From positions 47,554,001 through 47,618,000 of the forward strand of contig OZ076412.1 of the NCBI GenBank assembly GCA_964187785.1: a stretch of 64,000 bases of DNA, written 5' to 3'. Source of the DNA: Amphiscolops sp. MND2022 (lineage: Eukaryota). The notes beneath the pieces were generated by a model. That model had not been told where the DNA came from and did not search any database. It saw nothing but the letters and a program-made list of their open reading frames with translations. Both the position numbers and the translations under genes were made by a program. Below, in pieces: positions 1 to 64,000 of this stretch (within the stretch, counting starts at the first letter, position 1; each line of letters opens with the position of its first letter).

Positions 1-182
1 AAGAGATCCTAGACTTCCTCAACAACAATTACAAGGCCCCCAGAATGTTGCTAACCTCTGTTGGGGGTAATGCTGATTTGGACAAACTGGCAACTGCTGC
101 CCAGGCAAATCTGACTGATGTGTCTACACAATATCCTGGAAGCGCACAGTACCTGAAACCTTGTCGCTTCACTGCTTTGGAG
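1..182 (+). CDS. Penultimate exon (5'-partial) of an M16 peptidase-family gene: cytochrome bc1 core protein 1 / mitochondrial processing peptidase beta
   Basis: Frame from nt 3 reads EILDFLNNNYKAPRMLLTSVGG...LKPCRFTALE, matching the YKGPRxVLAAAGG...PCxFTGSE region of UQCRC1/PMPCB. Phase-0 donor GTTAGT at 183. Confidence 0.85.
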
Positions 183-2049
183 GTTAGTCTAAATTCGCTG
201 TTTTTAGTTTTTTAAGGAAAAAAGCCCGACTATTACAGTGACTAGTTTTTCTTTCGTCATACAACAAAATGTACGCCCAGTGGACACTTTTTTTTACAGA
301 ACTACTAAACTACTGGACCGGAAACGCATCTAAGCGCAAAGGGTCCCCCCTTTCATTTACTCCATTTTTAACGTCAGATATAAAACCGGACGAGACTATA
401 AGGCCCCTCTTTGAATTTTTTTCGGCACTGTGTGTTTTCTTTTTCGTTTTTTTTTTGTCTCCAAAGGGTCCCCCCTTCAATTTTTAAAACTTTGCGCTTT
501 TTGTGATTCGGACGCACTATAAACTTCATTAATGGACATTGAAGTTAATGGTTATTGTAGCCGAAAGCAGACATTATGCCCCACAGGGGCCTATGTTGTC
601 ATTCAGAAATATAAATTCGCTCTGACTCCATCGAAGCTGGGAAGTTTATGGAGAAATATATTTTAATCTTTCTACAAATGTTAATTTTTCACGAGGATTT
701 TGATTTTGCATTTTATGGTGCTTTCAGCAATTTTAGAAAGCGCATTCTCCTCCCTTGCATGAAACTTTTCTCATTTTCCTAGTATCCAGTTTATAATTTG
801 AGAGCATTGCGCAAGTAAGTGAAAATCACTGCTTCGTTCCTGTCGAACTATGGAATGAGTTCAAAATTCAAGAAAAGTCCCTCTTGGCAGATAAGCATAC
901 TTGTTGTTGCTAAATTGGCATGTTTCAACCAAGAAGGCCCTTCAACTGAAATTTGCCAGATTGTCATGAACCCCGTCCTTTGTTTTACATTTACGGTGTG
1001 CCACATGGACCTTTTTCGATTCTCCTCCAACTATCGTATCGTTATTTCCAAACAATCATTTAACGTTTTGGTTTTTTAGGAGTCGGAAAAAAATTTCGAC
1101 TACTTCCGCACTCGTACCTTTTTTCTCCGCACCTTTCAATGAAAATTCAAGTTTCTCCAAAACTGTTCATACAATTTTTATAAAATCTAGTACAGTCATT
1201 CTACATCCAAAGGTGCTTATGCGTTCGCAATGGCATCAAAATCGTATGACTGGGATCTGAGAAAGATAGCCAAAGTTGGTCCAAAAATAACCAAATGACA
1301 AAGTACGTAATTTGTTTTTCAAAACTAATCTGCTTCCGACTCCTTTGCTGCACATGCGGCTCAGGAACTTGTCTGAAGAGTATGTTCATGAAGTTTGACG
1401 TCAGAATACTACAAAAAGTTTTAAAAAACAAGTTTTTCACCAGTTCTCGGATAATTTACACTAAAAACCATATCTAGGAAAATATATTCTTGGAATTGGT
1501 TGAATTCTGTGGAGGCTCTATTTCTAGTTGTATTAGTCCGTCACTAGCTCTTTTCTAATACTTTTTTAAAAAGAGGTCCCACTGTTTTTTGAAATCATGT
1601 TTTAACAGGATACGAAAAATACCACAGTGCCACTGCATCTCCTGTTCTAGTATCCAGTTAGACCTGCAATTTGTTAGCCTTGTGCAAGTGTAAGGTAATC
1701 GCGGCTTCATCTTCGGGTGAATCTTGACTATGATCAAAAGAATGCCGCAAACTGGAATCTAGATGCAAAAATTGCTGGGACATATGCCTAGAATTTATTC
1801 ACGAATGAGATTATATTTTGTAAAATTTATCCAAGTAAAAGATTTGAATAGATTATAGAATTTGAATTATTTTCCAAGTTTTTGCTCGCGCCTAATTATT
1901 TGAGTCTCATAGGGGCTGCATTTTGTAATGTTCATCCGAAAGCATTTTGGTATTTGGAATTATTGAAATTGAGACAGGGAAACTTGTGTTACCTCTAATT
2001 GAAGAAAATAAGAATTTGACTGTTTTATTCACCAAAAAGCTTTGTTTAG

Positions 2050-2676
2050 GTGCAACACCGAGACGACGCTTTGCCTCTTGCCCATGTTGCGATGGGTTTC
2101 AACGCCTGCTCTTATAACAGTCCCGACAGACCTGCTTTGATGCTCATCACCGAGATGGTCGGCTCCCATGACAAGACTCACGGGGGACTCTCGCAGGGCT
2201 TGCACCCCATTGCCCAGAACGTACAGAGCTCTGAATACGAATTCTACTCCGCAAGGTCATTCTCCCACTTCTACAGCGACTGTGGAATGTCTGGCTTTTA
2301 CTTTGTGGCCGGGCCTCCTACTTTGGACGACGCCGGTTATTTCATGGCTAGGTTTTACATGAACTTGTGTCATAATGTCTCAGATACCGCCCTATTACGT
2401 GCTAAGCGATCTCTTAGGAGAAAGTTGATTGAAGAAATGTACGACATGGAAGCATTGCAGAACAAATTAGCGCAGGATATCTTTTTCGGAGCCGGAAAGC
2501 CGCAGCCTTTGGAAGAAATGTTGGCGCAAATCGAATCGCTGACAGCCAAGGATATCCAGAATGTGGCCACCGACTATTTTCACGATCAGGATTTTGCACG
2601 AGCTGCTTACGGGCCAACCGAAGCGGTGACAGATTACAACAGAATGAAGTCCGCTTTCCATTGGCTCCGATGGTGA
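2050..2676 (+). CDS. Final exon of the UQCRC1/PMPCB-like gene (M16 C-terminal domain)
   Basis: Acceptor tttgtttag at 2041-2049 joins exon 1-182 in frame (intron 183-2049). Reads VQHRDDALPLAHVAMGF...YSDCGMSGFY...YGPTEAVTDYNRMKSAFHWLRW*. The C-terminus resembles UQCRC1 (YGPIEQLPDYNRIRSGMFWLRF). The HxxEH region that separates the paralogs is outside the window. Confidence 0.88.
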   Translation: MQHRDDALPLAHVAMGFNACSYNSPDRPALMLITEMVGSHDKTHGGLSQGLHPIAQNVQSSEYEFYSARSFSHFYSDCGMSGFYFVAGPPTLDDAGYFMARFYMNLCHNVSDTALLRAKRSLRRKLIEEMYDMEALQNKLAQDIFFGAGKPQPLEEMLAQIESLTAKDIQNVATDYFHDQDFARAAYGPTEAVTDYNRMKSAFHWLRW

Positions 2677-3909
2677 TGACGTAGCGATAGGTGATAATGA
2701 TTAATAATGCAGGAGCTGAGCTCTTTTACTTAGAACTGACTTGATCAGACTTTCGCTCCTTGTGAAATGTTATAAAAATTAATTCAACTTTTCAAGTTTA
2801 TGCTGTTTTTCCTGAACAAGTGAAATCTGTATTAGCCATGATTGACATATTCATAGAAGCGTTTCCAAATTGTGTTGGAAGGAAACTCGACGAGTCTTTT
2901 CGGATCCAGAAATCGAAGATCGCTAATGCTACTCTGAAAACTACATCAAGTTTTCACAAATCGTGGATTGTGTACGACTTGGCCGTGCAATACGACTTGG
3001 CCTTCATATGGTTATGATTTGTCACAAATAACTTCTAAACGCTCACACATCAATGCTGTGACATAGTTCTGTTGAAAAATGTATACTTTGCGCACAATCT
3101 GTATTTTAATTAATAAGTAGTATATTTGGTTACTCGGTGCGTTTCATTAATCGATGCGTCAAGAACACTTTTCCATTTTTGGTAACTGTCTGGCTCGAAG
3201 TTGCTGGCTCTGCGTTACCAAACGTTCCACTCTTTGGCACAAATTGATCCAGCATCACTTTCGTTCAACAAAAGTCATAGCTTTCTACAATCTATTATTT
3301 AATCTCTGCTGCAAATGTCAAGTTTGTTCAGCTTATGGATTTTACTCGATCCAGTGTTTTTTATCCTACGACACTGAAAGCACGAGTTTTAATCACAGTT
3401 GGAACCATTAACATTCCCGTCATTTATCTATTCAAAAAAAGTTGTTTTGTTTAATCGTTCTTCAAATATGGGAAACGAGAAAAGTCGCCACGAGAATGAA
3501 TGCAAGTGAGTGCAAGAATCATATTGGTTTAAGTGAACAACTATATTTAGAATCAATCGAAGCTGTCAATTAGTTTTAAACGAAATAGATGCCGATTTTA
3601 GGTGTCCGGGATTTAAGGAACGTTGAAAAAGATGTAGATCAAATATTCTAATCGAACAACGGTATTTCAAATGTGAAAACTGCCATTTCCCAACAGCTTG
3701 GATTACATGCATGTCCTTATTGATAGCTAAGTGTTAATTAATTGTTCATCAACAGAATTGGAATTGAAGGCAATCAAAAATAATGAAACGTAAATATCGC
3801 ACCCGAAAACTTAACCTTATCCCGTAATTTTTACCACAGCAAAACAACACTGGGTCAAACTAACACATTTATCTAATCGAAACGTGCGCATTGAGCCGAT
3901 AAACAAAGA

Positions 3910-4437
3910 AACCGACAAGCAAATATTGAACCACAAAGCCTACACTACTCGCTATGACGCTGAAAATTTACTAAACGACAATCAAAATTTAAGAACCAAT
4001 CAGGTGAAATTGAATTTTCTAAATAGACAATCAAAATTTCAAAATCGACATTGAATTTTAATGATCCCTCCGCAGACACTGCTCGCATGCAGCGTGTAAT
4101 TGAAAGTTGTAGCGTGTAATTGAAAGTTGTAGCGTGTAATTGAAAGTAAGATTGAAAGTTGTAGCGCCGCTATGCGATGCAGCATTTTCATTCTTTCTAT
4201 AATCTTGAATGGCTATTTGTGAAAAGTTGATTGTCTATTTTATTTAATTAACCAATCAAAAACAAGCTGTTACCTAGCGGTGGAAATTTTGAATGACGTT
4301 TATTAAATTTTCAGCGTCATACACTGTAGTTATCTGATAGGTTGAAAAGTGTTCATTCCACTGGTTTCAATGATCGACCATGCCTGAAAATAATCACTCT
4401 GTCTGCCTAATGGCTTGTCAGTTTAATTGCTTGTCGG
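3910..4437. repeat. Imperfect foldback (long inverted repeat) with a central 20-bp tandem array
   Basis: Arm pairs: CCGACAAGCAA 3912-3922 / 4427-4437; 3944-3979 / 4295-4330; 4020-4040 / 4221-4240. The centre has AGCGTGTAATTGAAAGTTGT about 3 times (4091-4147). Confidence 0.7.
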
Positions 4438-4967
4438 CGTAACGCATCACTTCCATCTAATCTGATAGTGGTGGGGAATTAAAATTTCCGCGCTTACTGT
4501 GGGAGGGGGAAATTAACAGAAAAGATCCCTTTTGGAAACACTAGATTGAATGAAGCTTCTGTTAAAACACTACACGCATTTTTTTTAAAGGAACAGTCGC
4601 TAGAGATCGAGACTCAACTGTTCTTAAATTTTTGACAATCTGAGGCTCAAATGTTCTTAAAATGTTCTTGTTTTGAGTTCATTGCCTGTGTACACGGCGA
4701 GTGAGAATACATTTACATATTTTGTACATACATGTAATTGCGTGGCCGCATTCACACAGCGTGGTTGCAGTAGTTAGGCTAGCTTAAATTGCGTAGCCGC
4801 ATTCACAGCGTGGTCGCGGTAGCTAGGCAAGCTCATCGCAGCCAATTAAATGCTTAGACGTTCACATTGACAGTTCTCATTCACACCTAGTAATGTAAAG
4901 ATAGGGCACTCACCGCCAATTTATTAACACATCAACACCACAGGTACATGTACTCTTACAGACCAAA

Positions 4968-5291
4968 ATGGCACAAAAGAGTATTCTTTCTTTTGCTGGA
5001 TTTAAACGGGAAATTAAATTTCGTGGAGAATTTTTTGAATGCGCACCAGAAAATAATTGTCAATCGAAAGAGAAAAAAGTCTTATGCCGGATCTGCTCAA
5101 AGCCATTCCTGACGGCCCAAGGCCGCGCCCAACACGAAGTTTGGAGTCACAAAGTTATAGAAATAGTAAATCCAAGTGAAAACTCTGTTGATCTTGAAAA
5201 CGCTGTTAAACATGAAAACGGTTCTAGACCATCGGCAATTACAGTGATCGACAAAAAAACTGCGTGTATGTTGGCTAAAATTTTTACTTAA
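4968..5291 (+). pseudogene. Short C2H2 zinc-finger ORF, probably a transposase N-terminal fragment
   Basis: Motif CRICSKPFLTAQGRAQHEVWSH (C-x2-C-x12-H-x4-H). No catalytic domain follows. Confidence 0.4.
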
Positions 5292-7485
5292 TGTACTGTG
5301 ATAACGCAGCCCAGTAGCTGTCACATTTTCGAAATATACCAACTGTTCATAACAGTCATTAAAAAATTATTGACTCCAACATCGATTTTCAACCATTTTT
5401 GCCAGTCAAAAACAAAACTGGACCAAATTAATACAAAAACGTGAGCGCTTCGTTAAGCCTCAAATTCAACGAAGAAAGAACATAATCAGCAAAGGCTCTA
5501 CTCAATGCAATACTCTCGATTACCATTTTTTCACGGATCTGCTTTTGTGCAAAAAACAGGTACTATCACAAGCGAAAACTTTGAAAAGGCAATTTTTATG
5601 ACCCATGCAGTTTACAAAAAGTCTCAGAAGCTAAGAAGCAAATTGTGATCAAAAATTGAATCGTTTTTTTTTCTCAGAATCGGAGCGAAATTTAACGTTA
5701 TCACGCTGTATCATAGTAATTTTATTAAAATGAGCGCGACTGCTACAGTGGCAAGTTTTTGATCTTTTTTCCGTCAGATAACAATGGATACCCAGTGGAC
5801 ACTTTTTACAGAATTACTAAACTACTGGACCGGCCAGCGCAAACGCATCTAATTTAATGCACAGGATATTCCTTTCATTAATTCCATCTTAACGTAACAT
5901 ACCTTGCAATTTTTTTCGGCACTGTGGGATTTTTACCTAACATTTTTAATGTCTCCAAAGTGTCCCCCTTGCATTTTTTGATATTTTGCAACCAATTGGA
6001 TGTTGAAAACACCCAAAGGGTCTCTCCTTTTTCACTTTCTGGCATTGTGAGACTTTTCAAAAATTTTTTTTGACTTAAAATGAGGTTTTCTCAGTGGCCG
6101 AGCACGCTATCTCCGAACTTGTGACGCTATATCCGAATAGAGTTGTGTGTCATAAAGAGGGTGGCCGAGGAGAGGTTCAAAAATACTGCGCTATATTCGA
6201 ATTGGTTTTTTGGATTTTTTGGCACTATGCGAATCTTTACTAATTCGTTTTCATCGGAGCCCCACTCGAGTTTTACTAGAAGCAAAACGCATTGCGAGCA
6301 TAGATGACTCGGTAGCGTTTTCGGCACTATGCGACTTACCGGAGACATTTTAGGAAAAAATTTTGAAAAAAAAACATTTTGAATTTTTTTCTCAATATTT
6401 CGTTTTTTTTAGACGTTTTCGGTTGAGGATAACCGTTTTCCCAGTTTCGAGGGTAACTTTTGATTTGTTTTTATTCTTGCGGGACTGAAAAGAGTTCTCT
6501 GAATAATTGTGCAAAAGACGTACGGTTTTTTCGGCACTGTGCAACTTTTTTCCGAAACAGTTCTTTTTCGGTAAAACGGTACTCCTTCACTTCGTACAAA
6601 GTACTTGTCTTAAAAAATGCGTTTTTTGCGAATTTAATATGTCTCCTTTTGGGTTAATCAACACTATGAGACTTTGTCGGAAAGGAAAAATCAGAATTTT
6701 TCTCCAAAAATAATGGATTTTGTCTCCAGTTGGGGAAAAGTGGTTTTCGAGTTTTGTACCCGGGTATTTTTGGCACTGTAAGATTGATTAAGTTTTACCA
6801 ATAGTCTTCAGCATTATTTTACAAAAATTTTGCGCGTTTTGAGCCTCAAGTATAGTGCCGACTTTAGACCTTCCCGTCTTGTTTTAAGTTGATTAATTAG
6901 TAGAAAAGTTGTCCGACTCCCTAACCCTTAGTTATTCGTATTTGCGACGCATGGCTTCCCCTCTCTGTCACAAAATTTTTTCTTGCAAAGTTGACCGTAG
7001 AGATTCTACCGGAATTAGGTCTTGGAGTAAAAGTCGAGAATTCGCATTGTGTGATCCATTTGCAGTATGAACATTTCAGAGCGTATTCAGAAGTCTTCAA
7101 GTCAAAAGTTAGAGATCTCAATCGTAGGTACAAAGTTTGCCTCACATTTTTGTTACGAACAGCGGTTTTCAGATATATGTTAAATTTCGCAATGCCAAAA
7201 GTCAAAAGCTAAGTGTTATAACCTATGTATTTTTTGTTTGATTTTGAACCAAAAAGTACACCTGTGGTTTTGATCGAAATTTGCGAAATTTCTTACCTTA
7301 GGACTCCTGTGTCAACTGATTATGTAAAAGTTTCTTGGGTTTGGAACTTTTGTCAGCGTTTTATAAGATATTTTGATGGACTTACAAAATAGGAAATTTC
7401 ACTGTTGAAACTTCGATTTTTCACACTAAATTCACACATTTGTTTAACTGCTTGTTTCACCTGTTGATCGTACACTTTTCTATTC

Positions 7486-8647
7486 GGTGTGCGTTCATTT
7501 CACCCCAAAATCATTACACCCCACATCATTTCACCCCACGTTCATTTCACCCCACGTTCATTTCACCCCACATTCATTTCACCCCAGCATCATTTCACCC
7601 CACAATTTAATTAGTCAAATGCGTCTCAGACTAATTACACTTTTGACAACACTATTTCGAACTCTACCGTCTTGTTGTTTAACCACTTGGCTTTGATTGA
7701 CAGGTGGCTATTATTTTCGGACGAAAGTTGCACTATTTAAAGTAAACACCAGTCAACAACAAAAAACAAATTCACGAGCAAATTCACCCTGTAGCAAATT
7801 CACGAGATCTTTGTCTCCAAAAACCAGAATGCGCTCAAGATCCTCTGACCCCGTGTCAGCTATCAAGAAGTCACGGAAACCTTCAGGAAGTGTGAACTGG
7901 CGGTTTATGGGTTTTTTTTCTTCAACGAGATTGATCTCTCGTCTTTTCCATCTGAATTAACGATCCTTTGCTTGGTAAAGATAGTTGAGTGGCGTAATCG
8001 TTGGTCATTGGGAGGATTGAACTGCTGACAGCCACTGACGGCGTAAGTTGCTCACTTCGTGTTTCAATCTCAGCAATGACTTTCCGTGCTTCTGGTTTGA
8101 CGAACATCGGTTCATGGACATGCTCCCCCCTCACTTCCAAAACGTGTTCAGCAATAGATGTTGCTGTAGCTCTGCATTTTAATTTTTGGTATTGACTACA
8201 ATTCCAAGTTGTTGTTGATTTTCCTTCGCGTTTTTTGAAAAACTCGTGATCATCAACAATGAGGATAGGTTTTCCCTTCGAAGAGGTAGTAAACATTTTG
8301 ATTGCAAGATTCGATTTTTCAAAAGTTCAACTGCAAGGTTTCGAAATTTGTTGCATAAATGACCCAAGTTTGGAAATCAGTAGCTCTAACGCCTACTGCA
8401 AAAGTTCACCGGATTATCGGATTAACCAGTTATTATGAATACTTTCACACTATTATTACGTTTAAACGCGGAATAGCAATAATCCGGATGTTGCAATTAG
8501 TCTGAGACGCTTTTGACTGAATTACATATGGGGTGAAATGAACGTGGGGTGAAATGAATTTGGGGTTGAAATGAACGTGGGGTGAAATGAACGTGGTGTG
8601 AAATGAACGTGGGGTGAAATGAACGTGGGGTGAAATGATACTAAACC
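7486..8647 (-). mobile_element. Internally deleted Mutator-like (MULE) DNA transposon
   Basis: 8-bp TSD TTCTATTC at 7478-7485 and 8648-8655. Inverted termini are built of tandem TTCATTTCACCCCACG units (7486-7610 and 8530-8647). An inner inverted match lies at about 7611-7636 / 8495-8520. Confidence 0.85.
7922..8296 (-). pseudogene. FLYWCH zinc-finger N-terminus of a MULE transposase (truncated)
   Basis: SSKGKPILIVDDHEF...TTWNCSQYQKLKCRATA...GEHVH fits the FLYWCH pattern (F/Y...W-x-C...C...H-x-H). The DDE domain is absent. Confidence 0.8.
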
Positions 8648-11160
8648 TTCTATTCACCTTACCACTGCCATCATGAACATTAGGTGGCTTTAACATTTTT
8701 GTGATCAAGTAGATATACCATCTTGTACAAAAATGTATAAGATAGTGTTCTCAACAAACTTCCAACCAAAGATTTGATGCTAGTCGCTAATAGCGCCGTT
8801 TTAGCGTTAGCGAGGGATTACATTATTTAGCGTAGTACATATTATTTAGCAACTGCTTGGCGATGGGGTTTTTCTTTTGGTCAATTTTCTAAAACAGCGC
8901 TATATTTTGCATCAAACATTTCATATATTTCATAAATTGTCGCTACATATGCTAATTCCTCCCAGAAAGTGTTATTCACAATTTTTGGTCCCCGGTAAGT
9001 CGCATAGTGCCGAAAAATGTAAAAGGGGACCTCAAAAAACCTATTTAACCTCTATCTCAAGAGCCAGTAGAAGTAGTGTGGCATTTAGTGTTAGTTCAAG
9101 TCAGCTTATAAAGCTTATAAAATCTGTCACTTCGTTTATCTTAAAAAAAGAAGTCACTACTAAGTCTGCGTTTTTCTACGAAAAGCGCCGACTAAAATAT
9201 AGCGAGTCAAATATCTGCTTCCAACGTCAGCAAGGGTCAGCAAACCTTTGAATAGTATGGAAAAATCAACTAGGAAGAGCAATGTCACCTACTTGATATG
9301 TGGTGCTTGCAAATTTGACGGTACTTGATAGACTGAAAAGTCGATTGCCCGCTCCACTATTTTTTTGCCTGCTGTCAACTTTTCCTCTTTTTAGGACCTT
9401 GTTGTTATACGAGAGTAGAGAAACTGATCTCTTTGGACAGTCAAGTGACATTTTCACCAATTCTACGCACTTGATTGGAACGCTCATTTTTTGAACAACA
9501 ACCCCATAATAACTTACGTAAAAATAGATAAATTCATTTCATTGTTTTAAAATCACGGTTCCGTACTGAAACTGGGTTACAGAACAATTCCTTCTATATT
9601 GTTAACCCAACAGGCCACACCTCCGACCGCAACTTTTACTGATTCCACTTTAAACCTAAACATCTTCAGTTTCTATTTATTTTTCATCTTGAGACATCTC
9701 TACAGAGAACTTTGAGAAAATTTCAGTGGAATAATGGCGTTTTTCGTTTGAGCATTATCCAACTCGAACAAACGCTACAATGCTGTAGGATACGTCTTAA
9801 AAAGGAGATTTTTGGATGGAAACATTCCAAAAACTGCTGAAAATTGTAATTCTTGGAATTTTTTATTGTAAAAATTAGTATTTCATCAGATTTTTCAGAA
9901 TAACCTATCGAACAAGCGAGGGGCAAAATGTGGAAATGGTATGAACTATTTGATAGCTTCAAAATTTGAAAAATTTTCCAACGTCAACTAAGTAAATAAT
10001 TTCTTGTGGAGAAAAGCTAGTGATTTCGATATTGGGAGTCCTTCGGTGCTTTACACGAAAACATGATGCCCCCAAAATTTCTGCAATGAAGACCTGTGGT
10101 CTTTCAAGCTGCGCCCGCTCAAGTCTCGAAATCTAAAACAAAAAGATTTTCCTCGAACGAGACTTTCATAGTATCTGAAATGAGTTTGGAAAGGAGAATC
10201 AGGTTTCGGACAACCTATGACGCCATTGGCAAACTGATCAGTGTTTTGTCTGATTTTTATCGAAAACGTTTTTCGTGCTAGTGTTCTAGGGCGTCGTCGC
10301 TGTTGTAGGGAGTCTTGGACCATGAGAAATTACAAAAATGAAAAATAAACTGAAGCACGTCTGACAAAATCTGACGGAAACATCTCACCAAGGTGCCTTT
10401 AGCATCTTGGTATCTCCAACAGAGACTAGCAAATAAGAAGAAGAAGTGGAAGGGAGACTGCGAATAAATTGACATGGTTGCAATTTTTTTGAAAATCTCC
10501 ATCAGACAGTTTTGTCAGCTTGAAATTCTGAACACTCTCAACAGGAGTACCAAAGCTGAGGCATACATCCTGTAGAACGAGAGTATAAACATCTTAGAAT
10601 TGAAAACGATCATGGTTTTTTGGCACAACTCCCACTCGATCGTTTTCTTCACAACTGAATTCAGAACAATTTCTACCATACGCAAAATGAAACTGTTGAA
10701 AATGTTCATCACAGTCTCTTGCTGAGCAGAAATTTACTTCAGACTTAATTTATAATGCATTGGAATGTAAATTATACTTTTATCATCTATCTCTGAGGTG
10801 TTGTGTTACGGAGAAATGGTTTGCAAAATTTTGTTTTCGAAAAGTTTTCAAATTAGTTCAGAAATTTGAAATGAAACTGATAACTATTACTTATCAGTTA
10901 CATCCAATGAAAATATACCTAAATCAAATAAAAATACATGAAAATTCAGTTTTACAATTCTTGGATCTGTTTATACTCACTTGAGTCTTAATAATTATCG
11001 AGTCCTGATATCAATCATACTAATTGTTAATTGCGCAATTATTGAGTATTTTTAGTTACGGTTTTAATAGAAAATGTTTCGGACCATGTTTCTTATCCCT
11101 CTCACCCCAGATAATTATGGTGTAAATCTTCAAAGTTCTTTCGTGTTCCACTTTTTCACT

Positions 11161-11181
11161 GGGGTGAAATGAACGCACACC
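11161..11181. mobile_element. Orphan terminus of the same MULE family
   Basis: GGGGTGAAATGAACGCACACC is the exact reverse complement of 7486-7506. No matching TSD. Confidence 0.6.
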
Positions 11182-11204
11182 AGTAAAATAGTCTAGAACT
11201 GACC

Positions 11205-11565
11205 CGGGTTGACCCTCTTACTACCGGGGCTTTTCTGACGCCCCGGTTATTGTTGGCGACGGTTTTGCAATTGATAGAACAGTTTAATGGCCTCCCTAAA
11301 TAAACAGTATCAAGACTCTTCAATCAAATTTTATACCTTGCTAACAGAAAATTGTCTAACAATGTACACCTGCATAAATGTTGATTTTTGTTGACTTGCT
11401 TTCAGATTTTTTCTAGCCAAATAGGATTTTACAATAAAATTGTTCTTGGGAACATGGCTCTCTTGATAAGATGGATACCATGGCAAGATCTTGACAAGAT
11501 GTTAGCCAAGATTGTTCCAAGATCTTGCCAAGATCTTACTAAGATATCCATGGAGGGTCAACCCG
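11205..11565. mobile_element. MITE-like element with 13-bp TIRs and internal CAAGATCTTG tandem repeats
   Basis: CGGGTTGACCCTC 11205-11217 is inverted at 11553-11565. Degenerate 11-bp units at 11484-11545. No TSD seen. Confidence 0.5.
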
Positions 11566-13639
11566 TGGAAAATATACCATTGCTAAATAAGCGTCTTCTG
11601 TCTCCCATCTTTATAGCTTGATTTGGTTACTGCTTTCAGATATGAAGGAGTCCCATCATACAGTGAAATTTCGCAAAGTGGAACATCACCCAAAAAAACC
11701 AAAGGTGACAAAATTCTTCTCTTGAATCCTCTTCTGAATTTAGCGGTGTTAAATTTAAACCTCACGGTGTTGAAATGCATTTAATGCTGGTGAAAAAATA
11801 CAAAATGAGCATGATTCATGTTATAAAATATACGAATAAACCATCTTTAGTCGAAAGCCCCATTGCAGACCCTAATTTACAAAAGAACCTGATTTGAAGA
11901 CTCATTCGATTTATTCTCTAAACGATTGAGGCTTCGAGGTTTTCCCATGATGAATTTTGTAGTAACTCAAATAAAAAATCACACAGTGGCGAAAATAAAC
12001 CCACAAAAACTGTAGTCCCAATAATTGTCAAAAAATGACAAGGAGGATCTTTAATCATTTGACTCACTTTAGCGCTGTCTAGATCTTGGACGTTTTGCAG
12101 AAGGTTTGTGGAATTTATATCGTCACTTCGACCGGGCGAAAAGCCACTGTAACAGTCGCGCTGTAATTCATAAAACGCCGAGTAAAAAAAAACGAAATCT
12201 TGATCGGAATCATGAAAATCTCATTATTTTCAGTACTGAAAACTACCGAGTAGGTGAAAAACTTAGACTGAAAAGAAAATGAAGCCGCTGCAACCTGGAA
12301 TAAAGCAGCCTTTCATCAATGAATTCATTTTATTCCTTCTTTTGTAAAGACTCCTAGAGACCCCAAGACCCAGGAAAGATGCAAAACATCCTTGAAACCG
12401 AAACTCTGAATTAATTTTGTCATGAAATCGATCTGAAATATTGCTCTAGAAAAATTTTACAGTAGCAGAAACTTAACTTAATATTATAGAAAAGAAAAAA
12501 GCAATTATGACGTCAGAAACTTCACAAACCGGTCACAAGGCTGGGCATACAGCTGTGGGCGATGAATCACCAGAAAAGGACCCTTCCCAGAGACGTCTAC
12601 CCAGAAGGATAGTATCGATAGCAAGGGCCCGACCCTCGTTTATCCGCCGGAAAAACACGAGCCCTCTGAAGCATGTAGCCGATGAACACAGTGGAAAAGC
12701 CTTCCACTCTAGCAAGTACCTCGAAGACACGGAGGAGTTCAAAATTATGCACCAAGAGATGGAAGACAGACTGAGAACCAAGAAAAAAACTCATGCACAA
12801 CCATTTTGATCACATTGCATAAAACAATGAAAGGATGCACACAAGAAACAATTTATTTCAAAATTTAAGCAGATTCCTAATTTTATTTCAATTAATTCCA
12901 ATTCCCATAAATAAATGCTTTTTATTATATCATTTTGAAAACATTGGGAATCTAGAGAACAACTCAAACTGTGAAAAGGATAGTCAAAATTTGTATAGAA
13001 CTTGTTGCTCTTTCAACAGATTATTATTGTTTAGGTATACATACTCATAACGTATAAGTACAAATATACTAAAAGTGAAAATTTTCAAAAGGGTTTTCCT
13101 AAGAGCTTTACTGAATAACTAGTTTAGATTGTATTTCCTCAAACCTTAACAATTTCAGTGAGCAAAAGGAAACTTATTCGAAAAACTACCTGCAACTTGT
13201 GCATTCAAGAAGGTCTTAGTATGCAGATTCCGTTTTACAGTTGAATAACTGCGTTTTCTGAGCCTCGAGTGTAGCGCGGACTTGAAACTTCCCTTCTTGG
13301 CATCAATTTTTTTAAATTTAAATATGCTGGACTTTTCTGTATAAAAAACACACAAAACACTTGAAGGGGAACGCTTCAAAAATTCAGATATATTGTGCTG
13401 CGACAAATGAGAGCGCATAATTTTGGAAATTCTGCGTCTTCCTTAACGAAACGAAGCTTACTACGGATATACCTTCAAAATTTCTGATGCAGCGCAATAT
13501 TGTTGAACTTCGACCTCCTTCCTCTCTTCTGAAGCGCAACTTACTTCGTATACAACATCAAAAATTCGGATAGTATAAAAAACAATAGAAATATATTGAG
13601 AAAACTTAAACTTCAGAAGGAAAATGATAATTTTGAAAC

Positions 13640-14700
13640 ACTCTCATAGTGCCTAAAATGTTAAAGGGGTCCTTGGGTTTTTTAAACGTCCAATTTGCTG
13701 CAAAATATCAGAAAAAATTGGGACGTGGGACCTTTGGAGACATTAAAAGTTTTTCGATAAAAAGTCCTACAATGTCGAAAAAAAATCGAAAGGGGGACCC
13801 TTTACTCTCGTCGGGTTTTGTATGTAACGTTAAAAAAGGAAGAAAACGATATGATTTTAGCACCAATTGAGATGCTTTCTGAACCAAAAAGTGTCCATTT
13901 TAGTGGGAGTCTTGAGAAAAAAACTAGTAATTGCAATAGTCGGGCATTTTCCTCTTAGGAGAGGTGCCGACTGAAAACACTTTCTTTAGTACATCTCGTT
14001 GAATTACCCTAAGAGGGGTGAATACCGGTTCCCAAATAAGATTCGGCTGCAATTGATATCAAGCGAAAATCATATCAACCAAAACACTTACATAAAATAT
14101 TCACATTAAACTCAATCAAAACTCAAACTCAAAACAACAACCCCGGAACGGCCTAAGTCCGTGCCATATCTAAGACTCAAAAATACCAAAAGGACTTCAG
14201 AGTATCAAGTATTCTCTTTTACAAAACCCGAAAAACCCAAGGAATGGACGGAATTTGCGCGCCCTTTCGGATTTTTTAACATCAATTCTGTTGCAAAATA
14301 TCAAAACATTGAAGGGCGACTCTTTGAAACATTGAAAAACTTTCAGAAAAAAGTCTCACAATGCCGAAAAACTGAAAGAGGGGACCTTTTGGGATTTTTC
14401 AACATCCATTCAGTCAGAAAGCATCAACAAAAATTGAAGGGGGACCCTTTGGTGAAAAAATTCAAAAAAAGTCTCACAAGGCCAAAAAATTGAAAGGTGT
14501 GACCTTTTAGTGTCGCCCGGTATTGTATGTTGCGCTGAAAAAATGGAAAGACTCTTTTAGTTGAGTTCTTTGGGCCAAATGATCCAATTTGGCACCTGAA
14601 AGTTTCGTAGAACTTTTAAGAACTATTTTGGTCAGTTCGTGTGGATTGAAAAAAAGAGTCACTAGTATAGTCGCGTTTCATTTCATGAAGCGTCGACTAA
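13640..14700. repeat. Abundant dispersed repeat family (GGGGACCC / TTCGGCACTGTG motifs), possibly non-autonomous Helitron/Helentron-like
   Basis: The same motif vocabulary recurs at about 210-500, 5790-6800, 8990-9200 and 50600-50760. Imperfect terminal hairpin AGTCGCGTTT...AAGCGTCGACT near 14670-14700. The class assignment is inference. Confidence 0.4.
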
Positions 14701-15272
14701 TTATCAGTTTTTCTGGAGATTTATAGTTAATTGATGAGAAATTATCAGACGTTATAATGAAGTATCAGCATTTTATAGTTAGTATGAGTGCTACGGATAA
14801 TCATTTCATTGTCACATTTCCATTCCAAGTGTTGCAGAGAAAATAATTTCGGGTAGAACGCACAAGGTGCGAAGTAATTCCTACTAAATTTTGGAATTTC
14901 TAATCGTAGCTAATTGTAAAATGTTTTCAAGTCAAACTTAGGTATTTGTAACCCGTTGACGAAGGTGCTATGATTTGGTAGTCTTTTCGATTTGATATGC
15001 TTTGTCGTTTGATATGAGTTGTCGTTTGATATGAGTTATCGCCAGTGCCCCAGATAAATTAGGAAATTAGTATCCACTTCTTATCTTTGATAGTGGATAG
15101 CACATAGAATTGTTGCAAAATTAGTTTCAATCAGAAACTTGGCGAGCTGTGTAACCTCTTTTCTCTCCGTCTTAGACGAAACACTGATACTTTCATTAAG
15201 CTTTTCTTCTGACTTATAGCATCAAAAGAGCCTTCCCGTACTGACACTCCAGTGTAATCCTCTGATGGCCGC

Positions 15273-16845
15273 TGTCGCAGGCTGCCGCCTGTGACGGCAC
15301 ATACTACCAGGTCACTCCAACTAATGACCAAAGCAACCCCGGACCAGGAGTCTTACCTATATAAAACACTCTCAAACTTTTAGAGCCTCAAAACAGTCAA
15401 CTGACATTTACTTGTATTGATAAACTGATACAATATTAATTACAAGCAATATCTAATGTTTTACTAATTTGACCAGTAGTCATGTAGACCGTATGAAATG
15501 TTCATTGTATTTATTTGACGTCTTTCATGGTGCAAAAGGAAACACATTCTGCTATGAAAGCGTTGCAGTCTAATTGACGTGTTGTCCACCATGATCACCT
15601 ACGGCGCTAATAATGATTTTAGTACACTCATGCAGTCATTGTGACGCATTGTCGTATTTTAACTTTATGTAACTAGCAGTGCTAATTAAGCTATTTGGTG
15701 CCGTCACTTTGACGTTAGGTCAACATGTTCTTTCATGCTGTTTGATATCTATTTGATATGGATATTTTGACGCAATGTAGCATCGCGTACATGAATTCAC
15801 TAGTGATAGTTCGTAAACCATTTAAACTATTTCAATTCTAATTTTAGTGCATTACGTAATGTGACGCAATGTATGATTTGTAGCTATTTATAGCGAATAT
15901 GATGTCATGTAAAAATTTAGGTCCTTGACATTCCAAATAATGTGTGTCATGGTCCGAATACTATATATACTCGGATGCATTTGTGGTTGTAATCATTGTT
16001 GATATTGCGAACGCTATTAAAACTGACAATTTGATACACTTTACCATTAGTCAATTCATTGTTGAAAATAAAACGATCTTTCTTCACTATGCCTTCAACT
16101 AGAAGGCGTAAAGCTAAAGAAAAGCGAGCAAGGCAATCAGACGTAATGTCAAATTTTGAAAACCTCGATGTTATGCTTGGGAGCTATTCTAGAGATGCTC
16201 TAGTAGAGCAAAGTAATGTTAGTGATGTAGAAAGGGACTTTGAGTCTAGTAGACACCAGCAAAATACTGATCTAATTGAAGGGAACCTCAGGTCACTTTT
16301 AAATGCTAATGAAAGCGAGAACAGTGAAATCACTGCAGAAACTATGAGGGTGATTAATTCAGAAATTTCCTCCCAAATGTCTAGAAAAATAGATGAAATT
16401 AGATCTGACTTAAATTTGCAAATATTGGATGCTATTAACTCAGCAATTCAAGAAAAGGTGCTTCCTTCCATTGAAAATGCGCTAAAACCAGTTAAAACAG
16501 CTTCAAATGCAAAATGGGACCTTCGGTCAGATGGACCGCAGTCGAGCAGGGTGAATAGGCCAGACCAGCAATATGACCTGAAGTCAGGGGGACTGCACAA
16601 AAGCAAGAAAGCTCAAATGAGCAAATACATTGACCTTAGGTCAGATGGACTGCATCTGGACAGATTCGGCCAGGATGCTCAGGAATATGACCCTCGGTCA
16701 GATGGACTGCACCAAAGCGAAATTACGCAATCTAACCTAGAAACACGTGAAAATCGCTCTAAAATGAGTTTTAAAGAAAGTAACCGTGCCAATCATCTCA
16801 GAGAGAGTTCAATAGACTCTATTGAGAGTGAAGATGGTTACGACA
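15273..16845 (+). repeat. Element 1 5' LTR (1573 bp)
   Basis: Direct repeat of 27221-28792 with roughly 16 differences counted by eye, including a 1-bp indel. TATATAAAA at 15358-15366. Confidence 0.97.
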
Positions 16846-17987
16846 TGGTGACAGGAGCCAACCTCACCCCACATATGGTCCCAGAATTCCTGACCGGACG
16901 GCCCATGCAATCCCGAAAGAATGTTCCCCAACAAAATGATGATAATCATGACATGCTGGATACAACCCTTCCAGCACAGCAAATGCCCATGCGTACCACG
17001 GAGGCAATCACCGAACCTCCAGTTGACCCCATTAACCGTCTTGCAGACGTCATTATGGGGATGAACAACAAACAGCCATGACAAACCCTGATGTTACGCC
17101 CAGTTAGTACGACCACACTGACCTTTGACGGCAAATCGGAAAAGTTTGAACTGTTTGAGGATCTTTTTCACACGATGATAAAGATGCAACCGGACCTGAC
17201 GGAAGCAATGAAAATTAATCATTTTCACTCCCTGTTACGCAAAAATGCCTTGCAGACATTCCGCAGCATCAGTTCGGCAAACAGACAATTTCTAGAGGAT
17301 GTCCCAGCTGTCTTTCGCCGAAAATATGTGAAACCAGAGTCGCAGGCAACGGCCAAAAACAAATGGCATAAACTGGTTTTTGATCCAAATACCATGAAAT
17401 TGCCTGATTTCTTAGAAGAGCTAAACCAAGGCGCTGAGAAGGCCTTCGGTGAACACGCACAAGCCATGATTGACAGCTTGCTGTATGCCAAGCTACCACC
17501 AAAACTCAAACGCCAAGTCAATATGGCGCGATTAGAGAATGCTACTTATGAAGAGATTGTCAGACATCTCGAACGAGAATTGGAGCTAAATGGACTTGAG
17601 GAAGGTGACGGCATTCCCGTCCCCACGATATCTACCGCCCCTACAGCAACACGACCGGGAAATGGCCTCCTTTCCTCCGGCATTGACCCAAATGTCACCT
17701 GCAACTACTGCAAAAAACCCGGCCACGTCAAAGATGACTGCCGAAAACTCAAACAAAAGGAGGAACAAAGACGAAATGACGGACAGGATAACAAAAAAGA
17801 ATACCCAAAATGTCCAACTTGCGACAAAACGAATCACCCGGCGGAACGGTGTTGGAAAGGCGCTGGTGCCCACCTCAAGCCAAAAAACCTCAAGCTGGAT
17901 AACTCCAAAAATGAGGAAGCGACCACTAGTCATGACGACTCCACCAAGAATCCTACTACTTCTATCCTTAAAAACTCAAAAAACTAA
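16089..17987 (+). CDS. gag: Element 1 gag (about 630 aa), initiated inside the LTR, with one in-frame TGA at 17079-17081
   Basis: ORFs 16059-17081 and 17091-17987 share a frame. Capsid-like FDGKSEKFELFEDLF region, and zinc knuckles CNYCKKPGHVKDDC and CPTCDKTNHPAERC. Confidence 0.85.
16846..16858 (+). promoter_or_regulatory. Putative primer-binding site of element 1
   Basis: TGGTGACAGGAGC directly abuts the LTR end, and TGG complements tRNA CCA. It resembles a tRNA-Leu-type PBS, but the tRNA is not identified. Confidence 0.75.
17978..17984 (+). promoter_or_regulatory. -1 ribosomal frameshift site A_AAA_AAC (element 1 gag-pol)
   Basis: The heptamer sits immediately before the gag stop. The -1 frame is open directly into the protease ORF (LNLPRLHINEK...). 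Confidence 0.75.
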
Positions 17988-20900
17988 ATTTGCCACGACT
18001 TCATATTAATGAAAAACTGCGGGTCAGACAATATATAATATCTGACCCTCCTTTTGTTCATTATACTGAATATTATTCCACGCTTAAAGAAAACTCATCA
18101 GCTGACTGGCAGCAGCAGGTGAAGAATACTCCTATCAATTTAATTGACTTGGACCATCAGTCCGACAGACTGCAATGTAATACTACTATTATCCGACCTC
18201 TACCTCTTATAGAAGACTATAACCCATACTACCCCGACCCAGACTTTCGTTTCGACCCTTATTGGGACGCTCAGATCTATAACCAACATCACCTCCATTT
18301 CTATACCAATTTCCACAACAACCCTTTGGAAACAGAACTCGATTCCAACGAAATCGACCAAAATCTCAACCCAGCTCTGACCAAGGCTCTCGTAGACCCT
18401 TGGCAAAATGAATGGGCTGCCACCAATTTGGTCACTCAGGAAGACCCACCGAAAGAGTTCTCTCAAGATGGACCTGTGGTCACATTGACTGCAACCGTAG
18501 AGGAACGATTTGCGAACACCCTAATCTCACGAGACGGTGAACCCGATTATGTTCCGTTGACAACAAATCTTGGACTAAAGTATAAGAGACGCATGCTCTA
18601 TTTTCCAATCGATTTTTGCGAACTAACATTAGATGGCCTTGTAGACACGGGAGCCCTATCTAGCGCGATCCCAGAAGCTGATCTATGTAAAATCCGATTA
18701 TTAGCCCCTCAGTCGATAGTCAAAGAGGGCCCAGCACCCAACTTCCAGATAATGGTTGCTAATGGACAGCTGGAAACCCCAAAGAGCACTGTTGAACTCA
18801 AATTTGAAGTCGGGGACATTGAATTCCACGAGATATTCATAGTCATGGAAAAGCTCACAAGTCCGCTAATTGGTCTTTCATTCCTCCAAAGGAATAATAC
18901 CATACTGGACATAAGGCAGGGAGTTTTAAACTTCCCATTCTTTTCTATGCAGTTGAAGACAGCGGACCACAAGTACACTGACGTCATGGAACCTGTCAGT
19001 ATACGCGAGGACATAATTATCCCGGCCAATGACAGACACGTGGTCTCCATGAACTCCAATATCTATGCTGACACTAATGTCACCGGAATCCTCCAACCGA
19101 GCAACGCCCTCACTGAGGACGGAGATATAGCCTTTTGCGCTGCTCTAGTCACACTGACCCAAGGTCAGGCTTCGATCCATGTGAATAATTTCATTGATCA
19201 GCCATATACCCTCAAACGGGGTTCGGACATTGCCAATTTTTCTGTCATGATGCCAGAGCAAATGAAATACGTCAAACCCATTGACTCGGTGACCACATGG
19301 CACCTCTTGCAAAATAATCCAGAAAATGCTGCCTACTACGCAAGCAGTTTGATTCAATCTACAAGGACTGGGGAAGACCTAGAAAACTTTTGGTTTCCTA
19401 CACCAGAAGAACCTGGAGACCCTCAGCTCCATACCCCGATTCAGCAACGAATCCTGAAGGAATTACAAAACCTCCAGGAACTGGAAAAACTCAACCCTCA
19501 GGATGACACTGAGTCAAGAAACCAATTCCTTGCCAATTTTGACTGGACGGGACTCTACGTTGCAGCCAGCTGAAATCACCCAAATTGAAGAGTTACTTGT
19601 CGAATTTCATGACATATTTGCGAGACACCGATTTGTTATAGGCATGAACGAGGAATTCAAGGTCAAGCTCACACCTAAAGACGAATCCCCAGCCTATGGT
19701 CAAAGTCTTCCAACGCCAATTAATCGCAAAGAAGATATTCTCGTCGAAGTAGCCCTCCTACAACACTATTCATAACCACACTTCCATTCTCTAAATATGC
19801 AAGTCCTATCTTTGCCCAGAAAAAACCAAATAGCAAATTACGACTCTTGGTTGACCTTCGCAAGATCAATAATTGGATCTCTGATGATTATATCAACAAC
19901 AATCATCCTGTGAGTACTTTAACGGACGCCGCACAGCACATGGCAGGCAAACGCCTGTTCTGCAAATTAGACTGTTCGCAGGCATATCATTGTCTACAAA
20001 TGGCGGACAAGAGGTCCATCGAGATGCATGCATTCAAATTTGCTAGCAGGACATTCGCATACCGCAGATTGGCGCAAGGTTTCAGCAGAGCTCTTTCTGC
20101 CTTTTCGAGCTTCATGCGTGAATATTTGGACAAGGTGATCAAAGCTGACCAATGCGCACAGTACGTCGATGATATCGGAATCGCGGCAAACACTGCTGAG
20201 CAGCTGATTCGAAACCCTAGAGCTACGTTTCAGTGCATCCGGACCGCAGGTCTCAAACTCACGATGCACAAATGCCACTTTGGAGCCAAGGAAATCGACT
20301 TCCTGGGACGTACCATCACTCCTGAAGGAGTGCAGCCACAAGGACCCAGAGTCCAAAACTTCCTAGAGAAGACCAAATTCCCCAATTCCAAAAAGGCTCT
20401 TCAGCGATACTTGGGATTTCTCAATTATTATCGCAACTATATCCCAAGGCTGTCAGAGAAACTTACACCATTCTTCAAACTACTGAAAAACGATGCCAAA
20501 GTCATAGTGACACCCGATCTGTTAGAACAATTCACCGAGATCAACAAAGCTCTTGACCGCTGTTGTGAACTTGCACTCAAACAACCTCTGCCTAATAAGC
20601 AGATAGCATTGATGACTGATGCTAGCTTCTTGGCGGCAGGTTACGCAGTTCTCATCGAGGACGATCCAAGTGAGAAGTATTTTTCAACGCGAAAGTCTTT
20701 CGCACCTGTAGCCTATGGATCCAAGACCTTTAGTCCCGCCCAACTGAAAAAGTCCATCTATGCGAAAGAGTTCTTGGCGATATTCTTCGCATTTAAGGAA
20801 TTTGGGCATATCTTTTGGAGGACCCTGAAACCGGTGATAATCCTAACAGACAACAAGTCGGTCACTCGCTTTTTCCAAGTTAAAATCATTCCACCAACCC

Positions 20901-23047
20901 TGTGGAACGCGTGTGACTACGTTATCCAGTTCAATTTCACAATTGCCCACATACCAGGCAAAAACAACACCGCAGCAGACTATTTGTTTCGTTTGGAGAT
21001 TTGTCCTAAAGAAAAACTTGTACTCCGTATACGAGAAGATATATCAACCACTCCCATTGAACTCAACGTCCAATCAGCCGGAGTGACTGAAGAAGACCAA
21101 ATTTTCTACACTGAAGAGGATGAGGAAACTGAGGGACAAATCTGGCAACGTAAAAAGGACGCCAGGTCTCATCCAACAAACCAATTACCTGATATCTCCC
21201 TAGAGAAACTCAGTGCCCACAGTGGTGCTTCTTAACAAATGACAACTTTGCAGATACTGTCAAATTCTACCACCATGGCTATTGAGCAACAAAATGACGT
21301 GGTCCTACATTAGTTACGCCTCAAACTGCAGAAAGAAGAAATTTCTGAGACGATTCTACAACAAAATTCGCGCTACCGACATTACTGCAGTCAAATTGAC
21401 CGTTTGTCCGTTCAGGATGACGTTGTCATCAGAGACTACTATGACGAAACAGGAAGCGTCCAATACAGACAGGCGCTCTTACCCAAACACCTTGTGTCGG
21501 AGCTACTCCACTCACTACATGGAATTACGAATAAACATCCAGGAATTTCCAAGATGCTTTATGAAATTCGTCAAAAATATTATTATCCTGGAATAGCAAA
21601 AATCGTCAAAAAGTGGGTTCAAGGATGTGAAGTTTGCATAAAAGACAAAAGAATCCAAAATCCATCGATAACGCCTGAACTACTTAATTTGCCTGAATGG
21701 GATCTTGGTCCGGAAGACGCCTTACAAATTGACCTTTTACCTTACCTCCCACCGAGCGGGGGATATGAAAACGTCATTACTGCTGTGGATGTCTTCGCAA
21801 GATACCTGTCCGCTTATCCTGTAGTCGACGCTTCAGCCTCTAGTACCGCAAGAGTACTTATTGATAATATGACAAGGCATGCATACTTACCAACAACTCT
21901 GATTACCGACAAAGGAACAGCATTTACGTCCCGTCTAGTCGTTGAGGTCGCAAAAATTCTGGGTATTCAGAACAAATGCGCAACGACGAAGCATCCTCAG
22001 ACGATATGTAAATTAGAGAGAACTCATGCCAGTCTTAAGGGCAACCTTAAAATGGCTTCTGGTGAATATCGTCGACAATGGCACAAATATCTCCCATTGG
22101 CTGTTCTCAACTACAACACGACCTATCATTCAAGTGTAGGATGCGAACCATCCAGAATCTTTCATGGCCGTGTACCGTATAATATCCTAGACCATAGGTT
22201 GGGATTAAATCCCAACCCGAAAATCCTACCAACAACGGATTTTGCTGAGGAACGACAAAGACGTACTCAAATTCTGATCGATAGAACGAAGAAAAATATC
22301 ATGCAGTCGTACTTAAAGTACAAAGAATATTACGCCAAAGCAGCCCCTTTACACCAGGGAGACTATTGCTTTTGCTTTATATTACAGCCGTTGGCAGACC
22401 ACCAAGGATCCAAAATTCCAGTCTGTGAATTCCGGTGGATTGGACCCTCTGTCATTGAAAAAGTCCTACCGAATGAAAATTACATTGTTCGAAAACTCAG
22501 TTCTAATAAAACGCAAATTTTACATCGGATACGCTTACGGAATTATAACCCGAACAAAGAACTGAGTGACGTCCGCTCGGAAGGAAATTTACAACCTGAT
22601 GATGAAATTATCATACCACAAGATGATCTTTACATTATTTCCTGGGAAACGGAATTCGACTATTTTCCTACTCATTCCGACTCAAATAACACTTCTGATG
22701 ATCGCCCAGTTGATTCTGGGCACCAGGACGCCATATTTACAGATTTGGACATTCAGTCCACCCGACGTGACCAAAATACTGACGACGCTGCTACTGAGCA
22801 GCGTGAACAAGAAATCAACGACGCGGACCTTCGGTCCGCTCGACTGCAGCAAGATACTAATTCAGATGAGTCTGAGCAAATGCCTGAGCAGCCGGATGAA
22901 AATATTGCTGACGCGGACCTTAGGTCAACTCGACCGCAATCAACTACTGATTCCGAAATCGATGAAAATACCTCTAAAAGCCCCCCAGAAGCGGGAAATC
23001 CTGATTTTTTGAATTCTAGAGGGAAGGATATAATCGTGCCCGATTAA
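17984..23047 (+). pseudogene. pol: Element 1 pol (protease, dUTPase-like remnant, RT, RNase H, integrase), broken by several frameshifts
   Basis: LVDTGALS (PR), YVDDI (RT), TDAS...KEFLA...LTDNKS (RNase H), H...H...CEVC plus IDL / TDKGTAF / LERTH (IN). Pieces lie in different frames (17990, 19503, 19847, 21282, 21404). Confidence 0.93.
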
Positions 23048-23357
23048 TCAGACAATGAAGGTGATGAAATGGTTGTAGAAAATGAAAATCCCAGGGGAGG
23101 AAAATATAATATACATCCTAACCCTACCCCAAACTTTACTGATGAATACAGATACTAGCCAAAATATGTAAATTAAAAGCCCACAGTCCCCATCAACCGA
23201 GGTTATATATTTTAACTGGGCCCAATCTGACTGAAAATATTCATGACTGCATGGATACAATTATGCTAAATATAATAAAAACAGAAATCGAATGCAATAA
23301 TAAAGAACAACTGCGACAAGAAACAATCATAACAAAAAGAAATGAGATACAGTTCAT

Positions 23358-24579
23358 TCAATTGCAATTAAAGTTTACTACTGGAAGCTCGCAAATCTTC
23401 AGCAGAACGAGACAATTCGGTATCTGACAGCAAACGGCTACTACGTTTGTTTGACCTCGGGACTCCCAGAGACTTTGGGCACTTCGAGAACTAGATGTAG
23501 CGGAATGACCCCCGCGTTCACTGCCGTGTGGATGTTCATCAGGTTCTTCAAGAGCCTTACACATTTGAGAGCAATAGTGGGGTGTCCTTGTGGCAGACTA
23601 ATCGGCCGGGTCTCACTGAAGTATTTTCTGATGATCTCCCTACTTCCAATAGAGAGGGCAGCTAATCCGGTAGGCTCCCTGGACTGATCTATAACAGTGA
23701 TTTCGCTGGAGTCGTCAGACTGATCAGATGTGTCTCGTCGTACAGTATGAGCCATGGCTTGTGCAAATGTCGAACGTGGGTGGACGCTAGACTCTTGGTC
23801 ACTGTCGACAGCATTTGGGGCCTCACTACTAGTGTACCCGATTAACGAAGTACTCTCAAATTGTTCGCCATCACTTGATGGTGTGTGAGAAGTAGGACGC
23901 AAAAATTTGGAAAACGTCCCAAGCTGGAGATCAGGTCCATGCGGCCCGGTAGTCGCGATGTTCAGTTCTGTCGGCACCTTCTTCTGCCGTGGCAAAGTTC
24001 GTGGATCCACTAAAATTGGAGCAGATGTACTCGGGACCAGTTCAGCCTCAATACAATGGGACTCCTGGGTAGCATCCATGACCGGGGATTCGTCTTCTGT
24101 GGTCGTTTCAAACGTTGGGATCTTGTCACTAATACTAACTTTAGGGGACTTCTCGGGACTTTCAACTGTGACCTCAAGGTCTTGCATCATGTCCAACTTT
24201 CTAGCTATGAAGGCACTGCAGCTTTCTTCTGATCCACTGCTGTTAAACAGTAGCGCAGCTGCCAAACTCGCCTCATCTTGTTTATTTGTAGTCACAATAA
24301 CAGGAGGCACGTTGACTGGAGGTAGACTTGAACTTTGGACTAATACACTTTGATCCATTTCAAATTCTGGGAAAAATGGATCTTGGGGGAAACGCCCTGT
24401 TCGGGAGCAACAACTGATATCGGAGTCGTGTCCATTTCTTCTTCACCTGTTTGCTGGGTCGGTTTGCCGTTCGGTTCATTATCTGAGCAAAAAGATATGG
24501 ATAAGCGCGGTTCACTTCCTGCAGCATAAAAACCCATCTTACCGCTTGAAAGACTTCCGGAAGCAAGTTTAAAAGTCAA
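23358..24579 (-). pseudogene. Antisense S/T/E/P-rich accessory ORF of element 1 (frameshifted, possibly spliced)
   Basis: ORFs 24340-24579 and 23441-24358 join with a 1-nt shift near a G-run at about 24385. Minus-strand acceptor TTTTTATGCTGCAG|G at 24519. No recognisable domain. Confidence 0.55.
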
Positions 24580-26484
24580 CTATTTCACACAGCGTGTTAT
24601 TATTTCACGATGGAGGAAGACACTTAGTCAATTGCGAACCCTGATCAAGTTCAATTTTGGCAAATTAAAAGAACCAACCTGATGCTATTTCCATGACGGA
24701 AAGGCAGAAATTTCGGTCTCAGCCAGGAAAAGAAGATAAGTTGACCCGATCAGTGATAAGTCTGTTGGGATTCTCACGCAGTTGAAATAGTTTTCAGCAG
24801 CCTCTGAGGTTAATTGTATGATTGTTGAAATTCCAGGTCAAGAAATTCCTCTCGCTCTTAAATTTGGATGACCCAAAGTCAACGGGACTGCATTCGGATT
24901 TTGGCACTCACTGACAGTGTGGATCAGTCGACGACAATGTGTAATCAGATAATCTGCTAATCAACTCCCAATTTCTTTTTGATTAAATTCTCACGAGTAA
25001 TATGAAGGGGAATGGTTAATTCGGACAATTCAAATTTAAAAATTTACAAACTGTGCTAGCTGAGAGAATAATTTCGCAATTTGTGCGAGTAGAAAGCAAG
25101 ACTAAATTGCTGACTTAAGGTCAGAGAGACTGCATCAAATCCTGACTGGAATTAACTCAAATCAGTTGAAATTCATTGGAAAATATGTTCAATTGCTAAT
25201 TATGACATTGAAGCAGAACTATATTGGACACAATATAAACAACTGGATTTCAAAGATGAGTACGATACTGTGATTAGATGACGTAATGGCCGTTACCATC
25301 TGTCAATCATTATTATCATTTACTTAAGCTGACTGTACATCCGCTTGACTACTACTTATTATTTACTTATTAACAATTACATAGTAGGACAATAATTCCG
25401 TTTGACTGCAAACGAATACATGTACTCACTTATTGGTAAAGTTGGTCCGGCAAAACACCCAGCCTCATTCCTCAATATTGTGACGTCACACATGTTGAAT
25501 GACCAACGGTCAACCGGACTGCATTCAATTACTTACATGCACACAATCGCTTGGAGAGAATTAAAATCACTCCCACTTTGTGACGTCATTCACGCTGTAT
25601 GACCACCGGTCAGCTGGACAACAATGACTTACTTACTTGAATTCATCCCTTTGGCTGGGACACAATGGGCCTCTGGACTGAAATGAAGTAATTACCAGAA
25701 ATTATCCTCATTAAAGGACGCTGAGTCCATTTGACCGCATCAATTCCTTGACTCTCACACAATATGAAAATTTAAACCAAATTACGGGTATTGACACAGA
25801 TAATTCACTTCGTACAAGAAACCTTTAGTACATGAAGAAGTCGTGGCTAAATACAAATTAACAAAAATTCAGATTTCACGCTTTTCCTAAAAAATCTACA
25901 CTGTGATGTCTTCTTGTTCAATTGAACCTGCCAGTGAGATTGTCAAGTAACAACATTTCATTTTCGTAATCCAACTTTAACCGCGATCATCATATCTTTT
26001 CTTCAGTCATTATCAGTTATCATTTAGCAAATTAATTCGGTTTCATTTATTTAATTTCATTCTTTCTTTTTCATTCATACATCAACGCCCTCTGATTGGT
26101 CATCACGCGGACTGTCGTTAGGCAGACCGACTGTCTTTGAACTACTAGTATTGACGAATATTAGTGATTGTAAACACTAATCCGACTGGTTAACACCGCT
26201 TAATATATCTTTGAAGGGGAAAGCAAACTACCTTCAAGTGGTACTTGACGAGTGGTTCTCTCAGATCATTCATAATTTGTTGATGACCAACTTATTTTAT
26301 TCGACCCTAAAAGGGAAAGTTAAGGAAATGTTTTGGAGGATTTCCCTCCACCCGTTCCCGCGGAAAGAGGGAGTTGACCCAAGGTCTAACGGACTAGAAC
26401 GATTCAGCCATAAAATCCAAAATCTAGTAATCAGTCGCTCAAGATCGAACCAAGAAACTTCTCCTCAGCCGATACAGCAGAGAT

Positions 26485-27312
26485 ATGTCTCTTCAATTCA
26501 AGATAGAAGAATATCCAAGATCCCTAGTCAGCTCAGCCTACGCTTCCTCTGATGAAGACATGGACATAGACTCAGTGACTTCGATCCAATATCAGTGGGA
26601 CAGGGAATCGGGTGATGATGACATTCAAGTACTGGCCTGTTATCACGAGAATCCACCGTTCCCCCCGCAACTTGTAGCAGGAAGGACAATGACGACCAGC
26701 CTGGCCCAATGTCTTGATGACTTGAGCTTGCCGTCAACCCATTGTAATGATACCATTGACACTTTCACCGAACCCTCAGGTGAGCTGGTCAATTGGCCGA
26801 TAGGGCACCCACCTGCAACTTATGACCATCAACCAATTGAATACCATCCAATCGCAGACTGTGGTCAACTCAACCCAGTAGTCGAGTCATCCGCTCCACC
26901 CCCTTTGATTGACCAAATGCCATCCTATCTGTACGAAAACCAGTACCAACCTGGGCACTACAACGACCAGTGGGCACGTAATACTCACATCACCGACCTA
27001 GCTATTTCAACTAGCGGTTCCTGTGGACAACCCAACGATGTGTACCACTCTGGCTGTATCGTCTGAGGCAAGTCTTTCCCAGAAATCACTGAAGAAATTA
27101 CGCTGGGATACCTAGAAGGCAATCACGTCACGGGCGAAACGTACGACCAACGGATGGAGAGGAGACGAGCGTTTCAAGCTGGTATGAAGGCAGGTTCCTT
27201 CATTTTAGTCCCCCGGGGAGTGTCGCAGGCTGCCGCCTGTGACGGCACATACTACCAGGTCACTCCAACTAATGACCAAAGCAACCCCGGACCAGGAGTC
27301 TTACCTATATAA
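26485..27312 (+). CDS. Element 1 third ORF (about 275 codons, one internal TGA) running through the PPT into the 3' LTR
   Basis: ORF 26485-27066 continues in frame after TGA 27064-27066 as GKSFPEITEE...RRRAFQAGMKAGSFILVPRGVSQAAACDG...LPI, ending at TAA 27310-27312. Confidence 0.55.
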
Positions 27313-28792
27313 AACACTCTCAAACTTTTAGAGCCTCAAAACAGTCAACTGACATTTACTTGTATTGATAAACTGATACAATATTAATTGCAAGCAATAT
27401 CTAATGTTTTACTAATTTGACCAGTAGTCATGTAGACCGTATGAAATGTTCATTGTATTTATTTGACGTCTTTCATGGTGCAAAAGGAAACACATTCTGC
27501 TATGAAAGCGTTGCAGTCTAATTGACGTGTTGTCCACCATGATCACCTACGGCGCTAATAATGATTTTAGTACACTCATGCAGTCATTGTGACGCATTCT
27601 CGTATTTTAACTTTATGTAACTAGCAGTGCTAATTAAGCTATTTGGTGCCGTCACTTTGACGTTAGGTCAACATGTTCTTTCATGCTGTTTGATTTCCAT
27701 TTGATATGGATATTTTGACGCAATGTAGCATCGCGTACATGAATTCACTAGTGATAGTTCGTAAACCATTTAAACTATTTCAATTCTAATTTTAGTGCAT
27801 TACGTAATGTGACGCAATGTATGATTTGTAGCTATTTATAGCGAATATGATGTCATGTAAAAATTTAGGTCTTTGACATTCCAAATAATGTGTGTCATGG
27901 TCCGAATACTATATATACTCGGATGCATTTGTGGATGTAATCATTGTTGATATTGCGAACGCTATTAAAACTGACAATTTGATACACTTTACCATTAGTC
28001 AATTCATTGTTGAAAATAAAACGATTTTCTTCACTATGCCTTCAACTAGAAGGCAGAAAGCTAAAGAAAAGCGAGCAAGGCAATCAGACGTAATGTCAGA
28101 TTTTGAAAACCTTGATGTTATGCTTGGGAGCTATTCTAGAGATGCTCTAGTAGAGCTAAGTAATGTTAGTGATGTAGAAAGGGACTTTGAGTCTAGTAGA
28201 CGCCAGCAAAATACTGATCTAATTGAAGGGAACCTCAGGTCACTTTTAAATGCTAATGAAAGCGAGAACAGTGAAATCACTGCAGAAACTATGAGGGTGA
28301 TTAATTCAGAAATTTCCTCCCAAATGTCTAGAAAAATAGATGAAATTAGATCTGACTTAAATTTGCAAATATTGGATGCTATTAACTCAGCAATTCAAGA
28401 AAAGGTGCTTCCTTCCATTGAAAATTCGCTAAAACCAGTTAAAACAGCTTCAAATGCAAAATGGGACCTTCGGTCAGATGGACCGCAGTCGAGCAGGGTG
28501 AATAGGCCAGACCAGCAATATGACCTGAAGTCAGGGGGACTGCACAAAAGCAAGAAAGCTCAAAGGAGCAAATACATTGACCTTAGGTCAGATGGACTGC
28601 ATCTGGACAGATTCGGCCAGGATGCTCAGGAATATGACCCTCGGTCAGATGGACTGCACCAAAGCGAAATTACGCAATCTAACCTAGAAACACGTGAAAA
28701 TCGCTCTAAAATGAGTTTTAAAGAAAGTAACCGTACCAATCATCTCAGAGAGAGTTCAATAGACTCTATTGAGAGTGAAGATGGTTACGACA
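27221..28792 (+). repeat. Element 1 3' LTR (1572 bp) containing the gag N-terminal ORF (27892-28803)
   Basis: Direct repeat of the 5' LTR, preceded by TTAGTCCCCCGGGGAG. The ORF ends just beyond the LTR at a flanking TAG. Confidence 0.97.
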
Positions 28793-30884
28793 GCCGCCAA
28801 TAGAAACAAAGTTGAAGCATTTGAATCCTTTCCGACATGACTCCGAAGAGCCATCGGGTGACCATAAGCGAAAAATTGTGTTTCATTTTAGCTGAAATCC
28901 ACAAAACGAAGTGTGAAATCCACTAAAAATTTTGAGGTACATGTATATTCAACATAAGAACGGAACTTGAAAACTTTTGATTTTTATTACATTTTTGTCG
29001 GGCACTGACTTTTAATGGCCCGTGTAGCATCGAAGAACTAGGGAAATTAAATTAATAGATTTCTTGCTCTGTAATATCAAACGCTTTTCGTATCTCATGA
29101 AACATCCTTCAGACTTTTTGCGCCGTTTTTAGCTTTAGTTAAATGCTTTATTATCATTAGTGATTTTATTTCATTTGGAATCTTTACCTCAACAAGGTTT
29201 AAAGATTTTGTGGAAATGCATGATTTAAAAAATCCAGCTCAAAGAAAATTTAAGTGCTACAAAATCTAGCTTTTCATAATTCTCCGATTTGAAGCATGTA
29301 ACGTTGTTTATTTCCAATAGCAAGACTTTAGGCGTGCCTCCTCTTTTTGCAGATCTCCAATTTTTTTTGGTGTCTGGAAATTCAAAAGCATGCCATAATT
29401 CCATTAGTTACTTACCATTCAAATGCCTACAACTGGATTTTATCCAAGTTTTCTCTCATTTTAAAGTGGTGTAAAGAAACAATTGATCCGAGAAAGCGAG
29501 AAATGGTTTATTCAGATGAAGTTCGTCTCGCGGCTAAAAGTAGAAATCCTTTGAGAATGTTTTCAATTATTCACAAACAACATGAGACACTGGCATAGCA
29601 ATCGATTGAGAAATTCAATAACTACCATTCGCTATCATAAAAAGCCGCTGCTCATTTCGAGTGATGTCTTTCACATCGAACACCTTTTACAGCGGAAATG
29701 TTGGCCTTTGTACTCCTAATTAAACTCCTTGACGCAGTTTAAAAATTGTAACTAAACCGGTTGATCGGAATTCCGTGTTACGGTTTGCTGAATTTATTTT
29801 AAATTTCATTTTCAAGAAACCTCATTAAAGTGAGAGATGAAAACTGCTTCAGTGAGGCGGAATCTTTTACTCACTGCCAATTTTCCAGAATCTCAAACTC
29901 AGTGCCAAAATTCAGTGGTATCCTTCAATGATGGGAAGCGACCCCTTGTGAGTTTACCGATATCTGGAAAAGATAAAATGCGATTCCCGATCTATTGTCG
30001 CTACGGCACGCAGTTACTTGAATGATGTTAAGGGTTTCCGGTCAATTAATAATCTAATCATCTTAAAAATTTTACCGATTGACCGATTAAACGTGTCTAC
30101 TATTAGAACGATTAAAAGCTCTACTCCTATTATTACTTCCCGCAAAAATGTGAAGTTAGGAATTCGAAAGAAAAATTGTTAGTCGAATCAAGCTCATAGC
30201 TAATTTTCGAGATGAATAAACAAACTTGAACGACAGTTTAGTATTTTGTGGTTTCAAAACCATTTTTGAATTATTTGTTACAAATTTTCTCTTACGGCAT
30301 GCTGACTTGATTTTCACGATAGTTTTTTTTCGGATTTCTACTGTTCGAAAATTTAGGTTAGTAAAGTGTAAAAGAATTACTTTACTAAAAGTATTACTAG
30401 TAAAAGTATTACTTTCCGCCGCCTCAAATTTATTTGTGTATGGGGGAGGAAAGTCATAATTTGTGTTGCGTTTTTTTCTTCCAAATTTTGCCAATTCTCC
30501 ATCTTACTCCACTTTTCTTTTAATATCCTGGTGCTTACAAAAAGAGCTGCCATTTGTCTCAGCGCGCTTAAGCGTCTATTGTTAGCCCATTGAAGTCGGA
30601 AAATACCCATATAAAAAGTCTCATTAAACAATGAATAAGCTTAGCTATAGACTGAAGAAACGATTGAAACCAGGTCCGTTCCCGTTCAATAATTGTTATG
30701 TGTTTTGAACCAACATGCGTAGAATTGCGCTATTTTGTACAATAATATCAAAATTTGGGGCAAGAAACAAGAAGTGTCAAAACAACTATAGAGACAATCC
30801 TATAAATAATTGAAAACCATGTAGGATTCTTTCATCTGTGAAAAAATTTGTTCAGGAGTAAAATGAGTTTTCGTATTGGGGGTA

Positions 30885-32184
30885 CCCAGGTTGTCTGTCA
30901 TGGCTCGTTCATGAAAAATCATCTATGATCATGAATTTTTTGACGCATTATTTCTACTTTCATGGAAAATCATGGATGGCCCATGGAAGGGCATGACCCC
31001 ATGGATCATCGTCCATGATTTTGACCCATAATTCATCCATGATGAGCCATGTTGGAAATTTTGTTCAAAGTCGAAAAAATTCGCTTACTGTGACAGTTTT
31101 TGTCTTTTCTTCTGTCTCTTGTTTCTTAGGGTTACCTTAATTGCCCGGGTAGCATTAGGTACGCTTTTCGGCACCACGTATCCAGAAGCTGCAGGGAAAT
31201 GTAGGATTTTTCGGGATATTAGCAACGAATTTCAGGATTTCAAGATGGAAAAAGCGTTCATTTTAGATAATGGGATTGGAAAAATCTCAGGACGGGTATA
31301 TGTATATACATTATAAATTCGATTATTGTTTCTACACAACATCCAAAAACAGCGTATCCTGAAGCCGCGAGATATCTAAGGTTTTCGTTAGCATTACGTG
31401 AGCTTTTGATGGTTTTGGGGATAGTTTTCAATGGAATTGCGGAAAAACGTGTCTTTTCAGATCAATTTTAGAGAAAATGTAGAATTATTTTAGTTTGTAT
31501 CTAGATCAATGCCTCGACCTGAATTCTGCAATTATATGGTCTAAAAGCTAAGAATCGTAGTGTAGTTCTGTTAATTTCATTTCTTTTTGTTCGAGAAATC
31601 GTGTTACAAAACGCCTCTTTTGGATCAATTTTAGGGAAAATGCAGAATTATTCTAGTTTATATCCTGATCAATGCCTCGATTAACGTTTAAGCTCACTCA
31701 CTTGAAATGTTTTCTTTCATCTTTGCGGTACTTCTATATTCATTCACGTTTGAGTGTCTAGGATTCGTTTTTTTTAAGTTTTCCCATTTTTTGAGATGTT
31801 AGTTTTTTGGGACTCTCCGGAGGCCAACTTCTCGTCGTGAGTCCTGTCACGTGTGGTATATCTATAATATACCGCACTAGCGGAGAGCCTCCAACCCAGA
31901 ATAAGGACATTTTTCAATTACTGAACGCTTTGCTTTCAGTTGAACTGAATGTCCGACATTATGCTTCTAACTTCATATTGTTTCAGCTCAAGTAATGGGG
32001 AGTGGTCAAAAATAGGACCATATCCATCTTTTTTGAAAGCAGTTTTGGCTATCGGAACAGCCCGTTTCAAATTTTTTCAACCATGGCTTATGGATTTCCG
32101 TCCATGATTCATCCATGATTCATGGATTTCCATAAATTTCCATGGATGAATCATGGATGGCAGGCCATGGCGTGACAACCTGGG
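30885..32184. mobile_element. Non-autonomous TIR element (MITE) with TA target duplication
   Basis: TA|CCCAGGTTGTC...GACAACCTGGG|TA. Subterminal CCATGGA(T) repeats at both ends. Internal duplication of about 65 bp (about 31451 and 31613). Confidence 0.65.
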
Positions 32185-32897
32185 TAATCCAAAGCAAGAT
32201 GTACCTGGGGGGATAACAAACATGGTACTGTGTTTTAGAGGAATTCACTTCTGTGTTTATCGGAAACAAATTTAATGTGGAGAAATTCTGGTGTCAAAAA
32301 TGTAGCTTCTTGTAAATTCGAGACAAATTCCATCAATAATTTCAGGAAGGATTTTTGAAGGATGTTGATAAGAAACCATTCAACAAATTTTTCAGAATCT
32401 TCACACACTTTTCATTGGCAGCAATGTTTGTCAACGTCAACTTGTGCAATGTGACGAAGGTAATTACGTTTCACAATTTCCATCACTTAGGTGCTTGGCC
32501 ATAGATGACAAGCTCTAAATCTTGTTCCAACGATGGCGATGAGTGGAGAGGTAGAACTTCATTTTGTATGTTAACTGATTGGCAGCATTAGCAAAGTTAA
32601 GAGACAAGGTTATTCCCCCAGCCCCATACCTAATTTTTAGTCAGCGCTTTGTTAAATTATAGTGACTTTTCGTCTAGTTTTTTTCAATCTGGTTGAGTTT
32701 TTCATGCCGAATATCAAAATCCAAAATTCTACAAAAAATTTAAAACTTGGCAAATTAGTCGGAAGGGTCCCCCATTCCTGGTTTCACATACTTATGCGGA
32801 ATAAAGAGTTTTTTCGAGACCTAATTGGTTATTTTTGAAACTGTGACATTTCCTGGGAAAAATTTCAACTCTTCAAAAGGGCTATTATTTTTGGATA

Positions 32898-34378
32898 TGT
32901 CGCGTTATGACTAACGCTTTAACAAACATAATTAGGTGCTAAAGTGCAGTTTATATTTAATTAACAAATAAAGAAACAAACATGAACTAGAACTAACGTT
33001 TGTTTATGGGGGAGAAAGTTGTAGATGAAGATGGCGGCCATAAGGCGGCGGCCATAACGATGGTAATAATGATGATGAAGTACTGTGACGAGAAAGGAAT
33101 TGCACAAGTGAAGAATTCTATATTATACCGCGTATATTTGAAATATGAAACCAACTATGATTGGTGAAAGATAAGCCATGCCTGCTACGCAGCGCACGAT
33201 AAGAAATGCTTGGCTGTATATATACGGCCAACGCAGGCGAGGAGATTGAGACACTTATTGAAACGGACAGAGCTTAAACTTAAAAGCTCTCGTTTCTCTT
33301 CACTTCTCTTCCACTTCTCTCCCCTCACCCCTGCTCTTCTTTCTTACTTTACCCCCTTTCCTCTCCCTTTACTATTATCTTCCCCTTCAGACTTAGAAGG
33401 TCTATTTCTCGCCTTCACATTTCAATTCAGATTTCTATTTAACTCAACAAAACTTCTTGCTTTATAACTCAGATCCAATGATTCTCTTTTAATCCTACCC
33501 TTGCATCTTAGAATATTTCTCCACTCATCCTTGATTTAACTTCAACTTCCAGAACCAATCTTCCCTTACAAGAAATTTCTAACTTAGAAATTTCTCTTCA
33601 ATCTCGTCTCCGGTTTGGTGAGTCTGACTATTTAGACCTTTCAGTAGAGATTTCACTCTCTCTGAAACTTCAACTTTAGCTATTTTCCGCTGATTTCAAT
33701 TCTGCGGTTGACAAAACTTTAACTTTGGTTATTTTCATTAGAACTAAATAGTTCTATAAGGTTGACGTTACATAAACTCACATAAGAAAAGGGATGATTG
33801 AAATTTTAAAGTGCTATATTATGAAAAAGTCTTAATGCTATTCAACTTTCTACTGAATAGAGACATCTAAATCAAAACTCTTCCGTTTAAAATAGTACGG
33901 ATTTGTAAATTTTGTTTGAGAAAAAGATTTCCGAAGAAAAAGGGAAATTCTCATTATTTGTAAATAGTTTCATTTTCTTAAATGATAAATTGTAAAAGTT
34001 ATATTACTTCTTCTTGTAAAATGAAGTTGTAATCTTTATTAATCTGAGATTTGTAACAATTGCAAGAGATATGGCCATGTCCAGAAATTGTCCACTTTCA
34101 ATATTCTCAACTCATTCGTAATTAAACATATTTATTCACCATACATTTTCAGTAAACAGGAAGCTCATTTACAACCACTGCCTTGCACGACTCACGCAAT
34201 TTCTTTTGTCCGCACGTAAGCGCAAGGCACCCCTTTATCAGTAAGTTGCAAATTTATTTGTTGGGACTTATACTTGTTAAATCAATAACAGAACCGTCGC
34301 GAGATAGTACCTTGTAAAATGCAAACAAGGACTTGACAGATTAAAACTAATAAACAAATTTCACCCATGCGTGCGACA
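32898..34378 (+). repeat. Element 2 5' LTR
   Basis: TATATATA 33217-33224, pyrimidine-rich tract downstream, donor-like G|GTGAGT at 33618, AATAAA 34349-34354. Confidence 0.97.
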
Positions 34379-34381
34379 AAC

Positions 34382-34398
34382 TGGTGCGACCAGTGAGG
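34382..34398 (+). promoter_or_regulatory. Putative primer-binding site of element 2
   Basis: TGGTGCGACCAGTGAGG lies 3 nt after the LTR end. The tRNA is not identified. Confidence 0.75.
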
Positions 34399-35415
34399 CA
34401 ACTTTTTCTCTTGTAATAGAGAAGTAAATGAGCTATCTGTTAGAATCCCTACTCTCAGAAGTAAGGGTTACTTACTTATTTCTCTTAACATTACTTCTAA
34501 TTTTCTTCTTTCTCCTACTGCCTCAATATGTGGCTTCTCTAATCTATATAAATCGTAAAACTGCTAGTAAATACTCTAACAGAATCTCTCCAGCCTAACA
34601 GCTTTGGGAAGAGTTTATGCACTACTCTCTTTCTTTCAATCCCCAAAACCATTTGTTAGAAATGATTTACCTTTACGAAAATACTATGAGATTACCATCA
34701 GTCCTAAACAAGAATGAAACTGACTCTATACGCTTTATTTAAAGGCACAGTTGGGAAATTAACTCTAGTCCGGACGGACACAAATTAAGTAAAAGCCCGC
34801 CTAGGTCTCCTCGGAGGCTGTTTGAAGGCCGTGAGCCCAGTGGGTATCTTGGAACCTATGTAGCATTCCGAGTGGGAAACCTAGTATTCTAGTGATAGTA
34901 CCCAAGTGATTGCATGATAGTGATCTGGGCCCCACGCACTTAATCCTAAAGACGAGAGTAACTCCCTCTGTGAACTAGCCGTAGTTATTTTCCTAAAGTT
35001 AAAGAAAGGCTCAACGAGCGGATGAAAGACCTAGTGGACTGACTGTACTCTTCATAGGTTTTCTTTGGGTTAACTCGGAGGATTGGTATACCCCGAACTA
35101 CCCTTTTTACGATAATCTCAACACTACTGGGATTTGTAAGTATCCCCTAAACTGTGGAATCAGAGTACGAAATATAGGAAATGAGCCTAACTTCGACCGA
35201 GAAGTGCTATTTTCATTTTTGCTAGCAGCGTATTAAGGATTTTATGATTTGTCAGACCTGTCTAATAATTATCACTATTAGAATCATAGTACAAACAATT
35301 TTTACTTTAACTCTTTGCTGTTATTCTCAAAAGCCAAGAGTATCATACCTCATAGAGTCTTTGGCTTATTGTTCTTTGCTTCATCTTCTATCCCTTATAA
35401 TCTCAATAGCTCACA

Positions 35416-36870
35416 ATGGCTGCGCAAAATTACTTGGCTTATCCAGACCTCGGCAGAGACCAATTCACAGGAACAGACCCAGATCAAGATCCTGAACAAT
35501 TTATACAGCTAATTGAAAAGAAGTTCCGTTTCTCTCATGGTGATACCCCAGCAAACGGAGCAGCACTTGACGACTACAACTTCAGGAGAAAATCCTACTT
35601 TGCTACACTACTAAGAGGACCAGCAGCGGAGTGGTTCGAGACAAGTATCACAGACGCTAACACCTGGCAAGAAATCAGAGAAAGGTTCATCACAAGATTC
35701 GCAGATGGCCGAAATAAATTCAGACACAGAATGGAAGCAGAACATGTCACCAGAAGAGATGGAGAAGAGATAAAGAATTTTCTACACAGAATCAAAATTG
35801 TTGTGGGGAAAGGCTGGCCAGATGATCTTGCCGGCGTCGCACAAAACGACAGAAACGCAGAAAGAGCAGCACAAGACCGACAAAGAAGACAAAGGTGCAT
35901 CGACTACTCACTGAGAGGCCTAAGACCTCCAAAACTGAGAGAAAAGGCACACGAATATTTAATGGATCACCCGAATGCAACCTGGGAACAATTCTCCCAA
36001 GCTGTAATAAACAAAGACCTCTCCTACACGGTAACTACCGCCCTAACTGGCGGAGAATCACATTCAGACCCACTCATACAAGAAATGCGAGACGACCTGA
36101 AGGGAATCAAACTACAAATCAAAGAACAGATGAATAACACAATCAACGCAGTAGAGAAAACTGTAGACCCTAATGCTACAGGTCGAAGAATGGCCACACG
36201 ATTCTGTGGCTACTGCCGAACAAATGGGCACACACCTAACTGGTGCAGAAAGAAGATGAGAGATGAAGAAGTGAAGAAGGTTCAAAACGAAGCTAACCCA
36301 GAAAGAAGAATAACATTCACCAACGACTACAACAAAAGAACTGGACCTGAACATGGCTCTAGATTTCAACCAAGATTACCAGATTCAGAAATCAGAAAAC
36401 ATATGGCTGTGGCACATCAACTAGCACTGGCTGGAGCTATGCAGTCAAACCCTGCCTGGAATCAATACGATAGACCACAAAGAAAAAATTTCAACCCAGA
36501 ACGCCGACCTACGAATACAAGAGTCAATCCTGGTAACCAAAGATTTTCACAAGAAGGGAGAAGACCCTTCCTAAACAATTCTAACAACTCCAGAAGTGTT
36601 TCCCCTGGACCCCAAAGAGCAAGATCTCCGTTCAACTTCAACAGAGACCAGTCTAGCTCCTTTAATCGCAACATACAACCTCTTCCACCAAGAAATAACT
36701 CAGGTTTTCAAAGACCACTAGACAGAAACGAAAGACCCAACACTCCAACTCAATCTTACGAGCAAAGATTCCCAAAAACTAATGACATAGGAAGATCCAA
36801 CACAGTACAGTTCTTAGAAACCGACTACTCGGTGAACTCTATTGCCGATTTCCGCCCTTTAAACTACTAA
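35416..36870 (+). CDS. gag: Element 2 Gag (484 aa)
   Basis: Retrotransposon-gag motif LLRGPAAEWF...WQEIRERFITRF, zinc knuckle CGYCRTNGHTPNWC, and a basic N/R/P-rich C-terminus. Confidence 0.92.
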   Translation: MAAQNYLAYPDLGRDQFTGTDPDQDPEQFIQLIEKKFRFSHGDTPANGAALDDYNFRRKSYFATLLRGPAAEWFETSITDANTWQEIRERFITRFADGRNKFRHRMEAEHVTRRDGEEIKNFLHRIKIVVGKGWPDDLAGVAQNDRNAERAAQDRQRRQRCIDYSLRGLRPPKLREKAHEYLMDHPNATWEQFSQAVINKDLSYTVTTALTGGESHSDPLIQEMRDDLKGIKLQIKEQMNNTINAVEKTVDPNATGRRMATRFCGYCRTNGHTPNWCRKKMRDEEVKKVQNEANPERRITFTNDYNKRTGPEHGSRFQPRLPDSEIRKHMAVAHQLALAGAMQSNPAWNQYDRPQRKNFNPERRPTNTRVNPGNQRFSQEGRRPFLNNSNNSRSVSPGPQRARSPFNFNRDQSSSFNRNIQPLPPRNNSGFQRPLDRNERPNTPTQSYEQRFPKTNDIGRSNTVQFLETDYSVNSIADFRPLNY

Positions 36871-36948
36871 GGTCTCCGAAAAATAGAAATAGCAGCAGTG
36901 CCCCTCTAAAATTTAGTCTTAATCTTTATTATTTTGCTGCCGGAGACC
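36858..36948 (+). promoter_or_regulatory. -1 frameshift signal: T_TTA_AAC, 6-nt spacer and stem-loop
   Basis: Heptamer 36858-36864. GGTCTCCG 36871-36878 pairs with CGGAGACC 36941-36948, and inner GCAGCA 36892-36897 pairs with TGCTGC 36935-36940. The -1 frame is open through the protease LLDTGATSS (36981-37007) into ORF 37113. Confidence 0.88.
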
Positions 36949-39900
36949 CACAAAAAGATAGTGGCTTAGAAATCGAATTTCTACTAGACACTGGGGCAAC
37001 ATCTTCAATCATCAACTACAGGACCTTTAGAGAACTTTGCCAGTTTCAACAAGACCTAGAACTTAGTAGAAGCAATAACACAACACGGAACTACTCTGGG
37101 CAGATCATCCCTATGATGGGATACATCACCCTCAAACTCTACTACGATTCCGATGGACAACATAACTTCCCATTAACAGTCTGGATAACAGAGATGAAAA
37201 CCCAAAACCTCCTGGGAATGAATTTCTGCCAAGAACAAGTTAACAAAATACACTTTGATCTCCCTGGCATAGAACTCAAAAGACTTATAAATACTTTCTG
37301 CTATGGTAGCCTACAACTCAACAAATGTTACCCCTATATATCACAAATTCTCTCAGTCAGAATTCCTCACTCAATGTATATCGAACCAAAGACGACAAGA
37401 TGTTACAAATTCGCACCAGAAAACACTAATAACTCATTTCCTCCTGGATCTACGTTCCTACCGAACAGGAAGGCAGTTTCTACTGGACTTAACTTCATAA
37501 ATGTCCTCTGCACACGATTTGAGAAGACTTTACCAATCGTCATGGAAAACAACAAAAACCATACAATCACCTTAGTAAAAGGAACTATCGGATACTCAAT
37601 GCTTGACGTATTAGACCAAGAAATTCCGAAATACCAAATTAGAAACCCGACAGAACTCGCATATGCTATCCTAAACGAAAACGAAGAATACAACGACTGT
37701 TTCCTATTACACTCTACCATTCCTTCACAAGATATGAACGATTGCCTCAGAATAGAAGGAGGAAACTCGAAAACAATACTCAGCAGACCAGACCCTATCA
37801 TCATCTTCGTCCCGGCCGACCTAAAGCCAGCCAAAGGCTTCTCAAAAGAAATCCTAACGAAAATACCTTCACTTAAGGATACATGCGCAAAACAGAAACC
37901 ACAGAAAGGAGAAACCATACCCTACTGGGACGAAACTCTGAAAAGATTTATATATGTTCTGATTACGAAAGCAAAATCAAAAGACAAGATTGACCCACAA
38001 TTACTAGTTCAATCTCTCGAAACTCTAAAAGCACACGCCAAAATGAGCGGCATCAAAACTATATCCATGCTACGGGAAGCCTCAGAGCTAGAAGACTTCC
38101 AATGGCAAGACGTCACTCAACTCATTCAAGACGTATTTGCATACTCAGAAATACAACTCCGAATTTATACAAGAAACGAACTAGATGTCTATGCCATGAC
38201 TACAAGAGGAGACCCCGAATACGTACTAGAAGATGAGATACAACAATTTTCCGAGCAATTTCATCTCAAACATAGAGAGCTGGAGACAGACTTCACAAGC
38301 GACGCAAAGTCCTGTCAACCACCCTGCGATGAGCAATTTAAAATCTTCAGGCCAAAAGAAGACAACGAACGACTGATCGAGTACTACCTTCAGTATCAAA
38401 ATAAAGAAGCAGTGCGATACATTAAAGAATTCGACTTTCGCTACTCAGACCTCACAGACGAAGAACTGGTTCTCCTAATAGACTTACTAATGGACGCAAG
38501 AGATGTATACTCCCAACACAAATTTGACGTAGGGAAAACCAGACAAAAATTTAACATTAAACTAGAACCTGGAGCAATTCTAAAGAGACAGAGACCCAGC
38601 AAAGTACCACTTCACCTACGAGAAAAGCTAGAGAAGCTACTCACACAACTCAAAGACGCTGATATCATCAGAGAAATGGGCGACGATGAAGAAATGGGAT
38701 CCTTATTTGTGAATCCTATTATACTACAACCAAAACATGACTATGTCAAGCTGATCATAGATGCGAGATATCTAAACTCGGTGACAGATCTAACAAATTA
38801 TTCCTGGCCCTTAGAACCGATCCAAACCATAATGACACTAATAAATGGAAACATCTTCTCAGTAAGTGATCTCTCCTGTGCATTTCACCAAGTCCCATTA
38901 GACGAGCCCACGCAAAAACTCACCAGCTTCATCATTGGCGGAAAACAATACACCTTCACCAGGGGATTCTATGGACTCAAGGGATTACCAAGCTTCTTTA
39001 GCAGAATGATGACTATCCACTTCGAACCCCTCATCAAAAGGAAACAGGCAATTACATACATCGACGACACGTTGATGCAAGCCAAAAACAAACAAGAAAT
39101 GTTCACGGTAATTCAAGAATACCATTACTTACTGCGGAAAGCCGGACTCAAGGCAGCACCAGATAAGACACTCTTCTTCTTAAGGAAAGTCAAGTTTTTG
39201 GGACACGTGATAGCAGCCGAAGGAATACAACCCGTCGCAAAACGAGTAAAAGACCTACACAATCTCAAATCACCAAAGACCAAAACCGAAGTGAAAAGCT
39301 TCTTAGGAGCTTTGGGCTTCTATAGCTGCTACATCAAGAATCTTCATGTAGATAGTCGACCTTTTTACGAACTCACCAAGAAAGATACAAATGTTTGCTG
39401 GAACCAAGAACACGAAGACCTTTTCCAGGAAATAAAGAAAAGAATTACCGAAGACACAGTGCTCGCAATACCCTCGACAAAATACCCCTTTCACATACAC
39501 GTCGACTCGTCAAACGTTGGGACAGGATGTATCCTCATCCAACAATTCCCAGAAGGGAAACGGATCATTTCCTTCAACTCAAGAGTTTTCGCAAAGGAAG
39601 AACAAAAGATGTCCACACTACACAGAGAATTATGTGGCATAGTCTCAGCTCTTCAGACGTATGAACACTACATCATCGGATCTCCCTTCCCCATCTATCT
39701 ATACTGCGATCACAAGCCGATTCTTTATCTCTGGGGAAGAAAGGGACAAATTTCACCCCGTTTTTTTAGGTACCAAGTAATTATATCTAAATTCCCGAAT
39801 CTCAAGATAATTTGGACTCCAGGAAGCAACCTAGCCTTCCCTGATATACTCAGTCGAAACGTCTCCATCGAGGAACACAAGAAACATCAACTCAGTCACA

Positions 39901-42368
39901 AAGTCATCCCAACTGACATACACTTTTTCGACGAACATGGAACCCAAGTACACTACAAAATCAAACACGAAGAAAATGAAGAGACATCCAAGAACGACTT
40001 TTACCCCATCTTGTACGAGAAGGGAAAAGAACGGAAAGTACTTCATCTCCAAAATGATGGGAATAACTTCACAGTTAACTCTATCTACGAGGAACCTAAC
40101 CTGCCGAAAGTAGAGTCAGCACAGAGTTGCCTCGACGCTGGAAGAGAACTTGGAAAATTCGAAGAACTAAGAATCAGGTCAGGAACACGGGATAGCACTT
40201 CGGATTTATCACAAAACACTTACAGCTCCATCAACAGTGATACGGATGACGAAGCCCTCACAGACAATCAGAGTCAAGAAATAAACGAGACCAACTACGA
40301 GCTCAACACAGAAGATCCCATCGCACGTAACCCAAGTCTTCCCAAAAACGCGAAGGCAATAGAACACCTCGATCTACCTACAAATTCAACTGAAAAACAA
40401 AAGACACCAACACAGGAACTTGTCAGACAACTTGATAAACTATCCAAAGAAGTAGAACTAAACGTTACAACGATCTTACAAGAACAAATAAATGACCCGG
40501 TACTCAGCGTGGTCAGACAATGGGCAAGAACAGGAAACAAACCCGAACCAAAATCACCAGAGTTACAACACTCAAAAGGCCTCATGCGTTACTTTCAGGA
40601 ATTCGACAGATTATCTATAGAAGGCCAAGGAAACCTCCTCTGTTATAACGAGCCAACTGATGACCCAACAGACGAGAATCTGAGAATCTGTCTACCTCTC
40701 TCTCTATTTTTAGCTTGCTTTCGTATGGGACATTACAACGACCTCGGCGGCCACATGGGAGCAGAAAAGACCTTCCTCAATGCTAAGAGATTTTACTACT
40801 GGCCAGGGATGCACAACTGGATCTGAGCCCTAACACAAGATTGTGTTAGCTGCCAATCTAACAAATCCAAACAACGGAGAAACAACGAAGTCCCACTGGA
40901 AGACTGCGAAACCGAAACTCAAGTATTCAGAACCATCCACATTGATCACAAAGGACCACTCAATCCTCCCAGTCGTGGAAATTCACATTGCCTTCTGATC
41001 ATCGACGCCTTCTCACGTTACCTGATGGCATACCCAGTCAGAGACACAGGAGCACAATCTACAATCAATGCGATGGAAAAATGGATTATGCACTATGGCA
41101 TCCCTCAATCTATCGTACATGATAGAGGAACAGCTTTCGTGAACACTGAATTCGTCAATTGGACTAAAGAGTTTGGCATTACACTTCGACCAAGAACCGC
41201 ACACTCACCCTGGACAAATGGCAAAGTAGAAACTCAAAATCAACACATTGCAAGATACTGGAGAAACTTCCTAAACGAATCAGGAAACAACTGGGCCCAA
41301 CTAGCTGCCAAATTTGCATTCGCCCACAACACAAGCGTCAACTACACGACTGGAAAGTTCCCCTACGAGATAGTGTTTTGCAATAAACCACTGATACCTA
41401 TGAGTCTGAAGCTGGGACTCTACAGGAACAAAAACAAGAACTGCAAATCACAATTCTGTCAAGGATTACCTCCTCATTGCCATAGCAAAAACCAAGTCAA
41501 AAACGAACTACTAAATGGACTATTACGACCACAACTATCACAAAGCTTATTGGAACGAGAAACAGCCTTCAAAAAGGTCTACTCATCCACATATGAAAAG
41601 TGCAGAAAACAAACAGCTCAATCACACGCCTACAGGAACAGATTTAAACTTGGGAACCACCTCAACATTGGACAAAAGGTTCTGCTAGAGAACCATCGAA
41701 AAGACCTCTCCAAAAGCCAAAAACTCCAACAACTGCGACTAGGACCCTTTACGATTACCAAACGAATTACAAATACAACTTACCAAATAATGGAAGATCA
41801 AAACCCCGAGAATCTCCGAACTGTACATAGGAACCATCTAATAGAATACTTTCCTAAAGAAGAAACACTCCCCCCTCTTATCGAAGAATACACTACTCCC
41901 CACCGTGGAGACACGGATTTTTATAACAATCTTGTCAAAGGAAGAATTGAACAACTTAATGTTTCAGAACCACAAAAACTCGGAGACCTCTGCATATTGC
42001 CAGTACGGAATCAACAAAACCAAATACTTGCCCGCAAAAGAACGCAAACCCCCCAGAGCACAGACTCTGGTATCATCTCTCCAGAAAATCAGTTGTTGTC
42101 AACTCCCAAGACTCCCGATCAGCCTTCGACATCACATCCTCAAAACGCAGCAACCCCTATCCTGACGTTAACTCAACGTCAACCAACTCCAGCACCCCCA
42201 ACTAACACCCCGGCATCGTCTACCAAGTCAACGACTCCCTTGCAAGAGTTACGAAAGGCTGTTGCCCGCCAAATAGAGAGAAATCCACGTTATCAGCGAG
42301 CACAACCCAATCAACCAGCACGACAGTCCATACTTCGTGAAAGGACTAGAATTGGTTACAAAGAATAA
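36864..42368 (+). CDS. pol: Element 2 Pol: protease, dUTPase-like remnant, macrodomain, RT, RNase H, integrase; one in-frame TGA at 40824-40826
   Basis: DTG (PR), YIDDTL (RT), HVDSS...RELCG...YCDHKP (RNase H), HMG...DCVSC plus IDHKG / HDRGTAF / VETQN (IN). ORFs 37113 and 41025 are in the same frame, separated only by the TGA. Confidence 0.95.
37770..38170 (+). other. TARG1/OARD1-like macrodomain embedded in Pol between PR and RT
   Basis: RFIYVLITKAKSKDK...SLETLKAHAKMSGIKTISM...FQWQDVTQLIQDVFAYSEIQLRIY parallels human OARD1 RYIYYLITKKRASHK...SLEAMKSHCLKNGVTDLSM...[24 protein letters not shown] (recalled sequence). Confidence 0.85.
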
Positions 42369-42375
42369 AGTTACT

Positions 42376-42639
42376 ATGCCGTGCCATAAAGTCTATCTAA
42401 ACTTGCCTTGGCAAGTCCCGCGAGAACTCCAGTCCTTAGGAATTCTGCAGGTTACGATTACTAAAATCTACTGGACCTACAAAAACAAAATAGTTAGAAT
42501 TTGTTTCTACTCCAACGACCCAGATCCTAGCCCACATAAACAACCTACGCCTAGAAAATCTAACCTTCATATACACCCAGAATCACCTACTTTCGCCTGC
42601 TTATATCAACACAGCCTATTATGCCGTCACCCACCATGA
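42376..42639 (+). CDS. Hypothetical 87-aa ORF immediately after pol
   Basis: ATG 8 nt after the pol stop, with the same A/C-rich sense bias as the element's genes. No homology recognised. Confidence 0.35.
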   Translation: MPCHKVYLNLPWQVPRELQSLGILQVTITKIYWTYKNKIVRICFYSNDPDPSPHKQPTPRKSNLHIHPESPTFACLYQHSLLCRHPP

Positions 42640-42929
42640 CCCTATCCTAGAGGAACTACTATCCTACATGCCTACCCTGATACCTGACCTACAACCTTCA
42701 TTACCTAACACACAAAAAGACTTATTCTGCTGTTCTACTATCTCCTCGCCTAGCTCCTAGCCGGATATTACCGCTTATTCGAAAAAAAAATATTATCTTT
42801 ATTATTATTATTATTATTAGACTTTTTATCTATACAATTTGTGCAACCCCGAGAAGGAACTTACGAAAAGCAGCAAACACAAAAGCGTAGAAAAATAAAG
42901 TATTTCCTGGAGATGAGAGGCAATAATGC

Positions 42930-43625
42930 CTACTCAATCTCCAGGAAACCTCCCTTCTCTGCAAGTCGCCGCAGCTGAGCCGCCCGCTCCCCCATTGTCC
43001 ACAATGAATAGAGGCGGGTCCACTGACCCCTCTCAAAACTAGTCAGCTGCGAGTAGCCACTTATGTAGGCTCGCAGCTGGAAGACGACTATTTCGCCGAG
43101 AGAGGACAGGAGAGTCTGCTCCCAACGGGCCCCCCAGTTAGCCCGCAAGAAACTAGTTAGAGCATTTGGACCGGGAGGCCCAGAAACAGAAAACCCGGGG
43201 GTACCCTGAAGGGAACTAGTTAATGAAGCCCAGTTTTCTAGGCGGTCGATATCCCTATGGGTAAATAAACCCATAAAACTTTGATCCCCCGGGCTCTCCA
43301 AAACACCCTGCGAGATGGTAGAGGGAGCTTGCGGAAAAGGGCCACTAGTCCTCGGGGCCACAAACGCCACAAAAGACCCACCCCCAGAGGTCCCTGCCTG
43401 AGAACCTGATGACGCGGGAGCAGAAGAACTGGTGCGCGCTCCGCTCGACGAGGACGGCCCAGCTGACGACGACGATTGTGGCGGCAAAGAGGTAGCGGCA
43501 GTGCCCGACACAGACCCTGGAGCAGTAGTCTCCTCATCGGTCGAGGATTCTTCGTAATAGTCGCTATAGTTGTTGTTGTTGTTGTTGCTCATCCCTAAAT
43601 ACAAATTTGATTTATTTAAAGTCAT
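42930..43625 (-). CDS. Antisense accessory ORF of element 2 (220-231 aa; S/G/P-rich N-half, W-rich helical C-half)
   Basis: Intact ORF in a locally GC-rich island. Minus-strand TATAAA 43639-43634 upstream of ATG 43592, and minus-strand AATAAA 42803-42798 downstream. Confidence 0.65.
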   Translation of the reverse strand: MTLNKSNLYLGMSNNNNNNYSDYYEESSTDEETTAPGSVSGTAATSLPPQSSSSAGPSSSSGARTSSSAPASSGSQAGTSGGGSFVAFVAPRTSGPFPQAPSTISQGVLESPGDQSFMGLFTHRDIDRLENWASLTSSLQGTPGFSVSGPPGPNALTSFLRANWGARWEQTLLSSLGEIVVFQLRAYISGYSQLTSFERGQWTRLYSLWTMGERAAQLRRLAEKGGFLEIE

Positions 43626-44087
43626 GCAAAATGTTTATAATTATTGATCGAAGTCAACCATATATGTATCACTATTCAACTTAGTCATCAGATATAAAAT
43701 ATAATATCCTACCCGGACATTTGTCTAGTTTACTACGACGACTCATGAAGTCGTAATCCTCTCTCCTCTACAAATACCCCCAAAAACGCAATGAAATAAC
43801 TGATGATTCCATTCTCAGATTTGCTATGTTTGATGCACACACGCCACAAGGCATAACAGCTCACTGATGATCATAATATTCAAAATTGACAACCGACTTT
43901 CCCAGATAACTGATATTCAGAAGGAACCCTCAACACAGAACATAATCATACAAGCCTAAGCAATCGCAGAAGAAGAGAGTGAAACCTACACGTGTGTGCC
44001 AGCATCACCTATCTACCCACTACTGGAGAGTCTACTATATAATAACACACCTACCGAAGTCTTCACAAGAGCCAAGTCAGTCCTTTA

Positions 44088-44483
44088 ATGTCCTCTCCCG
44101 CAGTTGCCGTATTTCGAGGAAATAAGTACTACTTCCACACTCAATTTCAACCTCCGGTTCCTTGGAAACCCATACAACTCACGGGTGAATACGAAATACA
44201 GTCAATCTTTTACGAGATCACTACCTCGGCGATACAAGTCCGTATACTCACACCAGAAGACAAAGAAGCACTTGTCCTCTTCCCTATTCACTTCGGGTCC
44301 AAGGAATACGCCTACCTATTCCTATCGTTCCAACAATACATACTCCAACACCCCGCCGTCCTTAAAGACAAGGCTTTCGACGACTTGGTTTATTTTATGG
44401 ATATCACCCTAGTAACTAACCCCTTTGAAGAAGAGGTTAGAATCAAATATCTTCACACCCTAGTTGAGACCTATGATGTTTAA
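44088..44483 (+). CDS. Hypothetical accessory protein (131 aa)
   Basis: Intact ORF with globular-looking composition. The ATG overlaps an upstream TAA (TAATG 44086-44090). Confidence 0.55.
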   Translation: MSSPAVAVFRGNKYYFHTQFQPPVPWKPIQLTGEYEIQSIFYEITTSAIQVRILTPEDKEALVLFPIHFGSKEYAYLFLSFQQYILQHPAVLKDKAFDDLVYFMDITLVTNPFEEEVRIKYLHTLVETYDV

Positions 44484-44817
44484 AATACAACTCAAATTCC
44501 TCTGGCGTCACCCGGAAACAAACACACTTCTTGAGATCCTCTCTATAGCCTGGAAAGAGAGCGCCCCCGCACTTCAGATTGAACTCCACAGCCTCCGACC
44601 ACATCAAACGGGACATTGGCTCATCCCTGTCGCCACAGACTCGACAGAAGCAGCAGATCTTGCGAAGGCGCTAACCGACTACAGGGAGATCGCTTACTTA
44701 GATCACGTTCACCCTCTGACCCTTCATCTCCTCAGCAAGTTAATCGATTTCCTCGACGCTCAGAGACGTAACAAACACTCTCCCAGTCTAAAATCAATCA
44801 GTGATAACTACAGCTGA
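44473..44817 (+). CDS. Hypothetical accessory protein (about 114 aa)
   Basis: ATG ATG at 44473/44476 overlaps the end of the previous ORF. Intact reading frame. Confidence 0.5.
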   Translation: MMFKIQLKFLWRHPETNTLLEILSIAWKESAPALQIELHSLRPHQTGHWLIPVATDSTEAADLAKALTDYREIAYLDHVHPLTLHLLSKLIDFLDAQRRNKHSPSLKSISDNYS

Positions 44818-44876
44818 ACCTTCACAGATGGTTGAAGTTAGTTTCTTTTACTATTTTTCTTCGGGCACTCTTTGAA

Positions 44877-45298
44877 TAGTAGTGAGGTTACTACTATAAA
44901 ATTTTAACCTCCGCTTAGTGTCGTGCCAGCTAAGCTGCCGGTTTGATATTACGGCTTGCCTTTTTACGGCCTTATTTCAGGATCCATAACATTAAACTAA
45001 ACTAAAAGACAAATAAACTTCTCCTTCTCTTAGGTACGTGTGAACAGTAGTGAGGTTACTACTATAAAATTTAAACCTCCGCTTAGTGTTGTACCAGCTA
45101 AGCTGCCGGTTTGATATTACGGCTTGCCTTTTTACGGCCTTACTCCGAAACCTATACTTTAAACAAAAAAACAACAATCTTTCCATAAGGCACTTTCCAA
45201 TAGTAGTGAGGTTACTACTATAAAATTTTAACCTCCGCTTAGTGTCGTGCCAGCTAAGCTGCCGGTTTGATATTACGGCTTGCCTTTTTACGGCCTTA
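44877..45298 (+). repeat. Three spaced copies of a 98-nt structured element (44877-44974, 45045-45142, 45201-45298)
   Basis: Copies 1 and 3 are identical and copy 2 differs at 4 nt. Each copy has TAGTAGT/ACTACTA, GAGGTT/AACCTC, GCTTAG/CTAAGC and GCCG/CGGC complementary pairs. Confidence 0.92.
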
Positions 45299-45366
45299 CC
45301 GTGGATCCACATATCTATAAAGAACATTTTTCCTGATTGATTGTCAAAGACTGAAGAATTTCAGAA

Positions 45367-47514
45367 ATGAAATTATTTTACTTACTCTTTTTATGCGCCC
45401 ATTACGCGCCCGTTGTGATATTACAACGTCCAACGCCAAACCTCGCTAGCGTTGCTAAAAAACTGCGAGTAACTCATTTCGACTGCGGCGAAATGACCCA
45501 AAATAAACTCTACGCATTGAATCAAGTTGAACAATGCAATGTGGCACCTGAAAACTTAGAGGTAAGTCGTGCGAGCGTAACGTTATACACTAAACATTTC
45601 CGCCGCACTATCAACGCCACTATGTGCCGTGTGAAACATCAGAGTGAAGAATGGCATTGTGGTTATCACGACCACTCCAGTATGTCAATCCTACACGACG
45701 GAATCACCAACGATCTTTCCCTGTCACCCGAAACCTGCAAGGCAATGGGTGAAGGCAAAGAAGTCATAATCCATGGACAACCCCTCAAATTTAAGAAAGG
45801 AGTGAAACAAATACAGACGAGAAACGCCAAATACGGAAAGAGTTGGGACGGTGTACGCGACCCAGATACCCGAAATGAATGCAAGACAGGTGGCTGGATC
45901 AAAAGAGAAACATTCGAATCTCACATCCAAGATGCTGAATTATCAGTAAAAACTCGAGATGGAAAAGTCCTGACTCCGTTTCAGATGGTCCTTCCCTGCC
46001 CCTTAGAACAACTAGGTTGCGAAACGACGTCACTGGACCCATACGCCTACACATGGGCGGAGCCCGATAATTGCGTGCTTGCAGTACATAGGAAAGAAAT
46101 CGTGAACATGATCAAACACGGATCTAACTACTATATTGTAAGCGGCAACGACTCCACTACCAAATTTTTATTCGAAGTCTACAACAGACCACAAAAGTAT
46201 TGCAACAAACCAGACGATGTATACCCGACCAACTACGAATCCCTGTACGTTTCAATCCAACTTGGTGGCTTCGACATGACGTCCGGCAGACGACTCGGCA
46301 TCTCCATGGGAGAGACATCTAAACTACAATATTATTCACCCGAAGATGGTTCTGGTAATGGCCGAATCCACCTCTTTTGAGGCCCGAGCGACCCCAACCC
46401 TAATACACCTCATTACCTCAACATGGATTACGAGTTACACCAAGGGACAAAGCTTGATTATCTCTTCTTTGAGAGCACTCGTCTCCTCGAAGCTTCAGAA
46501 ATCCAGCTCCTCAAAGCACAATGCGAACAAGAAAGAACTCAAATCCTTACTATTTTGATGCTATCAATGGAAAATCCTCGCCTCGCCGGATACATGCTCA
46601 CGGGAAATCGCTCAATGTTCCTGAACACAGATGGCAGCCTCGCTTGGCTCTACCACTGTCCGGAATCCCACTCACCTCTTCACACGATGAACCGATGCTA
46701 CGACCGCATACCCATCTTCTACAAAGGAGTGGTTGCCTTCGTGGACCCAATCACCCGACAGACCTATCCTAACGCGAACGCCCAAAATTGCAGCGATCGC
46801 ATTAAGAACCTCTTTCAATTGGATATGGAAGACAAAGACTCCTGGTTTACCCTCACTCCTTCACCCGAACATCGCGACCGACCTGCTATCTTCGGACCCA
46901 AAGACATACAACCAATGATTACTAGATCCTTCCCTGGTTCACAAGACGCGGGAATGTACACGCCTAAACAACTCTCAGAATTTTGGGACAACATCCTCAT
47001 CAGCGCAGCGTCTCGCAACGCCCTCCAGAAGTTCTCACGAGAGCTCATCACACCCTCAATGGCCCATAGTGGACCTGAATCATTCGCGTATTATGCACCC
47101 CGTACCGATTTTTATGTTGACGGCATGATATCACCCGGTTACTTCAAAAATCAGTTCCTTGAAACATTCGGAAGTATATCTTACGTACTAGAACTTTGCG
47201 GCGCGTATTTTGGCGCCTTTCTTTTCATTAAGTTCGTAATAGATATCACGGTACTCGTCTTCCGATACTTTGAACTTCGTCACCTTACAGGTAATACACT
47301 GAGCTTCACTAAAACATTGCTCAGTGCTTCGTACAATCTTTTCTTTACCTCAGTTTTAACTTCTGTATTCACCCCGCGGGCCCCTTACGAGGATAGCGTT
47401 GAAGATAAAAACGCGAAAACTGAAGATAATGGAAAAGAAGTAGAACTCCAAGCACTGAAGAATAAGGAAGAATCACTTTATCCCTCAGTACAGAGCTTCG
47501 TAGCTCCAATATAA
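45367..47514 (+). CDS. env: Envelope glycoprotein (about 715 aa), class III (herpesvirus gB / chuvirus G-like) by motif; one in-frame TGA at 46378-46380
   Basis: Signal peptide MKLFYLLFLCAHYAPVVIL, N-terminal FDC...C...TMCRV...WHCG pattern, Cys-rich ectodomain, C-terminal TM (VLELCGAYFGAFLFIKFVIDITVLVF). ORFs 45367 and 46423 are in the same frame. Confidence 0.85.
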
Positions 47515-47560
47515 AGCCAAAAACATTTTCAAGTTCATTCATTCATTAGTTTACTTTTAG

Positions 47561-48142
47561 AATCTAGAACCACTATTCGACCTACCAAGCCTGGACGACG
47601 ATACCCTGGATCCTATCCCAGAAAGTGACCTAGAAATCGAACCACTATCTCCTTCAGACTTTTTGACACCAGACTCGTCTACAACAATTACCTTTCTTCC
47701 AGACCCTCCTGACTCAACGGTCCCATCATCACCCTCAAAATCTCCAACTCCAACTTTCACACCTACGCCATCCGACCAACTCCCCTTTCCTTTGTCATTC
47801 ACAGGAGACATACCACCAATCCCGTCCGCACAACATCCTCCTAGATTTGGTGGAAAGGACATCAGAAGAAACACACCACAAAAACACTATTACGAATGGA
47901 ACAACAAGATAGCCGATGAAGCACCCTTACAGAAGCAACATAAAAGGGAATACTTCACTAGAAGAGCCAGATACGTTAAAAAACCTAGATTTAACGCGAA
48001 CCTAAAGTATTCTCTACTCCCACAGTTTTCAACCTGGAAAATCGTCTTTTGGGACAACAAAAGACAAGAATACACTATTGAGAACCCTGCACTGAAGGGA
48101 CAGCGGCTGACAGTTCCCTTAAGATCCATATCTGCACAATGA
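47561..48142 (+). CDS. ATG-less ORF (about 193 aa; acidic then P/S/T-rich then basic) starting at a splice acceptor
   Basis: The frame is open from 47561, immediately after TTACTTTTAG (47551-47560). No upstream in-frame ATG. Confidence 0.5.
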   Translation, partial: NLEPLFDLPSLDDDTLDPIPESDLEIEPLSPSDFLTPDSSTTITFLPDPPDSTVPSSPSKSPTPTFTPTPSDQLPFPLSFTGDIPPIPSAQHPPRFGGKDIRRNTPQKHYYEWNNKIADEAPLQKQHKREYFTRRARYVKKPRFNANLKYSLLPQFSTWKIVFWDNKRQEYTIENPALKGQRLTVPLRSISAQ

Positions 48143-49076
48143 GCCAAAAATTAAACCCAAATGCCACCCCCTTCATCCCAAAACACAAACCCTACCTACC
48201 GATCCCTAACCCCGACTGGCCACCTATGCCTGAAGAAAACGATCAAGAAGAACATGCAAACCTCGAAGGAGTGGAAAGACTAAATATGTGGATTAGTGAA
48301 TGGGAGAAATCAACTAGTACCTATAACCAGGGAACAAAAAGCACACCGCTTCGAAAGTCCTTCCCTTTAACGGACATTAATCAACCCCAAAAGAAGTTAG
48401 AAAACCGAATCAAACTGCTATGTACCTCAATCGAAGAGGCACGAGATAAACGTCAACAATTGGAAGTCACTATCTTCGATTTGCGAGCGACAATCAAACA
48501 CCAAAGCTCCCTCCTCAGCAGAGCGAGCCAGATTGAAGCGAACGGTAAAGATTTTATCACTTGGCAAGTTTCCGCCTTCTCCACACTTTACCGAAAAGCA
48601 AGGACCTCTCCAGACGATCCCTTTCACAACATCAAAAACAGCTTCGCGAGCCCTATTTACCCAACATACCTATCAGGCTGCAAAATTTCCTTCAGAATAT
48701 TCCCTTACGGGATAAACATCTTCCGTGGGACCCACTCTTCTATTAGCTGTGAACTTCATTATAGCGACTTCACTCACCCACAAACATGGCCCTTTGATAA
48801 AACAGTAGAAGTCGAAATACTTGATCAGAAGGACGAAGGCAACAAGTGGTCCACACTTTTCCCAATCAACCCCCACAACCACGAAGATATCTTCACAATC
48901 TCTACACGCACCCGAACCTCCTCAAAGAAGACTTCATCCCTCATACGAAGTTACTTGTCAACTTCAGAGAAGCATTCCTAAACAATGACTCTATAATATT
49001 TAGAATCAAATTTAAAAAACCTTCCCCTAAGTCACTCTCCCTACATAACTCCCCCTCCTTTCAGTCTGACCCATAA
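48139..49076 (+). CDS. PAM2 motif + coiled coil + TRAF/MATH domain protein (1-nt frameshift at about 48860-48930)
   Basis: N-terminal KLNPNATPFIP (PAM2-like), heptad segment LENRIKLL...LRATIK, then ITWQV...FASPIY...KISFRIFPYG...GTHSSI...WPFDKTVEVEILDQ. The MATH end DFIPHTKL...FLNNDSIIFRIKF is in the -1 frame (ORF 48846-49076). Confidence 0.85.
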
Positions 49077-49101
49077 CTCATTTATTTTCTTTCATCCTGC
49101 C

Positions 49102-49113
49102 AGGGGGGTGAGC
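49102..49113 (+). promoter_or_regulatory. Polypurine tract of element 2
   Basis: AGGGGGGTGAGC directly before the 3' LTR. Confidence 0.8.
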
Positions 49114-50594
49114 TGTCGCGTTATGACTAACGCTTTAACAAACATAATTAGGTGCTAAAGTGCAGTTTATATTTAATTAACAAATAAAGAAACAAACATG
49201 AACTAGAACTAACGTTTGTTTATGGGGGAGAAAGTTGTAGATGAAGATGGCGGCCATAAGGCGGCGGCCATAACGATGGTAATAATGATGATGAAGTACT
49301 GTGACGAGAAAGGAATTGCACAAGTGAAGAATTCTATATTATACCGCGTATATTTGAAATATGAAACCAACTATGATTGGTGAAAGATAAGCCATGCCTG
49401 CTACGCAGCGCACGATAAGAAATGCTTGGCTGTATATATACGGCCAACGCAGGCGAGGAGATTGAGACACTTATTGAAACGGACAGAGCTTAAACTTAAA
49501 AGCTCTCGTTTCTCTTCACTTCTCTTCCACTTCTCTCCCCTCACCCCTGCTCTTCTTTCTTACTTTACCCCCTTTCCTCTCCCTTTACTATTATCTTCCC
49601 CTTCAGACTTAGAAGGTCTATTTCTCGCCTTCACATTTCAATTCAGATTTCTATTTAACTCAACAAAACTTCTTGCTTTATAACTCAGATCCAATGATTC
49701 TCTTTTAATCCTACCCTTGCATCTTAGAATATTTCTCCACTCATCCTTGATTTAACTTCAACTTCCAGAACCAATCTTCCCTTACAAGAAATTTCTAACT
49801 TAGAAATTTCTCTTCAATCTCGTCTCCGGTTTGGTAAGTCTGACTATTTAGACCTTTCAGTAGAGATTTCACTCTCTCTGAAACTTCAACTTTAGCTATT
49901 TTCCGCTGATTTCAATTCTGCGGTTGACAAAACTTTAACTTTGGTTATTTTCATTAGAACTAAATAGTTCTATAAGGTTGACGTTACATAAACTCACATA
50001 AGAAAAGGGATGATTGAAATTTTAAAGTGCTATATTATGAAAAAGTCTTAATGCTATTCAACTTTCTACTGAATAGAGACATCTAAATCAAAACTCTTCC
50101 GTTTAAAATAGTACGGATTTGTAAATTTTGTTTGAGAAAAAGATTTCCGAAGAAAAAGGGAAATTCTCATTATTTGTAAATAGTTTCATTTTCTTAAATG
50201 ATAAATTGTAAAAGTTATATTACTTCTTCTTGTAAAATGAAGTTGTAATCTTTATTAATCTGAGATTTGTAACAATTGCAAGAGATATGGCCATGTCCAG
50301 AAATTGTCCACTTTCAATATTCTCAACTCATTCGTAATTAAACATATTTATTCACCATACATTTTCAGTAAACAGGAAGCTCATTTACAACCACTGCCTT
50401 GCACGACTCACGCAATTTCTTTTGTCCGCACGTAAGCGCAAGGCACCCCTTTATCAGTAAGTTGCAAATTTATTTGTTGGGACTTATACTTGTTAAATCA
50501 ATAACAGAACCGTCGCGAGATAGTACCTTGTAAAATGCAAACAAGGACTTGACAGATTAAAACTAATAAACAAATTTCACCCATGCGTGCGACA
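49114..50594 (+). repeat. Element 2 3' LTR
   Basis: Same length as the 5' LTR with one visible substitution. AATAAA 50565-50570. Confidence 0.97.
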
Positions 50595-50844
50595 GATAGA
50601 AAAACTTTTTTCAGCTCGAGGCCCTTTGAACTTTTTGGCACTGTGCGACTTTTTTCAGAAAGATTCACTTTTCTTAAGAGGTCCTGTTTTTTTCGGTACA
50701 GTAGAATTTATTCAAACGAATCCTTGACGCTTTCAAGTACTTTTGCTCTCTTTGAGCTTTCAGCGGGGCCAGAATTTTTGAAAGTTTGACTTTCGACAAT
50801 CATTTCTTGAAAGAATCAATGACCTTGATTTTATGATATTTTGG

Positions 50845-51112
50845 GTACCCCTGACTAAGTGTGGTCCCAAATGATTTCTCCTGACTAAGTGTGGTCCCTA
50901 TTTTATAAGTGTGGTCCCTGCATAGTTTGTCGGAGTTTCTGTTATTAGTCGTCAGCTATGTTCACATACCCCTAGTGACCTAAATGAAGGAGCGAAGCGA
51001 AGCGGAGCGACGTGCCATATGGTCATGCCTCAATGTTGCTACTTGGCGAAGGGAGCGAAGCGACCGAGCCATACAACAAATATGCTAACCTCTTCCAGGG
51101 ACCACACTTAAT
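50845..51112. repeat. Small MITE/Helentron-like repeat with TAAGTGTGGTCCC x3 and an inverted copy
   Basis: Three tandem TAAGTGTGGTCCC units (about 50856-50918), reverse complement GGGACCACACTTA near 51098, and GCGAAGC motifs between. Confidence 0.45.
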
Positions 51113-52838
51113 CAGGAGTTTTCAGGCCGGCTGCATAAGTTTTAAGCAGGAGTACCATATTTTGTCTCAAGCAGCAAAATTTTCCACTTGTCACTAGCCA
51201 AAATTGTGGAAACGATCTATATTGTGCCCCCGTACTGGAACTACACCAGCGGTGGAGGCAACTTTGGATAATCAGTCAATATTTCTACCTGTTTACACCG
51301 GTGAAATTTTGTTCCAAAAAATGAATTATGAATTCTGAAAAATTATTTAAAACGTACGTCTTTGATTGTCATTATTTGATTACGGAATCCGGTGGTTTTT
51401 TCAATTTTCAAAAACTTACATCTGCAGCATTAGAGACTATGTTTGGCACCGCGTGTCCGGAAGCCGCGACGTAGGCAATGCTGCAGCAGCTTAGACAATG
51501 AGCCAATATAGACAAGGCAAAACAAACAAAATATGAGAGCTGATAGCGCATAAATAAATGCTGGACTGTCCACAAAAAGATTACAAGTTCGCGTCACCAT
51601 TTTTGCAAAAGTTTGTATACAACAAAATGCTCCACCGTTGGTCTACCGGTGGCCACCGCAAAAGCTCCGGATGCCACTTCAGTGATCCGCCAGTGGGGTT
51701 GCCAACCCGGCCAATATTGAATCGCCATAGCGAGACATTTAAAAGTTATAAAAACTTTTTGTCGATGTCAATTTTTATTGGACCAAAATTTTATCACTAA
51801 AAAGTCCATGTTGTGGCATTTGAAGTTCCAATGAACCTTGAATACATTTTTTCATTGCAATGACAAACTTTTAAGTTTCTTCCAGATATTTTCATTTTTT
51901 GCCGTGGAAGTCGAAACAGTTTGAGAAAATTTTAAGAAATAAGATGGTGTTACCTTTTTTTAACATTTGAAAATTCCATTCTCTCATCATGATAGAGGAT
52001 AATTGACTGCACTGGACCAAGTCAATGAAAAAGCACGAGACACAAAGGCACTTTGATAATTTTTGCATTTCTCTGACAGGCTCCGTGAGAAGGAAACTCG
52101 ACACACCTTCAAGCCTCATATGATCGAAAAAAGTAACTGCGTTTTATAAACTCAACACCACATGAACATATCAAGTCAGCGCCCACCTCAACCCAGAAAA
52201 ATCATAAGGTAATTTGAATAAAACTAGAAAGCTGGTGTTCATGTAAATCTTGTAAATCGTATAATTCTCACAAAGATTAAAAACCTTTTGAGTCGGGAAA
52301 AAGTTTTCCGTTCTTCGATATTTCAGAAAAAGTCGAACGTAGACGAGGAACTACGGTGGCTTAGATTCAAGCTGTATGTCGATGTCACATAAGATATCGT
52401 GCACAACTCGTATCTTGCAGTAACACAGACGCTAGATAACGAACAGCAAACAAAACAGAAAAAAGATGATCTAGGGAAAAGGACTAAAGCGATACCTGCG
52501 ATGACAAGACTACATAACGAACCCAGATCATCCATGTCAGTACCCACATTCATCGAGCTATTCAAAAGCCGCTTCAAGTCGGACAAAAACACAACATAAC
52601 GAATTACCACAGGAAGATTCGGAACAAACCTGGGAACGACGAAAGTGGACTTCCCAGCAGCAGAGCAGCTCATCATCGCAAATCTTCCGCCAATCATCGA
52701 GGAAAAAAACCTCAGGGAATAATTGGTGAAAAGGAATCAAAACATTGAAACCTTTATCCAAGCTAAACAAAAAGACTCGTACTATAGAAGCAAGGGACAG
52801 AAAGAACGCAATGAAATATAAACAACAAAATTAAGAGT

Positions 52839-55800
52839 TTGATATTTGCTATGATCACTGACGAAACTGCCAAGTTGAGGACAAATTCTGCATCAGTGGT
52901 GGGTGGTAAGGACTACTATCCACAAGTTGATGAGTTGGTTCATGCATCACCACAAGAATTCAAAACTTTGACAGGAAAGTTGAGCGACGACTGGCTGATG
53001 TGTCTACTGAAAGACACTGTAGATCATCTCAAAAAAGCTAAGTCCTCTATTAAATTGTTTGAATCAATAAATAAACTTAAAAATTGATGAAGTAAAAGAT
53101 GTTTTCGTAAACAAATTGGACAATCCATCTCCCCATCCCGAAGCAACGGGCAAGAATGATAACAATATAACCTTCGACTCTTTGCTGAGAAAGTCACAAA
53201 GAGAACGTGATCATGACGCTATTGCTTCAAAATCTGTTGTTTTCTATAATGCAGTGGAAAGCAATGATGACAATGAAGCGGTTTCTGATTTGATGACAAC
53301 TTTAAAGAAACCGCAGGGCTATGTTAAACGTTCAACTCGACTCGGAAGGAAAAGCGCTGCTATTCCTCCTCCTCGTCCACGTCCAATCGAAGTTCTATTT
53401 GATTGTGAACATGACAAGAGACTCCTCATGACAAATGCATATTTATTAAAAACAGTCATATTTTTGTGAAACCTAAAATCAAGTGATCTGACCGGCTGAA
53501 AAAAATCTTTTCTGAAGTTACGCTATGATCTTATCCAACATGGCTTTGATAGGAAACTTTTCAGAAGTAGAGATTTGAAACCGTTTCATTTTGGAGTTGA
53601 AATCAAATCTCGAGATGCATTTGAAACCATTGCTGCCAATCTAAGAACAATATCCATTACCACTGAGGAAAAGCAAACATATTGACTCATCAGTTCCAAA
53701 GATCTTTTATTCAACACTCGTGATCTTGATAATATCCTTTGTGACCTACACACTGTCCCTCTATCCTTCGAGGTCATGGGTACAAATGATATCAGTGATC
53801 ACTATCCAGGAATTCGCAAAGCAAAGCAAATTATTGGATTTTGATAATGTCTATAACTTGGATATCTTACTAATAACTGAAACATGGTGGACTGAGAAGA
53901 TGAGCTGTTCTCGTTTTGGCATGTTCAAATCTATTGCGTGATAGACAAAATGGTCCTGGTGGAGGTGTTGCTGTTCTCAGCAGGCTAACGTGTAAAACTC
54001 TTGCAGAAAAAATTACTTCAGGTGATTTTGATTTTGCAGCTGCTGCTGTTATTCAGCTTTCTGGTGATTCAGCTATTTTGATCATTTTTGTGTATCTACC
54101 GTCTCCTAGTTCTTACGAAGTTTCTGTTGATGACATGGAGCCTTTAATCGACTCAATCTTTGATTCTTTTCAACCGAGTAATCCAGAACAACAGTTTTTT
54201 TCAGAGTACGGATTGTCGCCGCTAATACGGAACGAAAGCACACCTTGTGATGGTAACAACCTTGATAATATCCTTCGTGACCTACACACTGTCCCTCTTT
54301 CCTTCGAGATCATGGGTACAAATGATATCAGTGATCACTATCTAATATTTCTGAACTTAGAGATTGCTGTCCAACCCAACGCTTCACGTATGGCACTCTC
54401 CTTCACGAGTCGTGAGGAGATGAAACTTTTCGAAAAATCGTTGATTCACTTTACATACGAGCCCTGTCCAAGTAGAGCAAATTTGGTTGATTTCTACAAT
54501 TATATTTTTATATTTGGTATAGTATTGAAACTTCATTCACTAAAAAGAGAAAAAAACGCTTAGCCAAACCATTTTACTACATTTCCAATACGATGCATAC
54601 GCTCAACAAGTTGAACACAGCGAAAAGAAAAATTGTTAAAAATCCTAGTAAAACTAACATTAGATCTGTCCAAAAACTCAAAGTGGAGTTTAGTAATTTA
54701 GCGGAATTGGACCTCATCTTATTCGTTGCTGGAGCTTCCACGATTACTCTGCCTGACAGTTTCAGTCTCTTAAACATCCGAAAGACAAATACATACCCTA
54801 TGGTGACAAGCTATAATGACGACTGCTTGAAGACCGTACCTCAAATAGCAACTGCCTTTAATATTTACTTCCCCATCATGAAGAAATTCCAGCTATAGTT
54901 TATGAATCAGATGGCTCAGTCAAACTCGATGATAATTTTCTATCCTTAAATCCCTCAAATATTCGTGAGATGATTCTCGATATGATAGAATCCCCGACGA
55001 CTACAAAAGATTTTCTCCTATCTAAGTTATTGAAACTCTGTCCTGATGTTTTTGCAACCCTTCATCTTCCTGTTTTTTGCTCGATAATTCTTACGAGATC
55101 TTACCATGATTTTTCGAAAAGTGCTTTGAAACGACCAATTTGCAAGAAAGGGGCTAAAAACGTCATTGTTAATTACCGTCACATTAGTCTTTTACCGAGA
55201 GGCTCGCTATTGTTTGAAAAACTGGTCTACAGGCCATTATTAGCCACGTTTGGATGATAATACACCCTAAACAATTCGGCTTTTAGTCAAAAAAATATTT
55301 TGTTATACAGTTAATAGACCTAGAGTATGCACATAGAATGAAGACCTTGGTTACCTATGCTGCGTATCTAGATTCCAAAAATCATTTGATAAGGTTCCTC
55401 ACACAATTATTTTGAGTAAGCTTCGTAAGTTTGGTCTGGATGAAGGTTTCATCGAACTACCATTAAACTACCTGGAAAATCGGATTCAGAATGTTAAAAT
55501 TGATTACCATGTCTCTGATTCAGTCAACATCGCGTGTGGAGTTCCTCGAGGCTCCGTCCTGTGCCCTCTTTTCTTTATTTTGTGAATAAATTATTTGCCT
55601 TCTATTTTCTTAGACTGCATAGCAAGGCTATTTGCCGATGACTTGAAGCTTCTTTTCAACTCTCTCAATTTCCATAATTCTTTGGCAAGGTTATCAATCT
55701 GGAATGTCTCAAATGGTATGATAGCTAATTCCAGCAAATTTAAGTGTTTACCTTTTGCTGGCAAATCAGTTGTTTTTCTAAACGCATCTTAGTCGTTAAA

Positions 55801-56064
55801 ACATGTAAAACTTCACAAAGATTTTGATGTTTTTATAGCCAGCGATTTAAATTGGCCTATTCATGTACAAATTCAGCTCAATAAAGCTCAAAGGCCTTTT
55901 TCCTTCTCAGGTATCGGACCCCTTTTAATACTCCCTCCAAAACAAAGCTGAGTTTATACACTTCTATGGTGTTATCCATTTTCCTCTATGAAACTCCTGC
56001 TTGGCATTCTGATGTGGCGAGGATAAGAGAATTGGAAAAATTTCAAAGATCCTGTTTCCGTTGG
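52839..56064 (+). mobile_element. Decayed CR1/L2-clade LINE (ORF1 remnant, APE endonuclease, RT), cut at 56064 by element 3
   Basis: ORF1-like RLGRK...RPRPIEVLF; APE LDILLITETW, GGGVAV, SDH; RT NYRHISLL, FDKVPH, GVPRGSVL, LFADDLKL; thumb region EKFQRSCFRW ends abruptly at TGTCGG. Many stops and frameshifts. Confidence 0.9.
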
Positions 56065-56395
56065 TGTCGGAACGTGCACTAGTCTTATCGATAGCGGTAT
56101 TTTGATCGTTCCCTTCTCCGTGACTGGAGGATAACTTTTCCGTTAAAGCTAATACTAGTCCAGTAAGCTCATTAATTTGTCTATTCATACTCGAGAAACG
56201 TTGGTCAATCGTCATTTGATCAGAGTGTTGTTCAGAATGAATGAGGTTTTCATTATCTAATTCATCAATTTGTTCTCTTGTGAGGAGGTCGGGAGTACTG
56301 CATTCACTTTCGGAATCACTAACACGGTCATTTCTACCTGTTTTACCCATGAATACTGGGATGGAACTACTTGCCTGAGATCGTGTATTTACCAT
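55964..56395 (-). CDS. LTR-encoded Gag N-terminus (110 aa) running out into LINE sequence
   Basis: MVNTRSQAS...IDQRFSSMNRQINELTGLVLALTEKL (coiled coil)...SARSD at the LTR end, then 33 more codons from the flank. Same architecture as element 1. Confidence 0.6.
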   Translation of the reverse strand: MVNTRSQASSSIPVFMGKTGRNDRVSDSESECSTPDLLTREQIDELDNENLIHSEQHSDQMTIDQRFSSMNRQINELTGLVLALTEKLSSSHGEGNDQNTAIDKTSARSDTNGNRIFEIFPILLSSPHQNAKQEFHRGKWITP

Positions 56396-57265
56396 TTTGT
56401 ATGAAGAAACTGGAACTTGGTGAAAGAATTTGAATTGAGATTTTAGGGTTGAATTTAAGTTTGAAGAGAAGGATTAATCTTTTGCAATGATGTGGTAAGC
56501 AACTAAGCGTCAAGTTATACCAAAAGTTAATGGCTGTCTTTTTGCACCTCTTACCAATTTCGCGATGTTGGTCAGGTGACAACGTCACGTGACTGTATCG
56601 ACCAATAGTACTGCACTACTAATGAGGTGTTAATTGCGACATACTGGTCGTTTGTACCATTTGAGGCTTTACGATGATGTTGCGTTGCCATCGCTACGCA
56701 TAATGTTTGTTAATTTTACTACACTAATTGAAATGAGTAATAATGGATTATAATAGTGGTATATTACCATCGTTACATGTAAATGTTTAATTTAGAAAGC
56801 ACTGTGATGTGGTTATATCACCAACATCACCTACATATGGAATGAAATATGTTTATGTTACTAGCGCTATATGATTGAGTAATGAAATGAAGTGGTTGAG
56901 TAACCAGCATAGCCTGGTTTAACTAATGGAGAAATGAATGAAATAGTTACTTTAACAATGGTTCTGACGATAGTATATCAACTACATTACGTGATGCACT
57001 TTAGGAATGGGTTGGGAAAGGTCATGTTAAGAGTGTATGATTATAATAAAAATGAGATTGGGTTGTTATGTGATGACATGTAATTAATGTACAAATGATG
57101 TAATTGAAGAGTTTTAGTTTTTGGTTTTAGTGATGCCGTGTATATAACTACATTCTTTTCCCCATTTGCATCTCGGCGCGTATTGTCGGTTCATGCTTCA
57201 TCTTTTACTGATGTTGTTTAGTTGAGAGCATCGTTGTTCAGTATTATCATGCGTCCGGCATGACA
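56065..57265 (-). repeat. 3' LTR (1201 bp) of a minus-strand LTR element (element 3)
   Basis: Minus-strand termini TGTC...GACA, preceded by AGTCCCGGAG (element 1 has AGTCCCCCGGGGAG). TATA-like TTATATAC about 115 nt inside. No PBS after it and no TSD match at 57266, so it is not a 5' or solo LTR. Confidence 0.8.
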
Positions 57266-58215
57266 CTCCGGGACTTTTTTGAAGAGAGCAAGTGGTGGGG
57301 GTGGAGGAGAGTTGATTGTAATTGTTCGTTTCTATCGACTGATTTGAGCTTTGTGCTGATTATTCGTCGGAAGTGGCAGTGACGTTGTCATAGCAACTGC
57401 ATCATGGTGGATGATTCGGCATCATGTTCGGAAAAATGTTCACTGCACTACGAGCATTCCACTTCGGTCAAGAGTAAATATAAAGTCGATGTGACGAATG
57501 TAGCCACGTCATCCAATCGTGCGCATTGTTTGTAGTAAGAGAGTGAGAGCGAGAGTGATTTTGCCGAAAATTAATAACGTGGCAGCGTGACATAATTTCT
57601 CGGCTATTTCGGTAACTGTTCGGAAGTGAGAGGTAGTGGAATGTCGTGCGTTTGGTAAACAAAACTTCGTCGATGCCAAATACGATTCCGAAAATAAGCG
57701 GTAACTTGACTCCATTGTGACTTCGTTTGCTGAGAAAGACAGTTGATGTATGTTTTGCGATAAACCGGATGGAGGTAGAATTGAATGTTCGCAATCTGAA
57801 TAAATAAATCAGTAAAAATAGGTAGACGATTTTCCATTGTTCTTCTCTTTCGTTAGTTTTTTGCCGACAGTCCTAACGAGGGATGTACCATCAGTGGTAG
57901 TGGGTTTTTTGGTAGAATTCGGGGTGTTTAATTTTGAATTCAGTTACTTGTTTTATGTCAGCGTGCGTTGGTGTAGTGGCGATCATAATAGTTCGAATTT
58001 TTCGATTCTTTGAAGGGTGATTTAATGGCGAGTTATAATGTCGAGTTGTGGGTAGACACACTCTTTGAAAGTAAATAGAAAATCTTCTGTATGAGATGAT
58101 GTGGTTGATCAGGCCTCATCATATGCAGATTGAAGATGCTGAAATCTGGTAGATCGCAATTCACTCAATTTGTCGCAGTTTGACCTTTCAATAGATAGTT
58201 ATTGTTATTATTACG

Positions 58216-61200
58216 ATGTCGTCCGTTGAGCCTTCTGACGAAGAAATCTCTTCAATGATTCAAGCGGCTGAGGGTTTATTAGCAGAAGTGTCGAGTTTGA
58301 GCCGCTCCTCTGGAGGTGATGATCTGGCAGCCGGAGTAGAAGATGTTATCGCTGAAGGAGACGTTCCAGTGTGTTGCCAGTTTGCTGGACGTCTGAATGC
58401 CACGAACGTTGAGTCGGCAGTGACTCTGATGGAAATAGCTTTGTCTACCGAATTCCGTAAGTAGTTGTTGCTTTTTCCCTTTGTAATTTCATGAGTAGGT
58501 TTGAATAACACTTCAAGGCAATTTGTGTGTAATGGTGTGACGATAGTGGGTAAGGTACATACCGTCGCATTATCTCATAAGCTCTTCCCGGGAACTATTG
58601 CCTCGGCTTGACTGTTAGGGTAGGTTACCTCATGTGGTGTCATCAGTTGCATTTCGGTGCGTGTGTTCTAGAAGAACTCAGTATGGTGGAAATCGTAAAA
58701 GTACTGCGTGGGATGCTGCGGATCGATGAGCCGTCAACGGGCACGTCTGGTGCCGTTGCAGTAGAGCCGACACCGGGCGCTTCAGGAGTTGTAGCAGTGG
58801 AACCTAGTCTGGAAGGTGAACCTTGTACTTCAACTGGTTAGTACCGTTTGAATGCACTAATGCGTATTGTTTGAACTCAGATTAGGCATGGTCGTCAGGT
58901 TGGGGTTGTAGGGAGGTCGTCTAGAATATCGCAATGTGGTTAGGGCTACCTCATCTAATTCGCAAATCACGGGTGGTTCGTTGTTTAGGTACGCCAGTTC
59001 AAGATCCGATGTGTATGAAGGCTCTGGTCAATTCGAATAATGAACTGGACAACAAAGTGTCGTCTGTTGTGAAGACGACTATTGAAACAACGCTGGAACA
59101 GAGGGGCACTGTAGGAGCCATGGCAGTTGAGGAGTTGATAGACCGACTGAAGGCATGCATTGGCAACGCGGGCAATGTGGGCATTGCATCTGGTGCGTCA
59201 GCTTTGAGTGATCCTGGTCTTGAACAAACTCCCGTAGTGGCACCACCTCGTGGTTCGACTCCAATCCGTGGTGGTGGATCAGTCGCAAGTTCTCCTATGC
59301 CGTCAGCGTTCGGAGATGTCCGTTCAGTGATGGCGTCTGGTGTTTCTGGGGCGGTTGTTCCAAAACCTGGTAAGAATCTCATAAGATCACATGATGGGTT
59401 TTAGTGGTTGGGATTATAACAATAAGGACGAAAGTTTTTTTTTTTGTTTTTTTTTGAGAAGAAGTTTATATAGTCGTGGTTTTTGTTTTAGTTCGGACCC
59501 GGAAGATTAAGACGCTCAAGCCGTCCTACTTTGTCTCTGGTGTCGTAGGAACCTTTGTGGGGTTCCCTAGACGAAAGCGTGTTATCGATGGATATGCCCG
59601 TTGTCTCCTTTGCAGAGCTGACTTGAGTATCGCTGGTCGCGGTTTGTCCTCGCTGTGGGACCACTGGAAGGGGGTCGAACACACCAGACTCGAGCAGAAA
59701 TACCGTATCATGACCCAGCGACCATTGCTAGACAAGAGCTGTCGGGCGGTAACTGCTGAAGAAGATCGGAGGATCAGGCGAGAACGTATGTCAGAGCCCC
59801 CAGTGTCTATGGAGACTGAACTGAGTTTGACCGTAGAAGAAAGGATTGCTATTGAGGAAGAAGAGGAGCTAGAGGGTCAGCGGCCGCACTTACCCGAGGG
59901 AAGCGCAGACTACTTGTGGTTGTGCAACTTTATCGTCGCTTTTACAAATTCCGCATCGTTCGGTGGAGTCATGAGACTCGTGGACGCCTGGAGTGCCTGT
60001 ACGTCGACAGAGTTGCGCTTTGAGTGCAGAGTCCTGAATTACCCTCGATGTCAGGTGTGTATTATGACAATTTTTTTTGTGTGTGTGTTCTGGCGTTAAA
60101 TTGCTGTGTTTCGTTGTATTTGATGTGGTTATTGTGTTGCAGAGTTTGGTGTTATATGGTCTCTACCCATACGTTCTGGATCAACTGGATGCGGCTTTGG
60201 AAGTTAGCAGCTGTGCTGGTGTGAGCATTCATCATTGTCATGGTCAATGGCGTTGTGAATGTCATGTCGTCAGTAGTCTTCAGGTGAAGACACTCGTTCT
60301 GTCAGTCGTGGCCGAATCCAGTGAGTGGGAGAAGCACCTATCAGAGAACGTTGTGCCCGTCCTTGCCTGTCTGAAGAATGGGGCTGGAATCAAGGTAGTG
60401 TCTGTGGAAGGAGAAGTGCTAGTCGGAAAAGCAATTGCTGCCTCTCTCGCTTCGGATACCCCATTAGTTGTGGGGGTGGTTACCGTACGTACTGTGTTCG
60501 AGGAGATTCCGCGTCAGTTCTTAGTCGAATTCAGCGGTTTGGATCCCTTGAGCATCCTAGAATACTTCCGTGTGAGATTGATGCCGTCAGTGCGAGAGCG
60601 TTTCCTGGACCGGATGCCTAACTTTCGTCAGGTGAGCAAAGAATAATTTCCTTAACCTTTTTTTCCGTCTTTTGTGGTGTGGGTTGTAGTTCGGATGTGA
60701 AATTTGCTAAAGGGTTAGGTCGACACTAAGGGATTTTATAAGACTTGTAGCGCTTGTCAATGGAATAGTGACTTATGATGTAGTAGGATTGACATCGTGG
60801 TTGTTGCCGTAGTATTATTCAGTGTGTGTTTTTCTATTTTTTCTAGTATATACGTTCTGGTGGAGACGACATTTCTCAATTAGCCAGGGTGTGTGGAGAG
60901 GTCGTCGAACAATGGAATGAGCTGGCATTGCACTTTGGAGATACCCGTCCGGCCGCAACCTCGGAGCTTATGATTGTGACACCTCTGGAGAAACAAGTGT
61001 TCGAGGATGCGATGGTGCGACCGCGGTTTGCTATCCTGAGACTCGTCCTTGACCTAAGTGAGTATCTGGTCGTTGCTTCAAGTTAAAGGGAGAAAAGGAA
61101 GAAGAAAAAAACGGGGGGTTTTGTTGCATCGGTTGTACTTATTGTACTATATTAGCAAAAGGTTTTTCCAGGGTGCTCCATGTGTGTATCTTGTTTTAGT

Positions 61201-62543
61201 GACATTTGTTTATGCTGTTTTAGTGGTTAAACACTGCGGGCAGCTATGCGGACAACGCCGCGATCGGAGGCTGGTTGCTGAACGAGAATTAGCTCAGTTT
61301 ATTTGCGGGATAATGGAATTCATTTATCCAATGACGAGAATTCCAGCTGATTACGAGGTCGCAATCCTGTTGAAACCTTTTGAGTGCGAGTGCGCTGACA
61401 TCGATGTCAACCTTTATCGACTCCACTTTGGTCAATTCTTCCGCTTTGACGTTAGCTCCCAACTGCCCTTATTTTATAAGTCTGTACAAAAACTGTTGGT
61501 GGCGCTGTGTAGAAACTTATCGTCGATGTGGCAACGTGTGTGGCCAAACTATCTGAGTTTCACACCGTTTGACCCTACCTTAATCCACAGTGGATCGGAC
61601 GACCGTCGGGTTGACGCACTAGTCGAGACGTGTGCTGTCTTGACGAGCCATGGCCTATTAGACATGGGGAGGCGGCACTGTACAGCAGCAATATCTTGAC
61701 GTGATACAGTATTTTAAACGCAAATGGACAGCGTTACAAGACGACGTACCTGTAGTAGAGGATGTAATCTCTATGTCGATGTCGTATCCTCATTGGGAAC
61801 GATGCAGCGAACTGAAACAGGTGTTGGATCTTGTCATAACCATCACTATTACTGGCAATTACGAGGTCGATTTCAAAGACGAAGCGTCGACAGCATTAGA
61901 TGCGGACACTTTGCTGTCAAGCCTGCATCTAGTGAGAAGCTGGTTTACTCACTCGTTTGTGGGAAAAACTCGAAAAAATTTGCCGGGTTTGCTACGTGTT
62001 GCCGAGAGTACGGACATGCTGGTATCGAGGCTGTCAGACGCTGTGCGTGGTAAGCCATGAGATCAGCTATTGAAAGTAGGACTTGATCAGACCTTGACGC
62101 GATGTATGAGTGTACTCACAAATGATCTTGGCTCGGCTGTAACCCCAATGGTCGACGACTACAGATCGGCAGTTCTAGCGCAGTTGAATGTCATGGAAGT
62201 TGTTGCGACTAGTCCGATACGACCTTCAACTAGTCCAAAGGCAAAACGTTTCATCGGAACGTCTAAAGGCAAAGGGGCACGCACGCAAGCAAATGTCCAA
62301 ATACCGATTGGGTCTAAAGCAGTAAGTACGGGCGGGAAGTCGATCAAAAGGGGTGGACGTCAATCCGATACTAAACCACAGAGGCCGGGCCTTAGTACTC
62401 GCGGACATCGTGGGAGAAGAACGGGTGGAAAGCCGCGGGGTGCCAAAACCCTGGTTTTGTCGAGCTGTACAAGCAGTCAGAAAACACCAGCAGCAAAACG
62501 AAAGGCTAAGTGGACCATTGTCGAATCTTCCGACGAGAGCTAG
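58216..62543 (+). CDS. Seven-exon gene (about 1120 aa) with a hAT/BED-like zinc finger, antisense to element 3; one 1-nt frameshift and one in-frame TGA
   Basis: Exons 58216-58456, 58672-58836, 58989-59369, 59492-60054, 60143-60631, 60847-61057, 61224-62543. Six GT-AG introns (88-215 nt) all join in frame. Zinc finger CLLCRADLSIAGRGLSSLWDHWKGVEH. Extra G in run 61666-61669 and TGA at 62058-62060. Confidence 0.8.
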
Positions 62544-64000
62544 TGGTTTCTACTTCGTTCTCAAAGAAAAACTTGAATCCTTGTTTATTAGAAAAACATT
62601 GTGGTACGGGAGCAAAGCTCCTCAATTTGTCGGTTGTTTTTTTTTGTTATTATTCACGACTATGAACTTGTGTTTCCTTGATTCATGTAGTTGTGTTTTG
62701 TATGTTGGCTTTACATGTTTTTGCTCTGTCATTAGTATGCTGTTGTTATCTTTACGTTTGTTTGGACTCCGTCCTTTCTTGGCTTAGTAGCTCGACTAGA
62801 ATTTACATGTTGCCTGTATTATACTAAATTTTTAGCCTAATTTGCATGTAAACTTAGATAGCTGGTCTCAAAATGTTGGAGCGATAGTCTCAGCTTTGCA
62901 AGTCGTTCAAGTTCTAGTAGAGTAGTCGCCGAGGTAACTACCATTGAAAAGCTCTCACTCACCAAGTGCCACCCTCGTGTCAGCGTTGTTCATGATAATG
63001 GCTTACATATGACAGAGGTGGAAGCTTGGTGGGTGGGTGGAGTCGCTCAACTCCTACAGATGATTTGAATTTTTGAGTAGCTGCTTTTATAGTGCTCTAG
63101 TTGGTTGTTTGACAGCTGTTTACCAACTTAGGTGTCATTCTAATCTGACAGTTCATGTCGAGTTTTACATATGTTTATTTCTCATGTAGCGTTAATCTTG
63201 ACGTCGTCATCTTTGATGTGTGTCATGCGACGTCATCACTCGTGTCGTGTGTCAAGTGTTAACGTCAATTTTAATGGTAGATGGGTTTCCCCATGGCCAT
63301 TAAACTTTTTGACAAGAGGTGGTGGGAACCATCCCTTGTTACGGATCCTCGGTGATATAGTGAATATGACTGCATGTCTTTTGTCGTTAGGTCCTTCCTG
63401 CCGCGAGGCGAAGCCTATGAATTGACAGTAAGAACGAAAGTGTCATGACCTGAATTCGATGTAGAGGTGACGACTGCATTTTACTGTCCTAGGAAAAGTT
63501 TTATAGGTTGTTCATTGGATTGGGAAGGTTATTTGCCGTCGCAAAAACCCATACAAAACTAACACCGAATCCACTTGCTAAAGAGCAAGCTTCATCTGAA
63601 TGTTTGTACAACCACACAGACGCGCATTTGACGACGCACCCACACAGCCGAACCACATCATGATTTCCTGGGCGGAACTGCGGGACTAGAGTTTGGCGGC
63701 GTAACTTAATTGAGGTAGCTATCTCTTTTGCATGTTCGGTTGTGTGCTGTTACCTTTGCTAAAATGGTCTATTACTGTCGTCATAAGGGTGGTAAGTACA
63801 GAATTGCAAAGCAATTCCTTTGAAAGCGTGTGGTTGGGGTTTTCTGTGAATTGCATAAATTAGTAGCTCGTTTGCGCGTGTTTTACATGTACTTGATAAT
63901 TTCCGGTTAATGTGATGTGGTGTGTTTGACTGCATTGCATGTAGTTTCTTTTGCGCTTAGCTGTCTCGGTAGAGAGTAACACTATACTCTGCCGGTAAAC

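Follow-up and report, generated by a model that had tools for sequence, protein, structure and literature searches.

The window, a stretch of 64,000 nucleotides from Amphiscolops sp. MND2022 (contig OZ076412.1), contains at positions 32898-50594 a Ty3/gypsy-type element with gag, a -1-frameshifted pol and an env of the chuvirus/gB class. All features lie on the plus strand except one gene, as indicated below. The element is bounded by a 5' LTR of 1481 bp (32898-34378) and a 3' LTR that pairs with it (49114-50594); the two differ by one mismatch in 1481 positions, have TG...CA ends and are flanked by a 4-bp target duplication. The 5' LTR has a donor-like splice site near 33618, a motif also present in five of five stretches from the related families labelled A', B and C, and an AATAAA near its 3' end. 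An open reading frame inside the LTR was rejected as a gene, being long in just one of 11 sister copies. The primer-binding site (34382-34398) has 337 exact 14-mer matches in the genome, compared with one for the control, and a pattern search for the primer tRNA gene found none. The polypurine tract (49102-49113) directly precedes the 3' LTR. LTR ends, target duplication, primer-binding site and polypurine tract are together those of Ty3/gypsy elements (Metaviridae).

The gag gene (35416-36870) matches Retrotrans_gag in Pfam (E = 1.7e-5), and a CCHC knuckle can be read from its translation. It is followed by a -1 frameshift signal (36858-36948), a slippery heptamer and then a downstream stem (fold z -2.06), whose heptamer and stem ends are conserved in eight of eight loci from families A' to D. 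The pol gene (36858-42368) encodes a protease, a macrodomain, RT, RNase H and integrase, with the Ty3/gypsy order protease-RT-RNase H-integrase and gypsy-type Pfam domains (RVT_1, RT_RNaseH, Integrase_H2C2, rve and SH3_Tf2-1, with no Pao peptidase family listed). Among solved structures, RT/RNase H is best matched by the Ty3 RT (E = 3e-29), followed by foamy virus (2e-22) and MLV-type (3e-17) enzymes. Neither an RT of the retroviral lineage nor an env of class I, the marks of Retroviridae, was found. A preliminary description of the locus had considered the organisation of the element closer to complex vertebrate retroviruses than to ordinary Metaviridae; the likeness is one of organisation only, its RT/RNase H being nearest to Ty3 among solved structures.

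The macrodomain that the same description had noted in Pol lies between protease and RT (37740-38175) and resembles human OARD1/TARG1 (PDB 4j5q, E = 1.7e-11), while a Pfam search gave no match. Hydrolases of the TARG1/OARD1 type have a catalytic Lys and Asp and a Gly-rich diphosphate loop. In the sequences, the Lys is retained in families A-D and the GCGLD loop is partly retained in D and altered in A-C, the glycine-rich loop of TARG1 being missing in the family of the window copy; there the domain probably serves for binding and not for hydrolysis. A search for other macrodomains in pol returned only two proteins, both 68% identical.

A series of small genes surrounds this core. Just 3' of the primer-binding site is a transmembrane uORF (34428-34598; dN/dS 0.13-0.25), which has 56 aa in families A, A', B and C and a hydropathy peak of 2.6; it was absent from the preliminary list of genes. 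Beyond pol, ORF x (42376-42760; 128 aa in the sisters, dN/dS 0.06-0.11) is open in 10 of the 11 sisters. The antisense gene (42930-43625, minus strand; dN/dS 0.17-0.19) is open in all 11, is the sole open one of the six frames in six of six loci, and has in family D a homologue split by an intron. Its protein has no Pfam family and is predicted to consist of a disordered acidic/Ser-rich N-terminal half and a folded helical C-terminal domain (pLDDT of about 90 at residues 120-220). An acceptor-like site near 43818, with its motif in 29 of 30 loci, lies 5' of o73 (43867-44088; 73 aa in the sisters, open in 11 of 11, dN/dS 0.01-0.02). The start of oA (44088-44483; 131 aa, dN/dS 0.07-0.08) overlaps the stop of o73, and the start of oB (44473-44817; 114 aa, dN/dS 0.05-0.09) overlaps the end of oA. 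Both the antisense gene and the minimum of three small ORFs of the preliminary description are borne out, with x, o73, oA and oB all present.

Profile comparison with hhalign links oA to oB with 93.7% probability (E = 1.9e-7; reversed control 0.6%) and x to oB and oA with 71% and 48%, and these alignments suggest that the three proteins are paralogues sharing a single orphan fold. For o73, D72, oC and the antisense protein, profiles gave no connection with oA/oB. A link between x and y was discarded, its early value of 44% being later 13% and y being MATH-like. AlphaFold2 predicts for oA a beta-sheet plus helices (pLDDT 83, pTM 0.80), with a best Z of 4.3 in the PDB and no usable match in the ESM Atlas. 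Fold searches with oA and the antisense domain gave no Z>=5 in the PDB and no E<0.001 among viral models, which does not imply a new fold. A profile search of 1.84 billion proteins returned 26 unnamed matches, and the 19 inspected look like the same lineage.

The env gene (45367-47514; 715 aa in the sisters, open in 11 of 11, dN/dS 0.04-0.05) encodes a Monjiviricetes fusion glycoprotein according to Pfam (PF24664, E = 1.8e-10 and 1.9e-21), with one C-terminal hydrophobicity peak and no sequence match in the PDB. A chuvirus/gB-like glycoprotein next to a gypsy pol in a multi-copy element is the arrangement of gB-type errantiviruses in the wide sense of PMC13524379. Signs of the baculovirus F-type env with a furin site that insect errantiviruses carry were absent, the Monjiviricetes family being the only one found in Pfam and the RxK/RR motif not being present. 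Programmed read-through of the env stop of the window copy was rejected, given the open frame in all sisters.

Two more genes follow env. The first, oC (47561-48142; 193 codons, dN/dS 0.06), has no ATG and opens at an acceptor-like splice site that is conserved in the five of five A-C loci viewed; in family D it bears its own ATG. This sequence evidence agrees with the splice-dependent ORF proposed earlier. The protein is acidic/Pro-rich and then Arg/Lys-rich, and a candidate donor inside env is kept in 29 of 30 A/B loci and missing in C and D. The second gene encodes the TRAF-like protein (48139-49076; dN/dS 0.17-0.19), likewise expected from the earlier reading, with a PAM2-like N-terminus (PAM2 E = 0.008, below the Pfam cut-off), a middle segment that aligns with the TRAF2 coiled coil, and a TRAF-C MATH domain (E = 1.2e-9) of TRAF type that passes the Pfam cut-off in families A, C and D. 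Its PDB matches include TRAF5 (E = 3.6e-6) and TRAF4. There is no RING, and the N-terminal RING plus zinc fingers of a canonical TRAF ubiquitin ligase were not found.

The genome contains 12 full-length matches at 99-100% identity, including the window copy, and the 11 sisters, 99% identical, carry the accessory region. The order x-antisense-o73-oA-oB-unit-env-oC-TRAF, in which the unit is the structured RNA described below, is conserved in families A', B and C, and family D retains the antisense gene, small ORFs, env, oC and TRAF. The family is young, as had been proposed from the near-identical LTRs, and multi-copy, and its accessory region is not a one-off capture, the outcome that would have refuted the earlier proposal. 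In the window copy, five genes are damaged, with stops in pol (40824-40826), o73 (43957-43959) and env (46378-46380), and frameshifts in ORF x and near codon 250 of the TRAF-like gene. The accessory and env frames that are damaged there are open in 10-11 of the 11 sisters. The window LTRs differ by 0.7 per kb, whereas its accessory region differs from the sisters by 7-10 per kb. The window copy is most likely a defective genome copied in trans.

Eight accessory frames, namely the 56-aa membrane uORF, x, the antisense gene, o73, oA, oB, the ATG-less oC and the RING-less TRAF, are under purifying selection (dN/dS 0.01-0.25, families A vs B), in a test where synonymous sites are near saturation across families. 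When A is compared with the closely related A', the values for oB (1.77) and TRAF (0.83) give no sign of constraint, based on few changes. The region could in principle be junk, or DNA taken from the host, that a young family carries without selection; the little divergence within family A would fit this, and open frames there are by themselves weak proof of function. However, strong purifying selection across families at near-saturated synonymous sites, the order conserved over four families and the covarying RNA leave this explanation hardly credible.

The triplicated structured element of the preliminary description proved to be a covarying, double-pseudoknotted RNA unit of ~110 nt, with copies at 44864-44974 (two pseudoknots plus hairpins), 45033-45142 (with a two-sided change in the pairing of 5' end and loop) and 45189-45298. 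In the aligned units, 97.3% of cells are paired and 7 pairs have two-sided changes, which none of 500 shuffles reached, although these changes go back to a small number of events, most of them in family C; slid controls were at most 57% paired. The 5'-end/loop pairing is concordant in 98 of the 107 units counted. The core pattern had no matches in viral and metagenome contigs. Family D carries a different structured tandem unit at the same site; the RNA-unit model found no credible match in 12 family D stretches, and the family D spacer had no match in Rfam.

Non-autonomous satellites, which have lost gag-pol and have a decayed env, retain the RNA unit. Eight of eight satellites have 4-bp duplications and three to four units, and 13 of 14 older satellite-type loci retain a unit, at a median identity of 95% vs 75-82% for the flanking oB/env remnants; the satellites share descent, and these counts do not represent many independent events. 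The identity of about 95% in elements whose gag-pol is lost and whose env is decaying points to a signal that the RNA carries in cis. The satellites also keep an open MATH gene while their other genes are lost, and the 3' UTR of this lone gene could be what needs the unit.

The unit may instead act in RNA processing or stability, either as a barrier to nucleases or as a self-cleaving RNA from which a sub-genomic env RNA or a small non-coding decoy RNA is set free, and not as a signal on the full-length RNA. The bases at its very 5' end pair with a loop further downstream and would clamp that end, one to four tandem copies are tolerated, and a T-run follows most units; tandem nuclease-resistant RNAs are found in RNA viruses. 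A search of Rfam, including ribozymes, IRESs and xrRNAs, gave no match at E up to 5, although an RNA missing from Rfam could still have such a function, and a self-cleaving unit would sever the genomic RNA although the elements are clearly increasing in number. We consider this role unlikely. An internal ribosome entry site or translation enhancer for env would fit the position of the unit immediately before the env ATG in every A-C locus inspected, with the other unit of family D in the same place; but satellites with a decayed env preserve it, and the frame directly 3' of the last pseudoknot closes before env, which make this role quite improbable. A tandem cis signal for export, stability or packaging of the long RNA is the role that we prefer, at roughly even odds.

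As to the accessory proteins, all might serve the replication of the element itself (assembly, RNA handling or membrane passage), with none directed against immunity. The macrodomain lies within Pol with an altered loop, x/oA/oB and the antisense protein have no counterpart among known immune folds, and accessory proteins with such tasks are known from invertebrate gypsy elements, namely CERV for RNA export (PMC10309623) and sORF2 for cell-to-cell passage (PMC11952523). Against this, between families A and D the TRAF-like protein (22-26% identity) and the macrodomain (27-29%) have diverged far faster than RT (74-80%) and env (~54%), and the lone MATH gene is what satellites keep open. Host-facing proteins often evolve fast. 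On balance we find a purely replicative role possible, though somewhat unlikely; that the RING-less TRAF and the lone MATH domain of the satellites serve as decoys in host TRAF/MATH signalling is a tentative proposal, which we place a little below even odds.

Complex retroviruses provide parallels, such as HBZ and Rex of HTLV-1, Rev/RRE of HIV and Rec of HERV-K. An antisense gene, several putative splice acceptors, a basic splice-dependent protein and a structured cis RNA are shared with them, while RT lineage and env class differ; the likeness is one of analogy, not homology.

Searches of literature and proteins, with Repbase and GyDB outside their scope, found no matching architecture, and the precedents are piecewise. 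The earlier remark that this combination was not known to be described agrees with these searches as to the whole architecture; of its parts, TRAF/MATH with a mononegavirus-like env is known in the giant gypsy elements Burro/GYPSM1 of planarians (PMC6431247). There, MATH/TRAF-C (in one species as an accessory ORF of its own) and an env related to the fusion proteins of mononegaviruses were described and a host-meddling role proposed, with BIR, ankyrin, BCL2 and env in one ~5000-aa polyprotein and env between gag and pol. In contrast, the window element has separate small genes, env after pol, an antisense gene, a macrodomain and an RNA array, and neither BIR, BCL2 and ankyrin families (Pfam) nor a giant polyprotein were found. 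The gB-type errantiviruses (Chary and Hayashi 2026, PMC13524379), multi-copy and recent, share the Ty3/gypsy gag-pol-env and an HSV- or chuvirus/gB-like env, whereas here pol and env are separated by ~3 kb of extra genes, and env is followed by two others. Elements of this type would tend to be missed by the first-pass filter of that study, which allowed a pol-env gap of <=1 kb and regions of <=10 kb; the words macro, TRAF and accessory are absent from its main text. Cer1 of C. elegans, in which the spliced accessory protein CERV is needed for export of unspliced RNA (PMC10309623), offers a model of how oC might work with the RNA unit, with one accessory protein in Cer1. Drosophila MDG1-group elements (PMC11952523) carry the small accessory ORFs sORF1 and sORF2, one of them transmembrane with basic residues behind the helix, and are without env; the uORF here is not a small fusogen of the sORF2/FAST type with its polybasic tail, having a helix and a few basic residues, 56 aa and no N-myristoylation motif (MGxxxS/T). 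Plant Retand (PMC11963269) has a long pol-to-3'LTR region with antisense ORFs, tandem arrays and non-autonomous relatives, in a plant lineage that has the TRP28 domain and for which the abstract mentions no env; in the antisense protein here, Pfam detects no family. Oikopleura Tor (PMC4402516) comprises env-bearing gypsy-like elements, some with a pol-env spacer that holds an internal promoter, and no accessory gene set appears in the portion of text available.

We estimate a probability of about 0.7 that the locus represents a Ty3/gypsy lineage of recent activity, equipped with a chuvirus/gB-class env, whose gene expression has independently become like that of complex retroviruses. What the sequences show is the arrangement of the genes, copies that multiplied recently, eight frames under selection, and an RNA unit that covaries and persists in satellites; the expression scheme is predicted. 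One LTR transcript would yield Gag and, via the -1 frameshift, Gag-Pol; the LTR donor would be spliced to the acceptors before o73 and oC; overlapping stop and start codons would couple o73-oA-oB and oC-TRAF; and a separate minus-strand transcript would give the antisense protein. By analogy, basic oC is the best candidate for a Rev/CERV-like partner of the RNA unit, a pairing that we regard as doubtful.

The element illustrates the extent of complex-retrovirus-like organisation reached by an invertebrate Ty3/gypsy lineage. It provides a compact covarying RNA without an Rfam family, whose persistence in satellites suggests that it is essential in cis, and two confidently predicted domains without a close solved fold, and its RING-less TRAF/MATH proteins could reveal a host immune pathway that watches retrotransposons. 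A bolder possibility, to which we give less than even odds by a clear measure, is a lineage of complex, infectious Metaviridae not described before that acquired, separately from the retroviruses of vertebrates, a Rev/RRE-like pair (a basic splice-dependent protein and an RNA of a new double-pseudoknot class), a spliced antisense regulator, orphan-fold paralogues, TRAF decoys and a helper-satellite system. If true, its satellites would retain nothing but the RNA module and the gene for a MATH decoy, and the helper-satellite system would have host-facing cargo of its own.

The element at window 32898-50594 is a real, recently active and unusually complex variant of the env-bearing Ty3/gypsy elements. 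It is bounded by a pair of 1481-bp LTRs with TG...CA ends, is flanked by a 4-bp target duplication, and contains Pfam matches to gag, protease, RT, RNase H, integrase and a MATH domain, while both halves of env match the Monjiviricetes fusion glycoprotein. The best solved-structure match of the RT/RNase H region is Ty3 (E 3e-29), the foamy match being weaker (E 2e-22). The gag-pol overlap carries a slippery heptamer and a downstream stem, conserved in all eight loci compared, from four families. Between protease and RT, pol encodes a macrodomain resembling TARG1/OARD1 (E 1.7e-11); of the residues that we take to be functional in TARG1/OARD1, the Lys is conserved, and the Gly-rich loop has changed in families A to C and is partly retained in D.

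The recent activity proposed in the preliminary description is confirmed by the single mismatch between the LTRs in 1481 bp and by the LTR pairs of near-identical sister copies, measurable in six of eleven, which show 0-6 substitutions over ~1578 bp; every one of these six copies has a 4-bp duplication of its own. In other copies, a segment of ~49 bp in the LTR (window 33665-33736) has expanded in tandem, so that LTR length ranges from 1481 to 1823 bp. The same description had considered that the accessory region might be unique to this copy; in the 1.07-Gb genome, this 6.9-kb region has at least 12 full-length matches at 99-100%, the window copy included, a lower bound since 23 of 553 candidates were scored. 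The family is thus young and its accessory region is no one-off. The 14-base primer-site motif occurs 337 times in the genome, compared with once for the control.

Our comparison set comprised the eleven sisters (with the window copy, family A), a close variant (A') and the diverged families B, C and D, for which the identity of the N-terminal half of env is 90-96%, 70% and 54%, and that of TRAF 57%, 33% and 22-26%, respectively. The window copy is broken in pol, x, o73, env and TRAF; 10 or all 11 of the sisters keep the last four frames open. Because its accessory region differs from those of the sisters by 7-10 changes per kb (sister-sister median 5.6) despite an LTR divergence of 0.7 per kb, we infer that it was copied in trans from a damaged template, as these values suggest.

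The order x, antisense gene, o73, oA, oB, RNA units, env, oC, TRAF is common to A, A', B and C. Pairwise Nei-Gojobori dN/dS values between A and B are 0.06-0.11 for x, 0.17 for the antisense gene (one pair; the other is saturated), 0.01-0.02 for o73, 0.07-0.08 for oA, 0.05-0.09 for oB, 0.04-0.05 for env, 0.06 for oC and 0.17-0.19 for TRAF. The value is 0.13-0.25 for a transmembrane uORF of 56 aa (34428-34598) 3' of the primer site, of equal length in A, A', B and C and missing from the preliminary description. However, the comparison of A with A' counters constraint for oB (1.77) and TRAF (0.83), with 7-8 changes. hhalign links oA to oB at 93.7%, with no reversed control above 0.7%, marking the two as paralogues; it links x to oB at 71% and to oA at 48%, and gives 10-26% for two family D ORFs. 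The predicted fold of oA, obtained from a mixed alignment of candidate paralogues, has a pLDDT of 83 and a best fold-search Z of 4.3. The TRAF-like protein combines a TRAF-C domain with, in A to C, a PAM2-like N-terminus below threshold, and lacks a RING. Two family D subfamilies carry a conserved 73-aa hydrophobic ORF well downstream of TRAF (L030 9333-9554, L035 9311-9532). Elsewhere (L091, L092), a TRAF-like gene is flanked by two inverted MATH-like genes, with neither primer site nor RNA unit, in an arrangement that recurs at several places in the genome and may be either a host cluster or a further mobile element.

For the antisense gene (42930-43625, minus strand), the remaining five frames are interrupted by 3-15 stops in all six loci. 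A profile search of 300 fragments matched a homologous second exon in 6/6 family D loci (E from 1e-4 to 0.07), and an in-phase minus-strand GT-AG intron is present in both loci read; this intron-split homologue is good indirect evidence for what would be a real antisense mRNA. The C-domain has a predicted fold (pLDDT ~90) with no close match in fold searches.

The triplicated structured element of the preliminary description (44864-45298) also stands. Each ~110-nt unit forms an H-type pseudoknot, a separate hairpin with a loop that pairs back to the first five bases of the unit, and two more hairpins. Among 19 hand-picked distinct units, near-duplicates omitted (the source list held 46, of which 16 were aligned first), 97.3% of cells are paired and seven pairs show two-sided changes, derived from few events; none of 500 shuffles matched the real score, and slid controls reached at most 57%. 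The 5'-end/loop pairing takes one of two concordant forms in 98/107 units, most others being wobble-compatible or mixed, and G-U pairs favour the plus strand. The core pattern has 286 matches in the genome against 0 for the control, with 1-4 units per element, and 0 in the viral and metagenome contigs searched; no Rfam family matches. Family D has, in the equivalent position before env, 2-4 copies of a different tandem hairpin unit (L030 3550-4130, L035 3540-4150), unrelated in sequence and also without an Rfam match.

Non-autonomous satellites with family A LTRs (0-6 substitutions) and 4-bp duplications, six of 6.2-6.8 kb and two of 8.9 kb, lack gag and pol, carry 3-4 RNA units and contain a stand-alone MATH-like gene, y, which is 182 aa long in 7/8 cases. 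Their layout (L057-L062, L019, L020, L076-L090, L093) is LTR, fused uORF/integrase-tail ORF, y, RNA units, env and LTR, with env intact in the 8.9-kb type and a remnant in the 6.5-kb type. Matches to y gave 18 further loci, 14 of satellite type and four in different contexts; 13 of the 14 retain the unit. In 12 of these (two without a pattern match being omitted), the 24 units have a median identity of 95% to autonomous units, compared with 75% for the flanking oB tail and 82% and 76% for two env remnants. From this difference it follows that selection acts on the unit even in elements with a dead env, which speaks for a function in cis on the RNA of the element rather than one tied to env alone, with the caveats that retention may reflect shared descent and identity may reflect homology-driven recombination at repeats; the unit may possibly also serve the 3' UTR of y. 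In autonomous-type family C elements (L027, L028), y is present as an additional accessory gene, which follows the antisense gene and an acceptor-like site and precedes o73. A head-to-tail array of LTR plus o73-to-unit segment, in inverted orientation, was seen in L063 and L064.

Predicted expression signals, read from sequence only, include an LTR donor motif conserved in 5/5 stretches of A', B and C, and an acceptor-like motif before o73 in 29/30 loci. In A to C, oC lacks an ATG and begins exactly at a pyrimidine-AG site (5/5 loci viewed), and in D it has an ATG; an env-internal donor, candidate for its upstream exon, is present in 29/30 A/B loci and absent from two C and eight D loci. At o73/oA, oA/oB and oC/TRAF, the stop codon of one frame overlaps the start of the next, making these putatively coupled frames. 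Beyond the observed architecture, selection, covariation and retention, the parts of the element would most likely function as follows. A single LTR transcript would be both the genome and the message for gag and gag-pol; the small proteins, env, oC and TRAF would arise by splicing and coupled translation, and the antisense protein from a minus-strand transcript. The RNA unit may flag the long RNA for export, stability or packaging, and the basic oC perhaps reads it, while the RING-less TRAF and y might dampen host TRAF/MATH signalling.

The window also holds a second, unrelated Ty3/gypsy element (15273-28792; 1573-bp LTRs at 99.0%) with a weak dUTPase-like match between protease and RT, an antisense ORF of 333 codons (23441-24442) and a long ORF starting inside the LTR. 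Raised GC and reversed GC skew at 56000-64000 suggest another element on the minus strand; the region does not match proteins of either gypsy element. An ORF at 2050-2676 with a Peptidase M16 C-terminal domain (E 3.9e-12) is probably part of a host gene, and inverted 16-bp tandem arrays ~1 kb apart (7495-7639 and 8492-8638) resemble DNA transposon ends.

gB-type env is widespread in invertebrate Ty3/gypsy elements according to a survey (PMC13524379) whose filters would tend to miss a 3-kb pol-env gap such as that of this element and whose seven supplements contain none of five acoel-related terms. MATH is already found together with a mononegavirus-like env in planarian Burro (PMC6431247). CERV (PMC10309623), sORF2 (PMC11952523), Retand antisense ORFs (PMC11963269), Tor (PMC4402516) and rotifer ORF3s (PMC5408684) are partial precedents; PMC8195603 has no bearing on the element. 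Our literature searches, in a collection with few subscription papers, found no paper on a macrodomain in gypsy pol or on this architecture. What most sets the element apart is its covarying RNA module, which satellites keep, together with the orphan paralogue family and the antisense gene.

Follow-up and report, generated by a model that had tools for sequence, protein, structure and literature searches.

The window analyzed here, a 64,000-nt stretch of the Amphiscolops sp. MND2022 genome, contained a 17.7-kb Ty3/gypsy element with an env gene. The element had TG...CA LTRs, a 4-bp target duplication, a pol gene in the order protease, reverse transcriptase, RNase H, and integrase, and an env gene located 3' of pol, which are the features expected of a Ty3/gypsy element with env. 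Both LTRs were 1481 nt long, with one mismatch between them. As listed in Table 1, gag and pol (with the gypsy domain order) were followed by one antisense and two small ORFs and then by env, orfZ, a TRAF gene, and the polypurine tract. The TRAF gene (48139-49076) was the last gene of the element and was located between env and the polypurine tract. Thus, the proposal in the first-pass annotation of this DNA that the gene is retroelement encoded was confirmed by its position inside the LTR element and 3' of env. The copy in the window carried a single in-frame stop in pol (40824-40826) and a single in-frame stop in env (46378-46380), so we consider it a young but defective insertion.

Table 1. 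Features of the env-bearing LTR element, in window coordinates
Feature	Position	Strand	Remarks
5' LTR (TG...CA)	32898-34378	+	1481 nt; target-site duplication GATA just before (32894-32897)
Candidate primer-binding site, starting TGG	34382-34399	+	Inferred from its position directly after the LTR
gag	35416-36870	+	PF03732, 25.4 bits
pol: protease, TARG1-like macrodomain, reverse transcriptase, RNase H, integrase	36786-42368	+	Pfam; TARG1/OARD1, E 1e-11
Antisense accessory ORF	42930-43634	-	Without a Pfam family; in subfamily D, 70% identity and dN/dS 0.22
orfX (44046-44483) and orfY (44464-44817), overlapping small accessory ORFs	44046-44817	+	dN/dS 0.08-0.09 versus subfamily D
env, Monjiviricetes-type fusion glycoprotein	45367-47514	+	PF24664, 39.9 and 76.2 bits
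orfZ, 193 codons	47561-48142	+	Without Met; dN/dS 0.065
PAM2-type motif, residues 3-14	48145-48180	+	In low-confidence, likely disordered N terminus
Coiled coil, residues 81-127	48379-48519	+	Shorter than in the host gene
TRAF-C (MATH) domain and tail	48556-49076	+	Frame broken near 48,890 in the window copy; stop 49074-49076
Polypurine tract	49102-49112	+	Sequence
3' LTR	49114-50594	+	Followed by GATA (50595-50598)

Several other features of the element and of the window were recorded. The macrodomain in pol (37860-38171), which was located between the protease and the reverse transcriptase, was missed by Pfam, and it is possible that it counters ADP-ribosylation. Besides the TRAF gene, the element carried four more accessory ORFs (one of them antisense) at 42930-44817 and 47561-48142; these were under purifying selection and had no known family. 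Specifically, orfX and orfY matched no Pfam family above the cut-off, and in the ESM Atlas, orfZ had no usable match and the TRAF protein matched nothing more specific than generic MATH/TRAF clusters. A second LTR element occupied 15273-28792, with LTRs of 1573 nt that were 99% identical and with gag, protease, reverse transcriptase, RNase H, and integrase. It also had a weak dUTPase match and extra ORFs without a Pfam family at 23441-24442 on the minus strand and at 26431-27066. Elsewhere in the window, we observed an approximately 1.1-kb element (7492-8647) bordered by arrays of a 16-nt repeat in inverted orientation and a peptidase M16 C-terminal domain exon (2050-2676; PF05193, 46.8 bits).

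The ATG at 48139 starts the frame MSQKLNPNATPFIP. TRAF2 to TRAF6 carry an N-terminal RING and zinc fingers, and TRAF1 has no RING. The first-pass annotation described the product as a RING-less protein with a coiled coil and a TRAF-type MATH domain. Profile matches, the predicted structure, and the heptad pattern all agreed with this description, and neither a RING nor a zinc finger was found in the protein by profile search. The broken 280-amino-acid frame of the window copy matched PF21355 with 30.3 bits (cut-off, 27.4 bits), and the piece 3' of the break matched no Pfam family on its own. Further protein analyses were done on natural, unbroken sister genes. In all five that were tested, PF21355 scored 33 to 47 bits and PF22486 scored 38 to 47 bits (cut-off, 32 bits). 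Hence, one of the two MATH profiles suggested in the annotation was recovered, but the other, PF00917, was not matched.

The PDB sequence matches of the protein were TRAF1 to TRAF5 (best E value, 3e-6). The best Foldseek matches of its AlphaFold model were TRAF5, TRAF4, TRAF1, TRAF3, and TRAF2 (E 2e-11), so that the PDB and Foldseek matches together covered TRAF1 to TRAF6. The model, a monomer with a mean pLDDT of 71 and a pTM of 0.50, consisted of a flexible N terminus, a helix at residues 36 to 60, a long helix at residues 81 to 127 with high pLDDT, and a beta-sandwich. Residues 1 to 35 formed neither helix nor strand (pLDDT, 39 to 55), which placed the PAM2-type motif in a flexible region. 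Ile or Leu occupied 9 of the 12 a/d heptad positions in the coiled coil. By analogy with TRAF proteins, the coiled coil presumably mediates trimerization; the residues that form trimer contacts in TRAF2 were partly changed in the element protein.

A one-base break that separates the last MATH strands from the rest of the domain had been noted in the window copy, and our comparisons agreed with this. The copy departed from the sister frame near codons 251 to 253, at about 48,890, and the last strands lay in another frame that ended at 49076. To place this break, we scored 138 of 476 candidates from a genome search and obtained 25 copies with at least 90% identity. As the first-pass annotation had asked, we looked for an intact frame in sister copies; 21 of the 25 had one continuous frame of 310 to 312 amino acids. 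The remaining four, the window copy among them, were broken, and the positions of the breaks differed. Programmed slippage at a T_TTC_CCA heptamer, which had been suggested as a candidate, did not hold up: the break was about 30 nt past the heptamer, and the TTTCCCA context (48858-48864) was common to 24 of the 25 copies, unbroken ones included. The frame break is decay and not a programmed frameshift.

How the TRAF gene might be expressed was suggested by the region around orfZ. In 8 of the 11 copies read, subfamily F included, orfZ opened directly after a pyrimidine-rich TTTAG, and the other three copies had earlier frame breaks. The TTTAG is likely to be a splice acceptor. In addition, the TGA of orfZ overlapped the start of the TRAF gene as ATGA in all 11 copies from subfamilies A to E; in subfamily F, the two were separated by a gap of 7 nt. 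Judging from these signals, a spliced bicistronic RNA with stop-restart at the ATGA is the likely route of expression. A TGGGA located 89 to 103 nt before the start in all nine copies was considered as a reinitiation signal, since it resembles the calicivirus signal, but it encodes a conserved Trp-Asp of orfZ and could not be credited.

Subfamilies at identities of about 58% (B, C, and D), 31 to 35% (E), and 20% (F) had the TRAF gene at an unchanged position, 3' of env and orfZ. Disruption of all copies with a dN/dS near 1 had been named in the first-pass annotation as the pattern that would speak against a functional gene; instead, dN/dS (Nei-Gojobori method, with dS partly near saturation) between diverged subfamilies was low. 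Whole-gene values were 0.13 to 0.22 in seven of the eight comparisons with usable dS, the closest pair gave 0.37, and the comparison of subfamilies A and E was saturated. The TRAF gene is under purifying selection. Among 14 young copies, there were 26 nonsynonymous and 16 synonymous variants; such counts are expected after insertion and are not in themselves a mark of strong selection.

Relative to subfamily D, the TRAF gene was the fastest-evolving gene in the element, with 59% identity compared to 92 to 95% for gag, pol, and env. Values of dS were about 2 for orfZ and the TRAF gene and 0.55 to 0.71 for gag, pol, and env. This gap suggests that the 3' module was swapped between lineages. Subfamily F (L039 and L040; more than 100 matches), the larger family in this genome, had at this position a TRAF that was host-like and lacked PAM2. 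Because subfamily F thrives without PAM2, the motif is not required for keeping TRAF cargo.

The closest host gene was a single-copy, intron-containing TRAF gene on contig C3. The nearest named relative of this gene, with 72% identity across the MATH exon, was annotated in the acoel Convolutriloba macropyga, which makes an acoel host likely. The C. macropyga orthologue (482 amino acids) and three other full-length or nearly full-length relatives had no RING or zinc-finger family, and some of the RING-less host relatives retained a short Cys-containing remnant. The canonical TRAF RING and zinc fingers were absent from the host orthologues P0053, P0043, P0046, and P0048, as well as from the element protein. 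We saw no RING exon in the 20 kb upstream of the C3 gene, but this stretch was filled by other elements, and the RING-less call rests on the orthologues.

The first-pass annotation proposed that the gene was captured from the host and called for a phylogeny against host TRAFs. In a midpoint-rooted tree of 55 MATH-region rows, in which the element lineages formed long branches, all element TRAFs fell together with the host clade that lacks the RING, and a branch with 100/99 support set both apart from 23 canonical TRAFs. Partial near-duplicates, multi-MATH matches, and P0175, whose MATH region is frameshifted, were left out of this tree. A shared K-S/T-F-P-L segment agreed with this grouping, and the LTR copies lacked the final host-gene intron, as would follow from an RNA intermediate. 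Together, the tree, the shared segment, and the intron pattern bear out capture of a host gene. The element protein was only about 20% identical to the host protein, and its coiled coil was shortened. An AU test of one versus two captures by the LTR elements did not reject a single clade (P = 0.28), nor did it show one. Since the donor orthologues were already RING-less, the loss of the RING was inherited and not made by the element, which removes the basis for the suggestion that the element had produced a dominant negative by deleting it. On contig C10, at about 42.09 Mb, the exons of a host gene encoded a TRAF-type RING and zinc fingers (L056:178-405 and L051:1381-2926); a search of 20 kb did not reveal the MATH exon of this gene.

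A second element class also carried a TRAF gene. This was an unrelated, multicopy inverted-repeat element of about 17 kb (contig C1, about 78.424 to 78.441 Mb; L059, L035, and L060, and also L033 to L038, L041, and L049), in which two 7.8-kb arms that were 99.65% identical flanked a central, intron-containing TRAF gene. This gene was a derivative of the same host gene and kept the last intron in the same phase. In the tree, it was nested within the host rows, which is an indication that it was captured independently. Of the two ORFs in the arms, neither had a Pfam family, and one had a PHYHVL stretch reminiscent of HUH endonucleases.

The MATH domain in the lineage of the window element was remodeled. 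The R/K-P loop was present in 46 of the 55 tree rows and absent in all seven rows of this lineage; the other two rows without it were decayed relatives. Moreover, the strand after the loop was replaced by a new, well-conserved segment. In TRAF2 structures, the region of the loop is the receptor-peptide site, and with this groove altered, the partner of the MATH domain has probably changed. The canonical receptor-peptide groove was therefore lacking in this lineage, and a host-like groove was kept in subfamily F and in the TRAF of the inverted-repeat element.

These differences bear on the suggestion that the protein dampens TLR/TNFR-NF-κB signaling. A study of acoel immunity reported that TLR, MyD88, IRAK, and NF-κB are missing from acoels (PMC12849515), and with the groove remodeled as well, an NF-κB decoy is unlikely. 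Our own genome scans with PF00554 (Rel) and PF00020 (TNFR) gave no matches, but the controls were silent too. The TIR-domain genes at L096 to L100 were without obvious receptor parts, and one of them was a single-exon ORF of 621 codons whose N terminus was helical.

The claim that the protein begins with a PAM2 motif was upheld in part: the contact residues were kept and the pattern was not due to chance, but the hmmscan score for PF07145 was below the cut-off of 20 bits. Specifically, the window copy scored 16.3 bits by hmmscan (13.7 to 16.6 bits over the copies), and the genome scan gave 19.5 bits, or 20.3 bits with neighbors. In shuffled sequences, the pattern occurred within the first 8 residues in 5 of 200,000 cases. 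When the genome (1.07 Gb) was scanned with PF07145, 39 of the 46 matches were the first codons of the TRAF gene; the two best of the other seven looked like host PAM2 proteins, one of which is presumably eRF3.

The pattern of conservation was consistent with that of known PAM2 motifs. We compared 10 diverged N termini that were found with L3-N4-P5 as the search anchor, so that these three residues are invariant by construction. A7, F10, and P12 were invariant in all 10, and positions 6, 8, 9, and 11 and all positions from 13 on varied. According to crystallographic work, PAM2 contacts are made by positions 3, 4, 5, 7, 10, and 12, and positions 6, 8, and 11 are free; the element motif has the published contact residues, and its variable sites match the solvent-exposed ones (PMC2854688). 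Position 9 was Pro and not the preferred Glu. Subfamilies A and B were almost saturated at the synonymous sites of the motif (pS, 0.68), which indicates that the constraint acts on the protein. Two of the 10 N termini came from PAM2-led, intron-less relatives (P0117 and P0175) that were not found in this genome; for P0175, there was no relative among viral contigs. These two relatives are members of, or very similar to members of, the clade that is sister to the lineage of the window element (96/88 support), so the motif is old. No PAM2 motif was present in the host gene, in subfamily F, or in the TRAF of the inverted-repeat element, and the motif was thus gained a single time, on one branch.

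Candidate partners for such a motif were present. The genome contained two MLLE matches, one in PABP (E 3e-19) and one in a UBR5-like gene, a label read from the translation, that had HECT-like exons and a PAM2-like stretch of its own. The host PABP MLLE matched that of human PABPC1 with an E value of 6e-20 and had Arg in place of the signature Lys of PABPC1. A complex prediction for the host PABP MLLE and the N-terminal 32 residues, made without alignments and without folded controls, scored 0.29 against a mark of 0.34.

We favor the reading that the TRAF protein is linked to PABP-bound mRNPs. In the full form of this reading, which we regard as moderately probable, a trimer would display three PAM2 motifs, bind PABP on mRNPs, and recruit a MATH-bound factor or compete against the PAM2 proteins of the host, from which the element RNA would benefit. 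The element took a RING-less host TRAF, to which an N-terminal PAM2-type motif was added. The protein would be translated from a spliced 3' transcript via stop-restart at the ATGA overlap and would trimerize through its coiled coil, by analogy with TRAF1 to TRAF6. Its PAM2 could then bind the MLLE of PABP (or UBR5), and with three PAM2 motifs per trimer, the protein may bind with higher avidity than eRF3, PAN3, or Tob. The altered MATH domain might carry a new partner onto mRNPs, or host PAM2 proteins might be displaced, and the element RNA could gain stability, translation, or escape from silencing.

The alternative that survived best places UBR5 in the role of the partner. Here, PAM2 would recruit the MLLE of this HECT ligase, and the protein would be a substrate adaptor in which UBR5 stands in for the RING, so that a MATH-bound restriction factor is ubiquitinated in the manner of lentiviral accessory proteins. 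The UBR5 MLLE binds PAM2 peptides. The second MLLE match in the genome, with its HECT-like exons, is in line with this idea, and a MATH surface that is remodeled yet conserved fits a new substrate. However, no sequence feature favors UBR5 over PABP, and PAM2-type motifs usually partner with PABP, which is also by far the more abundant protein. We consider this alternative unlikely. The occurrence of MLLE in UBR5 has been described (PMC2854688).

Somewhat less likely still, in our view, is that the protein acts as a decoy in the TRAF signaling of the host (cell death, JNK, TIR pathways, or NF-κB) that poisons TRAF trimers or fills receptor tails, with PAM2 merely localizing it. The genome does have a TRAF gene with RING and zinc fingers and eight TIR-domain matches, and the planarian Burro elements are described as carrying MATH together with BIR and BCL2 domains (PMC6431247). 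The host-like groove in subfamily F and the inverted-repeat element also suits a decoy, but this fits subfamily F better than the lineage of the window element, in which the R/K-P loop is gone and the next strand is replaced. Also counting against a decoy are a donor that was RING-less beforehand, a shortened coiled coil, low identity to the host protein, and the reported lack of TLR, MyD88, IRAK, and NF-κB in acoels. Finally, a neutral passenger that was acquired by readthrough or template switching and is now decaying might be seen in the broken copies (the window copy included), the stops in many older copies, and the fast evolution of the gene, but this was largely refuted by the low dN/dS at dS above 1, the retention of frame and slot across subfamilies with saturated synonymous sites, and the motif footprint, and it is very improbable.

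That env-bearing gypsy elements can carry MATH_TRAF_C cargo is already known from Burro/GYPSM1 of planarians, the env of which is related to mononegavirus fusion proteins (PMC6431247). Burro is about 30 kb long, with MATH, BIR, BCL2, ankyrin, and an in-frame env encoded within a single polyprotein or upstream of it, and in Dugesia tigrina, MATH is in an accessory ORF (PMC6431247). In contrast, the element described here is 17.7 kb long and has separate ORFs, with no BIR, BCL2, or ankyrin in those scanned. Its TRAF is a separate last gene after env that combines a coiled coil with PAM2 and is traced to a host-lineage TRAF. Like the element protein, TRAF1 and engineered RING-deleted TRAF2 and TRAF6 have a coiled coil and TRAF-C without a RING; the element protein differs in that its RING-less state was inherited from the donor, its groove is remodeled, and NF-κB has been reported missing in the group to which its host likely belongs.

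Among viral proteins, ORF111L of the iridovirus ISKNV is likewise a virus-encoded, host-derived coiled coil and MATH protein with Foldseek matches, but this fish DNA virus protein keeps its RING, binds TRADD, induces apoptosis, and, in the available text, has no PAM2 (PMC3352826). The PAM2 proteins eRF3, Paip1/2, Ataxin-2, Tob, and PAN3 share with the element protein a hydrophobic residue at position 3, N4, P5, A7, F10, P12, and a flexible N terminus (PMC2854688). Here, a mobile element encodes the motif as a fusion to a scaffold that is predicted to be trimeric. The Anakin elements, BEL elements with a chuvirus env, are also LTR elements with an env from a negative-strand RNA virus lineage, as far as described (PMC12440569); the element in the window differs in its gypsy domain order and its five further accessory ORFs. 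In open-access literature text, we found no description of a PAM2-TRAF fusion, an identified RING-less donor, a double capture, or this element.

Genes that are repeatedly captured mark pathways that restrain parasites. A retrovirus-like family (hundreds of matches) took one host TRAF, and so did a giant inverted-repeat element; this double capture singles the TRAF out as a target for knockdown and as a bait for finding partners. PAM2 on captured cargo would give a retroelement a route to PABP or UBR5, which we did not find described in open-access text. Tentatively, and with more doubt than conviction, we suggest that the acoel-specific RING-less TRAF could be the hub of an antitransposon or antiviral pathway in animals without NF-κB, that two unrelated element classes captured it as a counterdefense, and that one lineage rewired it as a trivalent MLLE-binding adaptor linking TRAF scaffolding with poly(A)-tail control or with UBR5-driven degradation of a restriction factor. 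How acoels defend themselves without Toll/NF-κB was presented as an open question in a study whose main text is silent on TRAF (PMC12849515).

A PAM2-like stretch was also observed in an element of another type. Specifically, the gag region of a BEL/Pao-like polyprotein (L052:1105-6522, minus strand) contained ANAAPFIP, and PAM2-like motifs may be more common among retroelement proteins.
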